Source: Candidatus Liptonbacteria bacterium
Lineage (GTDB): Bacteria > Patescibacteriota > Minisyncoccia > UBA6257 > 2-01-FULL-56-20
Assembly (NCBI GenBank): GCA_016867315.1
Contig: VGJV01000003.1
Location: 27,429 to 91,428, forward strand
Length of the DNA stretch: 64,000 nucleotides
Direction: 5' to 3'
The notes beneath the pieces were generated by a model. That model was given only the letters and a program-made list of their open reading frames with translations, was not told the origin of the DNA and searched no databases. A program made the translations under genes and the position numbers. This document shows, piece by piece, positions 1 through 64,000 of this stretch. Numbering within the stretch: the first letter of the stretch is position 1; the number at the start of each line of letters is the position of its first letter.

Positions 1-1
1 G

Positions 2-94
2 GCTGAGTTTCTCGGAGAAATGCCAACTGTTGAAGACATCGCGGCTCACCGCAAACCTGGCGACCCGGGATGGCAGGGCTCGCTGACCCACTAA
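2..94 (+). CDS. 3' end of an unidentified CDS entering the window (…AEFLGEMPTVEDIAAHRKPGDPGWQGSLTH*)
   Basis: Open frame from the window edge to a TAA at 92-94. Too short to assign. Confidence 0.25.
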   Translation, partial: AEFLGEMPTVEDIAAHRKPGDPGWQGSLTH

Positions 95-263
95 TTCCAA
101 TCGGGAGTAAGGATTCTCCTTCATAAATAAAAATCCAAAAAACAATTTGTGCGGGCAATTGGGAAAACTGATTGCCCCGCTCAATTGAGTCCGAGAGTGA
201 AAATTCGCCGATTGGCGAACTCGTGGATTCAACAGAGTGAATGTTTTTTAACAATCTAACAGA

Positions 264-737
264 ATGCAAATTCCAGAAGTGAAATTCAAGGAAATCGGTG
301 AAGTTACGCCATCGGGCACAGCGATTATGGAATGTCTTAAGAATCCAAATCTTGTGGACATGTTCAACACTCATGTGCCGGAGCTGTTACAAATTGCGGA
401 TTACGAAGTGCCTCGTGCGGTCATTGGAATGGGAGAATTTACAGTAGAAGAGCCGTTAGGTTTCGTATCCATCGTGGAGTCGTTGCTCCAGGGGCATCCG
501 GAATGGCTTTTCGCTCCGCCGTCACTCTTTCTTTGCGGAACTGAAACTGAAGACGGTGGATGGGTTTTGCCAAAATTGGGCAGTATTGTGGTGCTCCACA
601 CTCCGAAAATCTTCCGAGGTGGCCAGATTTTCTACCCACGGCTTCACGAGATCCACGGCGTCAAAGCATTTGGACTTGCGCCGTGGAAGGAACTCAAAGG
701 CACAATTCGTTTTCCGGTGATAGCAACAAAAGGATAA
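264..737 (+). CDS. hypothetical protein (157 aa)
   Basis: Clean ORF with no recognisable motifs. Two small hairpins lie in its 5' region (151-180 and 204-219). Confidence 0.45.
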   Translation: MQIPEVKFKEIGEVTPSGTAIMECLKNPNLVDMFNTHVPELLQIADYEVPRAVIGMGEFTVEEPLGFVSIVESLLQGHPEWLFAPPSLFLCGTETEDGGWVLPKLGSIVVLHTPKIFRGGQIFYPRLHEIHGVKAFGLAPWKELKGTIRFPVIATKG

Positions 738-740
738 TCC

Positions 741-935
741 ATGACAATTGAGGAATTTTTGAAAGATCCCAATCGGAGAAAGCCAGTTGTCGTCATCCGC
801 GATGATGCGCCGAATGGCAGGTCATATGTAGATCCACTGTTCCTCCGGTACATTGCAGCGGATCGTGTAGAAATCACTTTGCCTGGCTATGAAGGCACAG
901 GTCGGGTTGTCCCGATCGATGAGCAGGCCAATTAA
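741..935 (+). CDS. small hypothetical protein (64 aa), possibly co-transcribed with 264..737
   Basis: It starts 4 nt after the previous stop. No motif recognised. Confidence 0.3.
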   Translation: MTIEEFLKDPNRRKPVVVIRDDAPNGRSYVDPLFLRYIAADRVEITLPGYEGTGRVVPIDEQAN

Positions 936-1014
936 ACAAACTATAATCTTAACCAATCGGAGAGGCGCGACAAACGCTCCTCTTCTTTTGCTTTTATGCT
1001 ATATTCGATTCGCA

Positions 1015-2289
1015 ATGTCAGATTTTGAAATATTAAAACAAAAAGTAACAAAAGAGCTCCCCGATTCTGCGGGCGTGTATTGTATGCGCGGATCAAAAGG
1101 GGATATTCTCTATATCGGCAAAGCTGGTAATCTTCGTCGGCGCGTCTCAAGCTATTTCCTTCGCGCACATGATGCTCGGATCGAGCGCCTTATGCAGGAG
1201 GTGCGGGAGATCGGCTATGAAATCACTGAAACTGCACTTGAAGCTCTCATTTTAGAGGCGAAGCGCATCAAAGAACATCACCCCGTCTACAATATCCGCG
1301 AGCAGGATGATAAAAGTTTTTTACATGTCGTAATCACCAAAGAAGAATTCCCCAGAGTACTTCTCATCCGCGGTAAGGAAAAATATGGAATAAAAGGAAA
1401 ATCGTTTGGGCCTTTTACTTCAGCTTCCAGCTTAAGGGAAGCACTCCGCATTTTGCGGCGCATTTTCCCATGGAGCCTGCACGAACCGGAAAAAATCGGA
1501 AAATACTCCCGCCCTTGTTTTGATTATGAAGTGGGACTTTGCCCAGGTACGTGCATAGGGGCTATAGATAAAAAAGAATACCGGAAGAATATAAAGCGTC
1601 TCACGGGAATTTTTGAAGGAGGAAAGAAGCGTGTGATTCGAGAACTCGAAAGAGAAATGGAAAGGGCAAGCAAAGCCCTGGAATATGAAAAAGCAGCCAA
1701 GCTCCGCAAGCAGATATTTGCGCTACGTCATATTCATGATATCGCCCTCATCAGGGATGAGAATGATCCTGCTACTCGCGACTCGCTATCTGCTACTCGC
1801 TATCGTATTGAAGGCTATGACATCTCGAATATCTCCGGCACGGCGGCAGTGGGGTCCATGGTGGTATTTGAAGACGATCAGCCTGCAAAGCGTGAATATC
1901 GCAAATTCAAGATTCGCACGATCGCACAGTCGGATGATGTGGGAATGCTTAAAGAAGTACTTCGGCGGAGATTTACGAGATACCAGTCGAGGTTGAACCT
2001 TAAGAATGTCCAAGGTTCAACCTCGGTGCCCGCGTGGCCGCTCCCGCACCTCATCCTGATTGATGGGGGAAAGGGACAAGTGAATGCGGCGGAAGAGATA
2101 TTGAATGAAACCGGGCTGGCGATTCCGCTTATCGGAATGGCGAAAGGCCCCAAGCGGAAAAAGACGGAAATTATCGGCACTATTCCCGCAGGAATAAAAC
2201 TCAGCACCTTGATTCAGGTTCGTGACGAAGCGCATAGATTTGCGATTACCTATCACAAACGGGTGAGGGGAAGGGAATTCTTGCAGTAA
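1015..2289 (+). CDS. uvrC: excinuclease ABC subunit C (UvrC), short form lacking the C-terminal HhH region
   Basis: GIY-YIG motif (GVYCMRGSKGDILYIGKAGNLRRR), UVR motif (EYEKAAKLRKQIFAL) and UvrC endonuclease-domain motif (RDEAHRFAITYH). The ORF track begins at 889, but the conserved N-terminus starts at M 1015 (MSDFEILKQKV…). Confidence 0.85.
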   Translation: MSDFEILKQKVTKELPDSAGVYCMRGSKGDILYIGKAGNLRRRVSSYFLRAHDARIERLMQEVREIGYEITETALEALILEAKRIKEHHPVYNIREQDDKSFLHVVITKEEFPRVLLIRGKEKYGIKGKSFGPFTSASSLREALRILRRIFPWSLHEPEKIGKYSRPCFDYEVGLCPGTCIGAIDKKEYRKNIKRLTGIFEGGKKRVIRELEREMERASKALEYEKAAKLRKQIFALRHIHDIALIRDENDPATRDSLSATRYRIEGYDISNISGTAAVGSMVVFEDDQPAKREYRKFKIRTIAQSDDVGMLKEVLRRRFTRYQSRLNLKNVQGSTSVPAWPLPHLILIDGGKGQVNAAEEILNETGLAIPLIGMAKGPKRKKTEIIGTIPAGIKLSTLIQVRDEAHRFAITYHKRVRGREFLQ

Positions 2290-2532
2290 ATCCTTTAACG
2301 TCCCCTTCACTTTTTAGGCGTAGGGTTAAGTTTAGCGGCTTAAGCCTTGCTTAAGATTAGCTTGTCAAACAAAAATTGCGGATCCCCGAATATTATGAAA
2401 AAAATCGGTCTCTCTCTATCCTCTCTCGTTCTTACTTTATCGGCGCCGGAGAACTACTGATCACTGATAAGGAGGCTTGATAACAAAAACTAGGGGGCTC
2501 ACTACGGGCTCCCTCGTTTTTGTTTCGATAAG

Positions 2533-3132
2533 TTGCCTATATGGTCGCGTCAATTTATCCTGAAGCATATGGCAAAAGAAAAAAATATTGAATTATTAAA
2601 CGTCCTTAAAAAAGGCGGGGTGGCGGTGATACCTACCGACACAATCTACGGAATTGTGGGCTCCGCGCTTCGCAAGGAAACAGTAGCGCGCATTTACAAC
2701 CTCCGTAAAAGGAATTTGAAAAAACCTTTCATCGTGATTATTTCTTCCCTGGACGCCCTCGCTCAATTTGGAATCAAATTATCCCTCCTTCACCGTCCCG
2801 TAATGCGGTTTTTAAAGGGAGTGTGGCCGGGAAGAGTAAGCGTGGCATTGCCGGTAAAAAGCAAAAAATTCGAATACATTCATCGGGGTACGAACTACAT
2901 CGCTTTCCGGATACCCGCGAAAAAATCCCTGCGAGAGTTACTTGAAAAAACCGGGCCGCTCGTGGCGCCGAGTGCGAATTTGGAGGGGGAGCCGCCCGCG
3001 ACCACCCTACGAGAAGCACAAAGATACTTTGGCGCACGGGTAGATTATTACGTAGATGGAGGAAAAATACAGAAAAAAGCTTCCACCATCGTAAAAATAT
3101 TGGGAAGCAAGCCGGTCACACTGCGAAAATAA
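2533..3132 (+). CDS. L-threonylcarbamoyladenylate synthase, YrdC/TsaC family
   Basis: YrdC-domain signature GGVAVIPTDTIYGIVGSAL. The likely true start is M at 2569 (MAKEKNIELL…). Confidence 0.8.
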   Translation: MPIWSRQFILKHMAKEKNIELLNVLKKGGVAVIPTDTIYGIVGSALRKETVARIYNLRKRNLKKPFIVIISSLDALAQFGIKLSLLHRPVMRFLKGVWPGRVSVALPVKSKKFEYIHRGTNYIAFRIPAKKSLRELLEKTGPLVAPSANLEGEPPATTLREAQRYFGARVDYYVDGGKIQKKASTIVKILGSKPVTLRK

Positions 3133-3241
3133 ATGTTCTAGTTGATCTAAATGGTCTAGCTGAAGGATCCCAACGTCTACAACGTTTAGAACAATTATAA
3201 CGAGCTTCGCGATAGAACGAGCTTGGGATATAATCTTCGGG

Positions 3242-4912
3242 ATGCTTACGGACGAACTTCGCCCAATTATAAAAGGAGAAGTAGAGGACGATGAGAAGAC
3301 GCTTGAGGCGCACAGCCGGGACTATTCGATTTTTCGCGTGAAGCCGGAAGTGGTGGTTTTCCCAAAAGACGCTGAAGATGTGAAGAGTTTAGTGAAATTT
3401 GTAAGTAAAGAGAAGAAAAAAGGCAGACAGATTTCTCTCACGGGACGCGCGGCGGGGACCGACATGACCGGCGGGCCTCTTTCCGGCTCGATCGTGGTCA
3501 ATTTCACGCGTCATATGAACCGAATCAAAAAAATAGAGGGGGATTCCTTCTCCGGTTCCGGCCAAGCGTACGCCATCGTGGAACCCGGAGTATATTTCCG
3601 GGACTTTGAGCGGGAAATTGCGAAGCGGGGATTGATGTATCCCTCGTATCCCGCCTCGAAAGAACTGTGTGCGATCGGCGGGATAGTGATGAATAATTCC
3701 GGTGGAGAGAAGACGCTTCGGTACGGAAAAACCGAGGAATATGTAGAAAGTATCAATATGGTCCTTGCGGACGGAGAGGAGCATCATATAACTCCTCTTT
3801 CGAGCGGCGCACTCAAAGAAAAACTCAAAAAAAGAGATTTGGAGGCAACCTTATGGAGAAAACTCAAAGCGCTCCTTGAAAAAAACGGAGCCCTTATTGC
3901 GGGCGCAAGGCCTGAAGTTTCCAAAAATTCTTCCGGCTATCCGCTTTGGAATATATGGGATGGGAATACCTTCGATCCCGTGAAATTATGTGTGGGTTCG
4001 CAAGGTACGTTGGGGCTTATGACCGAGGTACGTGTGCGCCTCTTACCGCAGCCGAAGCACAGTCGCCTGGTAGTGATATTCTTGCGCAACCTCTCTCCGC
4101 TTGCGGCCTTAGTGAATACTCTCTTGGACTTTAAACCCGAAAGCATCGAATCCTACGACGACAAAACGCTGGGAGTAGTGCTTCGATATTTGCCGAGTTT
4201 TATTCGGTCAATGAAGGGGAGTTTCTTCAAGCTTTTGTGGGAATTCTTGCCCGAAGCCGGGATGGCGCTTCGAGGGGGAATTCCAAAGATGGTCCTCTTG
4301 GTGGAACTTACTGCGGAGAGTGAAGGAGAGCTCCGGGCGAAGACAATGAGGTTGGTGCAAGTAGTGCGTCGGAATTTCCGAATTCCTGTACGTGCAATTC
4401 GCGATAAAGCCGAAGAAGAAAAATATTGGACGATCCGAAGACAAAGCTTCGCCTTGCTGCATGGGCATATTAAAGACCGAGATACCGCCCCGTTTATCGA
4501 TGATATTGCAGTGCGTCCAGAGCATCTTCCCGAATTTCTTCCCAAATTGAACGCAATTCTCGAGCCATATAAAAAATCGCTCATATACACCATCGCGGGG
4601 CATCCCGGGGACGGGAATTTTCATATAATCCCGCTGATGGACTTGAAAAACCCCGAAGTGAGAAATCTGATCCCGACTATTTCAGAGAAGGTATATAATC
4701 TTGTGTTGGAATATCATGGCACGATTACGGGGGAGCACAACGATGGCCTCATTCGTACGCCGTATGTAGAAAAAATGTATGGCAAAGAAATGGCGGATCT
4801 TTTCGAGGCAGTGAAGACTCTTTTCGATCCGCAAGATATTTTTAATCCAGGAAAAAAAGTAAGAGGCACGCTCGCGTATGCTCTGGATCACATCTCGAGT
4901 GCTAGGCAGTAA
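3242..4912 (+). CDS. FAD-binding oxidoreductase (FAD-linked oxidase/GlcD-like dehydrogenase family)
   Basis: 556 aa. An N-terminal FAD-binding PCMH-type region (VVFPKDAEDVKSLVKF…RAAGTDMTGG) is followed by a C-terminal FAD-oxidase-like region. Confidence 0.7.
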   Translation: MLTDELRPIIKGEVEDDEKTLEAHSRDYSIFRVKPEVVVFPKDAEDVKSLVKFVSKEKKKGRQISLTGRAAGTDMTGGPLSGSIVVNFTRHMNRIKKIEGDSFSGSGQAYAIVEPGVYFRDFEREIAKRGLMYPSYPASKELCAIGGIVMNNSGGEKTLRYGKTEEYVESINMVLADGEEHHITPLSSGALKEKLKKRDLEATLWRKLKALLEKNGALIAGARPEVSKNSSGYPLWNIWDGNTFDPVKLCVGSQGTLGLMTEVRVRLLPQPKHSRLVVIFLRNLSPLAALVNTLLDFKPESIESYDDKTLGVVLRYLPSFIRSMKGSFFKLLWEFLPEAGMALRGGIPKMVLLVELTAESEGELRAKTMRLVQVVRRNFRIPVRAIRDKAEEEKYWTIRRQSFALLHGHIKDRDTAPFIDDIAVRPEHLPEFLPKLNAILEPYKKSLIYTIAGHPGDGNFHIIPLMDLKNPEVRNLIPTISEKVYNLVLEYHGTITGEHNDGLIRTPYVEKMYGKEMADLFEAVKTLFDPQDIFNPGKKVRGTLAYALDHISSARQ

Positions 4913-4968
4913 CTACGAAGATACGAAACAATACGAAAATACGAAATTCGTACTTTCGTAACTATTCG
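4904..4968. repeat. symmetric heptamer array: 4 x TACGAA(A/G) then 4 x (T)TTCGTA, forming a long imperfect palindrome
   Basis: Read directly: …ctacgaagatacgaaacaatacgaaaatacgaaattcgtactttcgtaactattcgtaatttcgtag…, between the FAD oxidase stop and the pgeF start. Confidence 0.7.
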
Positions 4969-4992
4969 TAATTTCGTAGATAATAATTTGTC

Positions 4993-5733
4993 ATGTACCA
5001 AATCCCAGAATTAAATAAATTTCCAAAGCTTCTCCATAATATTTCTCATAAAGAAGAGGGGAATATGTCCTTCCGATGGGGAGGACAGGTTCTCTCGAAT
5101 CGAGAGAGGTTTTTAATAAAAGTAGGAGTGGGGCTTGAGATGTGTGTGGGTGCGAGTCTTGAACATGAAACAAAAGTAACGCGCGTCGAGACGAAACACC
5201 GGGGAATGGGCATGCGAGACCCGGAGACTGCAGTGCCCGGAGACGCGTTTCTTACGAATGCTCCGGGGACATTTCTATTTCTTCTCACGGGGGATTGCTT
5301 GCCTATTGCTGTGTATGACCCCATGGAGAAGGTGGTGGGGTTAGTACATGCGAGCCGGAAAAATTCTCCTCTCGGCCTCATGAGAAAAGTAATCGATCGT
5401 ATGGAAGAATGGTACGGCTCAAAAGCTAAAAATATAGTAGTGAGTATCGGGCCGGGAGTACGAAAAGAAAGTTATATATTCCCCCCAGTTATGAAAGAAG
5501 AACTTATGCCAATATGGAAGAAATTCCTTATAAAGATAGATGAGGAAAAATTTGCATTAGACGTAGTGGGCATGAATAGTGCAGAACTTAGAAATTCGGG
5601 AGTGCGGGAAGAAAATATCCACGTTGCTCCTCAGGACACCATCGCCGATCCGGCTTTTTTCTCCCATTATCGCAGCCGCCTCACGGGGGAAGCCGAGGGG
5701 AGAATGGCCACGGTTTTAGGAATTAAGTCTTGA
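4993..5733 (+). CDS. purine nucleoside phosphorylase/polyphenol oxidase YfiH/PgeF (DUF152) family
   Basis: Conserved LTGDCLPIAVYDP…GLVHASRKNS…SIGPG core of the YfiH family. The true start is probably downstream of the 4993 ATG. Confidence 0.65.
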   Translation: MYQIPELNKFPKLLHNISHKEEGNMSFRWGGQVLSNRERFLIKVGVGLEMCVGASLEHETKVTRVETKHRGMGMRDPETAVPGDAFLTNAPGTFLFLLTGDCLPIAVYDPMEKVVGLVHASRKNSPLGLMRKVIDRMEEWYGSKAKNIVVSIGPGVRKESYIFPPVMKEELMPIWKKFLIKIDEEKFALDVVGMNSAELRNSGVREENIHVAPQDTIADPAFFSHYRSRLTGEAEGRMATVLGIKS

Positions 5734-6011
5734 GCATGGCAAAACATTTAGAGATAAAAATATTTGGAAGAGTGCAAGGGGTATTTTTTAGAGAGGAATC
5801 CAAGAAGATGGCAAAAGAGCTGGATATCGTGGGATTTGCGCGAAACGAGGCAGAGGGAGCAGTATATATGGAAGTGGAAGGCGAAGAGAAAAATCTATCT
5901 GCTTTTCTCGATTGGTGCAAGAAAGGTCCCGCGGGGGCTTCCGTGACCAATATAGAGGTAAGAGAAGGAGCGGCGCAGGGATTTAAAAGTTTTACGATTC
6001 AATGGCGATAA
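5730..6011 (+). CDS. acyP: acylphosphatase
   Basis: 93 aa with the acylphosphatase signature (IFGRVQGVFFRE…GFARN). Confidence 0.8.
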   Translation: MSMAKHLEIKIFGRVQGVFFREESKKMAKELDIVGFARNEAEGAVYMEVEGEEKNLSAFLDWCKKGPAGASVTNIEVREGAAQGFKSFTIQWR

Positions 6012-6631
6012 AAATTATAGATATCTCGAGACCTATATCAGCGAAGGAGCCTATATATCCCGGGAATATGCCGGTGGAACTGATGGCGCTTAAAAAGTTT
6101 TCTAAAGACAAATCTAATCTTTCTGGCATCAAGATGGGATTGCATAGCGGGAGTCATATAGATGCGCCGCTCCATTATATAAAAATGGGAACATCAGTAG
6201 ACAAATTGCCGCTCGACGAGACAATAGGCTGGTGCCGCGTAGTGGATGTGAGCAAGCTCAAATCCGAAATCGGAGAAAAGGAGATAAAAAAGTTCCGGCC
6301 TCAGAGCGGAGAAATCCTGCTTTTCAAAACCCGAAACTCTCGACTGAAAGATAAACGTTTTAATCCTTCGTTTATCCATATAAATCAATCCGGCGCAGAA
6401 GTATTAGCGAAAGCCCGTGTGAAGGCGGTGGGAGTAGACGGGCCATCAGTACGTAAATTCCGATTGAAACCAGACACGGTTCACCCGCTCCTTTTGAAGC
6501 GAGGAATTTTGATCTACGAAGGCCTGGATTTAAGCAAGGCTAAGCCAGGGCGATACTTTTTTGTAGGCGCGCCCTTAAAAATCACCGGCGCCGAAGCCTC
6601 GCCTGTTCGCGCGATCTTAATCAAGAGTTGA
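6002..6631 (+). CDS. cyclase family protein (kynurenine formamidase-like)
   Basis: HSGSHIDAPLHY motif typical of the putative cyclase/arylformamidase family. Confidence 0.65.
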   Translation: MAIKIIDISRPISAKEPIYPGNMPVELMALKKFSKDKSNLSGIKMGLHSGSHIDAPLHYIKMGTSVDKLPLDETIGWCRVVDVSKLKSEIGEKEIKKFRPQSGEILLFKTRNSRLKDKRFNPSFIHINQSGAEVLAKARVKAVGVDGPSVRKFRLKPDTVHPLLLKRGILIYEGLDLSKAKPGRYFFVGAPLKITGAEASPVRAILIKS

Positions 6632-6668
6632 CGCTACGTGCTACTCGCTACATGCTACTTGCTATCCC

Positions 6669-9095
6669 ATGAACGCAATTTATCAGGAAAAAAACCCGAC
6701 GATTCTCGTGCTATTCGGAGCGACGGGAGATCTCACTCGGGAAAAGATAATCCCCGCACTCTTTCGGTTGCATCGAAAAAAACTCTTACCATCGCTGTTT
6801 CAGGTGGTGGGATTTTCACGCCGGGAACTTTCGCCGGAAGTGTTCAAAGAGAAGGTGAGGGAGGTAGTGACAAAGCTTCCCGAAGGAAAAACGCCTCTCG
6901 CGGATTCTTTCGTCTCTCTGTTCACCTACGTTCCGGGGTATTTCGAAAAACGGAGCGGCTATAAAAAGCTCGCTGAGTTTTTAGGATTCCGCGATAACGA
7001 ATGGAGAGTGTGTTCCAATAAACTTTTCTACTTCGCGGTGCCGCCGGAATATTACAAAAATATCATGCAGCATCTCGCCGCGTCGAGACTCACGGAGCCT
7101 TGCAGTCCGGAAGAAGGGTGGACCCGCGTGGTCGTGGAAAAGCCCTTCGGAAAAAATGCGAAAACTGCCGAGGAACTTGATGCGCTCCTGGGGAAGCTTT
7201 TCCGGGAAGAGCAGATTTATCGAATCGATCACTACTTAGGAAAAGAAACCGTCCAGAATATTCTTGCGTTTAGGTTCTCGAATTCCTTCTTTGAGCCTGC
7301 CTGGAATAATCAAACGATCGAATCCATTCGCGTGAGCATCTTCGAATCGAAAGGAGTAGAAGAGCGAGGAGATTTTTATGACGGAGTGGGCGCGCTGCGA
7401 GATGTGGGGCAAAATCATTTACTTCAGCTCTTAGCTCTTTTTACGATGGAGAATCCCGGAATATTCAATGCGGATTCCATCCGCGGAAAGCGTGCGGCAC
7501 TTTTGAAGACCCTTCGCATTTTGACGCAAAAAGAAATAGAAGAAAAAACAGTACGAGGGCAGTATCAGGGCTATCTCAAAGAAGCAGGAGTGCGGCGGGG
7601 TTCCTCCACGGAAACCTATTTTCAAATCGAAGCCGAAGTCAACTCTCCGCGCTGGGCGGGAGTGCCCATATACCTCGAAGCGGGAAAAAAATTAAAGGAA
7701 TCCAAAGTAGAGGCAGTAGTAAAATTCCGCCACCCCGCCCCATGCCTGTGCCCCATCGACCGCAAAAAACATTTTCATAATATTCTCCGATATCAAATTC
7801 AGCCGGAAGAATGCATCACTTCTTCATTCCTAGTAAAAAAGCCAGGAGAAAAACTTGTGCTCGAAGAAAAAGATTTTGTGCTGGATTATGGAAGCGAGAA
7901 AGATCACGACTTGTTTTTAGATGCATACGAAAGGTTGCTTCTGGGAGTAGTCCGAGGAGACCAAACACTTTTTGTAAGCACCGAAGAAATTCTTACGAGC
8001 TGGAAATTCATAGATCCGATCATAGGGAGGTGGAAGCGGGGCGCTCCTGAAATAGTGAGTTACATGCCAAAGAGTGATCCGATGAAAATTATACCCGAGG
8101 CGGTGCCTCACGCATTTCATGATAAAAGGGAAATCTTTCTTGCGGGATTAGGAAAGATGGGGAGAAATATGGCGGTTCGCCTCAGGGAGCATGGATGGAA
8201 AGTAAAAGCATTCGATGTAAGTCCGGACGCAAGAAAAGAAATTGAGAAGGAGGGTATAAAAGCGACGAGCAATCTCGCGACAGTGAAGGCTCTCCATGCT
8301 CCGCGACTCATTTGGCTTATGGTGCCTTCGCGCGCAGCCTCGCCTTCTGAAAAAAACCCAATTGACGAAATTCTTTTCGGAAAAGGTGGTCTCGCTGAGC
8401 TTTTGGAAAAAGGGGACGTAATTATCGATGGAGGAAACTCACTCTATACGGAAACAATGAGACGAAGCCGAATACTGGCTCGTTCCGGAATTACATTGAT
8501 AGATGCAGGGGTCTCCGGGGGTCCCAGTGGAGCCCGGCATGGAGCGGCGCTCATGGTGGGAGGAAAAACCGAAGTCATAAAAGAATTAGAGCCTCTATTT
8601 GGGGTGCTCGCGGTGCCGGGGGGGTACGCGCACGTGGGAAAATCCGGGGCAGGGCATTTCGTGAAAATGGTGCATAACGGAATCGAGTACGGCATGATGC
8701 AGGCCATAGCCGAAGGTTTTTCCATTTTGAAGAAGACGGATTTAAAATTAGATGTGAAACAAATTGCCGCCCTTTATAATCGCGGCACGGTAATCGAATC
8801 TAAGTTGCTCGATTGGCTCTATAAAGCGCTCGAAGCCTACGGGGAAGAATTAGAAGCCGTGAGTGGGACAGTTGGGCACCTTGGGGAAGGGGAATGGACG
8901 GCCAAAACAGCCAAACAATTGAATATTCCGGTCCCTATAATCGAAGGCGCGTTTCATTTTCGGGTGCGATCCGCAAAAAAACCTAGCTACACGGGGAAAA
9001 TTTTGAGCGCTTTAAGAAATCAATTCGGAGGGCATGCGATAGCAAAGGGCAAAGAGCAAATAACAAAGAGAAAGAGTAAGATACAAAGAAAATAA
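6669..9095 (+). CDS. zwf: fusion protein: glucose-6-phosphate 1-dehydrogenase (N-terminal, about 470 aa) plus short-form 6-phosphogluconate dehydrogenase (C-terminal, about 300 aa)
   Basis: N-terminal half: ILVLFGATGDLTREKIIPALF, RIDHYLGKE and the G6PD C-domain. From about aa 500: IFLAGLGKMGRNMAVRL Rossmann motif, then GGNSLYTETMRRSRILARSGITLIDAGVSGGPSGARHGAALMVGG (Gnd/YqeC-like). It is one uninterrupted 808-aa frame. Confidence 0.85.
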   Translation: MNAIYQEKNPTILVLFGATGDLTREKIIPALFRLHRKKLLPSLFQVVGFSRRELSPEVFKEKVREVVTKLPEGKTPLADSFVSLFTYVPGYFEKRSGYKKLAEFLGFRDNEWRVCSNKLFYFAVPPEYYKNIMQHLAASRLTEPCSPEEGWTRVVVEKPFGKNAKTAEELDALLGKLFREEQIYRIDHYLGKETVQNILAFRFSNSFFEPAWNNQTIESIRVSIFESKGVEERGDFYDGVGALRDVGQNHLLQLLALFTMENPGIFNADSIRGKRAALLKTLRILTQKEIEEKTVRGQYQGYLKEAGVRRGSSTETYFQIEAEVNSPRWAGVPIYLEAGKKLKESKVEAVVKFRHPAPCLCPIDRKKHFHNILRYQIQPEECITSSFLVKKPGEKLVLEEKDFVLDYGSEKDHDLFLDAYERLLLGVVRGDQTLFVSTEEILTSWKFIDPIIGRWKRGAPEIVSYMPKSDPMKIIPEAVPHAFHDKREIFLAGLGKMGRNMAVRLREHGWKVKAFDVSPDARKEIEKEGIKATSNLATVKALHAPRLIWLMVPSRAASPSEKNPIDEILFGKGGLAELLEKGDVIIDGGNSLYTETMRRSRILARSGITLIDAGVSGGPSGARHGAALMVGGKTEVIKELEPLFGVLAVPGGYAHVGKSGAGHFVKMVHNGIEYGMMQAIAEGFSILKKTDLKLDVKQIAALYNRGTVIESKLLDWLYKALEAYGEELEAVSGTVGHLGEGEWTAKTAKQLNIPVPIIEGAFHFRVRSAKKPSYTGKILSALRNQFGGHAIAKGKEQITKRKSKIQRK

Positions 9096-9123
9096 TCCTA
9101 AATTCATCGAATAACTTATTCAA

Positions 9124-10101
9124 TTGGCTATGAATATGTACAACGCAATAAAGACGTTCAATACCCAGTTTGGATTTGAACCCAAAATCGAGAACTTGAA
9201 TAATCTTCAGAGGCGAGAGAAATTTGTAGTGGCCGGCATGGGAGGTTCGCATCTCGCTGCGGATCTTTTCTCGATTATCAACCCCGAGCTTGATATTGAG
9301 ATTCATAAGGATTATGGCTTGCCCGCCCTTCCTGATCTGAAGAACAGGTTTCTCATTGCAAGTTCTTATTCTGGAAATACTGAAGAAACCGTGAGCGCAT
9401 TCCTTGAGGCTCGGAAACATAAGATTCCTGTAGCCGCAATTGCGGTGGGAGGAAAACTCATGGAATTAGCGAAAAAATTCAAAGTTCCTTACGTACAGCT
9501 TCCCGATTTGCAAATCCAACCCCGTTCGGCCCTGGGGGTGAGTATTATGGCCATGTTTGCATTGATGAATGACCGTCGTTTGCTTAAAGAAGCTTCACAC
9601 TTAAAATCGCGGCTTCGACCCGACAAAATCGAGGCAGTGGGGAAAGCGCTCGCATATAGAATCAAAGGAAAGGTTCCGGTAGTATATTCGTCTTCAGAGA
9701 ACGCTCCTATCGCGTACAACTGGAAAATAAAGTTGAACGAAACCGGCAAAATCCCGGCTTTTATGAATGTCCTTCCGGAGTTGAATCACAACGAAATGAA
9801 TGGTTTTGATGTGCATCCCTCTACCCGTCCGCTTTCTAGGGTATTTCATTTCCTTCTGCTCAAAGATAAAAATGACAATGAACATGTGCAAAAGCGCATG
9901 GAAGTACTCGCCTCCCTTTATGAAGCCCGTAAGTTGCCCGTCATGACCCTTGAGCTTAAAGGCAAGACGGTACTCGAAAAGATATTCTCCTCGCTCCTTC
10001 TTGCGGATTGGCTGGCATATCACACCGCGACACTTTATAAAGTGGATCCGGAGCAGGTCCCGCTCGTGGAAGAATTCAAAAAGTTGATAGCCAAGAGATA
10101 G
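9124..10101 (+). CDS. bifunctional phosphoglucose/phosphomannose isomerase (SIS-domain, archaeal-type PGI/PMI)
   Basis: GMGGSHLAADL and SSYSGNTEET signatures of the PGI/PMI family. Pathway context next to zwf-gnd. Confidence 0.7.
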   Translation: MAMNMYNAIKTFNTQFGFEPKIENLNNLQRREKFVVAGMGGSHLAADLFSIINPELDIEIHKDYGLPALPDLKNRFLIASSYSGNTEETVSAFLEARKHKIPVAAIAVGGKLMELAKKFKVPYVQLPDLQIQPRSALGVSIMAMFALMNDRRLLKEASHLKSRLRPDKIEAVGKALAYRIKGKVPVVYSSSENAPIAYNWKIKLNETGKIPAFMNVLPELNHNEMNGFDVHPSTRPLSRVFHFLLLKDKNDNEHVQKRMEVLASLYEARKLPVMTLELKGKTVLEKIFSSLLLADWLAYHTATLYKVDPEQVPLVEEFKKLIAKR

Positions 10102-10113
10102 ATTGTTGGTATA

Positions 10114-10941
10114 ATGGGAGAGATGAAAAAACTCTCCCGTTCGAAACTCGAGCTTTTTTTGGAATGTCCTCGGTGTTTTTGGCTAGATCAAGTAAAAGGC
10201 GTGAAGCGTCCTCCGCCTGCGCCTTATACGATAAACAGCGCCATCGATCATCTCTTAAAACAAGAATTTGATTCATACCGGGAGAAAGGTGAGCCTCACC
10301 CGATTATGACCAAGCACGGAGTGGAAGCCATTCCCTTTGCCCATCCTCAGCTCGACAAATGGCGACACAACTTCACGGGAGTCTCTCACCTGCATACACC
10401 GACTGGTATCCATATTTATGGAGCAGTGGATGATATTTGGGTAAACCCCAATGGGGAAGTCATGGTAGTGGACTACAAAGCAACGGGAGCAAATCAGCAT
10501 CAAATTTACGATTCCTACGGCCGACAAATGGAAGTATATCAGTGGCTCTTGCGCCGGAATGATCTGGAAGTTTCTCCTACGGGATACTTTGTATTCGCGA
10601 GGGTGAATAAAGGAAATGGTTTTGCTTCGCCCTCCGACTTGGCCGCCGAAGCTTCAGCGGAGAAGGCAGCGATGAAGCGAAACGGAAAAACAGGACTTTT
10701 ACCCTTCGACATTTTTGTTGAATCGCACACCGGGGATGATGCGTGGGTGGAAGAAACGATTATCGGAGCGGCAAAGCTTTTAGAGCAAACGAAAGCTCCT
10801 GTCGCCGCCGGGGATTGTGAATATTGTAAATATAGAGAAGCGGGACATATAGAAGACCTTCCGAAAGAATCAGCTGTTCCGATGGTTAAAAAGATTCTTA
10901 TTCCCGCTAAGAAATCTCGAGTTTCGAATCTGGGGATTTAG
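10114..10941 (+). CDS. PD-(D/E)XK nuclease, Cas4/RecB-like with a 4-Cys cluster
   Basis: N-terminal CPRCFWLD, a central V(V)DYKATG motif and C-terminal CEYCKY. No CRISPR or cas genes nearby. Confidence 0.5.
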   Translation: MGEMKKLSRSKLELFLECPRCFWLDQVKGVKRPPPAPYTINSAIDHLLKQEFDSYREKGEPHPIMTKHGVEAIPFAHPQLDKWRHNFTGVSHLHTPTGIHIYGAVDDIWVNPNGEVMVVDYKATGANQHQIYDSYGRQMEVYQWLLRRNDLEVSPTGYFVFARVNKGNGFASPSDLAAEASAEKAAMKRNGKTGLLPFDIFVESHTGDDAWVEETIIGAAKLLEQTKAPVAAGDCEYCKYREAGHIEDLPKESAVPMVKKILIPAKKSRVSNLGI

Positions 10942-10945
10942 CGGT

Positions 10946-11383
10946 ATGTTTCTCGCTAAAAAGTCCAAAGTATTCCACTGGACCCATCATGCGCGTGGGA
11001 AAATGCGCTTTTATCGTCTCTCCGAAGCGAGAGTTCGGCGGGTTGTTCATTCTCCTAAGCGAATTGAAGAAGGAGTAGCGCCTAAAACGGTGGCAATGAT
11101 GCAACCTTTGTCAGTAACAAGTAACAAGGAACAAGGGACATGGAAGGAGAAATGGAATCAGGAGCTTTGGGTAATGATTCAGGATAAAGGGAGTATCCGA
11201 AAAGTAATCAGTGCGTGGCGATACCCGGGGATGACGAAACCGGGTATTCCGCTGCCGGAGGAAATTCTGCGGGAGATTCGCGCCGGCGTGACAATTTCCA
11301 AAAATTCTGCGGAAGATAAAGAAAAGGTAAAAACTCGAATGCGGGGGATGCTCAGCAAATGGCGCCGCACCTTGCGCGGATGA
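10946..11383 (+). CDS. hypothetical protein (145 aa, basic)
   Basis: ORF only. Confidence 0.35.
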   Translation: MFLAKKSKVFHWTHHARGKMRFYRLSEARVRRVVHSPKRIEEGVAPKTVAMMQPLSVTSNKEQGTWKEKWNQELWVMIQDKGSIRKVISAWRYPGMTKPGIPLPEEILREIRAGVTISKNSAEDKEKVKTRMRGMLSKWRRTLRG

Positions 11384-11517
11384 GCCGCGACTAATGACCT
11401 ATGACCAATGACATATGACAAAATTCCATACAAGTTTACTCTCGACTGCTATAATAATTTTATTAAGCGGCGTTAATAAGTTATACGTCATCAGTTATTA
11501 GTCATAAGTCAAATTCC

Positions 11518-11961
11518 ATGCTCATCACCACTCCTGCATTTAAGAATGGCGAAAAGATTCCCAGAAAATTTACCTGCGAGGGAGGGGATATGAACCCCGA
11601 GTTCCAAATTCAAAATCTTCCTCAAGGAACAAAGAGCTTGGCATTTCTCATGGAGGATCCCGATGCTCCCGGAGGGACTTTTGTGCATTGGCTGGTGTGG
11701 AACATCGATCCTGGTGCCGCTTTCATTAAAGAAGAAAGCAAACCTTCAAAAAGCGTGGAGGGCACTAATTCCGGAGGGGCGATGGGGTACATGGGACCAT
11801 GCCCCCCTCGAGGTTCCCCTCATCGTTATTTTTTTCGCGCCTACGCATTAGACGCCTTTCTTTCGCTGATGCCGGGAGCAAAACGTCCGGAATTCGATGC
11901 GGAAATTGCCGGGCATGTACTCGCCGAAGCCGAACTTATGGGAACCTATGAACGCCATTAG
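11518..11961 (+). CDS. YbhB/YbcL family Raf-kinase-inhibitor-like (PEBP) protein
   Basis: PEBP signatures DPDAPGGTFVHWLVWNI and HRYFFRAYALD. Confidence 0.8.
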   Translation: MLITTPAFKNGEKIPRKFTCEGGDMNPEFQIQNLPQGTKSLAFLMEDPDAPGGTFVHWLVWNIDPGAAFIKEESKPSKSVEGTNSGGAMGYMGPCPPRGSPHRYFFRAYALDAFLSLMPGAKRPEFDAEIAGHVLAEAELMGTYERH

Positions 11962-12112
11962 GCGTAATTTCTAATTCCTAATATCAAAATCCTAAATAAG
12001 CCCCAACCTCCAATTTTCCAAATTGAAATTTCGTGCTTGGTATTCTAAAATTATTTAGAAATTAGTAATTAAATATTAGAAGTTTTGCTTTTTAATCTTT
12101 TATTCATAATTC

Positions 12113-12460
12113 ATGATTCACAATTCACAAGCATTGCTCATACGCTGGGGGTTGGCATTCGTATTTTTGTATGCGGGATTAGCCAGTTTGCTCCGACCTC
12201 TGGATTGGATAGGGTATTTTCCCCCGTTTCTCCTAGCGCTCATACCTCAAGGCTTTTTACTTCCTGCGTTTGCAGTAATAGAAATTGTGCTGGCGGTATG
12301 GCTTTTCTCGGGGAGACGGGTAAAAGCGGCAGGATGGGTGGCATTTTGCCTGCTCCTTGGCATTACAATATTTAACTTCGGCATATTCGACGTGGTGTTT
12401 CGGGATGTGGGGTTGGCGCTCGGCGCTCTCGCTTTAACGGCTGCGCATAGAGAAGCTTAG
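12113..12460 (+). CDS. DoxX-like small membrane protein
   Basis: 115 aa with 3-4 predicted TM helices. Confidence 0.45.
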   Translation: MIHNSQALLIRWGLAFVFLYAGLASLLRPLDWIGYFPPFLLALIPQGFLLPAFAVIEIVLAVWLFSGRRVKAAGWVAFCLLLGITIFNFGIFDVVFRDVGLALGALALTAAHREA

Positions 12461-12546
12461 ACCATACCGCATCATGTCGCTTGTGGATAACCCCCTTGAC
12501 AGCAGGATAGGGGAGGAATACGCTAAAAATAATCTAACTTAAAGCA

Positions 12547-12663
12547 ATGCAACATCTCTCGGCTTATCTCGGCACCCTTATGCTTACGCTTACGCTTTTT
12601 GCGTGGGTGTTTTGCTTTAGCTTTATTATTAAAACCGAGGGGGTCATGAGAACCAAGAGATAA
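12547..12663 (+). CDS. possible small hydrophobic peptide (38 aa: MQHLSAYLGTLMLTLTLFAWVFCFSFIIKTEGVMRTKR)
   Basis: Short ORF followed 25 nt later by a strong terminator. It falls below the ORF-track cutoff. Confidence 0.2.
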   Translation: MQHLSAYLGTLMLTLTLFAWVFCFSFIIKTEGVMRTKR

Positions 12664-12688
12664 CAGCTTCACGAACATAGATTCTCAC

Positions 12689-12724
12689 AGACCTCCTCGA
12701 AACCCGAGGAGGTCTTTCTTTTAC
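12689..12724 (+). terminator. rho-independent terminator (agacctcctcg-aaac-ccgaggaggtct + ttcttttac)
   Basis: Perfect 11-bp GC-rich stem, 4-nt loop and a T-rich tail, read directly from the sequence. Confidence 0.7.
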
Positions 12725-12902
12725 AAAATCAGACTCTCATCCCATTTGCACTTAGAGAAATAAAGGGCAAATGAGATGAGCGTCCACTTGGGGAAGCGGC
12801 GCTCAAAGAATTTCGGTTTTTATTGCACATGATTGTGGGCCAATCTGGTGCTAACTCTGGAATTCAAAAGGTCAAGAGGTCAATTAATTATTTTCAACGA
12901 AC

Positions 12903-13583
12903 ATGAAAATAGGAGTGTTAGGGAGCACGAGTCCGCTAGTAAGCATTCACCTCCAGAGGCTTATTGCGGAATCTACTCCGGCGAGGAAAGATCAGGATCA
13001 TCTGGAGGTAGTAAGTTACACCAACCCAAAGGTTGCCGATTACGAAAATGGGGTGGAAAAGGTGGAAGACCGCGAATATCACGAAACGCTCGTGACCTCG
13101 GCTCAACTCCTGGTGCGCGCAGGAGTCTCTATGATCGCAATTCCCTGTAACAAGGCCCATACAAGGATTTCAGACATTCAAGGCAGAGTACCGGTGCCGG
13201 TCACCAACATGGTGGAGCTCACCGTGCGCCGCGTTCTTGAAGATCATGGGAAAACCACAGTAGGACTTATTGCCCCTGCCCCTACTTCGAAAATCTACGA
13301 AGAAACCGTTCCAGGTTCTGGCATACATTGGATTGCCCCCACGGTGGCCGGCCAGGAATCGGTGATAAAAGTAATCAATGCGATCAAAGCCGGTGGTGAA
13401 GCCGATACTGCGGCAATCACCAAAGTGGCCAAAGAGCTAATCGAGAAAGGCGCCAAAGTGTTAGTGTTGGGATGCGCAAAGCTCTCGGTGGTAGCCGACG
13501 AAGTGGAAAAGCTAGGGAAACCAGTGGTCGATCCCATGCGAGTGCTCGCAGAGCACTTAGTGGACCAAGCTCGAGTAATATGA
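12903..13583 (+). CDS. aspartate/glutamate racemase family protein
   Basis: 226 aa with MKIGVLG… and IAIPCNKAH (the Asp racemase CNTAH-type motif). Confidence 0.65.
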   Translation: MKIGVLGSTSPLVSIHLQRLIAESTPARKDQDHLEVVSYTNPKVADYENGVEKVEDREYHETLVTSAQLLVRAGVSMIAIPCNKAHTRISDIQGRVPVPVTNMVELTVRRVLEDHGKTTVGLIAPAPTSKIYEETVPGSGIHWIAPTVAGQESVIKVINAIKAGGEADTAAITKVAKELIEKGAKVLVLGCAKLSVVADEVEKLGKPVVDPMRVLAEHLVDQARVI

Positions 13584-13599
13584 GAGGTTAGTAAAAACT

Positions 13600-13632
13600 C
13601 CCAGGGAATGTCTAGATGAGACATTCCCTGGA
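13600..13632. repeat. perfect 13-bp-stem palindrome (cccagggaatgtct-agatg-agacattccctgg) just after the racemase stop
   Basis: Read directly. There is no T-run after it. Confidence 0.6.
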
Positions 13633-13913
13633 ACTCGGGTGCGGATTTCAGGGAAAATCCTTGAAATCCCCATCGGAGCTAGGTATGCCGGTGTGGGAAA
13701 GAAGGCTCTTTGACGTCTAAAAATAAGGTAGATGTGAAAGAGGTAAAACGGTAGTACAACCTGGAGGTGTTTCCTCAACATCTCCGAGCAGCGGTAATGC
13801 ACTATGATACGTAACGAAGCAACGGGTATTCGGACCACTGTAGGGAATGGGAGGACCATTTCCTCCCCAGTGGTGCAAATGAGCTTAGCTCAATCAGAAA
13901 CGGGGGTGGCCAA

Positions 13914-15743
13914 ATGAAGGTTGCCTTTGCAGTGCAGGATGGTGATATTGCGGCAGAAGCTGCGGCAAGTGTCCTGGAAAGGAGAAATTATTCTGTCCGC
14001 CGACTCCAAAATGGCGACAGATGCACCTCTCAGGAAATTGCACTCTTCTCGCTTCACAATTGCCAGACGAACAGTCCAAATCGATGGCTGCGAGTTTCTC
14101 CTTGGAGGATCGAGAATCCTCCGGAATGGGCGACTACAACGCCATTCTGGATTGGAGTAAGACAAACTCCGGCATCGGCTCACAAAGCTCAAGATGGCGC
14201 GCATCGGTTTGAAGCCGCCTTATTGGGAATCGCAGACGCGTACACCGCCTGGCAACCGCAGGAAGGGGAAACTCTACCCCCATGGTTTTCAAGAAGCCAT
14301 AATGGTAAGGTGACCCGCGGACACGAGCAGGATTATCAGGGATGGCTCGCACGCGCAAAGGACGCAGCACAGGAATTGCTGACGGTCACCACTCCACAGG
14401 AGCCGAGTCTTCCTCCGGAGCACATCGAAGTGAAAGTGAGGATTCCTTTAGGGGAAATTAAGGAAAAAAAGGACATCCAATCTACGGAGGGGCCTTTTCG
14501 AATGCTCTTCGGATACAAGACCCACTACACTTCGAGAGTGATTCGGGCGCTCGGGACATTGTATCGGGAATACAATACACACTTCGCAAGGCTGGTAGAA
14601 GCAAATCGGGAATGGAATACCGACTATCAGTACTGCCAAGTGGCGGGAGCGATTACAAACTTCGCTGTTCAAATTGACATGAAGGGTTTGTCGCAAGGGT
14701 TTTTGGATGCGGCAGCACACATGTCCGAGAAAGAGATACTTACCGCATTGAGGAGCTCGATTTATGAGTTCGAAAACTCTCTCGCGATGTATCAATTACT
14801 CGAACGCTCGTTTCCGGATGAACAGGGAAATTCGTTCTTCAGGCAGGGCTTCCGCGCTACGCTCGACGAAGTGCGGCAGCGATTCCAGAGACCAATCGCG
14901 CTCTTGGCAGTCACTGCTCAAAAGTACCAGGCTATGCGTCAAGCAGAGTTTGGGAAAGCGCTCGCACAACCGCTCACCGATGCCGAAGTTCGAGAACTTT
15001 CGGGATTTGATACATTCTGGGGTCCTGAGGAATTCCGAAAGCATATAGAGGAGAATAAGGGAATATGTCGGTATCTTCTCTATGCTCGAACCAGCGATCC
15101 AATTGCGAAGCTCAAAGATTCAACGGTGATAGTGGATCATCCGCTTTTGGGCGACCCTCAAATGCGGCGGATCATTAAAGCCAATACAGTCACGATGAAC
15201 ATTGATGCACCAGGCATGCCTCATGAACGGCGTATCAATGACACGAAGGCTTACATGGCGCCGATGAACATGGGATTCGGAATTCAAACCGAGTCAGATC
15301 TTTACACCGGCTCTGAAAAAGTGGAGCTTTCCGAGGGGTTTAGGCAGCATTTAACTCTTCAAGGGATCGACCCTTCCGAGGTTGAATCTGGGAAAGTATG
15401 GCTGCGCATGAAACCCACATACGGCCATTACGGCTGTTACGGTCACGTGCGAGGCCCTCTTAATCGAAGTCGGGTGCGGTCTGAATTACGGACAAACCTC
15501 AACTCACGCGGGCCATATGTGGTTCAGCCGGAGATGAAGGTGATGGTCGTGGTGGACCAAGACACAGGGCGGGAATATACGGTCATTGATCGGAATTTCA
15601 TGTCTCTGATTAACGGGCAACCTTATTTCCTAGGCGGTTTTAGATCGCTGATGCCTCTGGATTCTACCGAAGCTCGCGAGGGTAGAAATCATGGGAACAG
15701 CTCGACTGTTTGGGCGGAAGTGTTGCAAACCTCTGAAAAATAA
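13914..15743 (+). CDS. hypothetical protein, 609 aa; the C-terminal region may be ATP-grasp-like
   Basis: Long ORF with locally higher GC than its neighbours. The C-terminal PYVVQPEMKVMVVVDQDTGREYTVIDRNF resembles ATP-grasp strands, but this is unconfirmed. Confidence 0.45.
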   Translation: MKVAFAVQDGDIAAEAAASVLERRNYSVRRLQNGDRCTSQEIALFSLHNCQTNSPNRWLRVSPWRIENPPEWATTTPFWIGVRQTPASAHKAQDGAHRFEAALLGIADAYTAWQPQEGETLPPWFSRSHNGKVTRGHEQDYQGWLARAKDAAQELLTVTTPQEPSLPPEHIEVKVRIPLGEIKEKKDIQSTEGPFRMLFGYKTHYTSRVIRALGTLYREYNTHFARLVEANREWNTDYQYCQVAGAITNFAVQIDMKGLSQGFLDAAAHMSEKEILTALRSSIYEFENSLAMYQLLERSFPDEQGNSFFRQGFRATLDEVRQRFQRPIALLAVTAQKYQAMRQAEFGKALAQPLTDAEVRELSGFDTFWGPEEFRKHIEENKGICRYLLYARTSDPIAKLKDSTVIVDHPLLGDPQMRRIIKANTVTMNIDAPGMPHERRINDTKAYMAPMNMGFGIQTESDLYTGSEKVELSEGFRQHLTLQGIDPSEVESGKVWLRMKPTYGHYGCYGHVRGPLNRSRVRSELRTNLNSRGPYVVQPEMKVMVVVDQDTGREYTVIDRNFMSLINGQPYFLGGFRSLMPLDSTEAREGRNHGNSSTVWAEVLQTSEK

Positions 15744-16898
15744 TTGAGTGAAGTTAATAAAAATGGTAATTTGAAGCCAGGTTCCGAAATTGGACCCTGG
15801 CTTCGCTCATTTAAGAATATGGAACAGATTATATCTCTCAGTAAAAAGTTAATTTCAATAAAGTCTGTCGAGGGAAATCCCAAAGCCCTGGGAGAGGCTT
15901 TAGAGCTCGTACTGCCGTCCCTCAAGGATTACACAATCGAGCGATTTTCTAAGAATGGAGTGCAAAGTGCGCTTGTATATAACACCAAAGCACGCCCTTC
16001 GCGCTTCAAAATAATTTTAAACGGTCACTTAGACGTAATTCCCGGGAAAGAGTCTCAATACATCCCTCGCGTAAAAGGAAATAAATTATTCGGAGCGGGT
16101 TCTATGGATATGAAGGCCAATGTGGCCTGTCTTATTGAGGCGTTTAAGACCGTGGCGAATAAAGTAAAGTACCCGCTGGCGTTGCAGCTTACGACTGACG
16201 AAGAGATAGGGGGATTCGATGGAACAAAATACCAAATCGAAAAAGGAGTGAGAGCTGATTTTGTCCTTGCCGGAGAACCTACGAACTTCGATATCGTGAA
16301 TAAAGCCAAAGGCGTGCTCTGGTTAAAAGTTTCTGCCTTAGGAAAAACCGCGCACGGAGCGTATCCATGGAGAGGAGAAAGCGCAGTTTGGAAAATGCAA
16401 AATTTTTTGGAAGTTCTAAAAAAGAAATTTCCACTTCCCAAGCAGCAGGTGTGGGCCACTACGATAAATGTGAGTCGTATCGAAACGAAGAATCAGGCAA
16501 TCAACAAAATCCCGGATGAGTGTTCGGTGTGGCTTGATATCCGTTTTATTCCTGAAGAAGCTCAAACTATACTAAAAAAGATCCGAGCGTTAGTCCCGAG
16601 AGGTTTCAAAATGGAAGTCCTCGCGAATGAACCGGCACTCTTCACTCCCCAAAATAATACATACGTAAAAACCCTCGAAAAATTAGGGAAAGATCTTCTT
16701 CATAAAAAAATTTTACTACGCGGGGCGCAGGGTACCTCCGATGCCCGACATTTCCGCCGAGTAAACTGTCCTGGGATTGAGTTTGGACCCATAGGCGGAG
16801 GAATCGGGAGCGATGGAGAATGGGTGGATATTCCAAGTCTTGGAAAATACTCTCAAATTCTTCAGAATTTTTTGCTAAAAATACAGGAAGAAATTTGA
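15744..16898 (+). CDS. M20 family metallopeptidase (ArgE/DapE-like deacylase)
   Basis: HLDVIP…G(A)GSMDMK motifs, GEPT and the M20 dimerisation region. Confidence 0.75.
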   Translation: MSEVNKNGNLKPGSEIGPWLRSFKNMEQIISLSKKLISIKSVEGNPKALGEALELVLPSLKDYTIERFSKNGVQSALVYNTKARPSRFKIILNGHLDVIPGKESQYIPRVKGNKLFGAGSMDMKANVACLIEAFKTVANKVKYPLALQLTTDEEIGGFDGTKYQIEKGVRADFVLAGEPTNFDIVNKAKGVLWLKVSALGKTAHGAYPWRGESAVWKMQNFLEVLKKKFPLPKQQVWATTINVSRIETKNQAINKIPDECSVWLDIRFIPEEAQTILKKIRALVPRGFKMEVLANEPALFTPQNNTYVKTLEKLGKDLLHKKILLRGAQGTSDARHFRRVNCPGIEFGPIGGGIGSDGEWVDIPSLGKYSQILQNFLLKIQEEI

Positions 16899-16932
16899 TG
16901 GAATTTCTTTAAAAAGGCATAATAAACACATA

Positions 16933-17322
16933 ATGCGACGGCATTCACATGCCTCAATATGTGCAGGTTTAGCAGGCGTCCTGGCTCTAGGAGTAGCACT
17001 TATTTTTTATCTCCCGGCTCACGGAGCCGCAACGGTAACCTCGGCTACGGGTGGTACGTCGATTTCGGTGGACACCGTAGGCGGAAGTTATACGACGCTT
17101 ACCGGCCCCGTTGTAAGTGAGGGAGATGTAGGAGAAATAGAAGAAGGGAATATTATTTTGAATGCACCTGTAGGATTTGAATTTCGCACCACCGCGAATA
17201 GTGTGACCGCCACGCGTACTAACATCAATGGGGGCTCATGTACGGGTTCCGGCAATAAAGTATTAAAAATTGATAATGGCACCTCAGACACAGTTACTCC
17301 TACGACAATCCGAAGGGAATGA
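16933..17322 (+). pseudogene. N-terminal part (signal/anchor plus first domain) of a Thr/Ser-rich Ig-like surface protein; frame breaks near 17270-17322
   Basis: 129-aa ORF with a signal-anchor. The next ORF continues the same compositional theme in another frame, overlapping by about 50 nt. Confidence 0.45.
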
Positions 17323-18937
17323 GACGCTCTGCAGCGGCATAATCACTTGGAGCGGCATTGTGGTGCGTCCCACAACGGGGGCGCTTCCAAGCGGAAATCT
17401 GACGGTGGCCGGCGATATCCAAGGGGTAACCAGTTCCACAAACTTCGGGACCCTCACGACCACCGCGGGAGCCGCCACTCAGCTTGCTTTCAGCGTGCAG
17501 CCTGCGAGTACTACGCGAACTTCTACAATTAATCCTGCAGTGCAAGTAGAAATCCGGGATCAGTATGGCAATCGAACGACAAGCAGCGCTTCGGTGAGTC
17601 TTGCAATCGGAACAAATCCCGCGAGTGGAACATTGAGTAATGGCGGCTCTACTTCAGCGGTTTCCGGCACGGCAAGCTTTGCCAGTTTGAATATCGATAG
17701 TGCAGGAGATAGTTATACGCTCATAGCGTCGAGTGCGGGACTCGCTTCGGCAACCAGTAATTCGTTTAATATCGGGAAATCTAGTCAATCAATCACGTTT
17801 AATGCCTTAAGTGATAAGACCTATGGCGATGCGGACTTCGAGGTAAGTGCAACCGCTTCCTCGGGACTTACTCCCACTTTTAGCGCGTCGGGAGTATGTA
17901 CGGTCTCTACAAGCACCGTGCATATCACGGAAACTGGTACCTGCACGATCACTGCGTCACAGGTCGGCAGCAATAATTATGCCGCCTCCTCGAATGTTTC
18001 CCGCTCTTTTACGATCTACGCCGATCTTTCCACTCTCAATTCGAATATCTCCACGGTAAGCAGTACTCTTTCCTCCGCAACAGTCGGTACTTCTTCTGGG
18101 AGTTATCCGCAGGCGGCGGTAGATACGCTCACCGCAGCCCTTACTACTGCTCGAGCGGTAACAAATACTCAATCTCAGTCCTCGGTAAGTACCGCCGCTT
18201 CGACTCTCGCTGCGGCTCTCGCGACATTTAATAATTCAGTTATCACTTTAAACTTTTCTACCGTCACGACCGGGGATGGATCACGCACGGCGAGCGTCTC
18301 ATATACTACCGAAGCCGCTGCCACTGCGAATGGTATTAGGGTAACGTTAGCCATTCCGGGAGGTACCACCATTTCCGCCCCTTCAGAGTGGGATGGTTCG
18401 ATTGCTCCTCCTGCCTCCGCGCTTTCATATAATAAACCCAATCCTGAAACGGGATTTACCGTAAGAGTGGATACTGCAGTATCGATTGGGGCAGGAGATA
18501 CGTCGCTCACGTTCGATAAGGGAGTCCGATTGTTCTTTGCTGGCCAAGCGGGGAAACGAGCCGGCTATTCCCGCGGCAGCGCGTTCAATGAAATCACTGA
18601 TTCTTGCAGTGAGGATTCCCAAGCGGCCGGGGATGCGCTGGTTGAGGGAGGAGACTGTAAAATAAATTCCGGGGAAGATTTGATTATTTGGACCAAGCAT
18701 TTCACTACGTTTCTTACATATGTGCAGGCACCGCCTACGGTTGGAGTTGGGCATTCGGGGGGAAATAATGTTCCGGCTTCCTCAGCTCCCGTTTCTTCCG
18801 GACAAGTGTTAGGTGCAGTAGCCTTCAATCCCGAAGAAGTCGAAACCGAAGAAACAACAATAACCGCGCTCCGAATACGATTGGTAGCGCTGCTCACGCA
18901 ACTCGTCGGCCTCCTAGAGCAATTATTGTGCAAATAA
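17270..18937 (+). CDS. cell-surface protein with Big/Ig-like repeats (TQLAFSVQPASTTRTSTINPAVQVEIRDQYGN…), likely a continuation of 16933..17322
   Basis: 555 aa, very Thr/Ser/Ala-rich, with repeated Ig-like adhesin motifs. Confidence 0.55.
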   Translation: MIMAPQTQLLLRQSEGNETLCSGIITWSGIVVRPTTGALPSGNLTVAGDIQGVTSSTNFGTLTTTAGAATQLAFSVQPASTTRTSTINPAVQVEIRDQYGNRTTSSASVSLAIGTNPASGTLSNGGSTSAVSGTASFASLNIDSAGDSYTLIASSAGLASATSNSFNIGKSSQSITFNALSDKTYGDADFEVSATASSGLTPTFSASGVCTVSTSTVHITETGTCTITASQVGSNNYAASSNVSRSFTIYADLSTLNSNISTVSSTLSSATVGTSSGSYPQAAVDTLTAALTTARAVTNTQSQSSVSTAASTLAAALATFNNSVITLNFSTVTTGDGSRTASVSYTTEAAATANGIRVTLAIPGGTTISAPSEWDGSIAPPASALSYNKPNPETGFTVRVDTAVSIGAGDTSLTFDKGVRLFFAGQAGKRAGYSRGSAFNEITDSCSEDSQAAGDALVEGGDCKINSGEDLIIWTKHFTTFLTYVQAPPTVGVGHSGGNNVPASSAPVSSGQVLGAVAFNPEEVETEETTITALRIRLVALLTQLVGLLEQLLCK

Positions 18938-18938
18938 A

Positions 18939-19865
18939 ATGCTTTCTCGACTAAAAAAATATTTTATTCCTCAAAGGGAAAATGATCATGCCCCCCATAT
19001 TTTGAGAGGAAAAGCCGTAGTAATCACGATAGCGGCAATCCTTATAGGAGAAGTGATATTTCTCTCCGGGGCTAAGTATGTGGCTCCGCAATCCGAGCTT
19101 TTTGCAGTGATATTTTCGAATGCATTGGTAGATGGAACGAATCAAAACCGCCTTGCAAATAACCTCCCGGAACTCCGGGTAAATCCCTTACTTGAAGCGG
19201 CGGCACGGGCGAAAGCCCTCCACATGGCGCAGAATGGCTATTTTGCCCACACAAGCCCCACTGGGGTTACGCCCTGGTATTGGTTTGAAATGGTGGGATA
19301 TGACTTTAGCTATGCCGGGGAGAATCTCGCAGTAAACTTCCTTGATTCGGAAGATGTAACAAACGCCTGGATGGAATCTCCGACCCATCGGGCAAATATT
19401 CTTCGAGGGAATTTTACTGAAATAGGAATAGCCACCGCGCAAGGAGAATATGAGGGGAAACCCGCTACGTTTGTAGTGCAGCTTTTCGGATCACCGGCGA
19501 AGAAAAAAGTAGCTGCTGCTCCGAACAGGCAAAAAGTATCTTCCCCGATCCTAGAAAGTTCTTCTACCCCGCTTTTCGTAGCCGTAAGAGGGGCAGAAAT
19601 AGCCGCTGAATCGTTGAATCCGAAATCAATAGAGCCTCAAAACAATCCGGTGCAAGGGGCCCTCGCTGCTCCGCGAAAACTCGCGAACGGAGTCTATATA
19701 TTCTTTATAGGGTTGTTTGCACTGGCATTACTGATTATGATATGGAACATGTCTCTTACGCGGCACCCCAGATTGATATTCGGAGGGGCCCTGGTGATTG
19801 TGGTCGCGGGAGCAGGAATCCTTATAAATCAGCACGTGTCGCTTCTCTCCGCCTCGATTCTTTAG
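18939..19865 (+). CDS. CAP (SCP/PR1-like) domain protein, membrane anchored at both ends
   Basis: CAP motifs GYFAHTSPTG, GENLA and W(M)ESPTHRANIL. Hydrophobic segments at the N- and C-termini. Confidence 0.7.
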   Translation: MLSRLKKYFIPQRENDHAPHILRGKAVVITIAAILIGEVIFLSGAKYVAPQSELFAVIFSNALVDGTNQNRLANNLPELRVNPLLEAAARAKALHMAQNGYFAHTSPTGVTPWYWFEMVGYDFSYAGENLAVNFLDSEDVTNAWMESPTHRANILRGNFTEIGIATAQGEYEGKPATFVVQLFGSPAKKKVAAAPNRQKVSSPILESSSTPLFVAVRGAEIAAESLNPKSIEPQNNPVQGALAAPRKLANGVYIFFIGLFALALLIMIWNMSLTRHPRLIFGGALVIVVAGAGILINQHVSLLSASIL

Positions 19866-19992
19866 GAATGAATCCCGTTAGAGACAAAAACGGGATATCT
19901 GAAGTATCCACTATCATGCGTTACCTAAAAATTTCAATGCAGAATAATTTAGTTTTCTACGGTTCCATAAAATGGAACCTGTCTCTAACGGG

Positions 19993-20985
19993 ATGAAACT
20001 ATCCATCGGCATTGTAGGCTTGCCGAACGTAGGCAAGTCCACTCTTTTTAAACTGCTCACGAAGCAGGATATTTTGGTTGCCAATTACCCATTCGCCACA
20101 ATCGATCCAAATGTGGGAATTGTACCTGTTCCAGATGAACGGCTGGGGGTGCTTACCACGTTGAGTCAATCTAAAAAAACAATTCCGGCGGTCGTGGAAT
20201 TTTACGATATCGCGGGATTGGTAAAGGGAGCGAATCAAGGGGAAGGCCTGGGGAACCAATTTCTCTCGCACATTCGGGAAACGCAAGCGATCGTGGTAGT
20301 ACTTCGGGTGTTTGGAGATCCAAGCGTTATCCACGTCGAAAACTCCGTAGATGCGATTCGGGATTTTGATATCATCCACACCGAACTTGCTTTAAAGGAT
20401 TTAGAAACCGTGGAAAAACGATGGAAAAAACTGGAAGCGGAAGCTCGGGGTGACAAAAAGGCGGCAAAAAACTTTGAAATATTAAAACAGGTAAAAGCCG
20501 CGCTCGAAGCCGGAAAATCGCTTAGACAGTTCCGTGACGAAGAGATTGTGAAAGAACTGGCGCTTTTAAGTGCCAAAAAAGAGCTCATTCTTTTAAATGG
20601 TGATCCGGAAGAAGTAACCCCGGCACTCGTCGAAAAGATCAAAGCGCGGGGTGCGGATTATCTTGTCGCAAACGTCGCACTTGCGGATGAAATTCCGGAA
20701 CTCATCCGGAAAGCCTACGAGATTCTCGATCTCATCAGTTTTTTCACGACGGGGGAAGATGAGACTCGGGCGTGGACAATCACGAAAGGAGACAAAGCGC
20801 CGCAGGCTGCAGGAGTAATTCACACTGACTTCGAAAAGAATTTCATTCGGGCAGAAGTAGTTTCATGCAGTAAGCTTGTCGAGGCCGGAAGCTGGAATAA
20901 AGCGAAGGAAAAAGGCTCATTGCGGGTAGAAGGAAAGGACTACGTTGTTCAAGATGGTGATGTTATCGTGGTGAGGCACGGCTAG
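19993..20985 (+). CDS. ychF: ribosome-binding ATPase YchF (Obg-family GTPase)
   Basis: MKLSIGIVGLPNVGKSTLF P-loop and a TGS-like C-terminus (GKDYVVQDGDVIVV). The ORF track starts at 19972, and M 19993 matches canonical YchF. Confidence 0.85.
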   Translation: MKLSIGIVGLPNVGKSTLFKLLTKQDILVANYPFATIDPNVGIVPVPDERLGVLTTLSQSKKTIPAVVEFYDIAGLVKGANQGEGLGNQFLSHIRETQAIVVVLRVFGDPSVIHVENSVDAIRDFDIIHTELALKDLETVEKRWKKLEAEARGDKKAAKNFEILKQVKAALEAGKSLRQFRDEEIVKELALLSAKKELILLNGDPEEVTPALVEKIKARGADYLVANVALADEIPELIRKAYEILDLISFFTTGEDETRAWTITKGDKAPQAAGVIHTDFEKNFIRAEVVSCSKLVEAGSWNKAKEKGSLRVEGKDYVVQDGDVIVVRHG

Positions 20986-21081
20986 TGTAAAATAGGGGAT
21001 GCCTGCCCCGTAGAATCGCGCAGTGGTTTATACGGGGTAATGGTCATCAGACATTCATAACGATTCCGTATAACGAAACCA

Positions 21082-21834
21082 ATGGCAAAGCCCATTATCG
21101 AGGTTAAGAATCTCATTAAAAAGTTTGGCGATTTCACCGCCGTAGACGGAATTTCTTTCGATATTGAAGAAGGGAAAATTACGGGACTTTTAGGTCCGAA
21201 CGGCGCAGGTAAGACGACTACGATTCAAATGCTGCTCGACATCATCACTCCCACCTCGGGAGAAATTCGCATTTTTGGAATGGACATGAGGCATTCGCGC
21301 GAAGCGATCTTGAGTCAGACGAACTTCTCTTCTCCCTACGTAACTCTGCCGCAGAATTTAAAGGTTTGGGAAAATTTGAAGACTTTCGCCAGGCTGTATG
21401 GTGTGCCTGATATCAATTTAAAAATCAAAGAACTCGCAGAATTTTTTGGAATAGAGAATCTACTTCCGAAACTTACTGCTACGCTCTCTACCGGGCAGCT
21501 TGCACGCCTGAATCTCACCAAATCTCTCCTCAATGATCCGAAACTCTTACTCTTAGACGAGCCCACTTCTTCTTTGGATCCCGATATCGCCGATCGAGTG
21601 CGCAAGCTCTTACTCCAAATCCGAAAGGAGAGGGGAGTGACGATGCTTTATACCTCGCACAACATGGCGGAAATCGAAGAACTTTGCGATCGAGTCATTT
21701 TCATTAATCATGGCAAAGTGGTGGACGATGGGACTCCCGCAGAGCTCGTAAAAAAATATGGCCATGAAGATTTGAACGACGTTTTCCTACATATTGCAAG
21801 AGAAGGAGAAATGAAAGCGTCGCAAAATTCCTAA
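21082..21834 (+). CDS. ABC transporter ATP-binding protein
   Basis: Walker A GPNGAGKTT, ABC signature LSTGQ and Walker B LLLLDEPTS. Confidence 0.85.
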   Translation: MAKPIIEVKNLIKKFGDFTAVDGISFDIEEGKITGLLGPNGAGKTTTIQMLLDIITPTSGEIRIFGMDMRHSREAILSQTNFSSPYVTLPQNLKVWENLKTFARLYGVPDINLKIKELAEFFGIENLLPKLTATLSTGQLARLNLTKSLLNDPKLLLLDEPTSSLDPDIADRVRKLLLQIRKERGVTMLYTSHNMAEIEELCDRVIFINHGKVVDDGTPAELVKKYGHEDLNDVFLHIAREGEMKASQNS

Positions 21835-21915
21835 TTTCTAATGTCGAATTTCTAACGAAATCCCGATGCTCAAATCCCAATTAGAAATTAGGTTAATTAG
21901 AAATTAGAAATTTCC

Positions 21916-22704
21916 ATGCGTTTCCATCGTGTCAGTGCACTTCTTCTGCGCCACTTGTATCTCTACAAGCGGAGCTTTCCCCGCCTCATGGATATCTTCT
22001 ATTGGCCCGTTATGGAACTTTTAGTATGGGGATTCTTGAGTGTCTATCTTGAAAAAACTCAAGCTGCGGGAGTAAACATTGCCACAATTCTTTTGGGAGG
22101 AATCATTTTCTGGGATCTCTTAAGCAGATCTCAGCAGGCGGTTTCGATTTCTTTTTTAGAGGATGTATGGGAACGAAATTTCTTGAATCTTTTCGTTTCT
22201 CCGCTCTCGATTACGGAATTTCTGGCCTCGACGTTCTTTGTAGGGGTTATTCGGATTATTCTCGTAGGAATAGTAGCAAGTATCCTCGCTGTACTGCTCT
22301 ATCAGTTCAATATTTTCATATTTGGACTATACCTCGTCCCTTTTGTGATAAATCTTTTCTTTTTTGGATGGACGCTGGGACTTTTTACTACCGGCATCAT
22401 TTTGCGCTATGGCACCTCCGCGCAGATTCTTGCCTTCGGCTTTATATTTCTCATTCAGCCGTTTAGCGCCGTATTTTATCCGATCTCTGCTATGCCCGGT
22501 TGGGCACAGTGGATCGCATATATAATTCCTTCGTCGTATGTATTTGAAGGCATGAGAGAAGTGATCGCGACCGGCACGCTGGGAGTAGCGAATCTCTCCG
22601 CCGCCTTCCTCACCAATTTCTTCTATTTAGCCCTGGTGCTGTGGTTCTTCTATCGAATGTTTGCGCGCGTAAAAGTGAAAGGATTGCTTCTCAAATTGGA
22701 TTAA
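21916..22704 (+). CDS. ABC-2 type transporter permease
   Basis: 262 aa with 6 TM helices, directly downstream of the ABC ATPase. Confidence 0.7.
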   Translation: MRFHRVSALLLRHLYLYKRSFPRLMDIFYWPVMELLVWGFLSVYLEKTQAAGVNIATILLGGIIFWDLLSRSQQAVSISFLEDVWERNFLNLFVSPLSITEFLASTFFVGVIRIILVGIVASILAVLLYQFNIFIFGLYLVPFVINLFFFGWTLGLFTTGIILRYGTSAQILAFGFIFLIQPFSAVFYPISAMPGWAQWIAYIIPSSYVFEGMREVIATGTLGVANLSAAFLTNFFYLALVLWFFYRMFARVKVKGLLLKLD

Positions 22705-23303
22705 GACCTCCGTTCCAGCGCCGATCCTAACGTTTCATCATCCGCAAACTCAATCTCGCCGCCCGTGGGAAGTCCTCTTCCTAGGCGGCTGATTTTTTTG
22801 GCGAATGATTCCAGCTCTCGGCCAAGTGTTGCGGCATTAAAATCTCCCACTGAAGTGGGGTTCAGTGCTACGATTATTTCTTCCGCTCGCCCGTTCATTT
22901 CTTTTTGAATAAGCGACTTCAAATTCTGGAGCCGTAACTTTTGCCACCCTTCGAGCACGCCGGTTTTTGGAATCTCTCCCAGGATTAAATATTTCCCTTT
23001 GAATTTCGCCGTACTTTCCAAAGACATCAAATCTGTTTCTTTTTCCACAAGCATAATAATATTCGAAACTCTCCGAGGATCGCGGCAAATTTCACATAGT
23101 CCATCCTCATTTTGATGCACAAAAAAACAGCGGGCGCAGGTCCGAATCTTTCTCATTCCATGAATCGCATCCCCAAGCTCTTTAATGTTGTTTTCCCCCG
23201 TCCGCAGTAAATAAAATGCCACCCGAGTAGCTTGACGCGGGCCCAAGGAGGGAAGTTCGGATAGCTTTTCAATAAAAAGGCGAATCGATTCCGGAAGACG
23301 CAT
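22701..23303 (-). CDS. recR: recombination protein RecR
   Basis: HhH N-terminus, C4 zinc finger (CARCFFVHQNEDGLCEIC) and Toprim domain. Confidence 0.85.
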   Translation of the reverse strand: MRLPESIRLFIEKLSELPSLGPRQATRVAFYLLRTGENNIKELGDAIHGMRKIRTCARCFFVHQNEDGLCEICRDPRRVSNIIMLVEKETDLMSLESTAKFKGKYLILGEIPKTGVLEGWQKLRLQNLKSLIQKEMNGRAEEIIVALNPTSVGDFNAATLGRELESFAKKISRLGRGLPTGGEIEFADDETLGSALERRS

Positions 23304-23414
23304 GATGGAAAAAATTTCTAATATCTAATTACTAATTTCTAAATAATGTCTCAATTCTAATATCCAATCTCCAAATTGGGAAATGGGATTTCGTTAGAAA
23401 TTCGATACTAGAAA

Positions 23415-24836
23415 TTAGGAATTCGCAGGCAAAAATTCTCCGAACCGAGCTTCAAGTTGCCGAAAAGAAGTACGCTCCGCATCGAAATAAAGATCCACGG
23501 AACCTAAGGGGCCGTTGCGGTGTTTGGCAATATTGATTTGCGCAATATTCTGTTCTTCGGGGGGCGCATCGAGCTTGTCTCTATCCTTGCGATAAATGAA
23601 CATCACCACATCGGCATCCTGCTCAATTGCGCCTGATTCCCGAAGGTCTGACAGCCGGGGAGCTCCTCCGCGCTGTTCGACGGTACGGGAAAGCTGAGAA
23701 AGCGCGAGTACAGGAGCTTGAATCTCACGAGCCAGCGCTTTAAGGCCTCGAGAAATTTCCGTAACCTGTTGCACGACGTTGTCGCTAGAGGTTCGGGGAG
23801 TAATAAGCTGGAGATAATCTACGACAATGAGTCCCAGGCCATGCTCCACTTGGAGTCTCCGCGCCATTGAGCGCATCTGCATGATATTCAAAGAAGGAGT
23901 ATCGTCGATATAGATAGTAGCTTGCGAGAGGCGATCCAGCGCCTCCTGAATCATCCGAAATTCGCCGTCATTCGAAATTTTTCCGGTAAGAATTTTCCAA
24001 AGCGACACTTGAGACTCTGCGGCTACTAAACGGTCAATGACTTGCTCCCGAGACATTTCAAGTGAAAAGAAACCCACGGGAATCTTCTCTCGCGTGGCGG
24101 CATGTCGGGCAATGTCCAATGCCAATGAAGTTTTTCCAAGCGAAGGTCGAGCTCCTATTACTACCAGATCAGACTTCTGAAGCCCAGAGAGCAGGTTGTC
24201 GAGTCCTTCAAAGCCCGTGGGCACGCCGCGATGCTTCCCTCCGCCTTGATGTAGTTTTTCAATGCGCTCATAGGCGTTTTTTAATTCTTCCTTGAGAGGC
24301 ACAAAATTCTTAGGTAAAGATTGCTGAGAAATCGCGAGAATCTTTTGCTCAATAGCATCAAGCAGATCTTCAATATCCTGCGAGGCATCGAACGCCGCTT
24401 CGCTTACTTCTCCGGAAACGCGGATTAGGTCTCGAAGCACTCGTTTTTCTTTCACGAGCTGCGCGTAATGAGCAATATGAGAGGAAGTGGCTACTCGGTT
24501 GGTAAGATCGGCGAGATAACTCGATCCCCCTACATCTTTAAGGGTGCCGTTCTCCTTGAGGCGATTACCGACACTTACGATATCGATGGGCTGATGCTTT
24601 TCATACAGTTCGATAACCGCCGAATAAATCCGTTCATGTCCGGGAGAGTAAAAGTCCGTGGGACCGAGAACGTCTGCCACTTTAAAAATGGCATTTTTGT
24701 CGATCAAAATACCGCCTAATACTGCCTGTTCCGCCTCTATATTTTGGGGCGGGAGTTTTAATTTATCCGTTCTTCCTTTCGTGGACATGCTTAATAAAAT
24801 TCCAAATCCCAGCACCAAATTCCAAACAATATTCAA
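23415..24836 (-). CDS. dnaB: replicative DNA helicase DnaB
   Basis: NIEAEQAVLGGILID N-terminal motif, Walker A GARPSLGKTSLAL, and RecA-like H2-H4 motifs. The probable true start is at 24788 (MSTKGRT…). Confidence 0.9.
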   Translation of the reverse strand: MNIVWNLVLGFGILLSMSTKGRTDKLKLPPQNIEAEQAVLGGILIDKNAIFKVADVLGPTDFYSPGHERIYSAVIELYEKHQPIDIVSVGNRLKENGTLKDVGGSSYLADLTNRVATSSHIAHYAQLVKEKRVLRDLIRVSGEVSEAAFDASQDIEDLLDAIEQKILAISQQSLPKNFVPLKEELKNAYERIEKLHQGGGKHRGVPTGFEGLDNLLSGLQKSDLVVIGARPSLGKTSLALDIARHAATREKIPVGFFSLEMSREQVIDRLVAAESQVSLWKILTGKISNDGEFRMIQEALDRLSQATIYIDDTPSLNIMQMRSMARRLQVEHGLGLIVVDYLQLITPRTSSDNVVQQVTEISRGLKALAREIQAPVLALSQLSRTVEQRGGAPRLSDLRESGAIEQDADVVMFIYRKDRDKLDAPPEEQNIAQINIAKHRNGPLGSVDLYFDAERTSFRQLEARFGEFLPANS

Positions 24837-24860
24837 CTTCCAAAACTCAAACTCGAAGAG

Positions 24861-26279
24861 TTATTTGGAATTTGGATTTTGATGCTTGGGATTTGCGGGC
24901 CATACAAATGGCCCGATAGGGGTGTCTTCTATCGTGTATCCTAGCTCCTCAATTTGCTTTCGCAAAGCATCTGACTGGATAAACTGTTGATTCCGCCTCA
25001 TTTCTTCTCTTTTTTTAGCCAAAGAAGATATTTTAGACGGCCGAGAAGGCAAAGAAATAGGAATTCCAAGCAGCGCAAAGCGGGAAGTTATAAAGGCATG
25101 CAAGCTGCGAATGGAACGGGAGTTGAGCTGCCAAAGGAAGGGATTTACCGTCCGCATCACTTCGAAAAGCACTCCCAACGCCTGCGGGGTATTTATGTCA
25201 TCCGCGAGCGTAGCTTCCCATTTGCGAGCATAGGAAAGCAGCGAAAATTTTTTTAATGGCTTCTTTGCTCCTTCAGTTTCTACGAATTTCAGCTTTCCTA
25301 AAAAAAGACGTACCCCTTCGAGAGTCTCTTCCGCTGCGAGAGCTAGTTTCTCGTCGTAATCAATAGGTGATCGATAATGATGGTTCAAGACTATAAATCG
25401 AAATATAGCAGGGGAATGGGCAGCAAGAAATTGCTGGGCGGTAATGAAATTTCCCAAACTCTTACTCATCTTTTCTCCGCCGACCGTGAGCATTCCGGTG
25501 TGCATCCAGATTTTCACGAAGGGCACTTTTCCGGAAGCAGCTTCCTGCTGGGCAATCTCGGCCTCATGATGTGGAAACTTAAGATCCAATCCACCTCCAT
25601 GAATATCATATTGCGGGCCGAAGAAATGTTCCGAAATCGCAGTGTCTTCAATGTGCCATCCTGGCCGGCCTGCACCAAGCGGAGAATTCCAGACTGGCTC
25701 GCCCGGTTTAGAAAACTTCCAGAGACAAAAGTCTCCTTTATTTCGTTTCTCCACCGATTCATCAATTCGCGACACTGCATCTTCTGCTGCAAGAGCGGTG
25801 CGGCGGCTTAACTTTCCATATGCCGGGAATCGAGCAATATCGAAATAATACCCATCGCCTTCGATCTTATATGCCACACCTCTGCGAACGAGACGCTGTA
25901 CTTGATCGATGATTTCGGAAATGAATTTGGTGGCAGGGGCATAGGTGGTAACTGCATCCACGCCGAATCGCTTCATGTCCGCGAAGTAGCTCTTAGTATG
26001 CCCTTTAGAAAAAATAAGCGGATCTGTTCCTTCCTGGGCCGCGCGTTTGATTATCTTGTCATCGATGTCCGTAATATTTTGGATGTAGCGCACCTCACAA
26101 CCAAGGCTTCTTAAGTATTTAGTAAAGAAATCGAAAAAGACGTAGGTCCTTACATGTCCGATATGAGTGGAGTCATACACGGTAGGTCCGCATACGAAAA
26201 GACGGAGCGGCTGCCCCTTGGGGGAAGGAAGCTTCTCTTTTTTTTGAGTAAGAGTGTTCCAGATCCGGATTGGCCGCAT
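24861..26279 (-). CDS. cysS: cysteine--tRNA ligase
   Basis: HIGH (THIGHVRTY), KMSKS and the C-terminal anticodon-binding region. Confidence 0.9.
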   Translation of the reverse strand: MRPIRIWNTLTQKKEKLPSPKGQPLRLFVCGPTVYDSTHIGHVRTYVFFDFFTKYLRSLGCEVRYIQNITDIDDKIIKRAAQEGTDPLIFSKGHTKSYFADMKRFGVDAVTTYAPATKFISEIIDQVQRLVRRGVAYKIEGDGYYFDIARFPAYGKLSRRTALAAEDAVSRIDESVEKRNKGDFCLWKFSKPGEPVWNSPLGAGRPGWHIEDTAISEHFFGPQYDIHGGGLDLKFPHHEAEIAQQEAASGKVPFVKIWMHTGMLTVGGEKMSKSLGNFITAQQFLAAHSPAIFRFIVLNHHYRSPIDYDEKLALAAEETLEGVRLFLGKLKFVETEGAKKPLKKFSLLSYARKWEATLADDINTPQALGVLFEVMRTVNPFLWQLNSRSIRSLHAFITSRFALLGIPISLPSRPSKISSLAKKREEMRRNQQFIQSDALRKQIEELGYTIEDTPIGPFVWPANPKHQNPNSK

Positions 26280-26315
26280 CTAAGTGATTTATATAACTAG
26301 TCCTAATCAGTAATT

Positions 26316-27215
26316 CTAGAACCAGCCTTTTCGCTTGAAGTAAAGCGCAAGACCCCCCATTCCTGCAAGGATAATGAATGCCAAAATCCAGAAAGCTCCA
26401 GGCATATCGATAATAGGCGTTCCACGCGCCGGGATGGTAAAAAGAGCAGCAATAAGCATGAACGGAAAGGTAAGAAAAGAAAGCATCGTAAATGTTTTCA
26501 TCACTGTGTTGATCTTCAAGTTCATAATCTGGTTATTCGTATCCCCGAAGTCATTAATAGCTTCCCGGTAATTTTCCACCTGGTTCACGATGCGAAGATG
26601 ATCCCCAATAAGATCATCCAAATAAATTTCCACTTCTTTATTCCAAAATTTCACTCCGCGAGACAAAAGGGACTGCAGAATAGTTTGTTGCAGTCGGACA
26701 ATAATTCTATATTCGGAAACATCCCGCTTGAGGTAGGAAACGCGCTCAAGCACTTCTTTCTCCTTATTTCTAAAAAGTTCTTTTCCCACCCCTTCCACTT
26801 TTTCACGTACGTGGCGCAACTGACGCTCCTGAAATTCGAGGAGAGCCTGGAGCACTCGATAGAGAAGTTTCAAAGAATTCTCCGCAGTGGTTTCTCCAAG
26901 CGTATCGAGAATCTCGATTTTTTCATTGTGGACCACGACTACGGTATCGCGGGTAATGATGAAATCCAGTTCGGTGCGGAGCGTGGTGGCTGTTTTCGGA
27001 TCGTAGAGAGGAAAATAATATACAAAGAAAAGATAATTGTCGTAATGCTCCACGCGAGCGCGGGCAGTAGCGGTTTTAAGTTCGTGGAGAATAACCGGAT
27101 GAATACCAAACTTGGCCTTGAGGAATTCGAGGTCTCTGTCCGTAGGCTTAAAGATGCGCAGGAGAGAAGCACTCTTTTGTTTGGTCATAAATCCATTATA
27201 CAGAAAAGCCAGCAA
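26316..27215 (-). CDS. CorA-like divalent cation transporter (divergent, no canonical GMN motif)
   Basis: CorA-like size and topology: a soluble N-domain plus two C-terminal TM helices. GMN is absent, so the assignment is tentative. Confidence 0.4.
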   Translation of the reverse strand: MLAFLYNGFMTKQKSASLLRIFKPTDRDLEFLKAKFGIHPVILHELKTATARARVEHYDNYLFFVYYFPLYDPKTATTLRTELDFIITRDTVVVVHNEKIEILDTLGETTAENSLKLLYRVLQALLEFQERQLRHVREKVEGVGKELFRNKEKEVLERVSYLKRDVSEYRIIVRLQQTILQSLLSRGVKFWNKEVEIYLDDLIGDHLRIVNQVENYREAINDFGDTNNQIMNLKINTVMKTFTMLSFLTFPFMLIAALFTIPARGTPIIDMPGAFWILAFIILAGMGGLALYFKRKGWF

Positions 27216-27245
27216 GTAAAAAACAAATGTTAGTAAATAGAAGCA

Positions 27246-27282
27246 TTAGCACTGTTGACACTAGATTGCTAAGGACTATAAT
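27246..27282 (+). promoter_or_regulatory. CIRCE-like operator (TTAGCACTG-N9-GATTGCTAA) overlapping a sigma70-like promoter (TTGACA 27255-27260, TATAAT 27277-27282)
   Basis: 16 of 18 positions match the CIRCE consensus TTAGCACTC-N9-GAGTGCTAA. It lies immediately upstream of hrcA-grpE-dnaK. Confidence 0.6.
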
Positions 27283-27294
27283 TTTCGAAGACCC

Positions 27295-27987
27295 ATGATT
27301 CTCGAGGACCGAAAAGCCAAAATATTAAATGCGGCAATAGAATCCTTCATTACCCGCGGAGAGCCGGTAAGTTCTCAATGGCTCTATGACCACTATCGGT
27401 TTGGCATCAAGCCGGCCATGATCCGGCACGAGCTCGAAGCCCTTACCGAGGAAGGATATCTTATGCAACCCTATCACTCCGCAGGGAGAATCCCGGCAGA
27501 TAAAGGCTTTGAGCTCTTTGCGCATTGGACCCTGGAAGCCGAGTCGCCGCCTCAAATAGATAAAGAATTACACACACTCCTTGAGGACAAAGCCTGGGAG
27601 CCTTTCCTCAAAGAACTCGCGGATGAACTTGGAGTACTCGGAGTATTGGGGAATGAGCGAGGAGAAGTGGCCAAGAAGGGTTTGGAATGTTTAGTAGAAC
27701 ATTTTGCTTGGGAAACTCCCGAAGAAATTCAGAGATTAGTACGAGATTTTGTGGAATTGGATGAGCGGGTAGGTGCAATAATAGAAGAGTGGACCGGAGA
27801 TCCGTTGCAAATCTTTATCGGGCGAAGGAGTCCGGTAACGCGCAGTGAAGGTTTGGCAGTCGTGATGGGTAAATATCAGATTCCAGACGGGGAAGTGGTA
27901 GTGTGTACTATCGGGCCGAAGCGGATGAATTATCGTCGAGTCATCCAGGTTATGAAAAGCATAGGTGAAATTCACAACGATGACTGA
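27295..27987 (+). CDS. hrcA: heat-inducible transcription repressor HrcA (short, 230 aa)
   Basis: N-terminal winged-helix region RKAKILNAAIESFITRGEPVSS and the hrcA-grpE-dnaK-dnaJ gene order. It is shorter than the usual 340 aa or so. Confidence 0.65.
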   Translation: MILEDRKAKILNAAIESFITRGEPVSSQWLYDHYRFGIKPAMIRHELEALTEEGYLMQPYHSAGRIPADKGFELFAHWTLEAESPPQIDKELHTLLEDKAWEPFLKELADELGVLGVLGNERGEVAKKGLECLVEHFAWETPEEIQRLVRDFVELDERVGAIIEEWTGDPLQIFIGRRSPVTRSEGLAVVMGKYQIPDGEVVVCTIGPKRMNYRRVIQVMKSIGEIHNDD

Positions 27988-28462
27988 AGAAATAAAAAAA
28001 GAAATTCCGAATGGAGAAAGTGAATTAGATAAGTGCAAGAAAGAAAAAGAAGAATATTTAGCGGGGTGGCAGCGGGCAAAAGCGGACTTTATCAACTATA
28101 AAAAAGAAGAAGCCAAAAGATTTGAGGACATCGCGAAGTACGCGAGCGCCACGCTTTTGGAGGAACTTATTACGGTACTCGATAACTTTGATCTTGCCAT
28201 TCAGGCTTTGAAGAAGGCGGGAGGAGTAGATAAGGGAATTTATATGATACGTGCGCATCTCGAGGATATCCTCCGAAAGAGAGGATTAACTCGAATCGAA
28301 TTGACCCCTCCGGCTCAATTTGATGCAAGCACAATGGAAGCCATCGAAGAAACATCTTCTGCCGAATCCCCCGGTACTGTACTCGAGGAGATAGCTCCTG
28401 GATACCGGCTGCATGACAAAGTAATAAGGCCGGCGCGAGTAAGAATAAGTAAAGGAAAATAA
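27965..28462 (+). CDS. grpE: nucleotide exchange factor GrpE
   Basis: GrpE coiled-coil and C-terminal beta domain; operon context. Confidence 0.85.
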
Positions 28463-28479
28463 TATTAAACATAATTATC

Positions 28480-30354
28480 ATGCCTAAAATAATTGGAATC
28501 GATCTTGGAACCACAAATTCCGCGGTAGCGGTAATGGAGGGGGGAGAACCTCGGATACTCGAGAATGCCGAAGGCAACCGCACCACCCCCTCAGTTGTAG
28601 CGTTAAACAAAGCAGGCGAACGTTTGGTGGGATTGCTTGCCAAGCTTCAGTCGGTTACGAATCCTAAAAACACCATCTTTTCGGTAAAACGCCTTATGGG
28701 ACGTAAGTTTAGTGATGAGCATGTTACGGGAGATCGCAAATGGCTCCCGTACGACGTTCAAAATTCCCAAACGGGAGGAGTAGAAGTAAAGATGGGAGAT
28801 AAATGGTATTCCCCGGAAGAAATTTCTGCATTTATCTTGGCAAAAATAAAAGCGGATGCCGAATCCAAACTTGGCGAGAAGGTGGAGGAAGCCGTCATTA
28901 CGGTACCGGCATATTTCGACGATTCGCAGCGGCAAGCGACCAAAAATGCAGGAGAAATTGCAGGCCTTAAAGTGCGTCGGATTTTAAACGAACCCACGGC
29001 GGCTGCGCTCGCCTATGGGATGAATAAACAAAAAAATGAAAAAATCGTCGTCTATGATTTCGGGGGTGGAACTTTTGATATTTCAGTGCTCGAAGTGGGA
29101 GATGACACTGTAGAAGTTCGGGCCACCGGAGGAGATACGCACCTGGGAGGAGATGATTTTGATAAGCGGCTCATCGAATATCTCGTAAATGAATACAAGA
29201 AAGCCGAAGGCATCGATATCTCGAAAGACCCACTTGCCCTGCAGCGCTTAAAAGAGGCCGCAGAGCGGGCGAAGCACGAACTTTCAACTGCCGCCGCCAC
29301 GGAGGTAAATCTGCCCTACATTACTTCGGATGCTTCGGGCCCCAAACACTTCCTGGTCCAAGTGACCCGGGCGAAACTTGAAGAGCTCGTACGCGATTAT
29401 ATCGAGCGCTCGATTGAGCTTACTCGGGAAACAGTGACGGCGCCTGCTCCCCGCGGTGCAGGCTTTGCCCTCACGGATATCAATGAAGTGATCTTGGTGG
29501 GAGGACAAACGCGTATGCCGGCCATGGTAGAAGCCGTAAAAAAACTCTTTAATAAAGAACCGCACAAAGGAATCAACCCAGACGAAGTAGTAGCGGTAGG
29601 GGCAGCGGTACAAGCCGGGATTCTCCAAGGAGATGTAAAGGATATCCTTCTACTGGACGTAACTCCGCTCACGCTTTCAATCGAAACACTGGGAAGCGTA
29701 GCTACTCCGATGATCCCGAAGAATACCACGGTGCCCACCGCAAAAACCCAAGTATTCTCGACCGCAAGCGACAACCAAACCTCTGTGGAGGTGCATGTGC
29801 TCCAAGGGGAACGGCCGATGGCAGCGGATAATAAAACGCTCGCACGATTTATGCTCGACGGTATTCCTCCGGCTCCCCGGGGAGTGCCGCAAGTGGAAGT
29901 AGTCTTCGACATCGATGCGAATGGGATATTGAATGTGAGTGCGAAAGATAAGGCGAGTGGTAAATCTCAGTCAGTGAAAATCCAGGCTTCCACGAATCTT
30001 TCTCGGGAAGAAATAGAAAAACTGAAGCAAGAGGCTGCCTCGCATGCTGCAGAAGACGCAAAACGTAAAGAATTAGCCGAAGTTAAAAATCAGGCCGAAA
30101 GTACGGTGTATCTCGCCGAGAAGGCTCTGAAGGATGGAGGAGAAAAAGTACCGGCAGACGTGAAAAAAACCGTGGAAGAAAAAGTTGAAGCTTTAAAGAA
30201 GGTAAAAGATGGAGAAGACGCGCAGGCAATAAAGGTGGCGCTAGAAGCCCTTTCTGCCGAAATTCAAAAAATCGGCCAGGCGTTCTATAATAATCCAGGG
30301 AATCAGACTCCTCCTAACCAACAAACTAATGATCCGGGACCTCAGCAGTCCTAA
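28480..30354 (+). CDS. dnaK: molecular chaperone DnaK (Hsp70)
   Basis: [18 protein letters not shown] and [15 protein letters not shown] Hsp70 signatures. Confidence 0.95.
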
Positions 30355-31351
30355 ACCAAATGATGCCGGGAACCTGGTGGCACAAGTGCCGCTGGAAACC
30401 GAGGAGCGCTCGAGCGGATTTTACTTCTCCCTCGTATTAGACGTCTTGACCGTAGCCTTCGCATTCTGGACGGGGCTCATGTACCAGAGTTTCCTAACCG
30501 GCGAGGCCTCGCTTGGAGGAGTAGCTGCGGTGGCAACGCTTTTCGGCACATTTTTGGCCGTGGGACTATATCTCACGAGGCACGCAGGGAGGCGAATACT
30601 TGTGATTGTGGGAGTAATCGTAGGACTGTTCCTTTTTACGCTTACGCCGGGAAACGCAGCGTACGTAGGTCTCTCGGCAATACTCACGTTTCTGCTTCTC
30701 CTTTGGGGGGAAGCACTGGCCCGCGCGAGGATCGCGAATTCTTTGGAGGTCCGTTTCACCCATGGAGTACAGCCTCTGCTGTCGAAAGCTACGACTGCGC
30801 TGGTTTTTTCCGGATTAATCCTCTTTATTCCGATATGGACTCCGGCGAAAGCGTTCCTGTCTCCCGCGGAATTCAATTCTTATTATGAAGTTATTGGGGG
30901 CACGCTCCATCGCTTCTACGGAGAAATAAATTTTTCCGGCACATTTGATCAATTCGCAAGCAGTTTGGCTCGTTACGAACTCTTAGGGAATGCGGATTTC
31001 AAGCGTCTCCCGCCGAGCAGGCAAGCGGCAGTAACAGAAGAAGTAACTGTGAAAGTAAAAGAAAATCTTGGAAAAACATTGGAAGTCAAAGTTGAAGAGG
31101 GCAAGAAATCTATGGGCGCAATATTCTATAAACTTTCTATGCGTACCCTCGGAGATCTGCAAGGGAAATTCGGAACTTGGTTTCTTGTAGGCTGGGCTAT
31201 TCTTTTATTTGCCATAATCCGCGGAGTAGGAGTGTTCCTATATTGGATTGCCGGTTTGCTAGGCCTTCTTATGTTTCACATTCTCCTTTTGTTAGGAATA
31301 ACGCGACTAAGAGGGGAAACGCGCACGCAGCAAGTGGCAGAATATATTTAA
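30329..31351 (+). CDS. hypothetical polytopic membrane protein inserted between dnaK and dnaJ
   Basis: 340 aa with multiple TM helices and no recognised domain. Confidence 0.5.
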
Positions 31352-31421
31352 TCAAAATCTAATAACTAATGACAGAGACCACATCTTGTTATACGTTATA
31401 AGTCATTAGTTAAGTATTCTT

Positions 31422-32492
31422 ATGAAGGATTACTACAAAATATTAGGAGTGGAACGCGGAGCGACGGAGGAAGAAATTAAAAAGGCATATAGAAAATTAG
31501 CGCACCAGCATCACCCTGACAAAAGCGGTGGAAATGAAACCAAATTCAAAGAAATAAACGAGGCGTATCAAGTGCTCTCGGACAAGAAAAAGAGAGAGAC
31601 GTATGATCGTTTTGGTACCGCGGAGCCCGGAGGATTCGGTGCCGGCGGTTTTTCATGGGATGGATTTGGTTTCGATTCGCAGGGAATGGGAGATATGGGG
31701 AATTTAGGTGATATTTTCGAAGATCTTTTTGAAAATCTTGGAGTACGTCCTCGTCGACGTTCCTATGCTCATGGATCTGATTTGGAAGTCAAAGAAGAAA
31801 TCACGTTAGAAGAAGCGCTTCGAGGAAAAGCGAAACACATAGAATTTAAAACGCTCGGGAAATGTGAAACCTGCAAAGGCCAAGGGGCGGATGCGGAAGC
31901 CGGATTTTCTCAGTGTGCGGCATGCGGAGGCCAAGGAGAAATTCGAATGGATAGAAGGACGTTCTTCGGAAGTTTTTCGCAGGTAAAGGCCTGCGAGAAG
32001 TGTCACGGCATGGGCCAAATCCCCAAAAAAGTTTGCAAAGTATGCAATGGCAATGGACGAATCTCCATTACAAGAGAAGTAGATGTAGAAATTCTTCCGG
32101 GCATCGAAGATAATCAGCTCATTCAGGTAAAAGGCATGGGGGAAGCGGGAGAGCGCGGAAGTGCCGCGGGAGACCTTTATGTACGCGTGCGCATTAAGCC
32201 GCACTCGGCGTTTGAACGCCGCGGCGACGACTTGATCGTAAAAAAAGAGTTGAAACTCAAAGATGTCCTTCTCGGTAATAAAGTGGAAGTGAAAACATTA
32301 GCGGGCGGGACCCTTCATGTGGAAATTCCACCGCACTTTAATTTAAAAGATCTTTTGAGGATTCCGGGAGAAGGAATGCCCCGGTTCGGCTCTTCGAGAA
32401 GGGGAGACCTCCTTGTGGATTTCATATTAAAAGCTCCGGCCCGCCTGAACCCTAAAGATAAAAAGGCGTTCGAGGATCTGCTTAAGGATTAA
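31422..32492 (+). CDS. dnaJ: molecular chaperone DnaJ
   Basis: J-domain HPD motif (HHPDKS), a G/F region, four CxxCxGxG zinc-finger repeats and the C-terminal domain. Confidence 0.9.
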
Positions 32493-32495
32493 AAT

Positions 32496-32569
32496 TGGTG
32501 CCCCCACTTGGAATCGGACCAAGGTCAACTGCTTAAAAGGCAGCTGCTTTACCACTAAGCTATGGGGGC
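32496..32569 (-). tRNA. tRNA-Lys (anticodon UUU), CCA encoded
   Basis: Reverse complement GCCCCCATAGCTTAGTGGTAAAGCAGCTGCCTTTTAAGCAGTTGACCTTGGTCCGATTCCAAGTGGGGGCACCA folds as a cloverleaf with a 7-bp acceptor stem, T-loop TCCGATT and anticodon loop CTTTTAA. Confidence 0.8.
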
Positions 32570-32576
32570 ATTCCCC

Positions 32577-32612
32577 GTCCACCCACCAGGACTTGAACCT
32601 GGAACCATCTCC
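32577..32612 (-). repeat. 36-bp exact copy of the 3' half (T-arm plus acceptor 3' strand) of tRNA-Lys(CUU), followed by a GC hairpin (32614-32632)
   Basis: 32577-32612 is identical to 32737-32772. The copy diverges exactly where the anticodon arm would begin. Confidence 0.7.
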
Positions 32613-32738
32613 TGGCGAAACGATGTTTCGCCAATTGGTTCGTTCGGCAAAAATAATTTTTGTACTTTCGCCTCACTATCAATTGTAAGAGGATAGTTGC
32701 TCCTTGTCCCGTAGATATCTTATGTTGGATTCCCTTTG

Positions 32739-32811
32739 TCCACCCACCAGGACTTGAACCTGGAACCATCTCCTTAAGAGGGAGTTGCTCTGCCAATTGA
32801 GCTATGGGTGG
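32739..32811 (-). tRNA. tRNA-Lys (anticodon CUU), CCA not encoded
   Basis: Reverse complement CCACCCATAGCTCAATTGGCAGAGCAACTCCCTCTTAAGGAGATGGTTCCAGGTTCAAGTCCTGGTGGGTGGA. Acceptor stem CCACCCA/TGGGTGG, T-loop TTCAAGT, anticodon loop CTCTTAA. Confidence 0.75.
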
Positions 32812-32839
32812 ACAAAGGGAATCAAGATATTGTACGGGA

Positions 32840-32861
32840 TGCCAATTGAGCTATGGGTGGA
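32840..32861 (-). repeat. 22-bp copy of the 5' portion (acceptor plus D-arm) of tRNA-Lys(CUU)
   Basis: tgccaattgagctatgggtgga at 32840-32861 is identical to 32791-32812. Confidence 0.6.
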
Positions 32862-32979
32862 AACTGAGCGAAAAAATAATAACAAAATTATAGATTTTGT
32901 AAAAGGCATTTTGAGATAAGGAGGGCTTTTTAAAGCCTTCCCATTTGAAAATATATTTGCTAAACTCTCCCTTAATCAC

Positions 32980-34209
32980 ATGCGACGTCCAGGACTGACT
33001 CTTTCTCTGATTGTCCTTCTCGCAATTATTGCGGGAATCTTCGTATATCCCAAAGGCTTGGGCGAAAAATGGCGCCCATGGAGGTTGGGACTCGACCTCG
33101 TGGGGGGCAGCCATCTTATTTATGGGATTGATTTGAAGGATGTGCAGCAAAAAGACCGCGAAACAGTCGTAAATGGACTTCGAGATGTTATCGAGCGGCG
33201 TGTAAACCTTTTTGGTGTGGGTGAACCGCAAGTATTTGTAGCTTCCGAAGGCGGCCAGAGTCAACTTATCGTAGAACTCGCCGGAGTAAAGGAAATTAGC
33301 GAAGCCATCAAGCAAATCGGGGAAACGCCCTTTTTGGATTTCCGAGAGGTGGAACAGAATGGCACAAGTACCGAATTTATAATGACAAACCTCACGGGCC
33401 GGTACGTGAGGGGTGCCGAACTCACGCTCGATCCCAACATGAATGCGCCGCAGGTAGCTATCACTTTCAATGACGAGGGCGCGCAAATTTTTGAGAAGCT
33501 CACCGAAGCCAATGTGGGGAAGCCGGTGGCAATATTTTTGGATAATACTTTGATCGAAATGCCTACCGTGCAACAAAAGATTTCCGGAGGCAACGCAGTG
33601 ATCACTGGCCGATTCACCATTCAGGAAGCGCAGAAACTTGTCGAAAGATTCAATGCGGGAGCATTGCCTGCGCCGATTACGCTTATCAATCAACAAACAA
33701 TCAGCCCGAATCTCGGAAGCGATTCTTTAAAAAAGGTTATTTTCGCCGGGGCCATAGGCACATTCCTCGTCATGCTTTTTATGATCTTCTACTATCGCAC
33801 GCTCGGAATTTTTGCCTCGCTCTCCCTTTTGATTTACATCACACTCACGCTCGCAGTCTTCAAGTTGGTGCCAATCACGCTCACACTCGCTGGGTTGGCT
33901 GGGTTCATACTCACGATAGGAATGGCGGTAGACGCGAACATTTTAATTTTTGAGCGGATGAAAGAAGAAATACAGCGAGGACTTACAAAGGCGGCGTCGC
34001 GCACCGAAGGATTTCGCCGTGCTTGGCCTTCCATTCGGGATTCCAATACCTCGACGATTCTTACTGCGATCATTCTTTACTTCTTTACTTCGAGTTTTGT
34101 GCAGGGATTTGCGCTTACGCTCCTCATCGGAACTCTGGTAAGTATGTTCTCGGCAATCACCACCACCCGTTACTTCCTCCAAGTGTTTTTAAAAGAGCGC
34201 GCAAGATGA
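32980..34209 (+). CDS. secD: protein translocase subunit SecD
   Basis: N-terminal TM, a periplasmic domain and a C-terminal 6-TM SecD/F core (GPSLGSD…, AGLAGFILTIGMAVDANILIFERMKEE). Confidence 0.85.
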   Translation: MRRPGLTLSLIVLLAIIAGIFVYPKGLGEKWRPWRLGLDLVGGSHLIYGIDLKDVQQKDRETVVNGLRDVIERRVNLFGVGEPQVFVASEGGQSQLIVELAGVKEISEAIKQIGETPFLDFREVEQNGTSTEFIMTNLTGRYVRGAELTLDPNMNAPQVAITFNDEGAQIFEKLTEANVGKPVAIFLDNTLIEMPTVQQKISGGNAVITGRFTIQEAQKLVERFNAGALPAPITLINQQTISPNLGSDSLKKVIFAGAIGTFLVMLFMIFYYRTLGIFASLSLLIYITLTLAVFKLVPITLTLAGLAGFILTIGMAVDANILIFERMKEEIQRGLTKAASRTEGFRRAWPSIRDSNTSTILTAIILYFFTSSFVQGFALTLLIGTLVSMFSAITTTRYFLQVFLKERAR

Positions 34210-34245
34210 TTCTACTTTCTACTTTTTAATTTCTATTTTCTAAAA

Positions 34246-35136
34246 ATGTTGAACGTCATCGGCCGTAAAAATATCTACTTCGCGGTCTCCGCCATTCTCA
34301 TAGTGGCGTCAGTGGTGGCAATCGGCCTATACGGTTTCAAGCAGGGAATCGATTTTCGGGGCGGGACGCTCTGGCAGCTCGCGGTTAAAGAAAATGCCCC
34401 GACTCCCACGGCACTCCAAAACGCTATTGTAGAAATGACTTCAGCAGATGTGCGCGTAAATCAGACAGAGCAGGGAGGTTTTCTCGTGCGATTGCCTGTG
34501 TTAGACGAAACTAACCACCAATCCTATCTCGAAGCCCTGAAGAAAAAGTATCCGTCACTCGAGGAACTTAGTTTTTCTTCGATTGGTCCATCTGTGGGAG
34601 CAGAACTTCGTCGCAAAGCGATAATGGCTATTATATTGGTTCTTCTAGGCATCTCGCTCTACATCGCATACGCCTTCCGGAAAGCTTCTTATCCGGTAAG
34701 TTCTTGGAAATATGGATGGGTAACACTCGTGACTCTTTTCCATGATGTAATAATTCCAGCCGGTTTACTCGCGTATCTTGGTCACACCCAGGGAGTGGAA
34801 ATAGACGGGAACTTCGTAGTTGCCCTCCTCGTAGTGATGGGATTCTCGGTGCATGACACGATCGTAGTATTCGACCGCATTCGAGAGAATGTGGTACTCC
34901 GAGGTCACAAAGAGCGCTTTGAAACAGTGGTAAACGACAGTATCAATCAAACCCTAGCTCGTTCCGTAAATACTTCGCTTACGCTTATTCTCGTGCTCAT
35001 TGCGCTCTACTTCATGGGCCCCGAAACACTCCGCTTCTTCGTTCTTACTCTGCTCATAGGGGTATCTGCAGGAATCTACTCGTCCATATTCATCGCGAGC
35101 CCCCTCCTGGTGGTTTTCAAAGGAAAAAGGGCCTAA
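34246..35136 (+). CDS. secF: protein translocase subunit SecF
   Basis: SecF motifs (IDFRGGT…, HDTIVVFDRIREN) downstream of secD. Confidence 0.85.
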   Translation: MLNVIGRKNIYFAVSAILIVASVVAIGLYGFKQGIDFRGGTLWQLAVKENAPTPTALQNAIVEMTSADVRVNQTEQGGFLVRLPVLDETNHQSYLEALKKKYPSLEELSFSSIGPSVGAELRRKAIMAIILVLLGISLYIAYAFRKASYPVSSWKYGWVTLVTLFHDVIIPAGLLAYLGHTQGVEIDGNFVVALLVVMGFSVHDTIVVFDRIRENVVLRGHKERFETVVNDSINQTLARSVNTSLTLILVLIALYFMGPETLRFFVLTLLIGVSAGIYSSIFIASPLLVVFKGKRA

Positions 35137-35165
35137 AAATGGGGTTGACTCTATAGGGGGGTATA

Positions 35166-36215
35166 TTGTATGATGGGTCCACAACTATGGAACGGAATCC
35201 CAAAGAATTAAATGAAATCTTGGCCACTCTTACGCCTCGACAGCGAGAGGTAATTGTGCGCCGATTTGGCCTTGGTAAATCTGAAGGTGAAACCCTTGCG
35301 GAAATAGGGGTGCGCTTTGGCATTACACGCGAACGAGTTCGCCAAATTGAGGCTTCTGCAATGAAACTTCTAAGGGAAAAAATCGAAGCGCATCCTACCC
35401 TGGGAAACTTCGTCGCTCAAACCTGCTCGTTCCTTAAGTCTCGCGGGGGAGTAGTGCCGGCACAAGCGTTCATTGAAGAAGCCGCTTCACGTTTTCCTGG
35501 TATTGAAGCTTCGCATGTCGCGCTTCTCGCGGATGCAACCAAAGCTTTTTCTTTTTATCCCGGGGATCGGCACTTCCATTCGCTCTACTATCTTTCGAAA
35601 AACGACTTGAAAGAAGCAAAAAGTTTTGTGGACTCGTGGGAAAAGCACTTGAGCGACAAGAAGGAATCGGTATTGGGAGGAGCTTACGACGCACACTTGG
35701 GCAAATTTGTAGAAGAAAAGAAGCTGCCTTCTGCGCACGTAGAAAGCTACCTTACCGCTTCAAAAAAGATTCATGAGAATCCTTATGGAGATGTCGGACT
35801 CGCGGCATGGGCAGAAATCAAACCTCAAACCATCCGGGATCGAATTTATCTGGTGCTAAAGAAAGAGGGGAAGCCTTCGCACTTCCGGGATATTGCCGAA
35901 AAAATTACGGCCGCTGGGTTTGATTCGCGTCCTGCGCTCGCGGCAACCGTGCACAATGAACTTATTAAGGATCCCCGTTTTGTCTTGGTGGGCCGCGGAA
36001 TGTACGCCCTGAAAGAACATGGCTATGAAACCGGTACCGCACGAGAAATAATCCGCAAAATCTTGGCAGAGCAGGGAGCTATGCACCCTAAAGAAGTAAT
36101 CCTCGCCGCCCAAAAGAATTGGTTCTTCAAACCGAATACTATCCTTGTGAATCTCCAGAATCGCTCTCACTTCGAGCGATTGCCGGACGGGCGGTATAAG
36201 GTGCTTGAAAACTAA
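35166..36215 (+). CDS. sigma-70 region-4 (HTH) domain protein with an extended C-terminal domain
   Basis: N-terminal LTPRQREVIVRRFGLGKSEGETLAEIGVRFGITRERVRQIE is a sigma-70 r4/LuxR-like HTH. The rest is unassigned; the C-terminal region is possibly HARE-HTH-like. Confidence 0.5.
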   Translation: MYDGSTTMERNPKELNEILATLTPRQREVIVRRFGLGKSEGETLAEIGVRFGITRERVRQIEASAMKLLREKIEAHPTLGNFVAQTCSFLKSRGGVVPAQAFIEEAASRFPGIEASHVALLADATKAFSFYPGDRHFHSLYYLSKNDLKEAKSFVDSWEKHLSDKKESVLGGAYDAHLGKFVEEKKLPSAHVESYLTASKKIHENPYGDVGLAAWAEIKPQTIRDRIYLVLKKEGKPSHFRDIAEKITAAGFDSRPALAATVHNELIKDPRFVLVGRGMYALKEHGYETGTAREIIRKILAEQGAMHPKEVILAAQKNWFFKPNTILVNLQNRSHFERLPDGRYKVLEN

Positions 36216-36286
36216 GACGAGAAAATAGCAAGTGCGACCCCCGCCCATGGTATACATCGGCGGGGGTTGTTCTATAATAAAGAAGC

Positions 36287-37642
36287 ATGGGTTTCGATCT
36301 CGGCGGAATTATCATTGAATTTTTAGACCTCACCAAATGGTTCTGGGTCTTTTTTATTCTATGGCCGCTCTTTAAGTCCACTTGGATCGGGTGGAGGCAG
36401 TTTGAATATGAGCATTCAAGCCAGTTCCGGCAAAATATGTTCGAGATCCGAATTCCTCGAGAAATCCGTAAGAGTCCTCGCGCGATGGAACAGGTACTTA
36501 TGGCACTTCATTCGTTGCGAAATGTAGCCGGAGACTTCGAGGAAATTTGGAAAGACGGAGAAATCACCAAATGGTTTACGCTCGAGATTTGCAGCTTCGG
36601 AGGAGAAATTCGTTTTTTTATTCGGTATTATTACAAGCAAAGGCCCCTCGTGGAGGCTGCGTTCTTCTCATATTATCCGGACGTTGAGCTTGTAGAGGTT
36701 GATGATTATATGGAAGATCTGCCGAAAGATATGGATGAGGTGTATGCCAAGGGATTGAGCATTTGGGGAGCAGAAATGGTGTTAAGAAAAGAGGAAGCAT
36801 ACCCTATTCGCACCTACCCTTTATTTGAAGCTCCAGATGAAGAACGGCAATATGATCCGATCTCTCTTACTCTTGAAGTACTAGGAAAAGCTAAAAAAGA
36901 AGAATTTATAGGCGTACAATTTTTGATTTCTCCCGCTTCAGATTGCTGGCAGGATGAATGGAAAGGACTCGTAGAACATCTCAAAGAACAAAGCGGCAAA
37001 AAACAAGGCGCCGCCGCGAAACCTAAAACCAAAACCGAATTCCCAGGAGGAATACTTCCCGCATTTCACGTGGAAAGCCCCAAAGAAGACCCGCTGGCTT
37101 CGCTTCGAGTCACACGGACTCCCGGAGAAACAAATGTTCTTGAGGCTATGGAAAATAATCTCTCCAAGCCCGCGTTTGAGACTGTAGCTCGTTTTATATA
37201 TCTTTCACCCTCGCCTCTTTTCTACGATTCCTTTGCCCGCCGTGGTATCGCAGGAATGTTCAATCAATACGCCGCGCAAGACCTGAATTCCTTCAAAAGA
37301 AATGACGAGGTAAGTACCCGTGTTCGGCCTTGGAATTGGCCTCATGTATTCTGGAATATCCGTGCGGAATATCGTAAGTCGGGATTACTATGGCAGTATA
37401 GACATCGACTAATGCCATTCCATACTTTTATGGCGAAACTCATCACTTCCCATTGGTTTTATTGGAATTTCAATTCAAAGACCATTACGCTAAATGTAGA
37501 AGCGATCGCAACACTTTTTCATCCGCCCACTTTTCTCGTGCTTACTGCGCCGCATATTAGACGCGTCGAAAGCCGCAAGACTGGCCCCCCTGCGGGACTT
37601 GCCATATACGGAAACGAAAAAGACATCGAACGATTTCAATGA
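36287..37642 (+). CDS. hypothetical membrane-anchored protein (451 aa), first gene of a 3-gene module ending in a TrwB/VirD4-like ATPase
   Basis: N-terminal TM helix (WFWVFFILWPLF), then a large soluble domain with no known motif. Confidence 0.5.
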   Translation: MGFDLGGIIIEFLDLTKWFWVFFILWPLFKSTWIGWRQFEYEHSSQFRQNMFEIRIPREIRKSPRAMEQVLMALHSLRNVAGDFEEIWKDGEITKWFTLEICSFGGEIRFFIRYYYKQRPLVEAAFFSYYPDVELVEVDDYMEDLPKDMDEVYAKGLSIWGAEMVLRKEEAYPIRTYPLFEAPDEERQYDPISLTLEVLGKAKKEEFIGVQFLISPASDCWQDEWKGLVEHLKEQSGKKQGAAAKPKTKTEFPGGILPAFHVESPKEDPLASLRVTRTPGETNVLEAMENNLSKPAFETVARFIYLSPSPLFYDSFARRGIAGMFNQYAAQDLNSFKRNDEVSTRVRPWNWPHVFWNIRAEYRKSGLLWQYRHRLMPFHTFMAKLITSHWFYWNFNSKTITLNVEAIATLFHPPTFLVLTAPHIRRVESRKTGPPAGLAIYGNEKDIERFQ

Positions 37643-37678
37643 CGTCATTAGTTATAAATCATCAGGTATAGTTTCGTT

Positions 37679-38194
37679 ATGTCTACCTCCACTCCATTAC
37701 TCACGTCTGCAGACTTTTGGCTTTCGGTGCATACCGTTTTGGCCTGGATTTTTCTTGTGCTCGATCTCGCTCTTTTAGTGGGTTTCGTATATGCATTTAG
37801 AAAAATAATCAAATTTCGCCCGCACGAACTTAAACCTGGCGAACGTCACCCCACAGGAATGGCCTCTCCTCAAATAACGGTATTCCGCGAACGCTGGGAG
37901 GCAGTCATGCGGCGTTTCGATCTAAATTCTCCCGAAGCCATGCGATTTTCCATCCTCGAAGCTGATATCCTCGTAGACGCCATTCTTAAAGATTCCGGCT
38001 TAGAGGGAGAAAATTTAGCAGACCGCTTAGCCAAAGTAACCCCGGAAAGCATTCAAAGTCTAAATCAGCTTTGGAAATCTCATCGGCTGAGAAATAAACT
38101 TGCAGAAACAAGTGAGTATGAGTTGTCTGCCGAAGAGGCGCAATCTGCCATTCAAGGGTATGAAGCCTTCCTTAAGGAAATAAAAATACTTTAA
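37679..38194 (+). CDS. hypothetical small membrane-anchored protein (171 aa)
   Basis: One N-terminal TM helix (VLAWIFLVLDLALLVGFVYAF). Tightly spaced between 36287..37642 and the ATPase. Confidence 0.45.
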   Translation: MSTSTPLLTSADFWLSVHTVLAWIFLVLDLALLVGFVYAFRKIIKFRPHELKPGERHPTGMASPQITVFRERWEAVMRRFDLNSPEAMRFSILEADILVDAILKDSGLEGENLADRLAKVTPESIQSLNQLWKSHRLRNKLAETSEYELSAEEAQSAIQGYEAFLKEIKIL

Positions 38195-38238
38195 CTAAAC
38201 CGTCATTTGTTATAAGTTATTAGTCATACGCCAATTCG

Positions 38239-39705
38239 ATGCCAAGACCCGGGAAAGTCCAAATAATTAAATATGCGCCTCCGCCCCCGGAGCTGCCCAT
38301 ATTCGGACAGGTAGACCCTAAAGAATGTTCTTTCATCGGTCGCACGAACTATGTTGCGGCTCTTGAAGAAAAGAAATTCATTTTCGGTATTAAGCGGAAA
38401 GATCGCCGTCGACACCTCTACATAGTAGGGAAGAGCGGCGTGGGCAAAACCAAGCTCTTAGAGCTCATGATCCGACAGGATATCGCCTATGGTCATGGGC
38501 TCTGCCTTATTGACCCACACGGCGACGTCGTAGACGCTACGATCGATTTCGTTCCGGAAAATCGTATCGAAGATGTGGTAATTATTGATCCGACGGACTT
38601 TGAATATCCGGCTTCCTTCAACCCGCTTTCGAACGTCGACCCTAATTTTAAGCATCAACTTACGCAGGGGCTAATTGAAGTATTGGAAAAGCAATTCGGT
38701 GCGAACTGGACGCCCCGGCTCGAGCACGTGTTCCGTTTCACCTGCTTGGCGCTTTTGGATTATCCTCATGCCACAATGCGCGGCATGATTTCAATGCTCA
38801 CCGATCGGAACTACCGGCAAAAAGTGGTGGAATACATCGAGGACGACATGGTAAAGCGCTTCTGGGCAATTGAATTCGCCGACTGGTCGGAGAAATTCGA
38901 TACAGATGCCATTATTCCACTCGTAAACAAGCTTGGGCAATTCCTTTCAGATCCCATGCTCCGAAACATTTTCGGACAGAAGGAAAATAAAATTAGTTTG
39001 GAACAGCTCATTAATAATAAAAAGATTATTCTCATCAATCTCTCGAAGGGGAGGTTGGGCGAAGAAAATTCGAGCTTCTTTGGTTCTATGTTTATTACAA
39101 AAATCAAACAAGCCGGTATGGCCCGTGCCGGAATGCCCGAAAAAGACCGGCACGATTTCTATCTTTATGTGGACGAGTTCCAAAACGTAGTTACGGAAAC
39201 ATTCGAAAACATCCTCTCCGAGGCTCGCAAATACGGGCTGAACCTCACGGTGGCGCACCAATATATGGGTCAACTCATTCCTAAGGTGCAAGCCGCCGTG
39301 CTGGGAAATGTCGGGAGCATTGTAATTTTCCGGGTGGGCGGTGATGATGCAGTCGCCTTAAAACCTGAAATGGCACCGGTATTCGACGTGAAAGATATGA
39401 TCAACTTAGGAGTTCGAGAGTTTTACATCAAAATGACGATAGATGGAGAGTCGTACGATCCCTTCTCTGCCGAAACGCTCGCGGTGCTTCCCGCTCCGCA
39501 TCGCTCTTTCCGAAAAGAAATAATCGCGGCCTCTCGCCGCAAGTTCGCAATCTCCGCAGATGCTGCGAAGAAACTCATCGCTGAAGAAGAATCCACTATT
39601 CTCCGCAGCGCACAAGAAAAAGCCATCATCGAAGGCAAATCCAAAGGCTCGGGAGGGGGTGCCCCCGCAGCTGAAAGCGAGAAAGTAGCCGAGCCCCTCA
39701 TTTGA
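38239..39705 (+). CDS. soluble P-loop ATPase of the TrwB/TraD/VirD4 (type IV coupling protein, FtsK-HerA superfamily) type, copy 1
   Basis: Walker A GKSGVGKT (38428-38451) is followed about 20 aa later by LIDPHGD, the T4CP DPxGD/E motif. Walker B FYLYVDEF, then LTVAHQYMGQL. No N-terminal TM helices. Confidence 0.7.
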   Translation: MPRPGKVQIIKYAPPPPELPIFGQVDPKECSFIGRTNYVAALEEKKFIFGIKRKDRRRHLYIVGKSGVGKTKLLELMIRQDIAYGHGLCLIDPHGDVVDATIDFVPENRIEDVVIIDPTDFEYPASFNPLSNVDPNFKHQLTQGLIEVLEKQFGANWTPRLEHVFRFTCLALLDYPHATMRGMISMLTDRNYRQKVVEYIEDDMVKRFWAIEFADWSEKFDTDAIIPLVNKLGQFLSDPMLRNIFGQKENKISLEQLINNKKIILINLSKGRLGEENSSFFGSMFITKIKQAGMARAGMPEKDRHDFYLYVDEFQNVVTETFENILSEARKYGLNLTVAHQYMGQLIPKVQAAVLGNVGSIVIFRVGGDDAVALKPEMAPVFDVKDMINLGVREFYIKMTIDGESYDPFSAETLAVLPAPHRSFRKEIIAASRRKFAISADAAKKLIAEEESTILRSAQEKAIIEGKSKGSGGGAPAAESEKVAEPLI

Positions 39706-39766
39706 AACCGGGATAGAATTGCGAATTATTCACAATTCCAAATTCCATATTCTAAATTCCTGAGTG

Positions 39767-40285
39767 CTAGTGGTGTCCTCCTCCATGCCCGAGTTGGATC
39801 TCAGACTTCACGGCAGGATACACAATGTGGTGCACAAATAATCCAAGCGCTACTCCAAGCACTACGGAAAGAAGAAACTCGTTATAAGTTCGGATAAAGA
39901 AATAGTGGAAGGTTGCATAAAACACCAAGAAGCTCGCGCTAAAAATACTCCAACCCTTGAGTCGCGGGGGAATTACTTTTTTACCCCCGGAGAAGAGGAG
40001 AAAGGTGAGTATAGCGCCGGAGAACGCAAGCCAAAGGTCGAAGCCCCGGTAAATATCTCCGGCGGGAAATGCAGTTTTGAAAAAGCCGCTTACCTGATAA
40101 ATAAGTACGATAATGAAAAGGAAAAAACCTGCCCAAAACCCTCCTCGACTCGAAGCGCTCGCCCGTTTATCCGCAGTTTCAGCAGTGTGTTTATACACCT
40201 CCCATAGCGCCATTCCGAGGAGTGTAGGCACCAACCCCCAAATCACGAGATCAAATATGAACTTGAGCATCCCTTCCATGGCCAT
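39767..40285 (-). CDS. hypothetical 4-5 TM membrane protein with a His-rich C-terminus (…LGHGGGHH)
   Basis: 172-aa ORF on the minus strand. Hydrophobic helices. Confidence 0.45.
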   Translation of the reverse strand: MAMEGMLKFIFDLVIWGLVPTLLGMALWEVYKHTAETADKRASASSRGGFWAGFFLFIIVLIYQVSGFFKTAFPAGDIYRGFDLWLAFSGAILTFLLFSGGKKVIPPRLKGWSIFSASFLVFYATFHYFFIRTYNEFLLSVVLGVALGLFVHHIVYPAVKSEIQLGHGGGHH

Positions 40286-40386
40286 TATTTAATCACGTAG
40301 AGCTCGAATCCGCAATACACATGGGAATCCTGTACGAATCAGAAATAAACCTTTAGAGTAAATATAATCTCACCGCGATTCATACA

Positions 40387-40560
40387 TGAATCCAGAAACT
40401 CGTCAGTGCCAAAATTGTCCCGTAAAATCGCGAGCGAAAAGCGAGCTTATTTTACGCGATCCCGTGATTTTTCGCGAAAGCGAAGAATTCTACGAGACAA
40501 AAGAGCTCGCGACCACGGCGTATAGCCGCGTGGCGGCCACGCCGCTTTACGCGGGATAAA
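40387..40560 (+). pseudogene. degenerate N-terminal remnant of a Cys-rich array paralog (MNPETRQCQNCPVKSRAKSELILRDPVIFRESEEFYETKEL…, 57 codons)
   Basis: Its start MNPET+QCQNC matches the N-terminus of the 61104 paralog (MNPETKNCQACKNPF…) and the CxNC…F…E.E.FY.K pattern. It ends just before the intact paralog at 40566. Confidence 0.4.
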
Positions 40561-40565
40561 CAAAC

Positions 40566-42320
40566 ATGAAAAATGAAGTGAGAAATTGTCAGAATTGTAA
40601 GTCTGATTTCACGATCGAAACGGAAGACTTCAACTTTTATCAGAAAATGCAGGTTCCGCCGCCCACATGGTGCCCAGATTGTCGGCTGGAGCGACGATTG
40701 GCATGGCGGAACGAAAGGGTGCTTTTTAGAAGAACGGACAGCATAACCGGCAAAACACTGCTCGCAGGGTTCCCGCAAGATGTGCCGTTTCCTATCTACG
40801 AACGAAACTATTGGTGGTCAGACGAGTGGGATCCGTTGCAATACGGAAGAGATTTCGATCCCTCAAGACCCTTCCTCGAACAACTGAAAGAACTAATGCA
40901 CACGGTGCCCTGGCCGAGCCGCAGTGTGATGTTCGAGACAAATTCGGAATATACGGATCAAGCCGGACATCTCAAAAATTGCTATCTTTGCTTCAACGCC
41001 GATTACTGCGAGAATTGTCTATATCTGGTCCGAGCGAATACCACCAAAGACACGCTGGATTCGCTGCAAGTTCAAAACTCCGAGCTTTGCTACGATTCGG
41101 TGCTCATCAACAAAAGTTTCCGCATGTTTTATTCATTCGACTGCGATGGCTCGAGTGATATGCATTTCTCAAAGCAGTGCGTGGGCTGTAATCACTGCTT
41201 CGGCTGCGTAGGGCTCCGAAAGAAAAGTTATCACATCTGGAATCAGCCTTATTCGAAGGAGGAATACGAAAAGAAATTGAAAGAAATGAACTTGGGCTCC
41301 CGCGCCTCGATCGAGGCCCTCAAAGCCGAAGCGCGTCGCTTTTGGCTCAAGTTCCCGTGCAAATACTACCGCGGGATTCGAAATATAGATTCGAGCGGAG
41401 ATATGCTTATCGATACAAAGAATGCCAAACAGTGTTACTGGGTAACGAATGCAAAAGACGTGCGCTACTGCCAAGATTTATACATCCAATCTGAAGACTG
41501 TTATGACTACACAGTCTGGGCAAATCATGGTACGCGGATTTATGAATGTCTCACCTGCGGCGAGGAAGTGCAGAACCTGAAATTTTGCTTCGATTGTTGG
41601 CCTGCCTGCCGAGATCTCGAATATTCCGTAGGCTGCCATTCGACTTCGGATTGCTTCGGCTGTGTCGGTTTGAAGAAAAAGCAATATTGCATACTGAATA
41701 AACAATATTCCAAAGAAGAATACGAAAAAATTCGCGAGCAGATTATCGCGCAGATGAAAGAAATTCCTTATGTGAATGAGAAGGGAATCGAATATAGGTA
41801 CGGAGAATTCTTGCCGACTGAATTTTCTCCTTTTGCGTATAACGAGACAATGCTTCTCGATGCGTTCCCACTCACTAAGGAAGAGGCGATAAAGAAGGGA
41901 TATCGCTGGCGGGATCCCGATCGCAAAGAGTATCAAACGACCCTTAAAGCTGCGGAGCTGCCGGATGCTATCAATGAAACAAAAGAAGAGATTACAAAGG
42001 AAATCCTCGAATGTGCAAAGTGCAAAAAAGCCTATCGAATTGTGGCGCCTGAACTCGCATTTCATAAGCGGCTCGAAATCCCATTGTCTGATATATGCCA
42101 AGATTGCAGGCATGCGGAACGGTTCACATTATTGAATTCTCCTCGATATTTCTCCAGGGCTTGCATGTGCGCCGGAGAAGCAGATGCCACGGGAGTGTAT
42201 AAAAATACCGCGACGCACTCACATGCAGGGCAGTGTCCCAGCAAATTTGAAACCGCGTATACTCCCGACCGCCCCGAGATTATCTATTGCGAAGAGTGTT
42301 ATCAAAAAGAAACCACTTAA
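40566..42320 (+). CDS. Cys-rich paralog family member 1 (584 aa), unknown function
   Basis: N-terminal C-x2-C-x21-C-x2-C-R (NCQNCKSDF…FYQKMQVPPPTWCPDCRLERR) and the WDP…YGRDFDPSRPF block. Two internal modules end C.GC.GL(R/K)KK.Y.I.N.QYSKEEYEK, followed by GEFLP…SPFAYNET. The C-terminus has C..C…YRI…FH…IP.S.IC.DCRH and a terminal C.C…NTATHSH…CP..FET.YTPDRPEIIYCEECYQ. Confidence 0.8.
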   Translation: MKNEVRNCQNCKSDFTIETEDFNFYQKMQVPPPTWCPDCRLERRLAWRNERVLFRRTDSITGKTLLAGFPQDVPFPIYERNYWWSDEWDPLQYGRDFDPSRPFLEQLKELMHTVPWPSRSVMFETNSEYTDQAGHLKNCYLCFNADYCENCLYLVRANTTKDTLDSLQVQNSELCYDSVLINKSFRMFYSFDCDGSSDMHFSKQCVGCNHCFGCVGLRKKSYHIWNQPYSKEEYEKKLKEMNLGSRASIEALKAEARRFWLKFPCKYYRGIRNIDSSGDMLIDTKNAKQCYWVTNAKDVRYCQDLYIQSEDCYDYTVWANHGTRIYECLTCGEEVQNLKFCFDCWPACRDLEYSVGCHSTSDCFGCVGLKKKQYCILNKQYSKEEYEKIREQIIAQMKEIPYVNEKGIEYRYGEFLPTEFSPFAYNETMLLDAFPLTKEEAIKKGYRWRDPDRKEYQTTLKAAELPDAINETKEEITKEILECAKCKKAYRIVAPELAFHKRLEIPLSDICQDCRHAERFTLLNSPRYFSRACMCAGEADATGVYKNTATHSHAGQCPSKFETAYTPDRPEIIYCEECYQKETT

Positions 42321-42321
42321 A

Positions 42322-44034
42322 ATGCAGAATATGAACTGCAAACACTGCAAAAAAGATTTTGCAGTCACTGCAGATGATCTACGGTGGTATGAAAAATTCG
42401 GAGTATGTATCCCAAAGCTTTGCCCACAGTGTCGGGCGCAGCGGCGGTTAGTCTTTCGAAACGAACGAAGCTTCTACAAGCGTCCCTGCGATAAGTGCAA
42501 AAAGGACGTGGTTTCGATGTATAGCCCCAACAAACCGTATACCGTGTACTGCCACGATTGTTGGTTTAGGGATGACTGGAATCCGCTTGATTTCGGTAGA
42601 GATTATGACTCCTCGCGGCCCTTTTTCGACCAGTTCAAAGAATTATGGGAAAAGGTGCCAAAAATTTCGCTTATCCATGTCCGGAGCGTGAATTCGGAAT
42701 ATCTGAATATCTGCGCCGATAATAAAAACTGCTACATGATTGTGGAATCTTCTAATAATGAAGATTCTATTCATTGCTATTGGATTCAAAAAACAAGGAA
42801 TTGTGTGGACACTTCTTTTTCCCATGAGTGCGAGCGCTGTTACGAATCGGACGACATTTACAATTGTTATCAAACACACTACAGCAAGGGGTGCCACGAC
42901 TGCCGGGATAGTTATTTTCTGTTCGATTGCAGAAATTGTTCTAATTGCATTGGCTGCGTGAATCTGCGCAACAAACAATATTGCGTGTTTAATGAACAAC
43001 TCTCCAAAGAGGAGTATCAAAAAATTTTGAAGGAAGCTCGACTCGACACTGCATCGGGCATAGAAAAATTGCGTGGCCAATTTGAAGAGTTTAAGAAAAA
43101 ACAGCCTCGCAAATTTGCGGAAGCGGTAAATGTAGTGAATTGCTCGGGGAATTATTTGAAGGATGCGAAAAACTGCAGCGACTGCTTCCATACATATGAA
43201 GCCGAAGACTGTAAATATGCGGTACACGCCTGGCGTGATGCGAAAGACTGCGTGGATACGGACACCACGGGCAGAGGAGTGCAGATGGTCTATAACTCGC
43301 ATAACACTGGCATCAATGCCTCGAATTGTATTTGCTGTGCGCTCTGCTGGGGAAACAACTTTCTTACTTACTGCGCGTATTGTTATGACTCACAAGACTG
43401 CTTTGCCTCCACCGGCCTCCGTAAAAAACAGCACTGCATTTTGAATAAACAATATTCCAAAGAAGACTACGAAAAACTCAAAACTCAAATTATTGCAGAT
43501 ATGAAACGCGAGGGCATATATGGGGAATATTTCCCGCCCTCCTTAAGCACGTTTGGATACAATGAGGCCTGTGTGCTCGAGCAAATACCGCTTATGAAAG
43601 AAGAAGCGCTCTCACAAGGTTTCAAATGGGAAGACCACCCTCGTGGCGCGTTCGGGAAAGAAACGGCAGGTTGGGAAAAAATTCCGGATTCTATCCTCGA
43701 GCTTCAATGCGATGCCTCCAAAGAAATTTTTGCATGTACTGCGTGTAGAAAAAATTATCGAATTATCTCTGACGAGCTTACGTTCTATAAATCGTTGGAA
43801 ATTCCCTCGCCGCGATTGTGTCCCGATTGCCGGCACGTGCGTCGCTTTACCGCGCGGGGTCCCAATCATGTAAAGGAAAAAAAATGTAGCTGCGAAGGTA
43901 TTAGAGCAGGGGGTTATCTGAATACTGCCAACACTTTCACGGAGAACATCCATGTCCTAACCGCTTTAAAACTGCCCATTATGAGGATTCCAATGCAATC
44001 CTTTACTGCGAAGAGTGTTATAACTCCGAAGTAG
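42322..44034 (+). CDS. Cys-rich paralog family member 2 (about 570 aa)
   Basis: Same architecture as member 1. The N-terminus has two complete CxxC…CxxC ribbons (NCKHCKKDF…CPQCR, CDKCKKDV…CHDC). The ORF track starts at 42184, overlapping member 1; the start is more likely at 42322 (MQNMNCKHC…). Confidence 0.8.
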   Translation: MQNMNCKHCKKDFAVTADDLRWYEKFGVCIPKLCPQCRAQRRLVFRNERSFYKRPCDKCKKDVVSMYSPNKPYTVYCHDCWFRDDWNPLDFGRDYDSSRPFFDQFKELWEKVPKISLIHVRSVNSEYLNICADNKNCYMIVESSNNEDSIHCYWIQKTRNCVDTSFSHECERCYESDDIYNCYQTHYSKGCHDCRDSYFLFDCRNCSNCIGCVNLRNKQYCVFNEQLSKEEYQKILKEARLDTASGIEKLRGQFEEFKKKQPRKFAEAVNVVNCSGNYLKDAKNCSDCFHTYEAEDCKYAVHAWRDAKDCVDTDTTGRGVQMVYNSHNTGINASNCICCALCWGNNFLTYCAYCYDSQDCFASTGLRKKQHCILNKQYSKEDYEKLKTQIIADMKREGIYGEYFPPSLSTFGYNEACVLEQIPLMKEEALSQGFKWEDHPRGAFGKETAGWEKIPDSILELQCDASKEIFACTACRKNYRIISDELTFYKSLEIPSPRLCPDCRHVRRFTARGPNHVKEKKCSCEGIRAGGYLNTANTFTENIHVLTALKLPIMRIPMQSFTAKSVITPK

Positions 44035-44118
44035 CATAGCCCTTCCCAAAACGTAAAACCTGTGGTAATGTAAAGACAGAAACCGTTCCTTTTAAAGGCC
44101 GAAAAACCATACTATCAA

Positions 44119-44427
44119 ATGGTTATTATCTATACTACGTGTAAGGATACGGCCGAAGCGACAAAGATCGGCAAGGTGATTTTGGACAGCAAATTGGCCT
44201 CTTGCGTGAACATCTGGCCCATCCAGAGCATGTTTCATTGGGAGGGAAAACTCGCTAATCAGCTCGAAGCCGGAATGCTGGTAAAAACCGTAGAACATCA
44301 CACTGCCGAGATCGAAGAATTGATCACGAAAAACCATTCCTATTCCGTACCTTTTATTGGCGTGATGCAGGTGCATCGCCATAATAGAGCGTACCGTGAA
44401 TGGATGAGTTCGGTGGTCAAACCATAA
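44119..44427 (+). CDS. cutA: divalent-cation tolerance protein CutA
   Basis: MVIIYTTCKDTAEA…SCVNIWPIQSMFHWEGK matches the CutA1 family. Confidence 0.8.
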   Translation: MVIIYTTCKDTAEATKIGKVILDSKLASCVNIWPIQSMFHWEGKLANQLEAGMLVKTVEHHTAEIEELITKNHSYSVPFIGVMQVHRHNRAYREWMSSVVKP

Positions 44428-45920
44428 TTTTTCAAATGAAGCTCGAGCTTATAAAAAAGCTCCCCACCGAAGGAGCAATAGTGTTTGTGATAAAAGAAGG
44501 AGTCTCTCTAAAGACACATCCATTTTTGAAGTTTCTCGGAGAGGAGGACAAAAAATATATCGAAACCGTCACGAATGCATCAGGTGCAAGTGGAATTTCT
44601 AATAAATTCTTGATTCTTCCCTCGGGAAGAAAAACTTTAATTATAAGTGTTCCTGCAAAAGATAAATTTACCGGCCGCAAAGCGATTCTCTCCGCCCGGC
44701 GGGTGATCGTGGCCGCTCGAAGTGAAAAACTGGCACAGATTGTCGTATTGCTCGAAGACTTTCAAGCCCGAACATCCCCGCAAGAAACCGCGACGATGCT
44801 TGGTACTCAACTGGAGATCGCCAATTTTGAATTTGTAGCATATAAAACTGCCCCTAAGGAAGGATGGAATTTTGTAGAAGAAGTCGGAGTATTCTCAAAG
44901 TACAGCCTAGAATCCTTACGCAAAGCGCTCGAAGCGGGAAAGGTAGTTGGAGAAGAAGTAAATGCGGCGCGAGTCCTCTCAAATACTCCTGGGGGAGATA
45001 TGACTCCTGCTGGCCTCGCTGAAGCAGCGCTCCAAGCCGGTAAAAAATCCGGGTTTAAAGTGACAATTTTGGATGAAAAAGAAATTACCAAACTCGGCAT
45101 GGGCGGCGTCTTGGGAGTCTCTAAAGGTTCCGTGGAAAAACCCCGCTTCATCGTCATAGAATACCTTCGCGGCAAAAAATCCGAAAAGCCGGTAGTGATA
45201 GTGGGAAAAGGAGTTACTTTCGATACTGGAGGATTGAACCTAAAACCCACGCAAGCGATCTATGAAATGCATATGGATATGTCCGGTGGAGCCGCCACAA
45301 TCCATATTCTCGGAGCACTCGCCCGGCTCAATGTAAAGAAAAACGTGATTGGGTTGGTACCTGCAGTAGAAAACATGCCCTCCGGTTCAAGTTTCCGCCC
45401 CGGAGACCTCTTAAAATCCATGTCGGGCAAAACCATTGAGGTAACGAATACTGATGCGGAAGGCCGAGTGATCCTCGCGGATGCCTTGGAATATGCCAAG
45501 CGTTACAATCCTCGTTTAGTAGTAGACATAGCTACGCTCACGGGCGCTGCGCTCGTAGCGCTGGGTCAACGAGCTTCTGCCATATTTTCGACCAGTGCTC
45601 CGGTAGAGCGTTCTCTTCGCGCAATTGGAGAAGAAACTGGAGATTTCGTCTGGCCGCTGCCCTTGTGGGAAGAATACGAAGAAGATATTAAAGGAATGTT
45701 CGGAGATTTTGCGAACTCCGGCAAGAGCCGCTGGGGAGGCGCGATTGAAGGCGCCGTATTCCTTCGCCAATTTATTCGCGACAAAGAAGGGAATGATGCA
45801 TATCCGTGGGTGCACCTCGATATTGCTCCCCGTATGACCTCGGTAGACGGAGAATTTCTGGCCAAGGGCGCCGCGGCTCCTTCCGTCGCCCTCCTCACGC
45901 AATTTTTGCGTGAATACTAA
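44400..45920 (+). CDS. pepA: leucyl aminopeptidase (M17 family)
   Basis: M17 signature NTDAEGRVILADAL, plus VGKGVTFDTGG and MDMSGGAA. The likely start is the M near 44430. Confidence 0.85.
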   Translation: MDEFGGQTIIFQMKLELIKKLPTEGAIVFVIKEGVSLKTHPFLKFLGEEDKKYIETVTNASGASGISNKFLILPSGRKTLIISVPAKDKFTGRKAILSARRVIVAARSEKLAQIVVLLEDFQARTSPQETATMLGTQLEIANFEFVAYKTAPKEGWNFVEEVGVFSKYSLESLRKALEAGKVVGEEVNAARVLSNTPGGDMTPAGLAEAALQAGKKSGFKVTILDEKEITKLGMGGVLGVSKGSVEKPRFIVIEYLRGKKSEKPVVIVGKGVTFDTGGLNLKPTQAIYEMHMDMSGGAATIHILGALARLNVKKNVIGLVPAVENMPSGSSFRPGDLLKSMSGKTIEVTNTDAEGRVILADALEYAKRYNPRLVVDIATLTGAALVALGQRASAIFSTSAPVERSLRAIGEETGDFVWPLPLWEEYEEDIKGMFGDFANSGKSRWGGAIEGAVFLRQFIRDKEGNDAYPWVHLDIAPRMTSVDGEFLAKGAAAPSVALLTQFLREY

Positions 45921-45941
45921 AATTAGGCTATTCTTAAAGGA

Positions 45942-47609
45942 ATGAGCTCGACTCGTTCCTGCAGGCAATGCAGGAACGCATTCTCTGTGGATGCTTCAGA
46001 CCTCTCATTTTATGAAAAAATGGGAGTTCCCGTGCCGGCACTCTGCCCCGAGTGCCGATTTCGACGTCGTGCCGGGTTTCGAAATGAACGCACGCTCTAC
46101 AAGCAAAACTGCAAACTTTGCGCCAAGTCGGTAATCACCATGTACAACCCAAAATCACCGCTTGTTGTGTACTGTAATGACTGCTGGGCTTCAGATAAAT
46201 GGGATCCGAGCGCATATGCGATGGAGTATGATCCTTCCCGCCCTTTCTTCGATCAGTTAAAAGAACTCTCTCAAAAAGTTCCTAAATCCGGAACGTATTC
46301 GAGTGCATGGGCAGGTCCGAATGTAAGAAGTGAATACACTAACTTCGCGGGGAGTAATAAAGACTGTTATCTTTGCTTTAATTCAGGCCCGGAAAATGAA
46401 AATTGCGCCTATTCCAGAGGCATCATGCGTTCGCGGGATACATTCGATACCTACTACGGTTATGAAACCGAAAGGGGATATGAGGGAATAAATATGCAAA
46501 AAAGCTCAGGTGTTGCCTGGGGACAAAATATCCTCGAATGTCTCGATTCCTGGTTTCTTTTGAACTGTGCGAGCGTCCAAAATTGCTTTGGATGTGTGAA
46601 TCTGCGTCATAAATCGAATGCCTTCCTAAATGAGCCTCTTGAAAAAGAAGAGTGGAAACGAAAAATTTTAGAAATTACCGGTAGCTATCAAAGAATTGAA
46701 GAATTTAAAAAACAATTTCAGGAACATGCACTCAAATTTCCGCGGCGAGAAAATAATAATTTGAAATCAGTTGATTGCACGGGGGATTACATATTCGAAT
46801 CCAAAAACTGTCATGACTCATTTGAGGTGGGTAATGGAGAAAATTTGAAATATGTGTTCTCTGTAAAGTTCACCAAAGACAGTTATGACTTAATTGGACA
46901 CGGGCGGAATTCTGAACTGCTGCTTGAGGGAGTGGGAGCCGGAGCAAGTCAGCGCATCATAGCCGGTTGGTGGATAGAAAATGCCCATGATGTGGAATAT
47001 TCTTTTGCGACGCGCGCGAGCGAATATTGTTTCGGCTGCGACGGAATAAAAGGAGGGAAGTATCGGATATTAAATAAGCAGTATTCAGAGGAAGAATATA
47101 AGAAACTTCGCGCGCATATTATAGAAGAATTGAAAAACATCGGAGAATATGGGCTCTTTTTTCCGCCCTCGCTCTCGTTTTTCGCATATAACGAAACCAT
47201 CGGACAGGACAATCTGCCGCTCTCCAAAGAAGAAGCTATCCGACAAGGCTTCCGCTGGGAGGAAAATCTTCCCGCCACGAAGGGTCAGGAAACACTAAAA
47301 GCGGAACAACTCCCGGATCACATTAAGGATGTGCAGGATTCGATTTTGAGCGAAATTCTCGCTTGTATTTCCTGCGGTCGGAATTATCGGCTTATCAAGC
47401 CGGAGCTAGAAGCATATCGACGAGCACTAATTCCCATTCCAAGAAAGTGCTTCAATTGTCGGCACCTAGATAGACTGACTCGCCGGGGCCCGTTTAAATT
47501 ATTCGACCGCACCTGCGCAAAGTGTAATAAAGCAATCCGAACCAACTACGCTCCAGAACGACCCGAAATTGTGTATTGCGAGACTTGTTACCAAAATGAA
47601 GTTATATAG
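45942..47609 (+). CDS. Cys-rich paralog family member 3 (555 aa)
   Basis: SCRQCRNAFSVDASDLSFYEKMGVPVPALCPECRFRRR, a second ribbon CKLCAKSV…CNDC, the KWDPSAY..EYDPSRPFFDQLKEL block, CFGCVNLRHK, ILNKQYSEEEYKK, FFPPSLSFFAYNETI and C-terminal CISCGRNYRL…CFNCRH…IVYCETCYQNE. Confidence 0.8.
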   Translation: MSSTRSCRQCRNAFSVDASDLSFYEKMGVPVPALCPECRFRRRAGFRNERTLYKQNCKLCAKSVITMYNPKSPLVVYCNDCWASDKWDPSAYAMEYDPSRPFFDQLKELSQKVPKSGTYSSAWAGPNVRSEYTNFAGSNKDCYLCFNSGPENENCAYSRGIMRSRDTFDTYYGYETERGYEGINMQKSSGVAWGQNILECLDSWFLLNCASVQNCFGCVNLRHKSNAFLNEPLEKEEWKRKILEITGSYQRIEEFKKQFQEHALKFPRRENNNLKSVDCTGDYIFESKNCHDSFEVGNGENLKYVFSVKFTKDSYDLIGHGRNSELLLEGVGAGASQRIIAGWWIENAHDVEYSFATRASEYCFGCDGIKGGKYRILNKQYSEEEYKKLRAHIIEELKNIGEYGLFFPPSLSFFAYNETIGQDNLPLSKEEAIRQGFRWEENLPATKGQETLKAEQLPDHIKDVQDSILSEILACISCGRNYRLIKPELEAYRRALIPIPRKCFNCRHLDRLTRRGPFKLFDRTCAKCNKAIRTNYAPERPEIVYCETCYQNEVI

Positions 47610-47622
47610 AGACCGAATAAGT

Positions 47623-47657
47623 CGAAGTCCCGCCATAGCTTTAGCGAAGGAGGATGA
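47623..47657 (+). promoter_or_regulatory. conserved 35-nt intergenic element, copy A (cgaagtcccgccAtagctttagcgaaggaggatga)
   Basis: 34 of 35 positions identical to 53318-53352. It lies downstream of paralog member 3. Confidence 0.5.
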
Positions 47658-47681
47658 AAGCTGCTACCAGCAGGAAGTGGT

Positions 47682-49361
47682 ATGGGACAGAAAATAGAAA
47701 TGAATGCTGAGATAAGAAATTGCAGAAGCTGCAAGCAAGACTTCACGATTGAACCGGACGATTTCACGTTTTATTCAAAAGTTGGAGTGCCCGCGCCGCA
47801 CGATTGTCCGGTGTGTCGTCAGCGTCGGAGGATGATTTTTCGAAATTTCAAGACGCTCTACAAGCGAAACTCCGATCGTTCTTCAAAGCCGATGATCTCG
47901 ATGTATGCTCCGCACGCATCATACAAGGTTTTCACCCACGATGAATGGTGGGCGGACAATTGGGATGCTCGGCAATATGGCCGAGACTTTGATTTTTCGA
48001 GACCATTTTTTGATCAATTTAAAGAACTTCTCCTTGCGGTGCCAAAGATGAATTTGGTAAGTGTTCAAAGTGAAAATTGTGAATACTCTAATTTTGCGTG
48101 GAAGAGCAAAAGCTGCTATCTCGTCTTCGGCTGCGTAGATAACGACACGTGCGCATACGGTCACATTGTTTGGGAATCGAAAGATTCTGTAGATAATCTC
48201 TATCTTTATAAATCTGAGCTTTGTTTTGAATGTGTGGATTGTTTATGGAGCTACGGCTTACTCTGGTCTCAAGAATGCGAGAGTTGCAGCGAGAGTATTG
48301 GGCTTTTCGACTGCCGGAGCTGTACCAACTGCATAGGTTGCGTAGGTCTAAAACAAAAGTCCTACCACATATTCAATCAGCCGGTAAGTAAAGAAGAATA
48401 TGTAAAGTTTTTAGCCGAGCATCCGCTTACCGATCCAAAAACACTTCCATATATTCTGGAAAAACAGCGTGAATTGAGGCGTCAAATACCTCAACGTCAT
48501 TTTTTTGGCTCACATAATAATGCGGTATCAGGAAATCACATATACCATGCAAAAAATGTGCGCTATTCCTTCGACGTAAAGGGAGGAGAAAACTCTAAAT
48601 TTGCATATACGACCCGCAAAGTAGTAGATGGCTATGATGTCGCGTTCTCACCAGACATAGAACTCGCATATCAAGCGCTCACCTCGCGCGGGAACGGGAT
48701 CTACTTCGCGCATATGAATTACGAATGCAGTGATATCTATTATTCGGATAGCTGCCAAAATGTGCATAACGCGTTTGGCTGCGCGGGGCTCAAGGGCGGA
48801 GAATATTTGATTTTGAATAAACAGTATTCAAAAGAAGAATACGAAACACTAGAAGAGAAGATCGTCGAGCATATGAAGAAAACAGGGGAGTGGGGAGAGT
48901 TCTTCCCGGCGACTCTTTCACCGTTCGCATATAACGAGTCCATCGCGCAGGAATATTTTCCACTAAGAAAGGAAGAAGTCCTCGCGTCGGGCTTTCGGTG
49001 GGAAGAAAATATTCCCCGCACTTCCGGACAGGAAACCATCTCTCATGATGCGCTTCCGAAAAATCCTGCCGAATTCGACGCAGATTCACTTTTAAAACAG
49101 GTTTTGAAGTGTGACAGTTGTGGTTACAATTTCCGTTTCACCGCCCAAGAAATTCCATTTTATAAACGATTAAATCTCCCCTTGCCCCGCAATTGTTTTA
49201 ACTGCCGTCACGAACGTCGCATGAAACAGCGAAATATACGTAAGCTATGGGATGGAAGCTGCGCGAAGTGCAATACAAAGTTTCAAACCTCCTACTCTCC
49301 GGAGCAGCAAAAGGAATTTAAAGTTTACTGCGACTCCTGCTATCTTCAAGAAATGGGTTAG
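47682..49361 (+). CDS. Cys-rich paralog family member 4 (559 aa)
   Basis: NCRSCKQDFTIEPDDFTFYSKVGVPAPHDCPVCRQRRR. The second N-terminal ribbon is degenerate (Cys lost). CIGCVGLKQKSYHIFNQPVSKEEY, LILNKQYSKEEYE, SPFAYNESIAQEYFPL and C-terminal CDSCGYNF…CFNCRH…KVYCDSCYLQE. Confidence 0.8.
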   Translation: MGQKIEMNAEIRNCRSCKQDFTIEPDDFTFYSKVGVPAPHDCPVCRQRRRMIFRNFKTLYKRNSDRSSKPMISMYAPHASYKVFTHDEWWADNWDARQYGRDFDFSRPFFDQFKELLLAVPKMNLVSVQSENCEYSNFAWKSKSCYLVFGCVDNDTCAYGHIVWESKDSVDNLYLYKSELCFECVDCLWSYGLLWSQECESCSESIGLFDCRSCTNCIGCVGLKQKSYHIFNQPVSKEEYVKFLAEHPLTDPKTLPYILEKQRELRRQIPQRHFFGSHNNAVSGNHIYHAKNVRYSFDVKGGENSKFAYTTRKVVDGYDVAFSPDIELAYQALTSRGNGIYFAHMNYECSDIYYSDSCQNVHNAFGCAGLKGGEYLILNKQYSKEEYETLEEKIVEHMKKTGEWGEFFPATLSPFAYNESIAQEYFPLRKEEVLASGFRWEENIPRTSGQETISHDALPKNPAEFDADSLLKQVLKCDSCGYNFRFTAQEIPFYKRLNLPLPRNCFNCRHERRMKQRNIRKLWDGSCAKCNTKFQTSYSPEQQKEFKVYCDSCYLQEMG

Positions 49362-49405
49362 AAGCAGTAACTCATCTACTAAGTATGCGATCGCTTAAGT
49401 AGTAG

Positions 49406-51160
49406 ATGAATCTCATAATGAACAATCAAATAAAAAGCTGTCAAAACTGCAAAAAAGACTTTGTGATTGCCCCGGAGGACTTTCAATTTTACGAACGTAT
49501 AAAAGTTCCGGCGCCGACGTTCTGTCCCGATTGTCGTCTCCAAAGACGCATGGCTTTCAGGAACGAACGAAGTTTATATAAAAACATTTGCGCACTTTGC
49601 AAAAAACAGTTTGTTTCGATGTATTCGCCAGACAAACCCTTTATAGTCTACTGCAAAGAATGTTGGTATTCGGATAACTGGGATCCGCTGCAATATGGTC
49701 AGGATTATGATTGGGATAAACCTTTCTTCGAACAGTTTCGGGAATTGATGCTTAAAGTTCCCAGAATCGGGATCATGCACATTCGCAACAATATCAATGC
49801 CGATTATGCGAACTATATCTCCGCAAGCAAGAATATTTATCTTTCTCAGTCCGTTATAGAAGGCTCAGAAAATATTTACTACTCTCGAAGTATAGATCGA
49901 AGCAAAGAAATCTTTGATTGTTTTAATGTCAAAGATTCCGAACGATGCTATGAAAATGTGGATGGTGGGAGAAATTATCGCTCGAAATTTCTGGTACGAT
50001 CGCGGGATTGCATTGATTCCGCATTTCTTTTCGACTGCGTGAACTGTCAGAACTGCATAATGAGCGCGAATCTGCGCAATCGGCAATATGTAATCCGCGG
50101 GAAACAATATTCAAAAGAGGAATATGCCACAGCCTTGGAGAAAATCGAATTCGGTAAACAAAGCGAAATTGAAAAATTAAAACAGGAATTCGAAAATGTG
50201 ATGGAAAAAGCCCTGCATAAATTCGCTAATATCACCAAATCAGTAACCTCAACGGGAGATAATATCGATAATTCTAAAAATGCGGCTTACCTCTTTGACG
50301 CATATAACTGCGAGAATGTGCGGTACGCGGCTAGGGCAATAGGATGTAAAGACTCCTACGATATCATGGGAGGGGCAAATCTCGAACTTGTATATGAACA
50401 GATGGCTGGTGGTTACGGAAGCAGAAACTCCTTAGCGTTAAGTCATGGGGAAGTGACGCTTGAGAGTAACTACACAGACTGGTGTCAAAGTTCCTCAAAT
50501 CTTTTCGGTTGCATATCACTTCGAAAGAAACAGTATTGTATTTTGAATAAGCAATATTCAGAGAAGGAATATAAGGAGTTCTATCCAAAGATTATCGAGC
50601 ATATGAATACAATGCCTTTCGAAGATAGAATGGGAAGAATGTACCGTTACGGAGAATTTTTCCCAATTGAGATTAGCCCATTCGCTTATAACGAGACGAT
50701 CGCAGAAGAATATTTCCTCCTCGCGAAGGAAGAAATTATGAAAAAAGGTTATACGTGGAGAGAACTCGATCCACTTCCGTACGTGCCCACTGTAAAGGGA
50801 AAAGATTTACCCGACGATATTGCGAATGTGGAAAATTCAGCAACCAAAGAATTGATAGAATGCGAAAATTGCAAACGAGTGTATCGAATAGTACAGCCGG
50901 AACTTGAATTTCTTCGGCGCGAACAAATTCCCTTACCGAGAACTTGCCAAGAATGCCGACACGCAAAAAGATTGACTCTCCGCAATCCCCTTAAATTATG
51001 GTCTCGAAAATGTATGTGTGACTATAAGGTATGGAAGAACACTGCGAAGCATGTCCATCATCCGGAAGATCGATGTTCAAACGAATTCGAAACGAGTTAT
51101 TCTCCAGAAAGGCCGGAGGTAATATATTGTGAGCAATGCTATCAAGCAGAAATTAGCTAG
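49406..51160 (+). CDS. Cys-rich paralog family member 5 (584 aa)
   Basis: SCQNCKKDFVIAPEDFQFYERIKVPAPTFCPDCRLQRR, CALCKKQF…CKECW, CQNCIMSANLRNRQYVIRGKQYSKEEY, CILNKQYSEKEYKE, SPFAYNETIAEEYF and C-terminal CENCKRVYRI…CQECRH…VIYCEQCYQAE. Confidence 0.8.
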   Translation: MNLIMNNQIKSCQNCKKDFVIAPEDFQFYERIKVPAPTFCPDCRLQRRMAFRNERSLYKNICALCKKQFVSMYSPDKPFIVYCKECWYSDNWDPLQYGQDYDWDKPFFEQFRELMLKVPRIGIMHIRNNINADYANYISASKNIYLSQSVIEGSENIYYSRSIDRSKEIFDCFNVKDSERCYENVDGGRNYRSKFLVRSRDCIDSAFLFDCVNCQNCIMSANLRNRQYVIRGKQYSKEEYATALEKIEFGKQSEIEKLKQEFENVMEKALHKFANITKSVTSTGDNIDNSKNAAYLFDAYNCENVRYAARAIGCKDSYDIMGGANLELVYEQMAGGYGSRNSLALSHGEVTLESNYTDWCQSSSNLFGCISLRKKQYCILNKQYSEKEYKEFYPKIIEHMNTMPFEDRMGRMYRYGEFFPIEISPFAYNETIAEEYFLLAKEEIMKKGYTWRELDPLPYVPTVKGKDLPDDIANVENSATKELIECENCKRVYRIVQPELEFLRREQIPLPRTCQECRHAKRLTLRNPLKLWSRKCMCDYKVWKNTAKHVHHPEDRCSNEFETSYSPERPEVIYCEQCYQAEIS

Positions 51161-51221
51161 CGATTTATGAAATAAGATTTATGATTTAAGAATCATACAT
51201 AAATCCTGAATCGTAAAATCA

Positions 51222-51518
51222 ATGCATTTCCGAATCGACAACGTAGGCGATAATATGAACACCGTCATGCGCCGGATAGGGTACACGCCCATCCGGTGGA
51301 CGGAAAAAGGGGAGTTGAACTGCGTCCGGCCGCTTCAAGGGCAGGACTACCCTCGTTTTCATGCGTATGTAAAAGAAGAACGCTTCACGCTAATTTTCAG
51401 CCTTCACCTGGATCAAAAGCGTCCTTCCTACGGCAATGAAACCGCACACAGTGGCGAGTATGAAGGAGAAATAATTCAAGAAGAAGCACGGAGGATTCAA
51501 AAGATCTTGAGCTTCTAG
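51222..51518 (+). CDS. hypothetical protein (98 aa) embedded in the paralog array
   Basis: ORF only. It sits between members 5 and 6 and ends 3 nt before member 6 starts. Confidence 0.35.
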   Translation: MHFRIDNVGDNMNTVMRRIGYTPIRWTEKGELNCVRPLQGQDYPRFHAYVKEERFTLIFSLHLDQKRPSYGNETAHSGEYEGEIIQEEARRIQKILSF

Positions 51519-51521
51519 AAA

Positions 51522-53309
51522 ATGGAGAACAGAATTTCAGAAAATCGGGATTGCCAAAATTGCAAACAGCAATTCACGATCGCTCCGGAAGATTTCGCAT
51601 TCTACGAAAAAATCCAGGTTCCACCGCCCACGTGGTGTCCGCGCTGCCGCAACATCCGACGGATGGCTTGGAGAGAAGAGGGCCATGCACTCTATCGGGA
51701 CACGTGCAAGCTTTGCGGCAAAAATATTATCACCATTCATGCGCCGGGACCGTTTACGATATATTGCCGAGAATGTTACAGGTCGGATAAATGGGACCCG
51801 TTGAGTTATGGGAAAGAATACGATTTTAGCATGCCCTTTTTCGCTCAATACCGGAAACTCATGGAAGAAGTGCCTCGACCGGCCCTCACCGGAATAAATA
51901 TCGTAAACAGCGAATTTACGCACGGCTGCAAGGGCGTAAAAAACTGTTATTTCTGTTTCATGAGCTATTTTTCCGAAGACTCGCAGCATAGTTATTTACT
52001 TCTTCTCTCTCGCCACGCGTATGATTCATACGTAACTGATAACTCAGACCAAGTGTACGAAACTCTCCATTCGAACCGGCTTTATAAGGTCGCGTTTGGA
52101 TACTTTGCAGATGACTGCTTAGAGTCCACATTTTTATATGATTGCATAGGCTGTTCGGATTGCTTCGGTTGTGTAAATCTCCGCAAACAAAAATATTGCC
52201 TTTGGAATAAACAACTTTCAAAGGAGGAGTATCGAAAACAAAAAGAATATTGGGATCTTGGGAGTTTTACTCGGTTAGAGGAAGCAAAGAAGAAGTTTCG
52301 GGAATTATATCTCTCGCTTCCGCATAAATATGCGCATGTAGTAAGCAGCCAAAATGCCACCGGAGATATTATCAGAGATACAAAAGACTGTGAGAAATGT
52401 TTTTCCGCCCTTGATGGCGTGCAAAATTGCAAATATGTCTATGTGGGGGGATTGAATTTAAAAGATAGCTACGATGTGAGCGGAGGAGGGGATACTGCCT
52501 CTCTTCTCTACGAGATTCTTGGTACAACGGAAGCACAGCGCTGCTTTTTTGCGAACGGCAGTTCCGGTTCGCAGGATATTATGTATTGCGATTGGGTAAA
52601 TGATTCCTCTCACGTTCTTGGAAGTATTGCCTTGAAACATAAAAAGTATTGCATCTTGAATAAGCAATATGAGAAGGAGGAGTATGCCCAAATGAAGGCC
52701 AAAATAATCGAGCATATGCACTCGATGCCATATGTGGACAAAAAAGGACGAGTCTATAAATTTGGAGAATATTTTCCCACCGAGCTTTCCGCATATGGAT
52801 ATAATGAAACATTCGGATTCTTCTGGTACCCCAAAACCAAAGAAGAAGTTCTAGAAGAAGGATGGAACTGGCATGATCCTCAGAAAAAGTCTTATGAGGT
52901 GACATTGAGACTCGAGGACATCCCTGACCATATTAGAGACATTCCCGATTCCATACTCAAAGAAACCATTGAGTGCGCACATGGAGGAGCGTGCAACGAA
53001 CAATGTACCACCGCGTTTCGGATCACTCCCGAGGAACTCGCCTTTTATAGAGACATGCGGATTGCCCTGCCTAGACTTTGCCCCAATTGCAGAAACTTCC
53101 AAAGAATTCACTGGCGAAATGGCTATGATTTATTTAAACGGAAATGCATGTGCGTCGGCATGCAGAATAAGGATGAGAATAAGTATAAAAATACTGCATC
53201 TCACTTTCATGGAGATGGCTTTTGCCCCAACGAATTCGAAACCACCTTCTCTCCTAAGCAACCGGAAATAATATATTGCGAAGCATGCTACCGCCAAGAA
53301 TTTATATAG
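51522..53309 (+). CDS. Cys-rich paralog family member 6 (595 aa)
   Basis: DCQNCKQQFTIAPEDFAFYEKIQVPPPTWCPRCRNIRR, CKLCGKNI…CRECY, CFGCVNLRKQKYCLWNKQLSKEEY, CILNKQYEKEEYAQ, and C-terminal ECAHGGACNEQCTTAFRITPEELAFYRDMRIALPRLCPNCRNFQR…IIYCEACYRQE. It is most similar to member 7. Confidence 0.8.
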   Translation: MENRISENRDCQNCKQQFTIAPEDFAFYEKIQVPPPTWCPRCRNIRRMAWREEGHALYRDTCKLCGKNIITIHAPGPFTIYCRECYRSDKWDPLSYGKEYDFSMPFFAQYRKLMEEVPRPALTGINIVNSEFTHGCKGVKNCYFCFMSYFSEDSQHSYLLLLSRHAYDSYVTDNSDQVYETLHSNRLYKVAFGYFADDCLESTFLYDCIGCSDCFGCVNLRKQKYCLWNKQLSKEEYRKQKEYWDLGSFTRLEEAKKKFRELYLSLPHKYAHVVSSQNATGDIIRDTKDCEKCFSALDGVQNCKYVYVGGLNLKDSYDVSGGGDTASLLYEILGTTEAQRCFFANGSSGSQDIMYCDWVNDSSHVLGSIALKHKKYCILNKQYEKEEYAQMKAKIIEHMHSMPYVDKKGRVYKFGEYFPTELSAYGYNETFGFFWYPKTKEEVLEEGWNWHDPQKKSYEVTLRLEDIPDHIRDIPDSILKETIECAHGGACNEQCTTAFRITPEELAFYRDMRIALPRLCPNCRNFQRIHWRNGYDLFKRKCMCVGMQNKDENKYKNTASHFHGDGFCPNEFETTFSPKQPEIIYCEACYRQEFI

Positions 53310-53317
53310 CAAGCATG

Positions 53318-53352
53318 CGAAGTCCCGCCGTAGCTTTAGCGAAGGAGGATGA
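53318..53352 (+). promoter_or_regulatory. conserved 35-nt intergenic element, copy B (cgaagtcccgccGtagctttagcgaaggaggatga)
   Basis: It lies downstream of paralog member 6 and upstream of ATPase copy 2. Confidence 0.5.
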
Positions 53353-53494
53353 TGCCTGTTATAAAGCCGAATTTCTATAGATGAATAATTTTTTCTGGCG
53401 TCTTAGGAAATATAAATATCTTCTGCGAATCCTCTGGCAACAGGTAATGTTCAGACTAAAGATAGTTATTCGGAAACTATTTAAATAGGCGTCT

Positions 53495-55477
53495 GTGGCG
53501 ATACATAACATCAAACATCCCTACAAAAAGGTGGCTCCAACTGCCCCGTTGTGGCATAATTTGGAAAGCGCAGACGCGCAACCCAAAAAAATGGGCTTCG
53601 AACCAGAGAAAGACGTCATCTATTTCGGCCGTACCGATTTCCGGAACACCAACCGGCTTTTTGGCATCAAAAGGAATGATCGCCGTCAACATGTCTACGT
53701 TGTCGGTAAAACCGGTACCGGTAAAAGTGTTCTTTTGAATAATATGATTGTGCAGGATATGGCGAACGGCGAAGGACTTGCCGTCGTCGATCCGCACGGA
53801 GAATTGGTGGAAGGGATCTTGGAAAAAGTCCCCGAGGATCGCATTGATGATGTAATTTATTTCAACCCGGCGGATATCGACTCTCATATTGGTTTTAATG
53901 TACTCGAACTTCCCGATCCGAAATACAAACACCTGGTGGCTTCGGGACTCATGGGCATTTTCACTAAGATTTGGGAGAATGTCTGGTCTGCAAGAATGGA
54001 ATATATCATGAATAACGCCATATTGGCGTTGTTGGATACTCCCGGTTCCACACTTTTAGGAATCACGAGAATTCTCGTAGACAAAGATTACCGACAGCAG
54101 ATCATTGCAAACATCAAAGACCCGGTGGTAAAGGCGTTCTGGGTTCATGAATATGAAACATGGCGTGACCAGTTCCGAAACGAAGCTATTGCTCCGATTC
54201 AAAACAAAGTAGGGCAGTTCCTTTCGACCGCACTCGTACGAAATATTGTGGGGCAGCAGCGGAGCACGATCGATATTTTCAATCTCATGAACGAAGGGAA
54301 AATATTTCTCATAAACGTCTCTAAGGGAAGAATCGGGGAAGATAACTCTGCGCTTTTGGGAGCCATGCTCATCACAAAGATGCAGCTTTCTGCAATGGAA
54401 CGTATCCGCGTACCCGAAGAAGAACGCGTGGATTTCTTCCTTTATGTCGACGAGTTTCAGAATTTTGCGACTGATTCATTTGCTGGGATATTGTCCGAAG
54501 CCAGAAAATATCGCTTGGATCTTATCCTCGCACATCAATACATAGGACAATTAGTAACTGATGTCTCGACTAAAGTGCGGGATGCGATCTTCGGAAACGT
54601 AGGAACGATGATCATCTTCCGTGTGGGCGCGACCGATGCGGAATTTTTGGAAAAAGAATTTGAGCCGGAATTCACTCCTCAAGATATAGTAAACCTCCCG
54701 AACTACGCGATTTACTTGAAGCTTATGGTGGATGGAGTAACCTCAAGACCTTTTTCAGCCTCGACACTTCCTCCTTTTAAGGTGGCGACCTCCGAAATGA
54801 CGAAGGAAATGATTATTAAAAACTCGCAAAAGCGATATGCGAGGCCCAGGGGAGTGGTAGAGGAAGAAATAAACCGATGGAGTGGCGTAATGACTACCGC
54901 AGAAGGTGCCCCCACGCTTCCCACGCAAAGTAAGGAGGGCGCATATCTCGCGACGTGCTCTTCCTGCGGTAAAACCACTACGGTTCCATTTGCTCCGGAT
55001 CCATCACGCCCAATTTACTGTAAAGACTGTCTGAATCGCGTGAAGGCCGGAGAGGTATTGCCAGTAAAACTCATGCCAAGATCGAAAAAAGTTCGGGATT
55101 CTTCGAAAGATGCGCTCGCAGCGGTAGGTATCGAATTTGCAGTAGAACCCAAGAGCGAAGAAGAGGTAGAAGAAGAAACCACTCCTGAGGCAGAAACCGA
55201 AGAGGCTGCCGCAACCACTCCTGCTGAAATTACAAAAGCCGAACAAGAAACAGAAAAATCGGAAGAAGCAGCGGAATCTACCCCCGAAGAAACCGCTCCG
55301 AAAGCCGAAGAGGCCAAACCGCAAACGAAAGGAATTTCGCTTTCTGAACTCAAACCCCCGAAGAAGACTCCAAAAATGAAAGAGCGCACTGCTCCGGAAA
55401 TAGATGTGGAGGAATTACGCAAATCCATCGCGGCTTCCCTTGATCAAATTTTAAGCAAAGACGAAGAGAAAAAATGA
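53495..55477 (+). CDS. soluble TrwB/TraD/VirD4-type P-loop ATPase, copy 2, with a C-terminal zinc ribbon and an acidic low-complexity tail
   Basis: Paralog of 38239..39705 (LFGIKRNDRRQHVYVVGKTGTGKSVLL…VVDPHGELVEG; Walker B FFLYVDEFQNF; LILAHQYIGQL). The extra C-terminus carries CSSCGKTTTVPFAPDPSRPIYCKDC, then an E/T/A/P-rich tail. Confidence 0.7.
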   Translation: MAIHNIKHPYKKVAPTAPLWHNLESADAQPKKMGFEPEKDVIYFGRTDFRNTNRLFGIKRNDRRQHVYVVGKTGTGKSVLLNNMIVQDMANGEGLAVVDPHGELVEGILEKVPEDRIDDVIYFNPADIDSHIGFNVLELPDPKYKHLVASGLMGIFTKIWENVWSARMEYIMNNAILALLDTPGSTLLGITRILVDKDYRQQIIANIKDPVVKAFWVHEYETWRDQFRNEAIAPIQNKVGQFLSTALVRNIVGQQRSTIDIFNLMNEGKIFLINVSKGRIGEDNSALLGAMLITKMQLSAMERIRVPEEERVDFFLYVDEFQNFATDSFAGILSEARKYRLDLILAHQYIGQLVTDVSTKVRDAIFGNVGTMIIFRVGATDAEFLEKEFEPEFTPQDIVNLPNYAIYLKLMVDGVTSRPFSASTLPPFKVATSEMTKEMIIKNSQKRYARPRGVVEEEINRWSGVMTTAEGAPTLPTQSKEGAYLATCSSCGKTTTVPFAPDPSRPIYCKDCLNRVKAGEVLPVKLMPRSKKVRDSSKDALAAVGIEFAVEPKSEEEVEEETTPEAETEEAAATTPAEITKAEQETEKSEEAAESTPEETAPKAEEAKPQTKGISLSELKPPKKTPKMKERTAPEIDVEELRKSIAASLDQILSKDEEKK

Positions 55478-56148
55478 GATTTGATATTCTCTCGATTTTC
55501 CCCGACATATTTTCCTCGTATGTAAGCGAGTCGCTCTTTGCGCGGGCAATAAAGAAGAGTCTTCTCCAAATCAAAATTCATGACCTCCGCAAATGGAGTA
55601 GAGAGCGACATCGCAAGGTAGATGATCGTCCTTTCGGAGGCGGACCGGGAATGGTATTCCAGGTGGAACCAATACATCGAGCCGTCGAAGCGATTCAGCG
55701 CCAAACAAAAAAATTAAAGCGTCGGCGGATAATTCTTTTTTCCACTCGAGGTAAAAAGCTGGATGCAAACACTGCGAAGCGTCTTTCGAAATATGATCAG
55801 CTTACGCTCATCTGCGGCCGCTATGAGGGAGTGGACGAAAGAGTGGCCGACCACATTGCCGATGAAGAAATCTCAATAGGGGATTATGTACTCTCCGGAG
55901 GAGAGCTTCCTGCGCTGGTACTCATGGAGGCGATAAGCCGTTTCAAAAAAGGATTTCTTGGCACCCGCGAGTCTCTCGAAGAAATAAAAGGTTTCTATCC
56001 CGTATACACCCGTCCCGCCTCATTTACTCCTAAATCCGGCAAGCGCTCCTGGAAAGTACCCGAGGTGCTCCTCCGTGGTAACCATGCCGCAATCGATGTC
56101 TGGCGCCGAAAATACGGCGAAGATGCAAGTAGGAGAATACACGCTTAA
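55474..56148 (+). CDS. trmD: tRNA (guanine37-N1)-methyltransferase TrmD
   Basis: MRFDILSIFPDIF…, GGGPGMV and the SPOUT knot region. Confidence 0.85.
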   Translation: MRFDILSIFPDIFSSYVSESLFARAIKKSLLQIKIHDLRKWSRERHRKVDDRPFGGGPGMVFQVEPIHRAVEAIQRQTKKLKRRRIILFSTRGKKLDANTAKRLSKYDQLTLICGRYEGVDERVADHIADEEISIGDYVLSGGELPALVLMEAISRFKKGFLGTRESLEEIKGFYPVYTRPASFTPKSGKRSWKVPEVLLRGNHAAIDVWRRKYGEDASRRIHA

Positions 56149-57553
56149 GCTTCTGCTTGGTTTTCTGACTGGAGCTGCGGTGGCTGCTTTTGGCATACCC
56201 ACCGAAGGAATAGTAATCGGAGGACTTCTTGCGATAATCTGGGTTCAGTATTTCAAACAAATAAAATTAGTGATGCTCTGCCTCGCCGGCGGAGCTTTTA
56301 TTTTTGGGATTCTTTATTTCCATCTCTACGCGCAGGGGAGTGTAACATTCTTGCGCCTCCCTCAAGATTCTCCGGCAACTTTCGAAGGATTGGTGGTTGA
56401 AGAGCCGAGAAACGCGAATCGCTTTGCTAGATTTACCATAGAGCTTCAGGAACCTTATCGAGGAAAAATAGGAGTCATAGATGAAGCTTCGGGAATTCAA
56501 TACGGAGATGTACTTCGTCTAGAAGGCAGAATCCGGATTGAAAATGGAGAGATTATAGCTAAATTTCCCAAAACAGAACGTCTCGCGCGCAATAAAGGAC
56601 ATTGGCTGAAGGAACAGCTTCTCGCAGTAAAGAGGGGAGTAATCCAAAGTTTTGAGCGCGCGCTTCCGCCCGACGAGGCCGCTCTTCTCTCCGGCATCAC
56701 GCTCGGCGCCCGAAGCTCCTTTTCTCCAAAACTTAAAGAGGATATGGCAATTTCAGGGACTATTCACATTGTCGCAGTCTCAGGCTACAACATAAGCATT
56801 CTCGCGATTGTATTGGGGAGCGCTGCGGCCCTTTTTATGAGAAGGCGCATCGCAATTTGGGTCGCAGTGATAGGAATATTGCTCTTCGTGGGAATCGTAG
56901 GAAGCGAAGCTTCGGTGGTGCGAGCAGCCATTATGGGAATACTCGGCCTCCTCGCGGAAGGCACGGGGCGACCGAACAATCAGGCCTATGCCATTGCGCT
57001 TGCCGCTTCACTCATGGTGGCATGGGACCCCACTATCATCCGCAACGACCTGGGTTTTATGCTTTCCTTTTTAAGCCTCTTAGGAGTGACATACCTCTCT
57101 CCCGCGCTTCAATCGCTTTGGAGAAATGCAAAAGATAAAGGTTTTTTCGCCTGGAAGGAAAACTTGGATACCACGCTCGGAGCGCAACTGGGCGTCTTGC
57201 CGGTGCTCCTCCTCACCTTCGGGAGCGTCTCCGCCACTTCGCTCCTCGCGAATATTCTAATAATTCCCTTAATTCCCATTACTATGGGAGTGGGATTTCT
57301 TTTAGGAATTATCCAATGGCTTTCTCCCTTGCTTGCGTTCCCGGTTACAGAAATAGCAAGATTGCTTACCGGCTATGAAATATGGGTAATTCAATTTTTT
57401 GCGGATACGGCGATCCCAATCGGAAATTTCTTTGCCTACCCGGTAGTCATAATCGCATATTATCTCTTCTTCGCTGCGTTTATCGCATATCGGAATAAAA
57501 AAGGTGAAATAAAACTCACCGAACCCTCTGCAATAAAAAATCTATGGTCCTAA
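56123..57553 (+). CDS. comEC: ComEC/Rec2 family competence membrane protein (membrane channel portion)
   Basis: DUF4131-like N-terminus plus the ComEC core (LLSGITLGARS…, ISGTIHIVAVSGYNISIL) and multiple TM helices. The ORF track starts at 56075, and M 56123 (MQVGEY…) is the likelier start. Confidence 0.7.
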   Translation: MQVGEYTLKLLLGFLTGAAVAAFGIPTEGIVIGGLLAIIWVQYFKQIKLVMLCLAGGAFIFGILYFHLYAQGSVTFLRLPQDSPATFEGLVVEEPRNANRFARFTIELQEPYRGKIGVIDEASGIQYGDVLRLEGRIRIENGEIIAKFPKTERLARNKGHWLKEQLLAVKRGVIQSFERALPPDEAALLSGITLGARSSFSPKLKEDMAISGTIHIVAVSGYNISILAIVLGSAAALFMRRRIAIWVAVIGILLFVGIVGSEASVVRAAIMGILGLLAEGTGRPNNQAYAIALAASLMVAWDPTIIRNDLGFMLSFLSLLGVTYLSPALQSLWRNAKDKGFFAWKENLDTTLGAQLGVLPVLLLTFGSVSATSLLANILIIPLIPITMGVGFLLGIIQWLSPLLAFPVTEIARLLTGYEIWVIQFFADTAIPIGNFFAYPVVIIAYYLFFAAFIAYRNKKGEIKLTEPSAIKNLWS

Positions 57554-58431
57554 AAACCAATCTCCAAAAATTTCTGCTCCCGAGTATCGCCTCACTCCTT
57601 ATACTGAATGTGTTCGTATGGCACTCCGTATGGAAGGGGCTCCCGGATCAAAATCCTTCGCTCCATTTCCTGGATGTAGGTCAGGGAGATGCCACCCTCC
57701 TCAAGCTTCCGGGCAATATATCAATTTTGACAGATGCAGGTCCAGACCGAAAGGTAGTGCAGGCAGTAAATGAACTATTGGGTCTAGATCGGCGCTATAT
57801 TGATATAGGAATCATCACTCATCCACAGCGAGACCATTATGGAGGATTTATCGATCTACTCAAGCACTTCAAATTTGGAGCAATAATTACGAATGGGCGC
57901 AATGCGGATACGGGAAAAGAAGCGTGGCGGGAATTTTTAGCCACCATACAGTCTGAAAATATCCCGCATATCGTACTGCGGGCAGGAGATCGAATTCGCT
58001 ATGCGAATAATAAAATAGATTTTTTATCTCCCGGACCCAATCTTTTGAAAAGCAAGGAGTTAAATGACACCAGCTTTGTAAATCGAATCCAAACTCCGGC
58101 TTTTTCCGCGCTCCTCACGGGAGATATAGGCATAAAAGTGGAACAATTTCTCTTAAAATCGGGGATCTCTCTCAAAACCGACATCTTAAAAGTCGCGCAC
58201 CATGGGTCTAAGTTTTCTTCAAACAAAGTGTTTTTAAATGCGGCGAATCCACAGATTGCACTGATTGGAGTGGGCAAAAATTCATACGGCCATCCCACAA
58301 ATGAAGTACTGAGCAGACTGAGAGCTGCCTCAGTAGGGGCGGTTCTCCGAACCGATGAGCGAGGCACAGTGAGCATTATCCCGCAAGGCGAGAAGCTTCT
58401 CATTTTCACACACCGCGCCAAAGGAGAGTAG
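57544..58431 (+). CDS. MBL-fold metallo-hydrolase corresponding to the ComEC C-terminal beta-lactamase-like domain, encoded as a separate overlapping ORF
   Basis: HxHxDH-like motif (THPQRDHYGG) and VAHHGSKFSS typical of ComEC's lactamase domain. It overlaps the ComEC membrane ORF by 10 nt in another frame. Confidence 0.65.
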   Translation: MVLKTNLQKFLLPSIASLLILNVFVWHSVWKGLPDQNPSLHFLDVGQGDATLLKLPGNISILTDAGPDRKVVQAVNELLGLDRRYIDIGIITHPQRDHYGGFIDLLKHFKFGAIITNGRNADTGKEAWREFLATIQSENIPHIVLRAGDRIRYANNKIDFLSPGPNLLKSKELNDTSFVNRIQTPAFSALLTGDIGIKVEQFLLKSGISLKTDILKVAHHGSKFSSNKVFLNAANPQIALIGVGKNSYGHPTNEVLSRLRAASVGAVLRTDERGTVSIIPQGEKLLIFTHRAKGE

Positions 58432-58446
58432 GGTATAATAAAGAAC

Positions 58447-59976
58447 ATGACACTCCTCATTCGAAACGTTCGCATCGTGGGAGAAGCTCGCGCATCTGAA
58501 GAGCGGAGCGATATATTCGTGCAAAACGATATTATTTCCGCTATTGGCAGCCTGGGAAATAAAAAAGCAGATGAAGTGATTGATGGCCAGGGAACATATC
58601 TCGCTCCAGGTTTTATCGATGTAAATACCGACTCCGATCACTATCTTACGCTCTTCGACAACCCGGCACAGGAAGATTTCTTGAAGCAGGGAGTAACTAC
58701 CATATTCGGCGGAATGTGCGGAGCCTCCTTGGCCCCGCTTCTCTATGGCAGCTTAGAATCCATTCGAAAATGGGGGGATATTCATTGTGTAAATGTAGGC
58801 TGGCAATCCTTAGGGGAACTTCTCGACATTCTAAGCTCGCGGGGTTTAGGAGTGAATTTCGGCACATTGATCGGCCATTCCACTATTCGGCGCGCATTAG
58901 CAGGAGAAAACTTTAGAAATCTCACCAAAAATGAGCTTAAGGTATTTATATCCACACTAGAACGAGGAATGTCGGAAGGGGGGTTCGGGCTTTCCTCCGG
59001 CTTGAGTTATGTCCACGCTCGAGAAACTTCATACGCTGAATTGAAAGCTCTAGGAGAGGTGGTGCAGAAACGTAATGGCGTATACGCCACGCATCTTCGA
59101 AAGTCCGGAGAAGACCTTTTAAATTCTCTCGAAGAAACGGTAAAACTACGCAAAGAAACCGGAGTAAAAACTATCATAAGTCACTTCCAGCCCTTCATGG
59201 GTACGGAAGAACTGTACGACACGGCCTTAAAAAATCTCGAAGAACTTTCTACAGACCGCGCGGTGTATTTCGACACCTATCCTTTCGATGCAAGTGTGGT
59301 ACCGCTCTATACGCTTTTGCCCCTGTGGGCACAAGAAACTAATTTGGAAACCATGGCCGCAAATTTGAAAGATGCATGGAAGCGAAAGAAAATTATTAAA
59401 GAATTGCCGGAACTCTCTGGGGACGGGCTCATCGTGGCAAGCGCCCCAGGCCACGAACCTTTGATAGGGAAAAACATCGAGACCTTAAAAGAAATGTACG
59501 GCGTCTCTCTAGGCGCAGAAGCTCTGCTGCAACTCATGCGCGCCACAGATCTCCGAGCAATCGTGTTTTATAAGAATATTGCTGCCAATCTTTTGACACA
59601 AGCCCTTGCACATCCGCGTTCTCTCATCGCGACGAATGCCGCGAGTATTAAAGAGGGCAGACAGATTGGGATGCTCAAACCCGAGCGCGCCACGAACACC
59701 TTCCCAAAGTTTCTCGATATAGTAAGCCTCAAGCGGCTCATGCCCCTCGAAAGCGCCATCCAAAAAATCACAAAAACTCCTGCCGAACTCTTGGGAATTA
59801 AGGGCAGGGGAGAAATTAAGGAAGGCAACTACGCTGATCTGGTAGGGTTTTCCTGGAAAGAAGGGGGAGCCTCGGCCACCGAAATTAAATTCGTGGTAGT
59901 GAACGGAACGATAGCCGTCCAAAATGGAATTTCTAAAGAAACGCTCAGGGGGAGAATATTAAAACACCAATCATAA
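58447..59976 (+). CDS. amidohydrolase family protein (N-acyl-D-amino-acid deacylase/D-aminoacylase-like)
   Basis: N-terminal beta-sandwich plus metal-binding region (IRNVRIVGE…GQGTYLAPGFIDVNTDSDHY) and amidohydrolase fold length. Confidence 0.65.
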   Translation: MTLLIRNVRIVGEARASEERSDIFVQNDIISAIGSLGNKKADEVIDGQGTYLAPGFIDVNTDSDHYLTLFDNPAQEDFLKQGVTTIFGGMCGASLAPLLYGSLESIRKWGDIHCVNVGWQSLGELLDILSSRGLGVNFGTLIGHSTIRRALAGENFRNLTKNELKVFISTLERGMSEGGFGLSSGLSYVHARETSYAELKALGEVVQKRNGVYATHLRKSGEDLLNSLEETVKLRKETGVKTIISHFQPFMGTEELYDTALKNLEELSTDRAVYFDTYPFDASVVPLYTLLPLWAQETNLETMAANLKDAWKRKKIIKELPELSGDGLIVASAPGHEPLIGKNIETLKEMYGVSLGAEALLQLMRATDLRAIVFYKNIAANLLTQALAHPRSLIATNAASIKEGRQIGMLKPERATNTFPKFLDIVSLKRLMPLESAIQKITKTPAELLGIKGRGEIKEGNYADLVGFSWKEGGASATEIKFVVVNGTIAVQNGISKETLRGRILKHQS

Positions 59977-61074
59977 ATGTTTGGAGCTCGGGGCCACCGT
60001 CCAGATTATTTCCTCATGGCCTTGGTGCTTGTATTGGTTGCTTTTGGATTAGTGATGCTCGTGAGTGCCTCCTCAGACCTTGGAAAGATTAAATTTAACG
60101 ACAGCTATTACTATCTGAAGCATCAGCTGATATATGGATTTTCGCTGGGCCTCCTCGGCTTTTTTCTTGCGGCAAATATTCGCTACACGATCTATAGAAC
60201 ATGGGCCTTTCCGCTGCTCCTCCTCACCATCGCACTCCTTATTCTTATTTTTACCCCATTGGGAGTAGAAGCGAACGCCGCCACTCGCTGGCTAAAGATC
60301 GGGCCATTTCGATTCCAACCAGCGGAGCTTCTGAAAATCACCTTCATAATCTACATTGCCGCCTGGCTCAGCCGGCCCAATGCAAAGCGTTCCGCCTCCT
60401 TTTTAAAAGGCCTTTTGCCATTTCTAATAATCTCGGGCGCCATATGTGCGCTCCTCATCATGCAGCCCGCAACGAGCACCGTGGCTATCCTTCTCGGAGC
60501 GGCCCTCGTGGTGTACTTCTTAAGCGGAGCTTCGCTTAAATATATTTTTGGCACAATTCTTGTCGCGGCGATTTGTGTGGGGTTGATTATTTACGCCACA
60601 CCATACCGCCGCGATCGAATTCTGGGATTTTTGAATCAAGACCAGCACCAAGAAACCAAAAATTATCAGGTGCGTCAGGCGCTTACCGCGATCGGAGCGG
60701 GTGGGCTCACCGGAGCAGGATACGGCCGCTCAGTGATCAAAAACAGCTTGCCCGCCTCAGTAGATGACTCTATATTTGCCATAGTAGGCGAAGAATTCGG
60801 CTTCTTAGGCAGTGGAGCCCTCGTAGCCCTTTTTGGAGCTCTCGTATTACGCCTTTTCTGGCTAGCCCGCCGCGCTCCCGATCTTTTTGGGCGGCTCATG
60901 CTCGTAGGTTTTGGCACGGTTATCGCGTTCCAGTCGCTCGTGAACATGGGTTCCATTTCGGGAATTTTGCCCCTTACCGGCGTCCCTCTGCCGTTTGTGA
61001 GTTATGGAGGAACCGCCCTCGCGGTATTCATGACCATGGCCGGAATTGCAACAAATGTGTCGAAATACACATAG
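59977..61074 (+). CDS. ftsW: SEDS family peptidoglycan glycosyltransferase FtsW/RodA
   Basis: 10 TM helices with conserved SEDS motifs (…IGPFRFQPAELLKI…, SDSIFAIVGEEFGFLG, PLPFVSYGGTA). Confidence 0.8.
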   Translation: MFGARGHRPDYFLMALVLVLVAFGLVMLVSASSDLGKIKFNDSYYYLKHQLIYGFSLGLLGFFLAANIRYTIYRTWAFPLLLLTIALLILIFTPLGVEANAATRWLKIGPFRFQPAELLKITFIIYIAAWLSRPNAKRSASFLKGLLPFLIISGAICALLIMQPATSTVAILLGAALVVYFLSGASLKYIFGTILVAAICVGLIIYATPYRRDRILGFLNQDQHQETKNYQVRQALTAIGAGGLTGAGYGRSVIKNSLPASVDDSIFAIVGEEFGFLGSGALVALFGALVLRLFWLARRAPDLFGRLMLVGFGTVIAFQSLVNMGSISGILPLTGVPLPFVSYGGTALAVFMTMAGIATNVSKYT

Positions 61075-61103
61075 AATCTAGGAGTTAGAAAATAGAATCT
61101 AGA

Positions 61104-62882
61104 ATGAACCCAGAAACAAAAAATTGTCAGGCCTGCAAAAATCCGTTCACGATCGAGCCGGAAGATTTGATATTTTACGAGAAAATCAAAGTACCACCTC
61201 CCACATTCTGTTGGCGATGCCGCATGCAAAGACGAGATAACTGGAGAAATGAGCGTTTGCTCTATAAGAGAAAATGTAATGTCCCAGGACATAGTGAAGA
61301 TATTATTTCCACGTTTGCTCCGGATGTGCCATGGGTGGTGTATGACCAAAAGGAATGGTGGAGCGATTCATGGAATTCGCTTGCGTATGGAAGAGAATAT
61401 AACTTCTCTAAACCATTTTTCTCCCAATTTAACGAGCTACTCCATAAAGTGCCGATTCCTGCTGTAGAGAATGAGAATCCGGTAAACAGCGAATACTGTA
61501 ATGCGGCCGCGGGCAACAAAAACTGCTATCTGTGCTTCGCTGCCGGATGGAACGAAAATGTAGCTTACTCAAACAAAATCGGGACAAGTAAGGATTCTCT
61601 TGATTGCTACATGGCTTCAAAAGTTGAACTTGGTTATGAGAATGTAAACTGCCACGATTCGTATCGGTTACTGTGGAGCGTGAACTCCAAAAACTGCCGC
61701 GATTCGCACTTTCTTTATAACTGCCGGAATTGTTCGAATTGCTTCGGGTGTGCAAATCTCGTCTCAAAGTCCTACCACATTTGGAACCAACCGTATTCTA
61801 AAGACGAGTACTTCGTGAAACTCACTGCACTCGACCTCTCCACACGAGAGAGAATTGAGGGACTCAAAGAAAAATTTTATAAAGAGATTGTTGCGAATAT
61901 GGTTCATAAATACGCGAGTATTCTCAACTCTTCAAACTGCACAGGCGACAACATTAATAATTCAAAAAATGTGGAAGTTTCATTTGATGTACTGACAGGA
62001 AGTGAAGATTCAAAGTTTCTCCAGCATTGCATGGAACTAAAAGACGCTTACGACAACATGGGGGCTTATAGATACAACCTTTCGTATGAAAATGTAAACG
62101 TGAATGTAGGCAATAATAATATTGCCACGATTGCGACCTATAACGCTCGCGCCAATCAATATTCGTATCACTGTCACGGTTGCAGCAATATTTTCGGGTG
62201 TATCGGCCTTCGCAGTAAAGAACATTGCATTCTGAACCGCCAGTATTCCAAAGAGGAATATGAACAACTGGTACCCCAGATCATAAAACACATGAACGAA
62301 ATGCCGTATGTAGATGCCGCCGGAAGGAAATACGGTTATGGAGAATTTTTTCCTGCGGAGATTTCTCCGTGGGCATATAACGAAACAATCGCGCAGGAAT
62401 ATTTTCCACTAAGCGAATCCGAAGCTCAAGCTAAAGGATTCCGCTGGAAAAAATCCGAAGGAAAGCATTACAACGTCACCATCGCTGCAGATAAAATTCC
62501 CGACCGAATCGCGGATGCACAGGATTCAATAGTAAATGAGGTAATCGAATGTGCGCATAAAGGTATCTGCAATGAACAATGCACCACCGCTTTTAAACTC
62601 ATCGACGCAGAGCTTCAATTTTATCGAAAGCTGAATCTTCCCATCCCGAATCTTTGTCCGAATTGCCGCCACTATGCACGTCTCAAGCAAAGAAATCCGC
62701 TCATGCTATGGAAAAGAAAATGTCGCTGCGCAGGCACTGCTTCCGATAACGAAGTCTATCACAATACCACCAAACACTTCCACGAAGCAGGGGAATGTCC
62801 CAATGAATTTGAGTCGAGCTACGCCCCCGAAAGACCAGAACTTATCTACTGCGAACAATGCTATCAAGCAGAAGTGAATTAA
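61104..62882 (+). CDS. Cys-rich paralog family member 7 (592 aa), located between ftsW and murG
   Basis: MNPETKNCQACKNPFTIEPEDLIFYEKIKVPPPTFCWRCRMQRR, CSNCFGCANLVSKSYHIWNQPYSKDEY, CILNRQYSKEEYEQ, SPWAYNETIAQEYFPL and C-terminal ECAHKGICNEQCTTAFKLIDAELQFYRKLNLPIPNLCPNCRH…LIYCEQCYQAE. Confidence 0.8.
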   Translation: MNPETKNCQACKNPFTIEPEDLIFYEKIKVPPPTFCWRCRMQRRDNWRNERLLYKRKCNVPGHSEDIISTFAPDVPWVVYDQKEWWSDSWNSLAYGREYNFSKPFFSQFNELLHKVPIPAVENENPVNSEYCNAAAGNKNCYLCFAAGWNENVAYSNKIGTSKDSLDCYMASKVELGYENVNCHDSYRLLWSVNSKNCRDSHFLYNCRNCSNCFGCANLVSKSYHIWNQPYSKDEYFVKLTALDLSTRERIEGLKEKFYKEIVANMVHKYASILNSSNCTGDNINNSKNVEVSFDVLTGSEDSKFLQHCMELKDAYDNMGAYRYNLSYENVNVNVGNNNIATIATYNARANQYSYHCHGCSNIFGCIGLRSKEHCILNRQYSKEEYEQLVPQIIKHMNEMPYVDAAGRKYGYGEFFPAEISPWAYNETIAQEYFPLSESEAQAKGFRWKKSEGKHYNVTIAADKIPDRIADAQDSIVNEVIECAHKGICNEQCTTAFKLIDAELQFYRKLNLPIPNLCPNCRHYARLKQRNPLMLWKRKCRCAGTASDNEVYHNTTKHFHEAGECPNEFESSYAPERPELIYCEQCYQAEVN

Positions 62883-62984
62883 AAGAATGCTACAATTCTG
62901 AAGTAGCCTAGCATTTAAGAATCACGGAGTGTTAATTGAAAATTGGGAGTAATTCGCAATTCACAATTCTAAATTCTCAATTCC

Positions 62985-64000
62985 ATGAATAAAATTCGAA
63001 TCGCACTCACGGGCGGCGGGAGCGGGGGACACGTATACCCCCTGCTTGCAATTGCGGAAGAGCTCCAGCGGATCGGCACGGCACAAAAAGCGAATCTGGA
63101 AATAGTACACTTTGGCCCGAAAGACGCATTTGCGCCGTTATTTACTAACGCGGGAATAAAGCGCCGCTCAATAATGGGCGCGAAGCTTCGCAGCTATTCC
63201 ACGCTTCAAAATATCCTCGACGTTCCAAAGTTTTTCATAGGAATCTTTCAGGCCTTTTTAAAGATTTTTTGGTATATGCCCGACGTGATTTTTTCGAAAG
63301 GTGGTCCCGGCGCCTTCCCCGTAGTACTTGCAGGCTGGTTTTATAAAATTCCGATACTCATCCACGAATCCGATGCCATCCCCGGAGCCACGAATATCCT
63401 ATCGTCCCATTTTGCCACGCGAATCGCAATTACATTCGAGGAAGCCAAACGTTATTTTGACCCGACCAGAACCGCTACGGTAGGCAATCCCGTACGGCCC
63501 TGGCTTATTAAAGACAAACCCGAACCGAAAGTTGCGAAACAACTCCTCGGATTCAACCCCGAAGCTCCGCTCACGGTAATACTAGGAGGTTCACAAGGCT
63601 CTCAAAGAATCAACGAATTTATAGTCGCAAATCTTCCCACAATCCTTAAAGAAACACAACTTTTTCATCAAACAGGTACGAACAATTTTTCTGAGATTGA
63701 AGCCCTCTCCAAGGCGGCGTTCCCAAGTGCCACGTCTTATAAAGTGGTGGCGTATATAACTGAAGAGCTCAAAAATGTACTGGCAGCTGCTGATTGCATA
63801 GTGGGACGCGCAGGAAATGGCACGATCTCAGAAGCTGCTGCATTTGGAAAACCCATGATCCTCATCCCTCTGCCGGAATCCGCGAATGATCATCAACGGG
63901 CAAACGCGCGAGAGTTTAAAAAAGTAGGTGGGGGAATAATCATCGAAGAAGCGAATCTTCTCCAGGAAATTTTCGTGAGTGCCTTGAAAAAAATACTCAC
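62985..64000 (+). CDS. murG: undecaprenyldiphospho-muramoylpentapeptide beta-N-acetylglucosaminyltransferase MurG (5' part; runs off the window)
   Basis: MNKIRIALTGGGSGGHVYPLLAIAEEL glycine-rich N-terminus and a C-terminal GT-B domain with a conserved G.G…E motif. Not in the ORF track because it is truncated by the window end. Confidence 0.8.
   Translation, partial: MNKIRIALTGGGSGGHVYPLLAIAEELQRIGTAQKANLEIVHFGPKDAFAPLFTNAGIKRRSIMGAKLRSYSTLQNILDVPKFFIGIFQAFLKIFWYMPDVIFSKGGPGAFPVVLAGWFYKIPILIHESDAIPGATNILSSHFATRIAITFEEAKRYFDPTRTATVGNPVRPWLIKDKPEPKVAKQLLGFNPEAPLTVILGGSQGSQRINEFIVANLPTILKETQLFHQTGTNNFSEIEALSKAAFPSATSYKVVAYITEELKNVLAAADCIVGRAGNGTISEAAAFGKPMILIPLPESANDHQRANAREFKKVGGGIIIEEANLLQEIFVSALKKIL

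Follow-up and report, generated by a model that had tools for sequence, protein, structure and literature searches.

The stretch of DNA analysed here, 64,000 nucleotides long and referred to below as the window, carries two genes for soluble ATPases of the VirD4/TrwB coupling protein type (copy 1 and copy 2, Table 1). Copy 1 is the last gene of a three-gene operon in the order DUF8128, TM171, copy 1. An earlier note on this DNA had proposed that the two ATPases bracket an array of cysteine-rich (Cys-rich) proteins. The members are indeed present, with cutA, pepA and a 98-aa ORF interspersed among them, and the bracket is not strict because a seventh member lies downstream of copy 2. The surroundings are those of a core chromosome (DnaB, CysRS, DnaK/J, SecDF and TrmD), and the reading of the locus as a mobile element was rejected because its flanks hold these housekeeping genes, together with ComEC, and its composition is flat. 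Neither a T4SS (virB4) nor a relaxase accompanies the ATPases: no gene for either was found among the window ORFs scanned, and two single-sequence queries of modest sensitivity detected no VirB4 in 160 loci covering 2.0 Mb.

Table 1. Genes and motifs of the locus, with positions in the window
Feature	Position	Strand	Remarks
Sigma-70 region 4 and HARE-HTH protein	35166..36215	+	Pfam Sigma70_r4 3e-17, HARE-HTH 2e-8
DUF8128 protein, 451 aa	36287..37642	+	N-terminal membrane helix, then cytoplasmic domain
TM171, 171-aa bitopic membrane protein	37679..38194	+	N-terminal TM helix and cytoplasmic helical domain; middle gene of operon
Copy 1 (ATPase1), 488 aa	38239..39705	+	Soluble VirD4/TrwB-type coupling-protein ATPase
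Copy 1 Walker A	38428..38451
Copy 1 DPHGD	38512..38526
Copy 1 Walker B	39163..39186
Copy 1 AHQYMGQL	39253..39276
172-aa polytopic membrane protein	39767..40285	-	Convergent with copy 1
Cys-rich member 1, 584 aa	40566..42320	+	36 Cys
Cys-rich member 2	42328..44034	+	Start moved from ORF start 42184; C-terminal zinc finger degenerate
CutA1 (cutA), divalent-ion tolerance protein	44119..44427	+	Pfam CutA1 1.4e-28
pepA	44400..45920		Inside array
Cys-rich member 3, 555 aa	45942..47609	+	zf_Tbcl_2 at extreme C-terminus (Pfam 3.6e-5) and zf_Tbcl; TIGR04272 0.005
Cys-rich member 4, 559 aa	47682..49361	+	Pfam zf_Tbcl 1e-5 (above gathering score), zf_Tbcl_2 1.1e-3
Cys-rich member 5, 584 aa	49406..51160	+
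98-aa ORF	51222..51518	+	Inside array; tblastn 53-58% identity in L010, L012, L017, L036
Cys-rich member 6, 595 aa	51522..53309	+
Copy 2 (ATPase2), 628 aa from corrected start	53591..55477	+	Same ATPase core as copy 1
Copy 2 treble-clef zinc finger, CxxC-x17-CxxC	54944..55042		Kept in 26/28 orthologs
Cys-rich member 7, 592 aa	61104..62882	+	31 Cys; blastp 44% to member 5, E 3e-177; outside bracket

Two paralogous ATPases of the coupling protein type

Both ORFs lie on the + strand and their translations contain the motifs quoted for them in the earlier note: Walker A (GKSGVGKT in copy 1, GKTGTGKS in copy 2), DPHGD and DPHGE respectively, AHQYMGQL and AHQYIGQL respectively, and LYVDEFQN in both. 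That the two are true paralogs, as had been claimed, follows from 45% identity over 415 aa (E 1e-130). Their best match among PDB sequences is TrwB; in the HMMER alignment the Walker A-to-DPHGD stretch matches TrwB residue for residue (..GATGTGKS..vDPNGDm..), and the Walker B and R/Q motifs align with TrwB 271-321. G64-T71 and D312/E313 are invariant in 44 sequences, as are Arg330 and Gln341, the TrwB-equivalent residues. The coupling-protein Pfam families tested were PF10412 and PF02534. Copy 1 and copy 2 scored 33.9 and 58.2 bits with TrwB_AAD_bind (gathering score 20.5), 31.7 and 35.4 with T4SS-DNA_transf (cutoff 20.1) and 24.6 and 29.4 with TraG-D_C (cutoff 22). In the AF2 model of copy 1 eight helices between strands 113-116 and 263-267 form an all-alpha insertion (about aa 135-260) in the nucleotide-binding domain, and positions 12-310 of the 387 in the Pfam coupling-protein profile are covered, with TrwB aligned over 354 residues. 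In these proteins Walker A, Walker B and the TrwB Arg/Gln motifs are thus all present in a P-loop domain of the HerA/FtsK superfamily, into which an all-alpha domain is inserted. Their placement as VirD4/TrwB-type proteins, which assignment to an unrelated P-loop clade would have overturned, held up in that the coupling-protein Pfam models were passed and TrwB was the best PDB match.

More specific models were not reached. The NCBIfam equivalogs for TraD of the F-type, SXT and TOL groups and for CD1115 gave at best 55.9 bits where 366 are required and 51.3 where 250 are; VirB4-type NCBIfam models gave at most 17.7 bits against cutoffs of 590-1020, which does not fit a single-polypeptide VirB4; and the FtsK/SpoIIIE combination of an above-threshold FtsK motor domain and a gamma domain was not found. 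Nor does either ATPase start with a hydrophobic stretch: the highest Kyte-Doolittle score of any 19-mer is 1.59 in copy 1 (internal, at residue 346) and 1.31 in copy 2, in agreement with the claim that neither has N-terminal TM helices. Both genes probably encode proteins of the VirD4/TrwB branch of the HerA/FtsK superfamily that are catalytically intact and vertically inherited.

As 28 copy 2 orthologs start at the equivalent of Met33 (MG.[ED]P[ED]KDV.YF), the true start of copy 2 is probably the ATG at 53591 rather than the GTG at 53495. Towards its C-terminus copy 2 carries a zf_Tbcl_2 domain (Pfam, 2e-13), which is also found on array members, and its tail is long, acidic and disordered. 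In 28 loci it is found no further than 10 kb from copy 1, and in eight no further than 1 kb.

Copy 1 is more conserved than DnaK

Identity of copy 1 across 80 Paceibacteria species is 78-92%, whereas the figure for DnaK is 61-86% (medians 81% and 64%). Because the loci were ranked by how closely they resemble copy 1, this protein looks more conserved than it otherwise would. The pairing with DnaK is a within-genome comparison, and here copy 1 was the more conserved protein in 15 of 15 paired loci. Being more conserved than Hsp70 (DnaK), copy 1 probably has a housekeeping job, and its slow evolution points to a core function.

Conservation also bears on whether the genes might serve in anti-phage defence, as a HerA/DptH/MADS-type module that pairs a HerA-like ATPase with effector proteins. 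We regard this as highly improbable and rejected it because PADLOC gave superfamily-level matches to the ATPase only; these were weak (mad8, 45-56 bits), and the partner proteins matched no PADLOC model. The genes are near-universal, syntenic, extremely conserved and set in a housekeeping neighbourhood, the opposite of patchy islands with fast turnover. Both Pfam and NCBIfam group the ATPases with coupling proteins, and a HEPN histidine in TM171 (see below) is lost in this genome.

DUF8128 as the probable N-terminal half of a split coupling protein

The Kyte-Doolittle score of the DUF8128 protein is 1.63 at residue 7, inside a predicted 38-residue N-terminal helix, and that of TM171 is 2.52 at residue 19. 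The cytoplasmic domain of DUF8128 is predicted to be folded like the N-terminal domain of VirB4. We infer that it corresponds to the N-terminal and not the C-terminal half of TrwK, not from an alignment but because DUF8128 has no P-loop and there is no other ATPase among its matches. Of the 150 nearest 50%-cluster representatives, 69 are extended at the N-terminus; the DUF8128 HMM matches 50 of the 69, with E-values as low as 6.5e-68. A junction motif, K-x-G-x-P-P-x-x-L-P-I-x-G, occurs once in the fusions and twice in the split form, at the C-terminus of DUF8128 (RKTGPPAGLAIYG) and at the N-terminus of copy 1 (KYAPPPPELPIFG). DUF8128 adjoins the ATPase in 40 of 72 ATPase-seeded species loci and in 55 of 56 DUF8128-seeded metagenome loci, and TM171 sits between the two in all 40 of the species loci with an upstream DUF8128 and in 55 of the 56 metagenome loci. 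Naturally occurring DUF8128-ATPase fusions, together with the near-obligate adjacency of the genes, give strong support to the suggestion that the upstream membrane proteins supply an anchor in trans. DUF8128 is the putative N-terminal half of a coupling protein, encoded in trans. In 31 of the 72 species loci (loci rather than whole genomes were compared) there is no DUF8128 within 10 kb of copy 1, so there the partner is encoded elsewhere or copy 1 works alone.

TM171 has no family in Pfam or NCBIfam, and its HMM found no match in the 150 representatives, the plasmid loci or the loci without DUF8128. It gives a sub-threshold hint of HEPN. A tblastn search of plasmids with DUF8128 returned no match, hhalign found no sequence match to TrsJ of pSK41, and the low-power comparison of the DUF8128 profile with the single sequence of pSK41 TrsD, which belongs to a VirB4-N-terminal-like family (TrsD/TraD of pGO1/pSK41), gave E 0.38.

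The Cys-rich treble-clef family

Of 46 species loci, 42 have one or more Cys-rich members no further than 10 kb from the ATPase; among 29 metagenome loci that were seeded independently, 25 have one within 6 kb. This bears out the co-occurrence predicted for the ATPase and this family. Such synteny could also reflect gene order inherited within one class and not function. The paralogs have conserved orthologs at 40-82% identity and no signal peptides. The only Pfam domains recognized in these proteins were zf_Tbcl and zf_Tbcl_2, and a profile of six paralogs found nothing among PDB sequences. Literature searches found nothing relevant on DUF8128, on CxxC-x17-CxxC or on CPR cysteine-rich proteins.

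Relatives and known systems

Plasmid relatives from Bacillus and Embleya, 25-31% identical to copy 1, were found by inspection of neighbourhoods and hhalign, and lie in conjugation clusters. On a plasmid of B. subtilis, an ORF resembling DUF8128 (hhalign E 1.6e-8, probability 95.5%) precedes a DUF87 ATPase, after which come a relaxase and a VirB4-like gene. An Embleya plasmid carries PrgI, a VirB4-like gene, an 812-aa protein, a relaxase and NlpC/P60, the N-terminal half of the 812-aa protein being a weak match to DUF8128 (hhalign E 0.006, probability 6%). The Bacillus and Embleya/Streptomyces plasmids have the same two modules, adjacent in B. subtilis and fused in Embleya. Unlike at the present locus, the modules are accompanied there by the other genes of a conjugation cluster (Replic_Relax relaxase, VirB4-like ATPase, PrgI and cell-wall hydrolase), and TM171, the zinc-finger paralog and the Cys-rich family are missing. 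These fusions and pairs are uncharacterised and are annotated as 'DUF87' or 'type IV secretory system conjugative DNA transfer family protein'.

TrwB (R388), VirD4 and TraD share with copy 1 and copy 2 the Walker A...DP[NH]GD block, Walker B, the Arg/Gln motifs, the inserted all-alpha domain and an above-threshold TrwB_AAD_bind score. The present proteins differ in having no N-terminal TM helices, only about 15% structure-based identity, scores far under the NCBIfam TraD/CD1115 cutoffs and no neighbouring relaxase or virB4. The fold resemblance of both halves, DUF8128 and ATPase, to VirB4 is real, but in comparison with VirB4 (TrwK of R388; the C-terminal domain of T. pseudethanolicus VirB4, 4ag5) the ATPase scores as a coupling protein and has the all-alpha insertion, DUF8128 has its own N-terminal TM helix, and the two halves are split. 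Coupling proteins without a TMD that have a small membrane partner are a recognised subclass, exemplified by TraJ/TraI of pIP501 (PMC7434980). There too, in a monoderm, a soluble VirD4-type ATPase comes directly after one or more small membrane proteins presumed to be its trans anchor. In contrast, the partner here is a 451-aa protein with a fold like that of the VirB4 N-terminal domain, joined by a second protein of 171 aa, and the locus is chromosomal, without T4SS or relaxase, duplicated and extremely conserved. The pSK41 protein TrsJ, analogous to the pIP501 partner, has no similarity to DUF8128.

That Patescibacteria have coupling-protein homologues is already known: Quinonero-Coronel et al. 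(2025; PMC12102498) reported 5,713 VirD4-type homologues in 2,918 of 3,035 genomes (96%, about two per genome), with 148 near virB4 and VirB4 itself in 2,417 genomes, and raised exaptation as a possibility. These homologues are almost certainly the same genes as copy 1 and copy 2, being likewise present at about two per genome, far from virB4 and suspected of exaptation. That study gave HMM counts; the partners DUF8128 and TM171, the fused forms, the distinction of two paralog types, the zinc finger, the degree of conservation and the Cys-rich genes nearby were no part of its description.

Interpretation

The explanation that we consider probable as a whole is a split coupling-protein motor. 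Copy 1 would be one half of a split protein whose DUF8128 half is made separately, with the 171-aa bitopic protein, and DUF8128 would keep a ring of ATPase subunits at the cytoplasmic side of the membrane; a ring is suggested by analogy with TrwB and the membrane orientation by the positive-inside rule. In many other organisms DUF8128 and the ATPase are joined in one polypeptide, of which DUF8128 forms the N-terminal half, and the ancestral home of the pair would be a monoderm conjugation apparatus. In Paceibacteria the pair would have become a permanent part of the core chromosome, undergone duplication and come under very strong purifying selection, the anchor connection of copy 2 being replaced by a C-terminal treble-clef zinc finger. 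Both copies appear to be genomically tied to an old multigene family of proteins of about 580 aa with the same zinc finger. The product may be a membrane-docked, ATP-driven receptor or translocase that engages clients via zinc-finger modules, works like a coupling protein outside a plasmid conjugation module, and has the Cys-rich proteins as adaptors or clients. As to the conduit served by this putative motor, a Patescibacterial T4SS encoded elsewhere is quite possible, if short of probable; a T4SS-independent housekeeping role is nearly as likely; and service to ComEC or nucleic-acid handling is unlikely.

A related alternative is that copy 1 and copy 2 are the working coupling proteins of a T4SS encoded elsewhere, DUF8128 docking copy 1 on the inner-membrane platform of VirB3, VirB6 and VirB8 in the manner of the VirB4 N-terminal domain, and that the Cys-rich proteins are exported effectors or adaptors. 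Legionella DotN is a precedent for a Zn-binding adaptor on a coupling protein, the fold of DUF8128 is VirB4-NTD-like, and the nearest non-CPR relatives lie inside conjugative T4SS clusters. Substrate coupling to a T4SS is, moreover, the only known function of the family (PMC7434980), and Patescibacterial T4SSs are widespread with coupling-protein genes often far from virB4 (PMC12102498). We nevertheless place this alternative somewhat on the unlikely side. The counts given above show more genomes with the homologues than with VirB4 and few homologues near virB4, and in S. epibionticum the homologue is dispensable and the T4SS essential (PMC12102498). No virB4 was found in the 160 loci, and the conservation of copy 1, which exceeds that of DnaK, is not like that of conjugative coupling proteins. 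The Cys-rich orthologs, given their identity levels and lack of signal peptides, are unlike fast-evolving effectors, and tightly folded multi-zinc proteins are poor secretion substrates.

The gene order copy 2, trmD, comEC described in the earlier note was seen in the window and recurs in L021, L040 and L049, with copy 2 and trmD adjacent in L013. The ATPases might accordingly be read as cytoplasmic DNA-uptake motors that pull single-stranded DNA through ComEC, with treble-clef fingers binding the incoming nucleic acid. Coupling proteins are DNA-dependent ATPases (PMC7434980); the conserved CPR com genes listed are ComEC, DprA and ComFC, with no mention in that list of the ComFA motor; S. epibionticum can do without ComEC (PMC10633639) and also without the coupling-protein homologue (PMC12102498); and T4SS-derived ATPases import DNA in the archaeal Ced system, as cited in PMC12102498. 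Against this, the link to comEC runs via trmD, an unrelated housekeeping gene, in a few closely related loci, and most copy 2 loci have no comEC nearby. The NCBIfam CedD model gave only 26.5 bits against a cutoff of 600, neither copy 1, DUF8128 nor the Cys-rich family is tied to competence genes, and the extreme conservation of copy 1 is unexpected for a dispensable competence factor. Uptake motors therefore seem improbable.

A more specific form of the T4SS-independent reading, which we think somewhat unlikely, is that DUF8128, TM171 and copy 1, with copy 2 and the treble-clef family, form a housekeeping membrane motor derived from a VirB4/coupling-protein hybrid, with candidate roles as the cytoplasmic ssDNA-import motor that ComEC is missing or in loading or remodelling multi-zinc-finger proteins or nucleic acids at the membrane. 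If this were true, the fused DUF8128-ATPases would represent an intermediate in the origin of the VirD4 type from VirB4. More generally, a coupling-protein-type ATPase fused in many lineages to a VirB4-like N-terminal domain bears on the divergence of VirD4 and VirB4, and the DUF8128-ATPase pairing on how coupling proteins without a TMD reach the membrane. Patescibacteria make up a large share of bacterial diversity and the role of most of their conserved genes is unknown; what their coupling-protein homologues do, hardly any of which lie next to a T4SS, is recognised as an open question (PMC12102498). The locus offers handles on it in a three-gene operon, where fusions vouch for DUF8128 as one partner and TM171 is the other, in two distinguishable paralog types, and in a candidate client or adaptor family that shares the zinc finger of copy 2.

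Other genes of the locus

A scan for promoters and terminators yielded nothing informative. The Sigma-70/HARE-HTH gene is found directly upstream of DUF8128 in DUF8128-carrying loci and is a constant neighbour whose functional membership in the module is uncertain. The 98-aa ORF belongs to no Pfam or NCBIfam family. The 172-aa polytopic protein, which has no Pfam family and whose link to the module is likewise uncertain, recurs in a few related genomes: L006, L007, L008 and L033 have it where the window does, and in L012 it falls inside the array. Finally, cutA is present in 26 of 80 loci and recurs next to copy 1 or inside the array.

The two ATPases

The ORFs of both ATPases (copy 1 and copy 2) are present in the window, with intact catalytic motifs, and every motif that the earlier note had claimed was found in their translations. 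The two are paralogues, as it had said (45% identity over 415 residues, E 1e-130), and neither has a hydrophobic N-terminus, in keeping with the reported absence of N-terminal TM helices. In HMMER alignments the Walker A to DPHGD block aligns with TrwB residues 48–94 (GATGTGKS...DPNGD) and the Walker B to AHQY block with TrwB 271–321, while Arg330 and Gln341, invariant across 44 homologues, face the Arg and Gln of TrwB within GRKAGLRVVAGLQ. Both copies lie above the gathering score for Pfam TrwB_AAD_bind, T4SS-DNA_transf, TraG-D_C and DUF87, and neither reaches it for FtsK_SpoIIIE. The top NCBIfam matches are TraD and CD1115-type coupling proteins, far under the equivalog cutoffs, and a database protein 100% identical to copy 1 is annotated ‘DUF87 domain-containing protein’. 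For copy 1, AF2 (pLDDT 81, pTM 0.81) models a RecA-like core into which eight helices are inserted at about 135–260. These matches and the model place both ATPases in the VirB4/VirD4 branch of the HerA/FtsK superfamily and in neither the KAP nor the AAA+ clade; within the branch, sequence profiles favour VirD4/TrwB. At its N-terminus copy 1 carries a conserved IQIIKYAPPPPELP motif and at its C-terminus an invariant EPLI end, and KEVPEDVLRKILE forms the final residues of many copy 2 orthologues; such tails may serve in docking or recognition.

DUF8128 as the partner of copy 1

The main new result of the analysis is the partner of copy 1. The 451-aa protein encoded upstream has no match in the Pfam or NCBIfam libraries searched; its orthologues are assigned to PF26449 (DUF8128) in precomputed family annotation, on which a literature search found nothing. 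Its AF2 model (pLDDT 82, pTM 0.78) shows alpha/beta domains after a long helix at the N-terminus, and in Foldseek ten TrwK chains rank first, as independent support. Because it has no P-loop and no further HerA/FtsK ATPase was among its structural matches, the modelled fold would resemble the N-terminal, non-ATPase half of VirB4.

DUF8128 and copy 1 are two parts of a split protein, in an operon with the bitopic membrane protein TM171; fusions, adjacency and a junction motif are the three lines of sequence evidence that tie them. The ATPase family as a whole gives 21,719 matches at E <= 1e-3; of the 150 cluster representatives (50% identity) nearest to copy 1, 69 are extended N-terminally by >150 residues, and the DUF8128 HMM matches 50 of these 69 (in one 956-aa fusion DUF8128 lies at 7–430, E 6.5e-68, and the ATPase at 410–853). 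TM171 and the ATPase are directly downstream in 55/56 DUF8128-seeded metagenome loci, and DUF8128–TM171 is directly upstream in 40/72 loci seeded with copy 1 (one genome per species). The fusions have one junction, ‘..SKKGEPPxxLPIxG..(S/T)xFGxTNFR..FGIKxxDRRRH.Y..GK(S/T)G’; where the two proteins are separate, the C-terminus of DUF8128 is RKTGPPAGLAIYG and the N-terminus of copy 1 is KYAPPPPELPIFG, so the motif is found on both halves. Since positive charges come after the TM segment in both DUF8128 and TM171, their soluble domains are predicted to be cytoplasmic.

Close to the C-terminus, most TM171 orthologues (species loci L005–L084) have R-x-R-N-[DEN]-L-V-H, which includes an RNxxxH motif like that of HEPN domains, and there are sub-threshold Pfam matches to HEPN_Swt1 (E 0.0019) and HEPN_RiboL-PSP. 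RLRNKLAE or RFRNELA[RG] replaces this motif in the TM171 of the window and in those most closely related to it, so the HEPN-like histidine is lost there.

Conjugative ancestry and chromosomal setting

Searching with the ATPase by tblastn matched 255 plasmid records, at identities of <=37%. One B. subtilis plasmid encodes a soluble DUF87 ATPase, and the 272-aa ORF ahead of it matches the DUF8128 profile (hhalign probability 95.5%, E 1.6e-8); after the ATPase come a replication-relaxation relaxase, a conjugal transfer protein and a second, VirB4-like ATPase. An Embleya plasmid encodes an 812-aa protein with a C-terminal ATPase, a TM segment ahead of it and an N-terminal region of weak DUF8128 similarity only (hhalign E 0.006, probability 6%); its gene has PrgI and a VirB4-like gene to one side, relaxase and NlpC/P60 to the other. 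Given these contexts, DUF8128 and the ATPase together make up the coupling protein in one class of monoderm conjugation systems. A coupling protein lacking a TMD and having a membrane partner was already known in TraJ/TraI of pIP501, the likeness being the general TMD-less, two-partner arrangement (PMC7434980).

The ancestry of the locus is conjugative, but in Paceibacteria it is fixed in the chromosome without nearby VirB4, whereas the B. subtilis and Embleya relatives are plasmid-borne and lie in conjugation clusters. Housekeeping genes surround the locus (UvrC, G6PD-6PGD, DnaB, CysRS, CorA, DnaK, DnaJ, SecD, SecF, TrmD, ComEC), base composition is flat and neither it nor gene content gave any mobile-element mark in the window. 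Two single-sequence queries detected no VirB4, either in the window or across 160 related loci (2.0 Mb in total), and no relaxase domain was found among the window ORFs scanned. The locus is under constraint: across 80 species, with loci ranked by similarity to copy 1, copy 1 is 78–92% identical (Liptonbacteria, Jorgensenbacteria, Nomurabacteria, Gribaldobacteria, Minisyncoccia and others). DnaK in the same loci is 61–86% identical, copy 1 being the more conserved in 15/15 paired comparisons; medians are 64% for SecD, 52% for DUF8128 and 35% for TM171.

VirD4-type homologues in Patescibacteria, and their suspected exaptation, have been published (PMC12102498). That the ATPases are the classical coupling protein of a Patescibacterial T4SS fits their homology, but the homologues are more widespread than VirB4 (2,918 versus 2,417 of 3,035 genomes) and only 148 of 5,713 lie near virB4 (PMC12102498), the S. 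epibionticum homologue is dispensable though the T4SS is essential (PMC12102498, PMC10633639), and copy 1 is conserved beyond Hsp70. A defence role of the locus was not supported by PADLOC models.

Copy 2 and the Cys-rich family

Since copy 2 orthologues (59–70% identity) begin at the position corresponding to Met33, copy 2 itself is likely to start at 53591. Of 28 orthologues, 26 keep a CxxC-x17-CxxC treble-clef finger (Pfam zf_Tbcl_2, 2e-13), after which come an ‘LAxLGIEF’ motif and a long tail of low complexity. The same finger type stands at the extreme C-terminus of the Cys-rich proteins, which have further fingers, of the zf_Tbcl type, at the N-terminus and close to the C-terminus.

The seven Cys-rich paralogues in the window (555–595 aa, 27–44 Cys, pairwise identity 36–44%) have no signal peptide, and no PDB relatives were found. 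Individual paralogues have orthologues at 40–82% identity in other genomes, which argues for an old family under purifying selection, rather than a fast-evolving effector set. The proteins exceed strings of zinc fingers, since a ‘CFGC..L[RK].K.Y.I.N...SKEEY’ block occurs twice, by internal duplication, and ILNKQY, YNE and KEE..G..W are invariant non-Cys motifs.

The co-occurrence of ATPase and Cys-rich genes recurs elsewhere: at least one member lies <=10 kb from copy 1 in 42/46 loci, and <=6 kb from DUF8128 in 25/29. Copies 1 and 2 are <=10 kb apart in 28 loci (<=1 kb in 8), with zero to several Cys-rich genes between them. The view that the ATPases bracket the array holds for members 1–6 but is too strict, the seventh being beyond copy 2, with trmD, comEC, a metallo-beta-lactamase-fold gene and two further genes in between. 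The order copy 2–trmD–comEC speaks, weakly, for the ATPases acting in the ComEC pathway.

Our preferred reading is of a membrane machine in which copy 1 would form a TrwB-like ring held at the inner membrane face by DUF8128 and TM171, and copy 2 would be a free or differently targeted paralogue. Its finger could bind the same ligand as the Cys-rich proteins, either nucleic acid or a common docking site; clients would be engaged and ATP spent moving or remodelling them at the membrane. New relative to the literature searched are the likeness of DUF8128 to the VirB4 N-terminal half and how often it is fused to ATPases of the coupling-protein type, TM171, the two ATPase paralogue classes, the extreme conservation of copy 1 and the link to the treble-clef family.

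Other features of the locus

Besides the Cys-rich genes, the array contains cutA and pepA together with a 98-aa ORF that is conserved. Cys-rich member 2 has an ORF that overlaps member 1 at its end; judged by the alignment of the family, member 2 really starts near 42328, and its divergent C-terminus is missing the final CxxC pair, so the last finger may have decayed. The sigma-70 region 4/HARE-HTH gene follows secD-secF in nearly all loci with DUF8128 upstream of copy 1. The position of the 172-aa polytopic protein is conserved in four related loci, and in a fifth (L012) it is inside the array. CutA1 is directly after copy 1 or within the array in 26/80 species loci, a position that suggests a possible metal-handling link.

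Coordinates of the features discussed
Feature	Position	Strand	Remarks
Glucose-6-phosphate dehydrogenase + 6-phosphogluconate dehydrogenase	6669..9095		single 808-aa ORF joining both domains
CAP-domain family with transmembrane segments	18939..19865		described as nearly CPR-specific (bioRxiv 10.1101/335083)
Sigma-70 region 4 (N-terminal) + HARE-HTH protein	35166..36215		directly upstream of DUF8128
DUF8128	36287..37642	+	451 aa
TM171	37679..38194	+	171 aa
Copy 1	38239..39705	+	488 aa; terminal motifs at 38239..38300 and 39640..39705
Polytopic membrane protein	39767..40285	-	172 aa; convergent with copy 1; ends GHGGGHH
Cys-rich members 1–6	within 40566..53309		region of the family alignment
Cys-rich member 2	42184..44034		
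CutA1	44119..44427		divalent-ion tolerance protein
98-aa ORF	51222..51518	+	no family; in Cys-rich arrays of species loci L010, L012, L017 and L036, 53–58% identity
Copy 2	53495..55477	+	terminal motif at 55330..55477
Seventh Cys-rich member	61104..62882	+	592 aa, 31 Cys; 44% identical to member at 49406..51160

Follow-up and report, generated by a model that had tools for sequence, protein, structure and literature searches.

TrwB-family ATPases are DNA-dependent motors, and in Bartonella a VirD4 coupling protein is encoded beside a tandem array of Bep effector genes. Type IV coupling proteins (T4CPs) of the VirD4/TrwB/TraD kind with their effector arrays, together with type VII secretion (FtsK-like EccC, EccE and tandem Esx/PE/PPE paralogs), are among the closest known systems to the locus that we describe here. 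At the level of single domains, the nearest relatives are proteins with zf_Tbcl (PF13451) or zf_Tbcl_2 (PF23477)/TIGR04272 fingers, which are either small and single-domain or bear the finger as a C-terminal tag; small M. mazei proteins with the PF23477/TIGR04272 domain have been shown to bind Zn (PMC12704099). A Patescibacteria genome typically encodes some two VirD4-like homologs of T4CPs, which are rarely near virB4 (only 148 of 5,713) and may have been 'exapted for other functions' (PMC12102498).

The locus lies in a 64-kb window, by which we mean the whole stretch of DNA analysed, and comprises two VirD4/TrwB-like ATPases and seven large paralogous proteins (Table 1). All seven reading frames described in an earlier note on this DNA were found on the plus strand at the positions given there, with lengths of 555-595 aa, as were the CutA, PepA and 98-aa genes said to interrupt the array. 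The seven family genes amount to 12.1 kb, or 19% of the window, and are surrounded by core chromosome (uvrC, dnaB, cysS, secDF, ftsW); arrays in other genomes reach 12 copies in 22 kb. For member 2, the listed ORF (42184..44034) overlaps member 1, and the true start is at 42322 (MQNMNCK), 1 nt past the member 1 stop; in the shifted frame its canonical C-terminal finger is regained and the gene ends at 44039. The interrupting genes recur elsewhere. PepA is also found inside the array of locus L001 and in 9 of 80 ATPase-anchored loci, CutA is near family or ATPase genes in 11/84 family-anchored and 13/80 ATPase-anchored loci, and homologs of the 98-aa protein adjoin family genes in loci L007, L027 and L064.

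Table 1. Features of the locus in the Candidatus Liptonbacteria MAG (GCA_016867315.1, contig VGJV01000003.1); positions are those of the 64-kb window.
Feature	Position	Strand	Length (aa)	Remarks
Sigma70 region 4 + HARE-HTH protein	35166..36215	+		Pfam; conserved upstream neighbour of module (layout I)
DUF8128 (PF26449) membrane protein	36287..37642	+	451	Predicted VirB4 N-terminal-domain/EccE-like fold
Small single-TM protein	37679..38194	+	171	Sequence, synteny
Short VirD4/TrwB-like ATPase	38239-39705	+	488	No TM, no zinc finger
Multi-TM protein	39767..40285	-		Sequence; BLAST labels
Member 1	40566..42320	+	584	zfB1 degenerate
Member 2	42322..44039	+		1-nt frameshift near 43929-43932; ORF as read ends 44034
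CutA1	44119..44427	+		Pfam E 1.4e-28; recurs in neighbourhood
Leucyl aminopeptidase PepA (M17)	44400..45920	+		Pfam E 1.7e-108; recurs within/beside arrays
Member 3	45942..47609	+	555	C-terminal finger with canonical CxxC-x17-CxxC spacing
Member 4	47682..49361	+	559	zfB1 degenerate; C-terminal finger canonical
Member 5	49406..51160	+	584	
Conserved 98-aa protein	51222..51518	+	98	Recurs inside family arrays
Member 6	51522..53309	+	595	
Long VirD4/TrwB-like ATPase	53495-55477	+	660	C-terminal CxxC-x17-CxxC finger, aa 484-516; acidic tail
Member 7	61104..62882	+	592	Apart from array, after ftsW; zfB1 degenerate

The seven genes belong, as ancient paralogs, to a very large, uncharacterised family that extends across the Paceibacteria, ultra-small bacteria of the CPR. 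A homolog search returned at least 7,987 matches and at least 2,269 clusters at 50% identity (E 1e-30 or better), nearly all of 545-600 aa and named in databases only as hypothetical or zinc-binding-domain proteins. The earlier note could map the proteins to no characterised family, and indeed the 390 of 584 residues between the four fingers are covered by no Pfam or NCBIfam model; the family gave neither a sequence nor a fold match in the PDB, and no paper on it was found. A radical SAM or 4Fe-4S ferredoxin-type enzyme was rejected, there being no Pfam or NCBIfam match of the kind that goes with a CxxxCxxC or CxxCxxCxxxCP motif. The fingers themselves resemble described ones weakly. Five of the seven paralogs match PF13451 (best E 1e-5), with the isolated first finger of member 5 scoring 22.6 bits against a gathering cut-off of 24, and precomputed annotation assigns PF13451 to some homologs (P0029). 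Matches to PF23477/TIGR04272 fall below the cut-offs of 27 and 36 bits (best E 3.6e-5; member 5 fingers 15.5 and 17 bits), and those to MCM zinc-finger/OB domains are weak only. Unlike the small or tagged proteins named above, family members have four fingers framing some 390 Pfam-less residues.

The architecture claimed for the seven proteins was confirmed by an end-to-end MAFFT alignment with 60 invariant columns, at pairwise identities of 33-45%. Each member opens with a pair of fingers of types A and B (zfA1, zfB1) and closes with another such pair (zfA2, zfB2); between them come two repeat modules and then an acidic alpha/beta domain. The proposal that zinc fingers of one type stand at both protein ends is upheld by hhalign homologies, between zfA1 and zfA2 (98.9%, E 2e-17) and also between zfB1 and the final C-terminal motif, zfB2 (95.9%, E 5e-9). 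The suspected internal duplication is equally clear, as modules 1 and 2 (residues 118-245 and 270-395 of member 5, the 584-aa protein that we modelled and whose residue numbers we use) align with a probability of 99.7% (E 5e-27). Both modules are built of 12-residue, beta-solenoid-like repeats, and can be likened to narrow beta-solenoids such as the Tenebrio antifreeze protein with its 12-residue coils, left-handed beta-helix enzymes and curli CsgA.

Type-A fingers are treble-clefs with an Arg-rich helix, and all four of their cysteines are invariant in the seven paralogs; they are basic (pI 9.1 and 9.5) and contain the near-invariant arginines R44, R47, R48, R52, R518 and R522. Exactly as had been noted, members 2, 3, 5 and 6 retain all four cysteines of the second finger, with the spacing C62-x2-C65-x17-C83-x2-C86, whereas the finger has degenerated in the other three. 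At the C-terminus the type-B finger has canonical spacing in members 3 and 4, and in other members an insertion in its first half (C-x-C...Y.NTA.H.H...C). A C211-x2-C214-x2-C217 cluster ends repeat module 1 without being invariant, C214 being absent from member 3, and cysteines have been variably lost from the second finger and the repeat caps. Each protein contains 27-44 cysteines and at least three intact Cys4 fingers. The maximum 19-residue hydropathy is at most 1.15 in all members and their N-termini have no hydrophobic segment, in agreement with the earlier reading of no TM helix and no signal peptide. We regard them as cytoplasmically made proteins with abundant zinc sites. Across 201 family members, sequence entropy is lower at zfA1 (1.39) and zfB2 (1.60) than in the repeats (2.25-2.32), and the ends are thus better conserved than the repeat bodies.

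The paralogs are old. Other genomes offer a relative of each at 47-70% identity, whereas the best of the paralogs beside it reaches only 40-44%, from which we conclude that the duplications are ancient; member 3 has orthologs at 64-70% identity in loci L008, L030 and L027, and member 4 has one at 65% in locus L001. Between genome pairs, orthologs of the family are 45-66% identical; the values for DnaK, PepA and DnaJ in those pairs are about 64%, 59% and 40%, respectively. This housekeeping-like rate does not fit the earlier description of a rapidly diversifying multigene family, nor does it support an effector-like role, and there are no long near-identical DNA tracts among the paralogs, whether of gene conversion or of recent duplication. 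The suggestion of a defence association fared no better, since PADLOC matched neither the family nor DUF8128, the small TM protein and the 98-aa ORF, and IMG/VR viral contigs yielded no relatives; the flanking ATPases gave weak mad8/HerA matches only.

Those two ATPases are better conserved than DnaK, as would befit a hub that serves numerous partners. The short ATPase is 78-83% identical across genomes where DnaK is 63-65% identical, and the core of the long one is 72-93% identical. Both have the P-loop nucleotide-binding domain and an all-alpha domain region, a Walker A motif of GKTGTGKS or GKSGVGKT and a Walker B motif of YVDEFQN. The ATPases match the Pfam models TrwB_AAD_bind (E 8.8e-16 for the long ATPase, and 2.2e-8), T4SS-DNA_transf and TraG-D_C, and the short one also matches DUF87. 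Their closest solved sequence is TrwB, and a weak match to the 'DNA-translocating ATPase' CedD was observed. The finger of the long ATPase exceeds the cut-offs for zf_Tbcl_2 (50.2 bits; cut-off 27) and TIGR04272 (53.5 bits; cut-off 36), and is of the same type as that in family proteins. Neither N-terminus contains the hydrophobic segment of the TM domain of true T4CPs, and scores of 43-56 bits fall far short of the curated NCBIfam T4CP cut-offs of 250-650. The 64-kb window contains no MPF or relaxase genes, and neither channel (VirB6, VirB8) nor pilin genes were seen in it. The pair appear to be examples of the 'orphan T4CP homologs' left unexplained by the 2025 survey of Patescibacteria T4SSs (PMC12102498).

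A functional link between the family and the ATPases had been suggested from their adjacency in this window, and comparative genomics extended it to many Paceibacteria genomes. Across about 165 loci, arrays sit between the short and the long ATPase, in both gene orders, and in loci without an array the two ATPase genes stand side by side (L094, L112, L147, L161). We anchored synteny in three ways, on the family (GTDB loci), on the ATPases (metagenome loci) and on DUF8128, and the resulting counts are not independent because the loci are phylogenetically related. An ATPase is the commonest neighbour in family-anchored loci (27/84), with 23 of 38 ATPase genes directly adjoining a family gene on the same strand, mostly across gaps of 1-63 nt. 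Among ATPase-anchored loci of at least 10 kb, 29 of 43 have a family gene within 8 kb, and 29 of 89 ATPase genes in ATPase-anchored loci directly adjoin one. Both DUF8128-anchored loci (2/2) run from DUF8128 through the small TM protein and the short ATPase to 4-5 family genes. Taken together, the family-ATPase link is strongly supported by gene context.

Upstream, DUF8128 and the short ATPase invariably have the small single-TM protein between them, and the order from the Sigma70/HARE-HTH gene through these to the short ATPase recurs in loci L012, L017, L032, L053, L057, L069, L094, L095 and L166. The structure model of the DUF8128 protein matches the VirB4 N-terminal domain and EccE folds; homology to VirB4 NTD, TrsD or EccE was not seen at the level of sequence, where searches of the PDB and Pfam at E up to 10 gave PF26449 as the only hit. 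In L099 the multi-TM protein follows the short ATPase, and in L106 it precedes the long one. In many genomes, family and ATPase genes are embedded within grpE-dnaK-dnaJ, a recurrent order being 'GrpE FAM FAM X179< DnaK ATPase FAM FAM ATPase DnaJ'.

The explanation that we tentatively favor is that an ATPase module of T4SS descent has the family proteins as its clients, be it as cargo or as adaptors. The module would be made up of the DUF8128 protein, the small TM protein, the short ATPase and its long paralog. The conserved, finger-bearing ends would dock family proteins to the motor, and whatever function is specific to a paralog would reside in its more variable repeat body; the motor may translocate the proteins as cargo, by analogy with T4CPs and their effectors or T7SS EccC and its substrate arrays, or use them as adaptors. 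Speaking for clients are the shared finger type, the greater conservation of ends than of repeats, and ATPase adjacency, and it is from gene context that we infer physical interaction, the placement of the ATPases at the membrane and translocation, if any. As with T4SS and T7SS substrates, the genes adjoin a secretion-type ATPase and the proteins have no Sec signal peptide, and as with T4CP effector arrays they are tandem paralogs. Unlike T4CP effector arrays, however, each locus has two paralogous ATPases, both more conserved than DnaK and without the N-terminal TM domain, and no MPF channel genes or relaxase are seen near them. The putative clients form conserved orthogroups and lack a recognisable BID-like or other known signal: no domain of the BID plus basic tail or WXG/YxxxD/E types was matched in the family by Pfam, and the proteins terminate in a zinc finger whose last residue is acidic. 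Against clients stand the missing N-terminal TM domain of the ATPases and their distance from T4CP thresholds, the lack of channel and pilin genes in the window, and the absence of a family gene within 8 kb from about one third of ATPase loci; the grpE-dnaK-dnaJ embedding could point to proteostasis instead. Furthermore, at least three intact Cys4 fingers and housekeeping-like orthogroup conservation are unusual for secreted effectors.

An unlikely alternative is an intracellular nucleic-acid machine in which the Arg-rich treble-clef fingers bind DNA or RNA and the ATPases are DNA translocases, for instance in imported-DNA processing, chromosome segregation or nucleoid organisation. Binding of nucleic acid or of a protein partner through the basic fingers, as favoured in the earlier note, would be plausible, and the motor activity of TrwB-family ATPases, the weak CedD match and the shared finger on the long ATPase are consistent with such a machine. 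So is ComEC, which in layout I lies 1-2 genes after the long ATPase and occurs in 13 of 80 ATPase loci; in Southlakia, however, comEC is neither essential nor tied to T4SS function (PMC12857230). Moreover, the pI of the whole family proteins (5.9-8.1) is close to neutral or acidic, they showed no known domain for binding DNA or RNA, and the DUF8128/EccE-like membrane partner suits export machinery better.

Two further readings seem improbable. Family proteins could be stress-regulated, Cys/Zn-rich holdases or zinc/redox buffers co-expressed with GrpE-DnaK-DnaJ and CutA, the ATPases being unfoldase-like; the number of cysteines agrees with this, as does the recurrent GrpE/DnaK/DnaJ order (in family-anchored loci DnaK 23/84, GrpE 12/84 and DnaJ 11/84, beside the 11 with CutA). 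In our window, though, hrcA-grpE-dnaK-dnaJ is intact and 8 kb from the array, such synteny may reflect merely a conserved core-genome block, and FtsK/TrwB-type ATPases are not known to be chaperones; a specific structural function is indicated by the fixed architecture and by numerous conserved motifs other than cysteines. Just as improbably, the paralogs could occupy fixed positions in a hetero-oligomeric filament or ring of end-to-end solenoids, assembled or remodelled by the ATPases and likened to CCT or MCM paralog sets or bactofilin polymers. Old orthogroups, uniform length and architecture and solenoid-like repeats would suit such a scaffold, and the MCM resemblance of the fingers is weak. 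Finally, a rapidly diversifying defence or effector family shaped by positive selection and gene conversion is very improbable and largely refuted by the divergence, the lack of near-identical DNA tracts, the core-chromosome location and the PADLOC and IMG/VR results, despite the tandem arrays, the variable cysteine loss and some lineage-specific expansion (the paralogs of L054 are 50-58% identical to each other).

Our findings point to an undescribed cellular machine rather than to a fast-evolving defence or effector family. It is tempting, though rather doubtful, to go further and propose an unrecognised core machine of the Paceibacteria, a membrane-anchored, T4SS-derived two-ATPase motor with 7-12 ancient zinc-finger/solenoid paralogs as dedicated clients, which would either be delivered to the host cell or surface in the service of an episymbiotic life or form a new kind of nucleoprotein-handling complex; if true, this would account for the 'orphan' VirD4 homologs, of which a Patescibacteria genome has roughly two. 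Genomes bearing such arrays total about 1 Mb or less, and up to 12 copies are a very large investment for genomes so reduced. The family has thousands of members, yet no name, no structure, no domain model for two thirds of its length and no published description that we could find, and its array sits between two ATPases better conserved than DnaK. Should the link hold, it would give the orphan T4CP-like ATPases a concrete, testable set of partners, and would offer a candidate mechanism for host interaction or nucleic-acid handling in Paceibacteria, two matters that concern a large and mostly uncultivated part of bacterial diversity.

The seven ORFs are paralogs, as the earlier note had claimed: 60 columns of their end-to-end alignment are invariant, and pairwise identity is 33-45%. 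Combined, they take up 12.1 kb (19%) of the window, which comes from the core chromosome of a Candidatus Liptonbacteria MAG (CPR/Patescibacteria) and also carries uvrC, a G6PD-6PGD fusion, dnaB, cysS, corA, hrcA-grpE-dnaK-dnaJ, two tRNA-Lys genes, secDF, trmD, comEC and ftsW. The array is closely packed, its gaps measuring 1, 21, 72, 44, 61 and 3 nt. Member 5, our numbering reference, is 100% identical to MBM3257216.1 (locus tag FJY98_02710). A 1-nt frameshift interrupts member 2 near 43929-43932 (within 43921-44039), where the codons specify 'NTA[K]HFH'; reading on in the other frame, HFHGEHPCPNRFKTAHYEDSNAILYCEECYNSEVA*, gives back the canonical C-terminal finger. Either the assembly is wrong at this point or the last finger alone has undergone pseudogenisation very recently.

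Two copies of a 44-nt intergenic repeat, 89% identical to one another (CGAAGTCCCGCC[A/G]TAGCTTTAGCGAAGGAGGATGA...) and with a GGAGGA-ATG motif inside, lie within the region; the repeat could act as a regulatory or RBS-sequestering element. In a promoter/terminator scan, promoter-like sites were no more frequent than chance. Elsewhere in the window, the chaperone operon is canonical apart from a multi-TM ORF, without family match, between dnaK and dnaJ.

Features of the window and comparison loci, and conserved sites of the family (member 5 numbering)
Feature	Position	Strand	Remark
Member 1	40566-42320	+	
Member 2	42322-44034	+	true start 42322
Member 3	45942-47609	+	
Member 4	47682-49361	+	
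Member 5	49406-51160	+	numbering reference
Member 6	51522-53309	+	
Member 7	61104-62882	+	
Short ATPase	38239-39705		VirD4/TrwB-like
Long ATPase	53495-55477		VirD4/TrwB-like
44-nt repeat, copy 1	47623-47666		after member 3 stop
44-nt repeat, copy 2	53318-53361		after member 6 stop
Conserved 98-aa protein	51222-51518		recurs inside arrays: L007 7299-7592, L027 10045-10338, L064 142-435
Fusion protein	6669-9095		808 aa; glucose-6-phosphate dehydrogenase and 6-phosphogluconate dehydrogenase domains; bacterial PGI next
Multi-TM ORF	30329-31351		340 aa
Large ORF	13914-15743		609 aa; without Pfam match
Large ORF	17270-18937		555 aa; without Pfam match
PaaX-like regulator	L003 11710-12249	-	170-190 aa; in 17 other loci
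Finger A1	C12, C15, C40, C43		
Finger B1	C62, C65, C83, C86		
Cys cluster, end of repeat module 1	C202, C211, C214, C217, +/- C220		
Cys cluster, end of repeat module 2	C360, C369, C378		weaker
Finger A2	C486, C489, C514, C517		
Finger B2	C536, C538, H549, H551/552, C557, C575, C578		

The conserved cysteines mark out the sites tabulated above. Slices of a 63-sequence alignment, compared profile against profile, reveal that the protein is built from duplicated parts. The two A fingers are homologous (probability 98.9%, E 2e-17), as are the two B fingers (95.9%, E 5e-9), and the internal duplication suspected earlier is borne out by the homology of repeat modules 1 and 2 (99.7%, E 5e-27). Hence, the architecture reads A-B-[repeat 1]-helix-[repeat 2]-alpha/beta-A-B. 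All seven paralogs keep both A fingers intact, and six keep B2, the exception being the frameshifted member 2. Members 1, 4 and 7 have a degenerate B1, as first noticed. Finger A bears a likeness to Pfam zf_Tbcl, with scores near or below the family cut-off, and finger B to zf_Tbcl_2 / TIGR04272 (CxxC-x17-CxxC), likewise near or below cut-offs. The fingers probably bind zinc, judging from their motifs and by comparison with CxxC-x17-CxxC proteins of M. mazei, for which Zn binding was found by ICP-MS (PMC12704099). Both repeat modules have a hydropathy period of 12 residues (lag-12 autocorrelation 0.45 and 0.43) and about eight units each; their predicted structure is of moderate confidence only (pLDDT 57-70). 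The proteins contain 27-44 Cys each, have a pI of 5.9-8.1 with basic A fingers (pI 9.1 and 9.5), and, in agreement with the initial description, have no TM segments.

The paralogs are old. The best match of each elsewhere is 47-70% identical, whereas the best paralog in its own genome is 40-44% identical, and members 1-5 and 7 have reciprocal best hits in other arrays. Some lineages have added duplicates of their own, such as those of L054, a comparison locus, which are 50-58% identical to one another. At the level of amino-acid identity seen between the paralogs, synonymous sites should be saturated. A gene-conversion check found that the window paralogs share only motif-coding stretches of DNA, 60-77% identical, which gives no indication of recent duplication, nor of gene conversion, for which a check had been suggested. 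Nor is the family 'rapidly diversifying', as was first proposed. Within the same genome pairs, family orthologs are 45-66% identical, compared with 63-65% for DnaK, 58-60% for PepA, 62-72% for TrmD, 37-56% for ComEC, about 40% for DnaJ and about 33% for GrpE; the divergence is housekeeping-like. Across 201 members the protein ends are most conserved (column entropy 1.39 for A1, 1.60 for B2 and 1.79 for A2) and the linker (2.57) and repeat bodies (2.25-2.32) most variable.

This is a large and uniform as well as an old family, built of zinc fingers and repeats. A word-indexed search, which saturated, returned at least 7,987 hits, and when 1.84 billion cluster representatives were searched exhaustively with a profile, 2,269 clusters reached E 1e-30 or better, nearly all of 545-600 aa and full length. 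[quoted passage not shown] At least 577 relatives are confirmed in GTDB representative genomes, those listed being Nomura-, Giovannoni-, Lipton-, Jorgensen-, Staskawicz-, Sungii- and Paceibacteria-type MAGs. One family-bearing contig, L018 (JAMPXW010000002.1), is labelled Burkholderiales and one homologous protein, P0093, Woesearchaeota; mis-binning of L018 is likely because its gene order is typical of the Paceibacteria layout II described below. We could not assign the family to any known kind. Whole proteins and isolated domains, scanned against Pfam, NCBIfam and PADLOC, gave weak finger matches only, leaving residues 88-480 unmatched; a PDB profile search gave 0 matches at E up to 10, Foldseek gave none against the PDB at E 0.001 or better, no relatives turned up in IMG/VR viral contigs, and our literature searches found no paper describing the family. 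An Fe-S/radical SAM enzyme was dropped as a candidate, there being neither a motif nor a family match.

The genomic association of the family with a T4SS-derived ATPase set is tight and repeated. When ORFs were called and neighbours clustered at 84 family-anchored loci from related genomes, the top neighbour was a VirD4/TrwB-like ATPase (38 genes at 27 loci), followed by DnaK (23 loci), PaaX-like regulator (18), GrpE (12), DnaJ (11) and CutA (11); 23 of the 38 ATPase genes directly adjoin a same-strand family gene, mostly across gaps of 1-63 nt. The reverse test started from the ATPase, at 80 metagenome loci: a family gene was present within 8 kb at 29 of the 43 loci of 10 kb or longer, and of the 89 ATPase genes for which both neighbours could be seen, 29 directly adjoin one. 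Were the gene a random one from a genome of ~1,000 genes with 7-12 clustered copies, chance would account for a few percent at most. The association with the ATPases, from which a functional link had been suggested on this window alone, recurs in both sets of loci.

Two layouts recur. In layout I, that of this window, Sigma-r4/HARE-HTH, the membrane protein DUF8128, a small TM protein and the short ATPase are followed by (CutA, PepA), the family array, the long ATPase, TrmD and ComEC; both DUF8128-anchored loci show DUF8128, the small TM protein and the short ATPase and then 4-5 family genes. Layout II runs S9, GrpE, two family genes, the PaaX-like regulator, DnaK, the long ATPase, two family genes, the short ATPase and DnaJ. 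Here the regulator is encoded on the opposite strand, immediately upstream of dnaK, which it separates from the family genes. At array-less loci (L094, L112, L147, L161) the two ATPase genes are adjacent, and arrays therefore lie between both ATPase genes, in either order. The 98-aa protein has the conserved motif GELNCVRPLG.DYPRFH...HLDQKRPSY...AHSGEYE and no Pfam, NCBIfam or PADLOC match.

The ATPases fall into two subfamilies, a short one of about 490 aa and a long one of 650-765 aa with a C-terminal CxxC-x17-CxxC finger, behind which the window protein has an acidic tail. Both possess Walker A and B motifs and neither an N-terminal TM domain. They match TrwB_AAD_bind, T4SS-DNA_transf, TraG-D_C and DUF87 in Pfam, but reach only 43-56 bits with curated NCBIfam T4CP models, whose cut-offs are 250-650; the nearest solved sequence is TrwB, around Walker A only. 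Between genomes the short ATPase is 78-83% and the long ATPase core 72-93% identical, DnaK being 63-65%. Constraint on both (window; L003-L162) is unusually strong for a T4CP-like protein. A 2025 survey of 2,918 Patescibacteria genomes counted 5,713 VirD4-like T4CP homologs, about two per genome, only 148 of them near virB4, and its authors suggested that they may serve other functions by exaptation (PMC12102498). The short and long pair fits the description of these homologs in number and type. The machinery surrounding the family is related, in derived form, to the ATPase modules of type IV/type VII secretion.

It is tempting to speculate that the family proteins are clients of this ATPase module, a reading that gene context in related genomes leads us tentatively to prefer. 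The conserved finger ends would then form a common docking part, the variable repeat bodies a paralog-specific part, and the extreme conservation of the ATPases might reflect a hub role for many partners. The nearest parallels are T4CPs with effector arrays and T7SS EccC/EccE with tandem substrates; that the family proteins are actually translocated as cargo is doubtful. The basic fingers, the membership of the ATPases in a DNA-motor family and the proximity of ComEC would also suit an intracellular nucleic-acid machine, which we regard as unlikely. A proteostasis or metal role, to which the tie to the dnaK operon and CutA might point, is improbable, and the chances of a hetero-oligomeric scaffold are similarly slim. 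Conservation, genomic context and the lack of a PADLOC match for the family led us to reject a defence island, and a defence or fast-evolving-effector family is largely refuted and very improbable indeed. The finding is real, and its system-level interest is substantially above that of a plain paralog array.

Follow-up and report, generated by a model that had tools for sequence, protein, structure and literature searches.

Two nearly identical blocks of 35 nt, found in a 64,000-nt stretch of a Candidatus Liptonbacteria contig (hereafter the window), raise the question of why so short a piece of intergenic DNA should be far better conserved than the sequence on either side of it. Each block follows a member of a tandem Cys-rich gene family encoding proteins of ~560–600 aa, namely m3 (45942-47609) and m6 (51522-53309). 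An earlier note on this DNA had left several readings side by side, among them an insertion junction and a small RNA or attenuator. We conclude, with a probability of about 0.8, that the 35-mer belongs to a dispersed class of small palindromes of the REP kind and that both copies in the window are insertions of mobile DNA in the 3' ends of paralogous zinc-ribbon genes. The two copies and their parts are located as follows.

47623-47657, + strand, copy 1 of the 35-nt block; match to covariance model R1 at 47624-47656, 31.2 bits, E 9e-7
47624-47627, GAAG tag of copy 1
47628-47634, 5' arm of copy 1, TCCCGCC
47635-47648, loop of copy 1, ATAGCTTTAGCGAA
47649-47654, 3' arm of copy 1, GGAGGA
53318-53352, + strand, copy 2 of the 35-nt block; R1 match at 53319-53351, 33.2 bits, E 2.5e-7
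53323-53329, 5' arm of copy 2
53330-53343, loop of copy 2, GTAGCTTTAGCGAA
53344-53349, 3' arm of copy 2

The two blocks differ at a single position (34/35), as had been reported, and with up to three mismatches allowed the window holds no other 35-mer match, nor did any arise in 100 shuffles. Their closeness to the paralog stops was likewise confirmed, the copies beginning 13 nt and 8 nt past the stop codons at 47609 and 53309. Read from 5' to 3', a local alignment passes from a paralog-level coding match through a short unalignable spacer into the near-identical block, and the element is indeed better conserved (97%) than the adjoining DNA, which matches at 21/30 in the upstream coding tails and 16/30 downstream. 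The description of the flanks as unrelated, on the other hand, does not hold. Upstream are the tails of paralogous genes, both ending GAA-xTT-ATA-TAG, and downstream are relic tails, since the 30 nt directly 3' of each hairpin are a second copy of the last ten codons of the gene. These 30 nt start from the last two bases of the 35-mer, which explains why a repeat search extended the partial match to 44 nt. The GGAGG followed by ATGA had rightly been judged to be no Shine–Dalgarno (SD) and start pair: GGAGGA is the 3' arm of a stem, and the closing GA is the first two bases of a relic codon. As the relic tails start at the end of the element, the 'ATGA' and the partial match beyond it are simply their beginning. 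The related proposal that the block might be no more than the end of a longer duplicated segment is not borne out as it was meant: the flanks do align as paralog tails, yet only at 53–70%, and identity rises abruptly to 97% within the element.

The current and relic tails of the two genes compare with those of orthologues as listed here.

47580-47609, + strand, m3 current tail, GAGACTTGTTACCAAAATGAAGTTATATAG = ETCYQNEVI*; 24-25/30 to the L307 and L309 orthologue tails
47656-47685, + strand, m3 relic tail, GAAAGCTGCTACCAGCAGGAAGTGGTATGG = ESCYQQEVVW; 23/30 to the L308 orthologue tail EVCYQQEVV*
53280-53309, + strand, m6 current tail, GAAGCATGCTACCGCCAAGAATTTATATAG = EACYRQEFI*; 17-18/30 to orthologue tails
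53351-53380, + strand, m6 relic tail, GATGCCTGTTATAAAGCCGAATTTCTATAG = DACYKAEFL*; 24/30 to both orthologue tails (DACYKAEFL*, DACYKSEFL*)

Within each gene, the current and relic tails agree at 20/30 positions for m3, where the relic search score was 39 against a 95th percentile of 27, and at 19/30 for m6. After the m6 relic comes the spacer TTTTTTCTGGCG..., conserved in orthologues according to the alignments to L306 and L309, and judging from these alignments the m6 relic is the original m6 tail. Both relics are in frame with the hairpin, the joined reading being SPAIALAKED at copy 1 and SPAVALAKED at copy 2.

Orthologues of m3 with 73–77% protein identity were found in Liptonbacteria and Ryanbacteria genomes, in the syntenic order paralogs, CutA1, peptidase M17, m3, m4, m5, a small ORF, m6 and a TraG/VirD4-like gene. 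A search of four such orthologous arrays with the family covariance model, filters off, found no copy after the m3 or m6 orthologues, where the spacers differ in sequence. Relative to L309, the window has a clean insertion of 71 nt between ...ATATATTG and TGATGCCTG..., and the current m6 tail is part of the 71 nt that the L309 orthologue is missing. Given that four orthologous arrays are without the element, both window copies are lineage-specific insertions, each with a working tail upstream and a relic tail downstream, and the element is not ancestral to the array. The possibility of an insertion junction, one of those raised in the earlier note, thus gains support from both the empty spacers and the clean insertion. 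The two insertions lie at the same codon boundary, after TAT-TG(C), where they separate the first Cys codon of the last CxxC from the second.

The array itself shows further features. The CxxC-rich genes occupy 40566-53309 and 61104-62882 and encode proteins of ~560–600 aa with faint matches to Pfam zf_Tbcl/zf_Tbcl_2. In the window and in L306, L308 and L309, the array always ends beside the TraG/VirD4-like coupling-protein gene, which in the window (53495-55477) carries a zf_Tbcl_2 match of its own. Each paralog has its own orthologues at ~75% identity, which indicates that the array is ancient. The first ATG of m4 (47682) falls within the m3 relic tail; the ATG at 47700 gives the N-terminus MNAEIRNCRSCK, which matches other paralogs, and is therefore the likelier m4 start.

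The earlier note had suggested searching for further copies, and such copies exist well outside the array, so that the element is not array-specific: it belongs to a dispersed family found in many phyla, with a diverged third copy in the window at 10637-10669. Using the scan core CCNCC-RTAGCTTTAGCGAA-GGNGG, matches were obtained in 20 viral contigs (IMG/VR) and at at least 120 loci in GTDB species representatives, where we estimate that ~0.1 would be expected by chance. Among the GTDB matches listed, the phyla include Patescibacteria, Bacteroidota, Verrucomicrobiota, Pseudomonadota (Alpha- and Gammaproteobacteria), Acidobacteriota, Planctomycetota, Elusimicrobiota, Nitrospirota and others, and nearly the same 24–30-mer is common to Patescibacteria, Bacteroidota, Verrucomicrobiota, Proteobacteria and others. 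The subtype present in the window, GTCCCGCC-N-TAGCTTTAGCGAAGGAGG (..GGAGG), was found at 39 metagenome loci with unrelated flanks and a G+C content of 31–58%. The family core was not found in PLSDB plasmids, INPHARED cultured phages or E. coli genomes, and a tblastn search of every fetched locus with the full set of paralogs gave no sign of an association with the paralog family elsewhere. Literature searches by the DNA/RNA core and by the encoded peptides returned no relevant paper, and those for a comparable element of CPR genomes brought up only work on REP/RAYT, Rickettsia and mitochondria; the hairpin repeat is apparently previously undescribed.

Copy number varies strongly between genomes. 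In the 82 kb examined of the source contig (the window plus 18 kb beyond it) there are only three copies, with no further copy in the 18 kb. L285 (880-6135) and L294 (G+C 0.32) hold at least 10 family copies within 6–8 kb, with loops extended to 20–40 nt and inverted doublets whose composite hairpins have folding energies of -40 to -71 kcal/mol; in L294, two copies 6 kb apart share identical 50-nt flanks. Tandem and partial family copies are also present. In a set of orthologous loci termed the L261 group, the copies are identical despite ~18% flank divergence, although these loci were ascertained by exact match.

The family consensus can be written c-Y-T-T-G / Y-CC-N-CC / R-W-A / G-C-(Y-T-Y-R)-G-C / G-A-A / GG-N-GG-R. 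The unit of ~31 nt consists of an unpaired 4-nt 5' tag, YTTG, a 6-bp G+C stem (YCCNCC/GGNGGR) and a 3x3 internal loop, in which RWA lies opposite GAA, followed by an inner stem of 2–3 bp and a YUYR tetraloop. The tag is conserved though unpaired, with base counts among 139 copies of C 85 and T 35 at position -4, T 82 at -3, T 103 at -2 and G 109 at -1. The first scans held the loop fixed; a scan with fixed stem and free loop and a search of the fetched loci for paired CCNCC/GGNGG arms were added, and the loop-free scans return the same loop class, RWAGC-YTYR-GCGAA, with natural variants.

The helices of the family covary. Across 103 distinct copies, pairing is kept in 96% of cells, and both sides have changed at five of the nine pairs, namely outer-stem pairs six and three and all three inner pairs (UA 54/CG 37; GC 43/UA 20/AU 6; UA 77/CG 23). 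On four of five measures the observed values were matched by none of 500 shuffles, and for further pair types by 2/500, while in slid controls, with the partner moved by one to three columns, the covariation signal collapses. Mismatches are distributed unevenly, with G.T/T.G at 28 versus A.C/C.A at 5, and G.A at 21 versus T.C at 2, so that the tolerated mismatches are those that are mild or stable on one strand only. Considering that mutation alone should be strand-symmetric, this asymmetry points to selection on the single-stranded form of that strand, as RNA or ssDNA.

Most copies are intergenic, and they show no orientation preference, with crude ORF calls giving ++ 12, -- 13, +- 8 and -+ 4. 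At low-G+C loci, within 80 nt after a stop, 18 copies were sense and 9 antisense, a count in which the sense class includes several orthologous loci; neither count amounts to a convincing orientation bias. Direct repeats of at least 7 nt (7–14 nt) flank 11 of 159 copies (~7%), in the geometry repeat, tag plus hairpin, repeat, whereas the two controls, displaced by 100 nt in one direction or the other, each gave 0/159. A family-wide test for a 27-nt flanking duplication was negative on average (14.2 vs 13.9), which makes the long tail duplication a trait of a few gene-end copies and not of the family.

Other short repeats were noted in the same material. Intergenic spacers of the window contain tandem arrays with a 7-nt period (AATTCTC, AATTCCA, TTCTACT, AATTAGA and similar), at these positions:

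6633-6664, heptamer array
21879-21912, heptamer array
23313-23368, heptamer array
34210-34242, heptamer array
39734-39760, heptamer array
62951-62983, heptamer array
11965-12126, also a heptamer array

Similar arrays directly flank hairpins in unrelated phyla (L006, L010, L023, L047, L060, L085 and L102), sometimes with the same unit on both sides. The window also has two tRNA-Lys genes on the - strand, 32496-32569 and 32738-32811 (anticodons TTT and CTT), 170 nt apart, with an exact shared stretch of 37 nt at 32577-32613 and 32738-32774.

Family copies also occur in frame inside genes. The third copy in the window is of this type.

10637-10669, + strand, third, diverged family member, ACTTGGCCGCCGAAGCTTCAGCGGAGAAGGCAG; R1 match of 26.4 bits, E 2e-5

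It lies inside a PD-(D/E)XK/Cas4-like nuclease gene (10114-10941), where it encodes ..SDLAAEASAEKAA.., about 11 added residues. Orthologues of this nuclease either miss the segment or have other low-complexity inserts at the same surface loop, and the L299 orthologue carries a near-consensus copy (49 bits, 2024-2056, - strand) in that same loop. Copies on opposite strands and empty orthologues at one loop indicate that the element enters coding DNA repeatedly, and the comparisons show presence/absence polymorphism at orthologous sites and insertion in either orientation. Intragenic entry has also been described for some REPs and for the Rickettsia palindromic elements (RPEs) (PMC3733652).

A search for relic tails over all family copies gave two more independent cases, in SecA (L261 group) and in an aldehyde dehydrogenase-like gene of a Verrucomicrobia MAG (L029). 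In the SecA genes, GSGKKYKKCHG follows the hairpin, which we take to be the canonical SEC-C zinc motif; in L029 the arrangement is FFTEAKNVCIAR* ... hairpin ... FFTEPKNVCVAK*, with the two tails agreeing at 22/27. In all four cases of tail duplication (4/4), the hairpin runs in the sense direction of the gene and shares a reading frame with the relic. Because the tail copies within m3 and m6 agree at only 19-20/30 while the hairpins agree at 34/35, a simple recent target-site duplication is a poor fit. Either the insertions are old and the hairpin has been kept by selection or homogenization, or the new tails came from elsewhere. The identical orthologous copies of the L261 group, though ascertained by exact match, lie amid 18% flank divergence and so point to old insertions kept intact. 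Three copies per 82 kb, two of them at homologous codons of paralogs, is not what random insertion predicts; possible accounts of the paired sites are old insertions with the hairpin maintained in place, a target preference for the motif, or transfer between paralogs.

A role of the element as a dedicated cis-regulatory RNA controlling the downstream member, whether as attenuator, processing site, terminator or SD-sequestering hairpin, has to be weighed. Both copies do sit just past a stop in sense orientation, carry GGAGG and are far better conserved than their flanks, and the identity of the L261-group copies could be read in the same way, with the exact-match ascertainment borne in mind. 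The same spacers in four orthologous arrays nevertheless do without the element, which follows only two of the seven window paralogs, and what comes after copy 2 is a 145-nt spacer, not a paralog. Folding of the element, alone and with flanks and on both strands, was no more stable than that of shuffles (z about 0), and the two copies with their flanks give different, flank-dependent folds. The window copies are atypical in having GAAG instead of the YTTG tag and an extra base in the 5' arm, so that TCCCGCC faces GGAGGA with a 2x1 internal mismatch; these traits account for their weak folding when taken alone. The bases after the element are TGAAAGC at copy 1 and TGATGCC at copy 2; a U-tract is absent, and a scan for intrinsic terminators makes no call at either copy. 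Rfam 15 gives no gathering-threshold match in the window and none at E ≤10 in 47400-53700. With the same hairpin present in hundreds of other, unrelated settings, in many phyla and in both gene orientations, an array-specific small RNA, attenuator or processing site is very improbable, and the evidence requires no array-specific function.

It is rather unlikely that ectopic recombination or gene conversion between the paralogs produced one copy from the other, or that both are the end of one longer duplication, in place of two insertions. In favour of this, both paralogs show the same codon boundary and the same layout (tail, stop, short spacer, hairpin, relic tail), the current tails agree at 11/12 over their final 12 nt (GAAgTTATATAG, GAAtTTATATAG), the new m6 tail ends in an m3-like ATA-TAG unlike the m6 orthologues, and copy number is low (three in 82 kb). 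A recent tract would, however, bring its flanks along at similar identity, whereas the 34/35 match falls to an unalignable spacer of 8–13 nt on the left and to 16/30 on the right, with the current tails at 21/30; paralogs of ~65–70% DNA identity also offer little homology to initiate conversion. Orthologues of both genes lack the element, which excludes an ancestral tandem duplication. Quite unlikely, in our view, is a classical REP/REPIN moved by a RAYT, a single-copy Y1 HUH transposase that recognizes a top-strand hairpin and its 5' tetranucleotide. The modular layout is that of enterobacterial REPs (PMC3733652), the mismatch tolerance is strand-specific, orientation bias is lacking, inverted doublets occur in L285 and L294, and Y1_Tnp genes are common in Parcubacteria, one of them near an L261-group hairpin. 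The tag YTTG, not GTAG/CGTC, and a cross-phylum identity unlike that of lineage-specific REPs speak against it. Flanking direct repeats are moreover not expected from insertion of the IS200/IS605 type, and the search for a mobilizing enzyme described next adds to these objections.

When the ORFs of ~180 loci were clustered all against all, a single Y1_Tnp cluster emerged apart from housekeeping coincidences. In the L261 group, a Y1_Tnp gene lies 137 nt downstream of the hairpin. Such genes, named RayT in JGI annotation, are common in Parcubacteria. A RAYT-like Y1 enzyme as the cognate transposase was nonetheless rejected, given that at five Y1_Tnp loci a hairpin of another sequence, CCACTTGGAAAC..GTTTCCAAGTGG or a variant of it, borders the gene on one side or both:

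L261, 3555-3585, Y1-flanking hairpin
L301, 4960-4990 and 5665-5692, Y1-flanking hairpins
L303, 4960-4990 and 5675-5700, Y1-flanking hairpins
L304, 3675-3700 and 4375-4400, Y1-flanking hairpins
L305, 4963-4988, Y1-flanking hairpin

With model R1, no family copy was found adjoining the Y1 gene in the four newly fetched loci (L301, L303, L304 and L305), and the 82 kb examined of the source contig yielded no Y1 gene. The Y1_Tnp gene adjoins secA in three of the five Parcubacteria loci (L261, L301 and L303). A perfect hairpin of 10–12 bp, CCACTTGG(A/G)xAC...GTxTCCAAGTGG, is found on both sides of Y1 in L301, L303 and L304 and upstream only in L261 and L305, and the Y1 gene together with this hairpin resembles either a long-fixed unit of the IS200 type or a domesticated transposase that has a REP of its own. 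In the source contig, about 4 kb past the window end, there is a free-standing LAGLIDADG homing-endonuclease ORF (L310, 16990-17406).

Returning to the reading of the 35-mer as a dispersed mobile palindrome, the closest known systems are REPs and REPINs. Shared with them are a G+C-rich imperfect palindrome of 20–40 nt with an unpaired terminal tag, an outer stem and non-complementary trinucleotides (Di Nocera et al. 2013, PMC3733652), a short GC-bracketed inner stem with a small loop, tolerance of G.T pairs, a dispersed and mostly intergenic distribution in both orientations with clusters and inverted doublets in some genomes, and occasional intragenic copies, notably in repair and nuclease genes. 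Inverted doublets like those of REPINs are seen for the family in L285 and L294, whereas the window copies are singletons. The differences are that the terminal tag is YTTG (GAAG in the window) and not GTAG/CGTC, with GTAG being internal, beside the 5' arm; that the family is shared across many phyla, whereas REPs are lineage-specific; that no flanked RAYT gene was found; that a subset has flanking direct repeats; and that copy number in the source contig is low (three in 82 kb). With the layout shared but the tag, RAYT flanking and lineage specificity failing, the element works like a REP and stands outside the described families.

Other comparisons are looser. RPEs are in-frame palindromes in protein genes that add a short peptide at permissive sites (cited in PMC3733652). 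The insertions in the nuclease gene at 10637-10669 and in its L299 orthologue resemble them. RPEs are, however, ~100–150 bp long and restricted to Rickettsia, and to our knowledge gene-tail duplication is not a described feature of them. The mobile G+C clusters of yeast mitochondria are short G+C palindromes in an A+T-richer genome, sometimes in frame and with short duplications at the insertion site; they belong to another genetic system, differ in sequence and are likened here by description. Prophage e14 and phage 21 in icd, and homing-endonuclease ORFs in mitochondrial atp6, insert in the 3' end of a gene and supply a surrogate end. The order of gene, new functional tail, inserted DNA and displaced relic of the old tail is the same, the difference being that the inserted DNA here is ~40–46 nt (spacer plus hairpin) and comes without an integrase or endonuclease gene; moreover, the new tails are specific to each target and are thus not the cargo of one universal element. 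MITEs differ in that the arms here are only 6 bp, compared with TIRs of ~15–30 bp, and in that the flanking repeats are variable in length (7–14 nt) and not fixed. The VR/TR pairs of a diversity-generating retroelement were set aside on the grounds that the tail pairs agree at 19-20/30 with differences not confined to A positions and that the repeats are only 30 nt. A likeness to 16S helix 45, off-target integration of the CRISPR type and IS91 targeting of CTTG were considered informally and dropped.

These observations are consistent with mobile DNA whose 'top' strand, in single-stranded form as ssDNA or RNA, would be the intermediate copied by an enzyme supplied in trans. Its insertion would tend to duplicate the target, by 5–14 nt elsewhere and by ~30 nt in the window, and insertions into an essential C-terminus would survive only if the tail duplicate restores the end of the reading frame. 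Once in place, the element would be transcribed as an imperfect hairpin in a 3' UTR or intercistronic RNA, and by analogy with REPs it may protect the upstream mRNA from 3' exonucleases. A more far-reaching idea, which we consider unlikely and put forward tentatively, is that the hairpin represents a kind of non-autonomous mobile element spread across phyla, or else a site bound universally by a conserved factor, with single-stranded copying of the top strand, variable target duplication including tail swaps of ~30 nt, and a sequence that is then held constant. The identical L261-group copies and the 97% identity of the window copies amid diverged or scrambled flanks point towards such constancy after insertion. 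Variable duplications, combined with selection for a fold specific to one strand, would be compatible with retro-insertion of a SINE-like, target-primed kind, which is not known to have been described for such elements in bacteria.

For the window, these results remove a false lead, given that the conserved element carries no specific information on how the paralog array is regulated. The element is explained as selfish or mobile DNA, and what is unusual about it is its cross-phylum identity and the recurrent duplication of gene tails. In the annotation of uncultured genomes, such repeats yield spurious small ORFs and low-complexity inserts (..AVALAKE.., ..SFAKATAD..) and shift stop codons, and the relic tails mimic conserved non-coding DNA. 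If tail duplication proves to be general, it would show how so small a piece of selfish DNA can settle in the last, essential codons of a gene that nevertheless stays functional.
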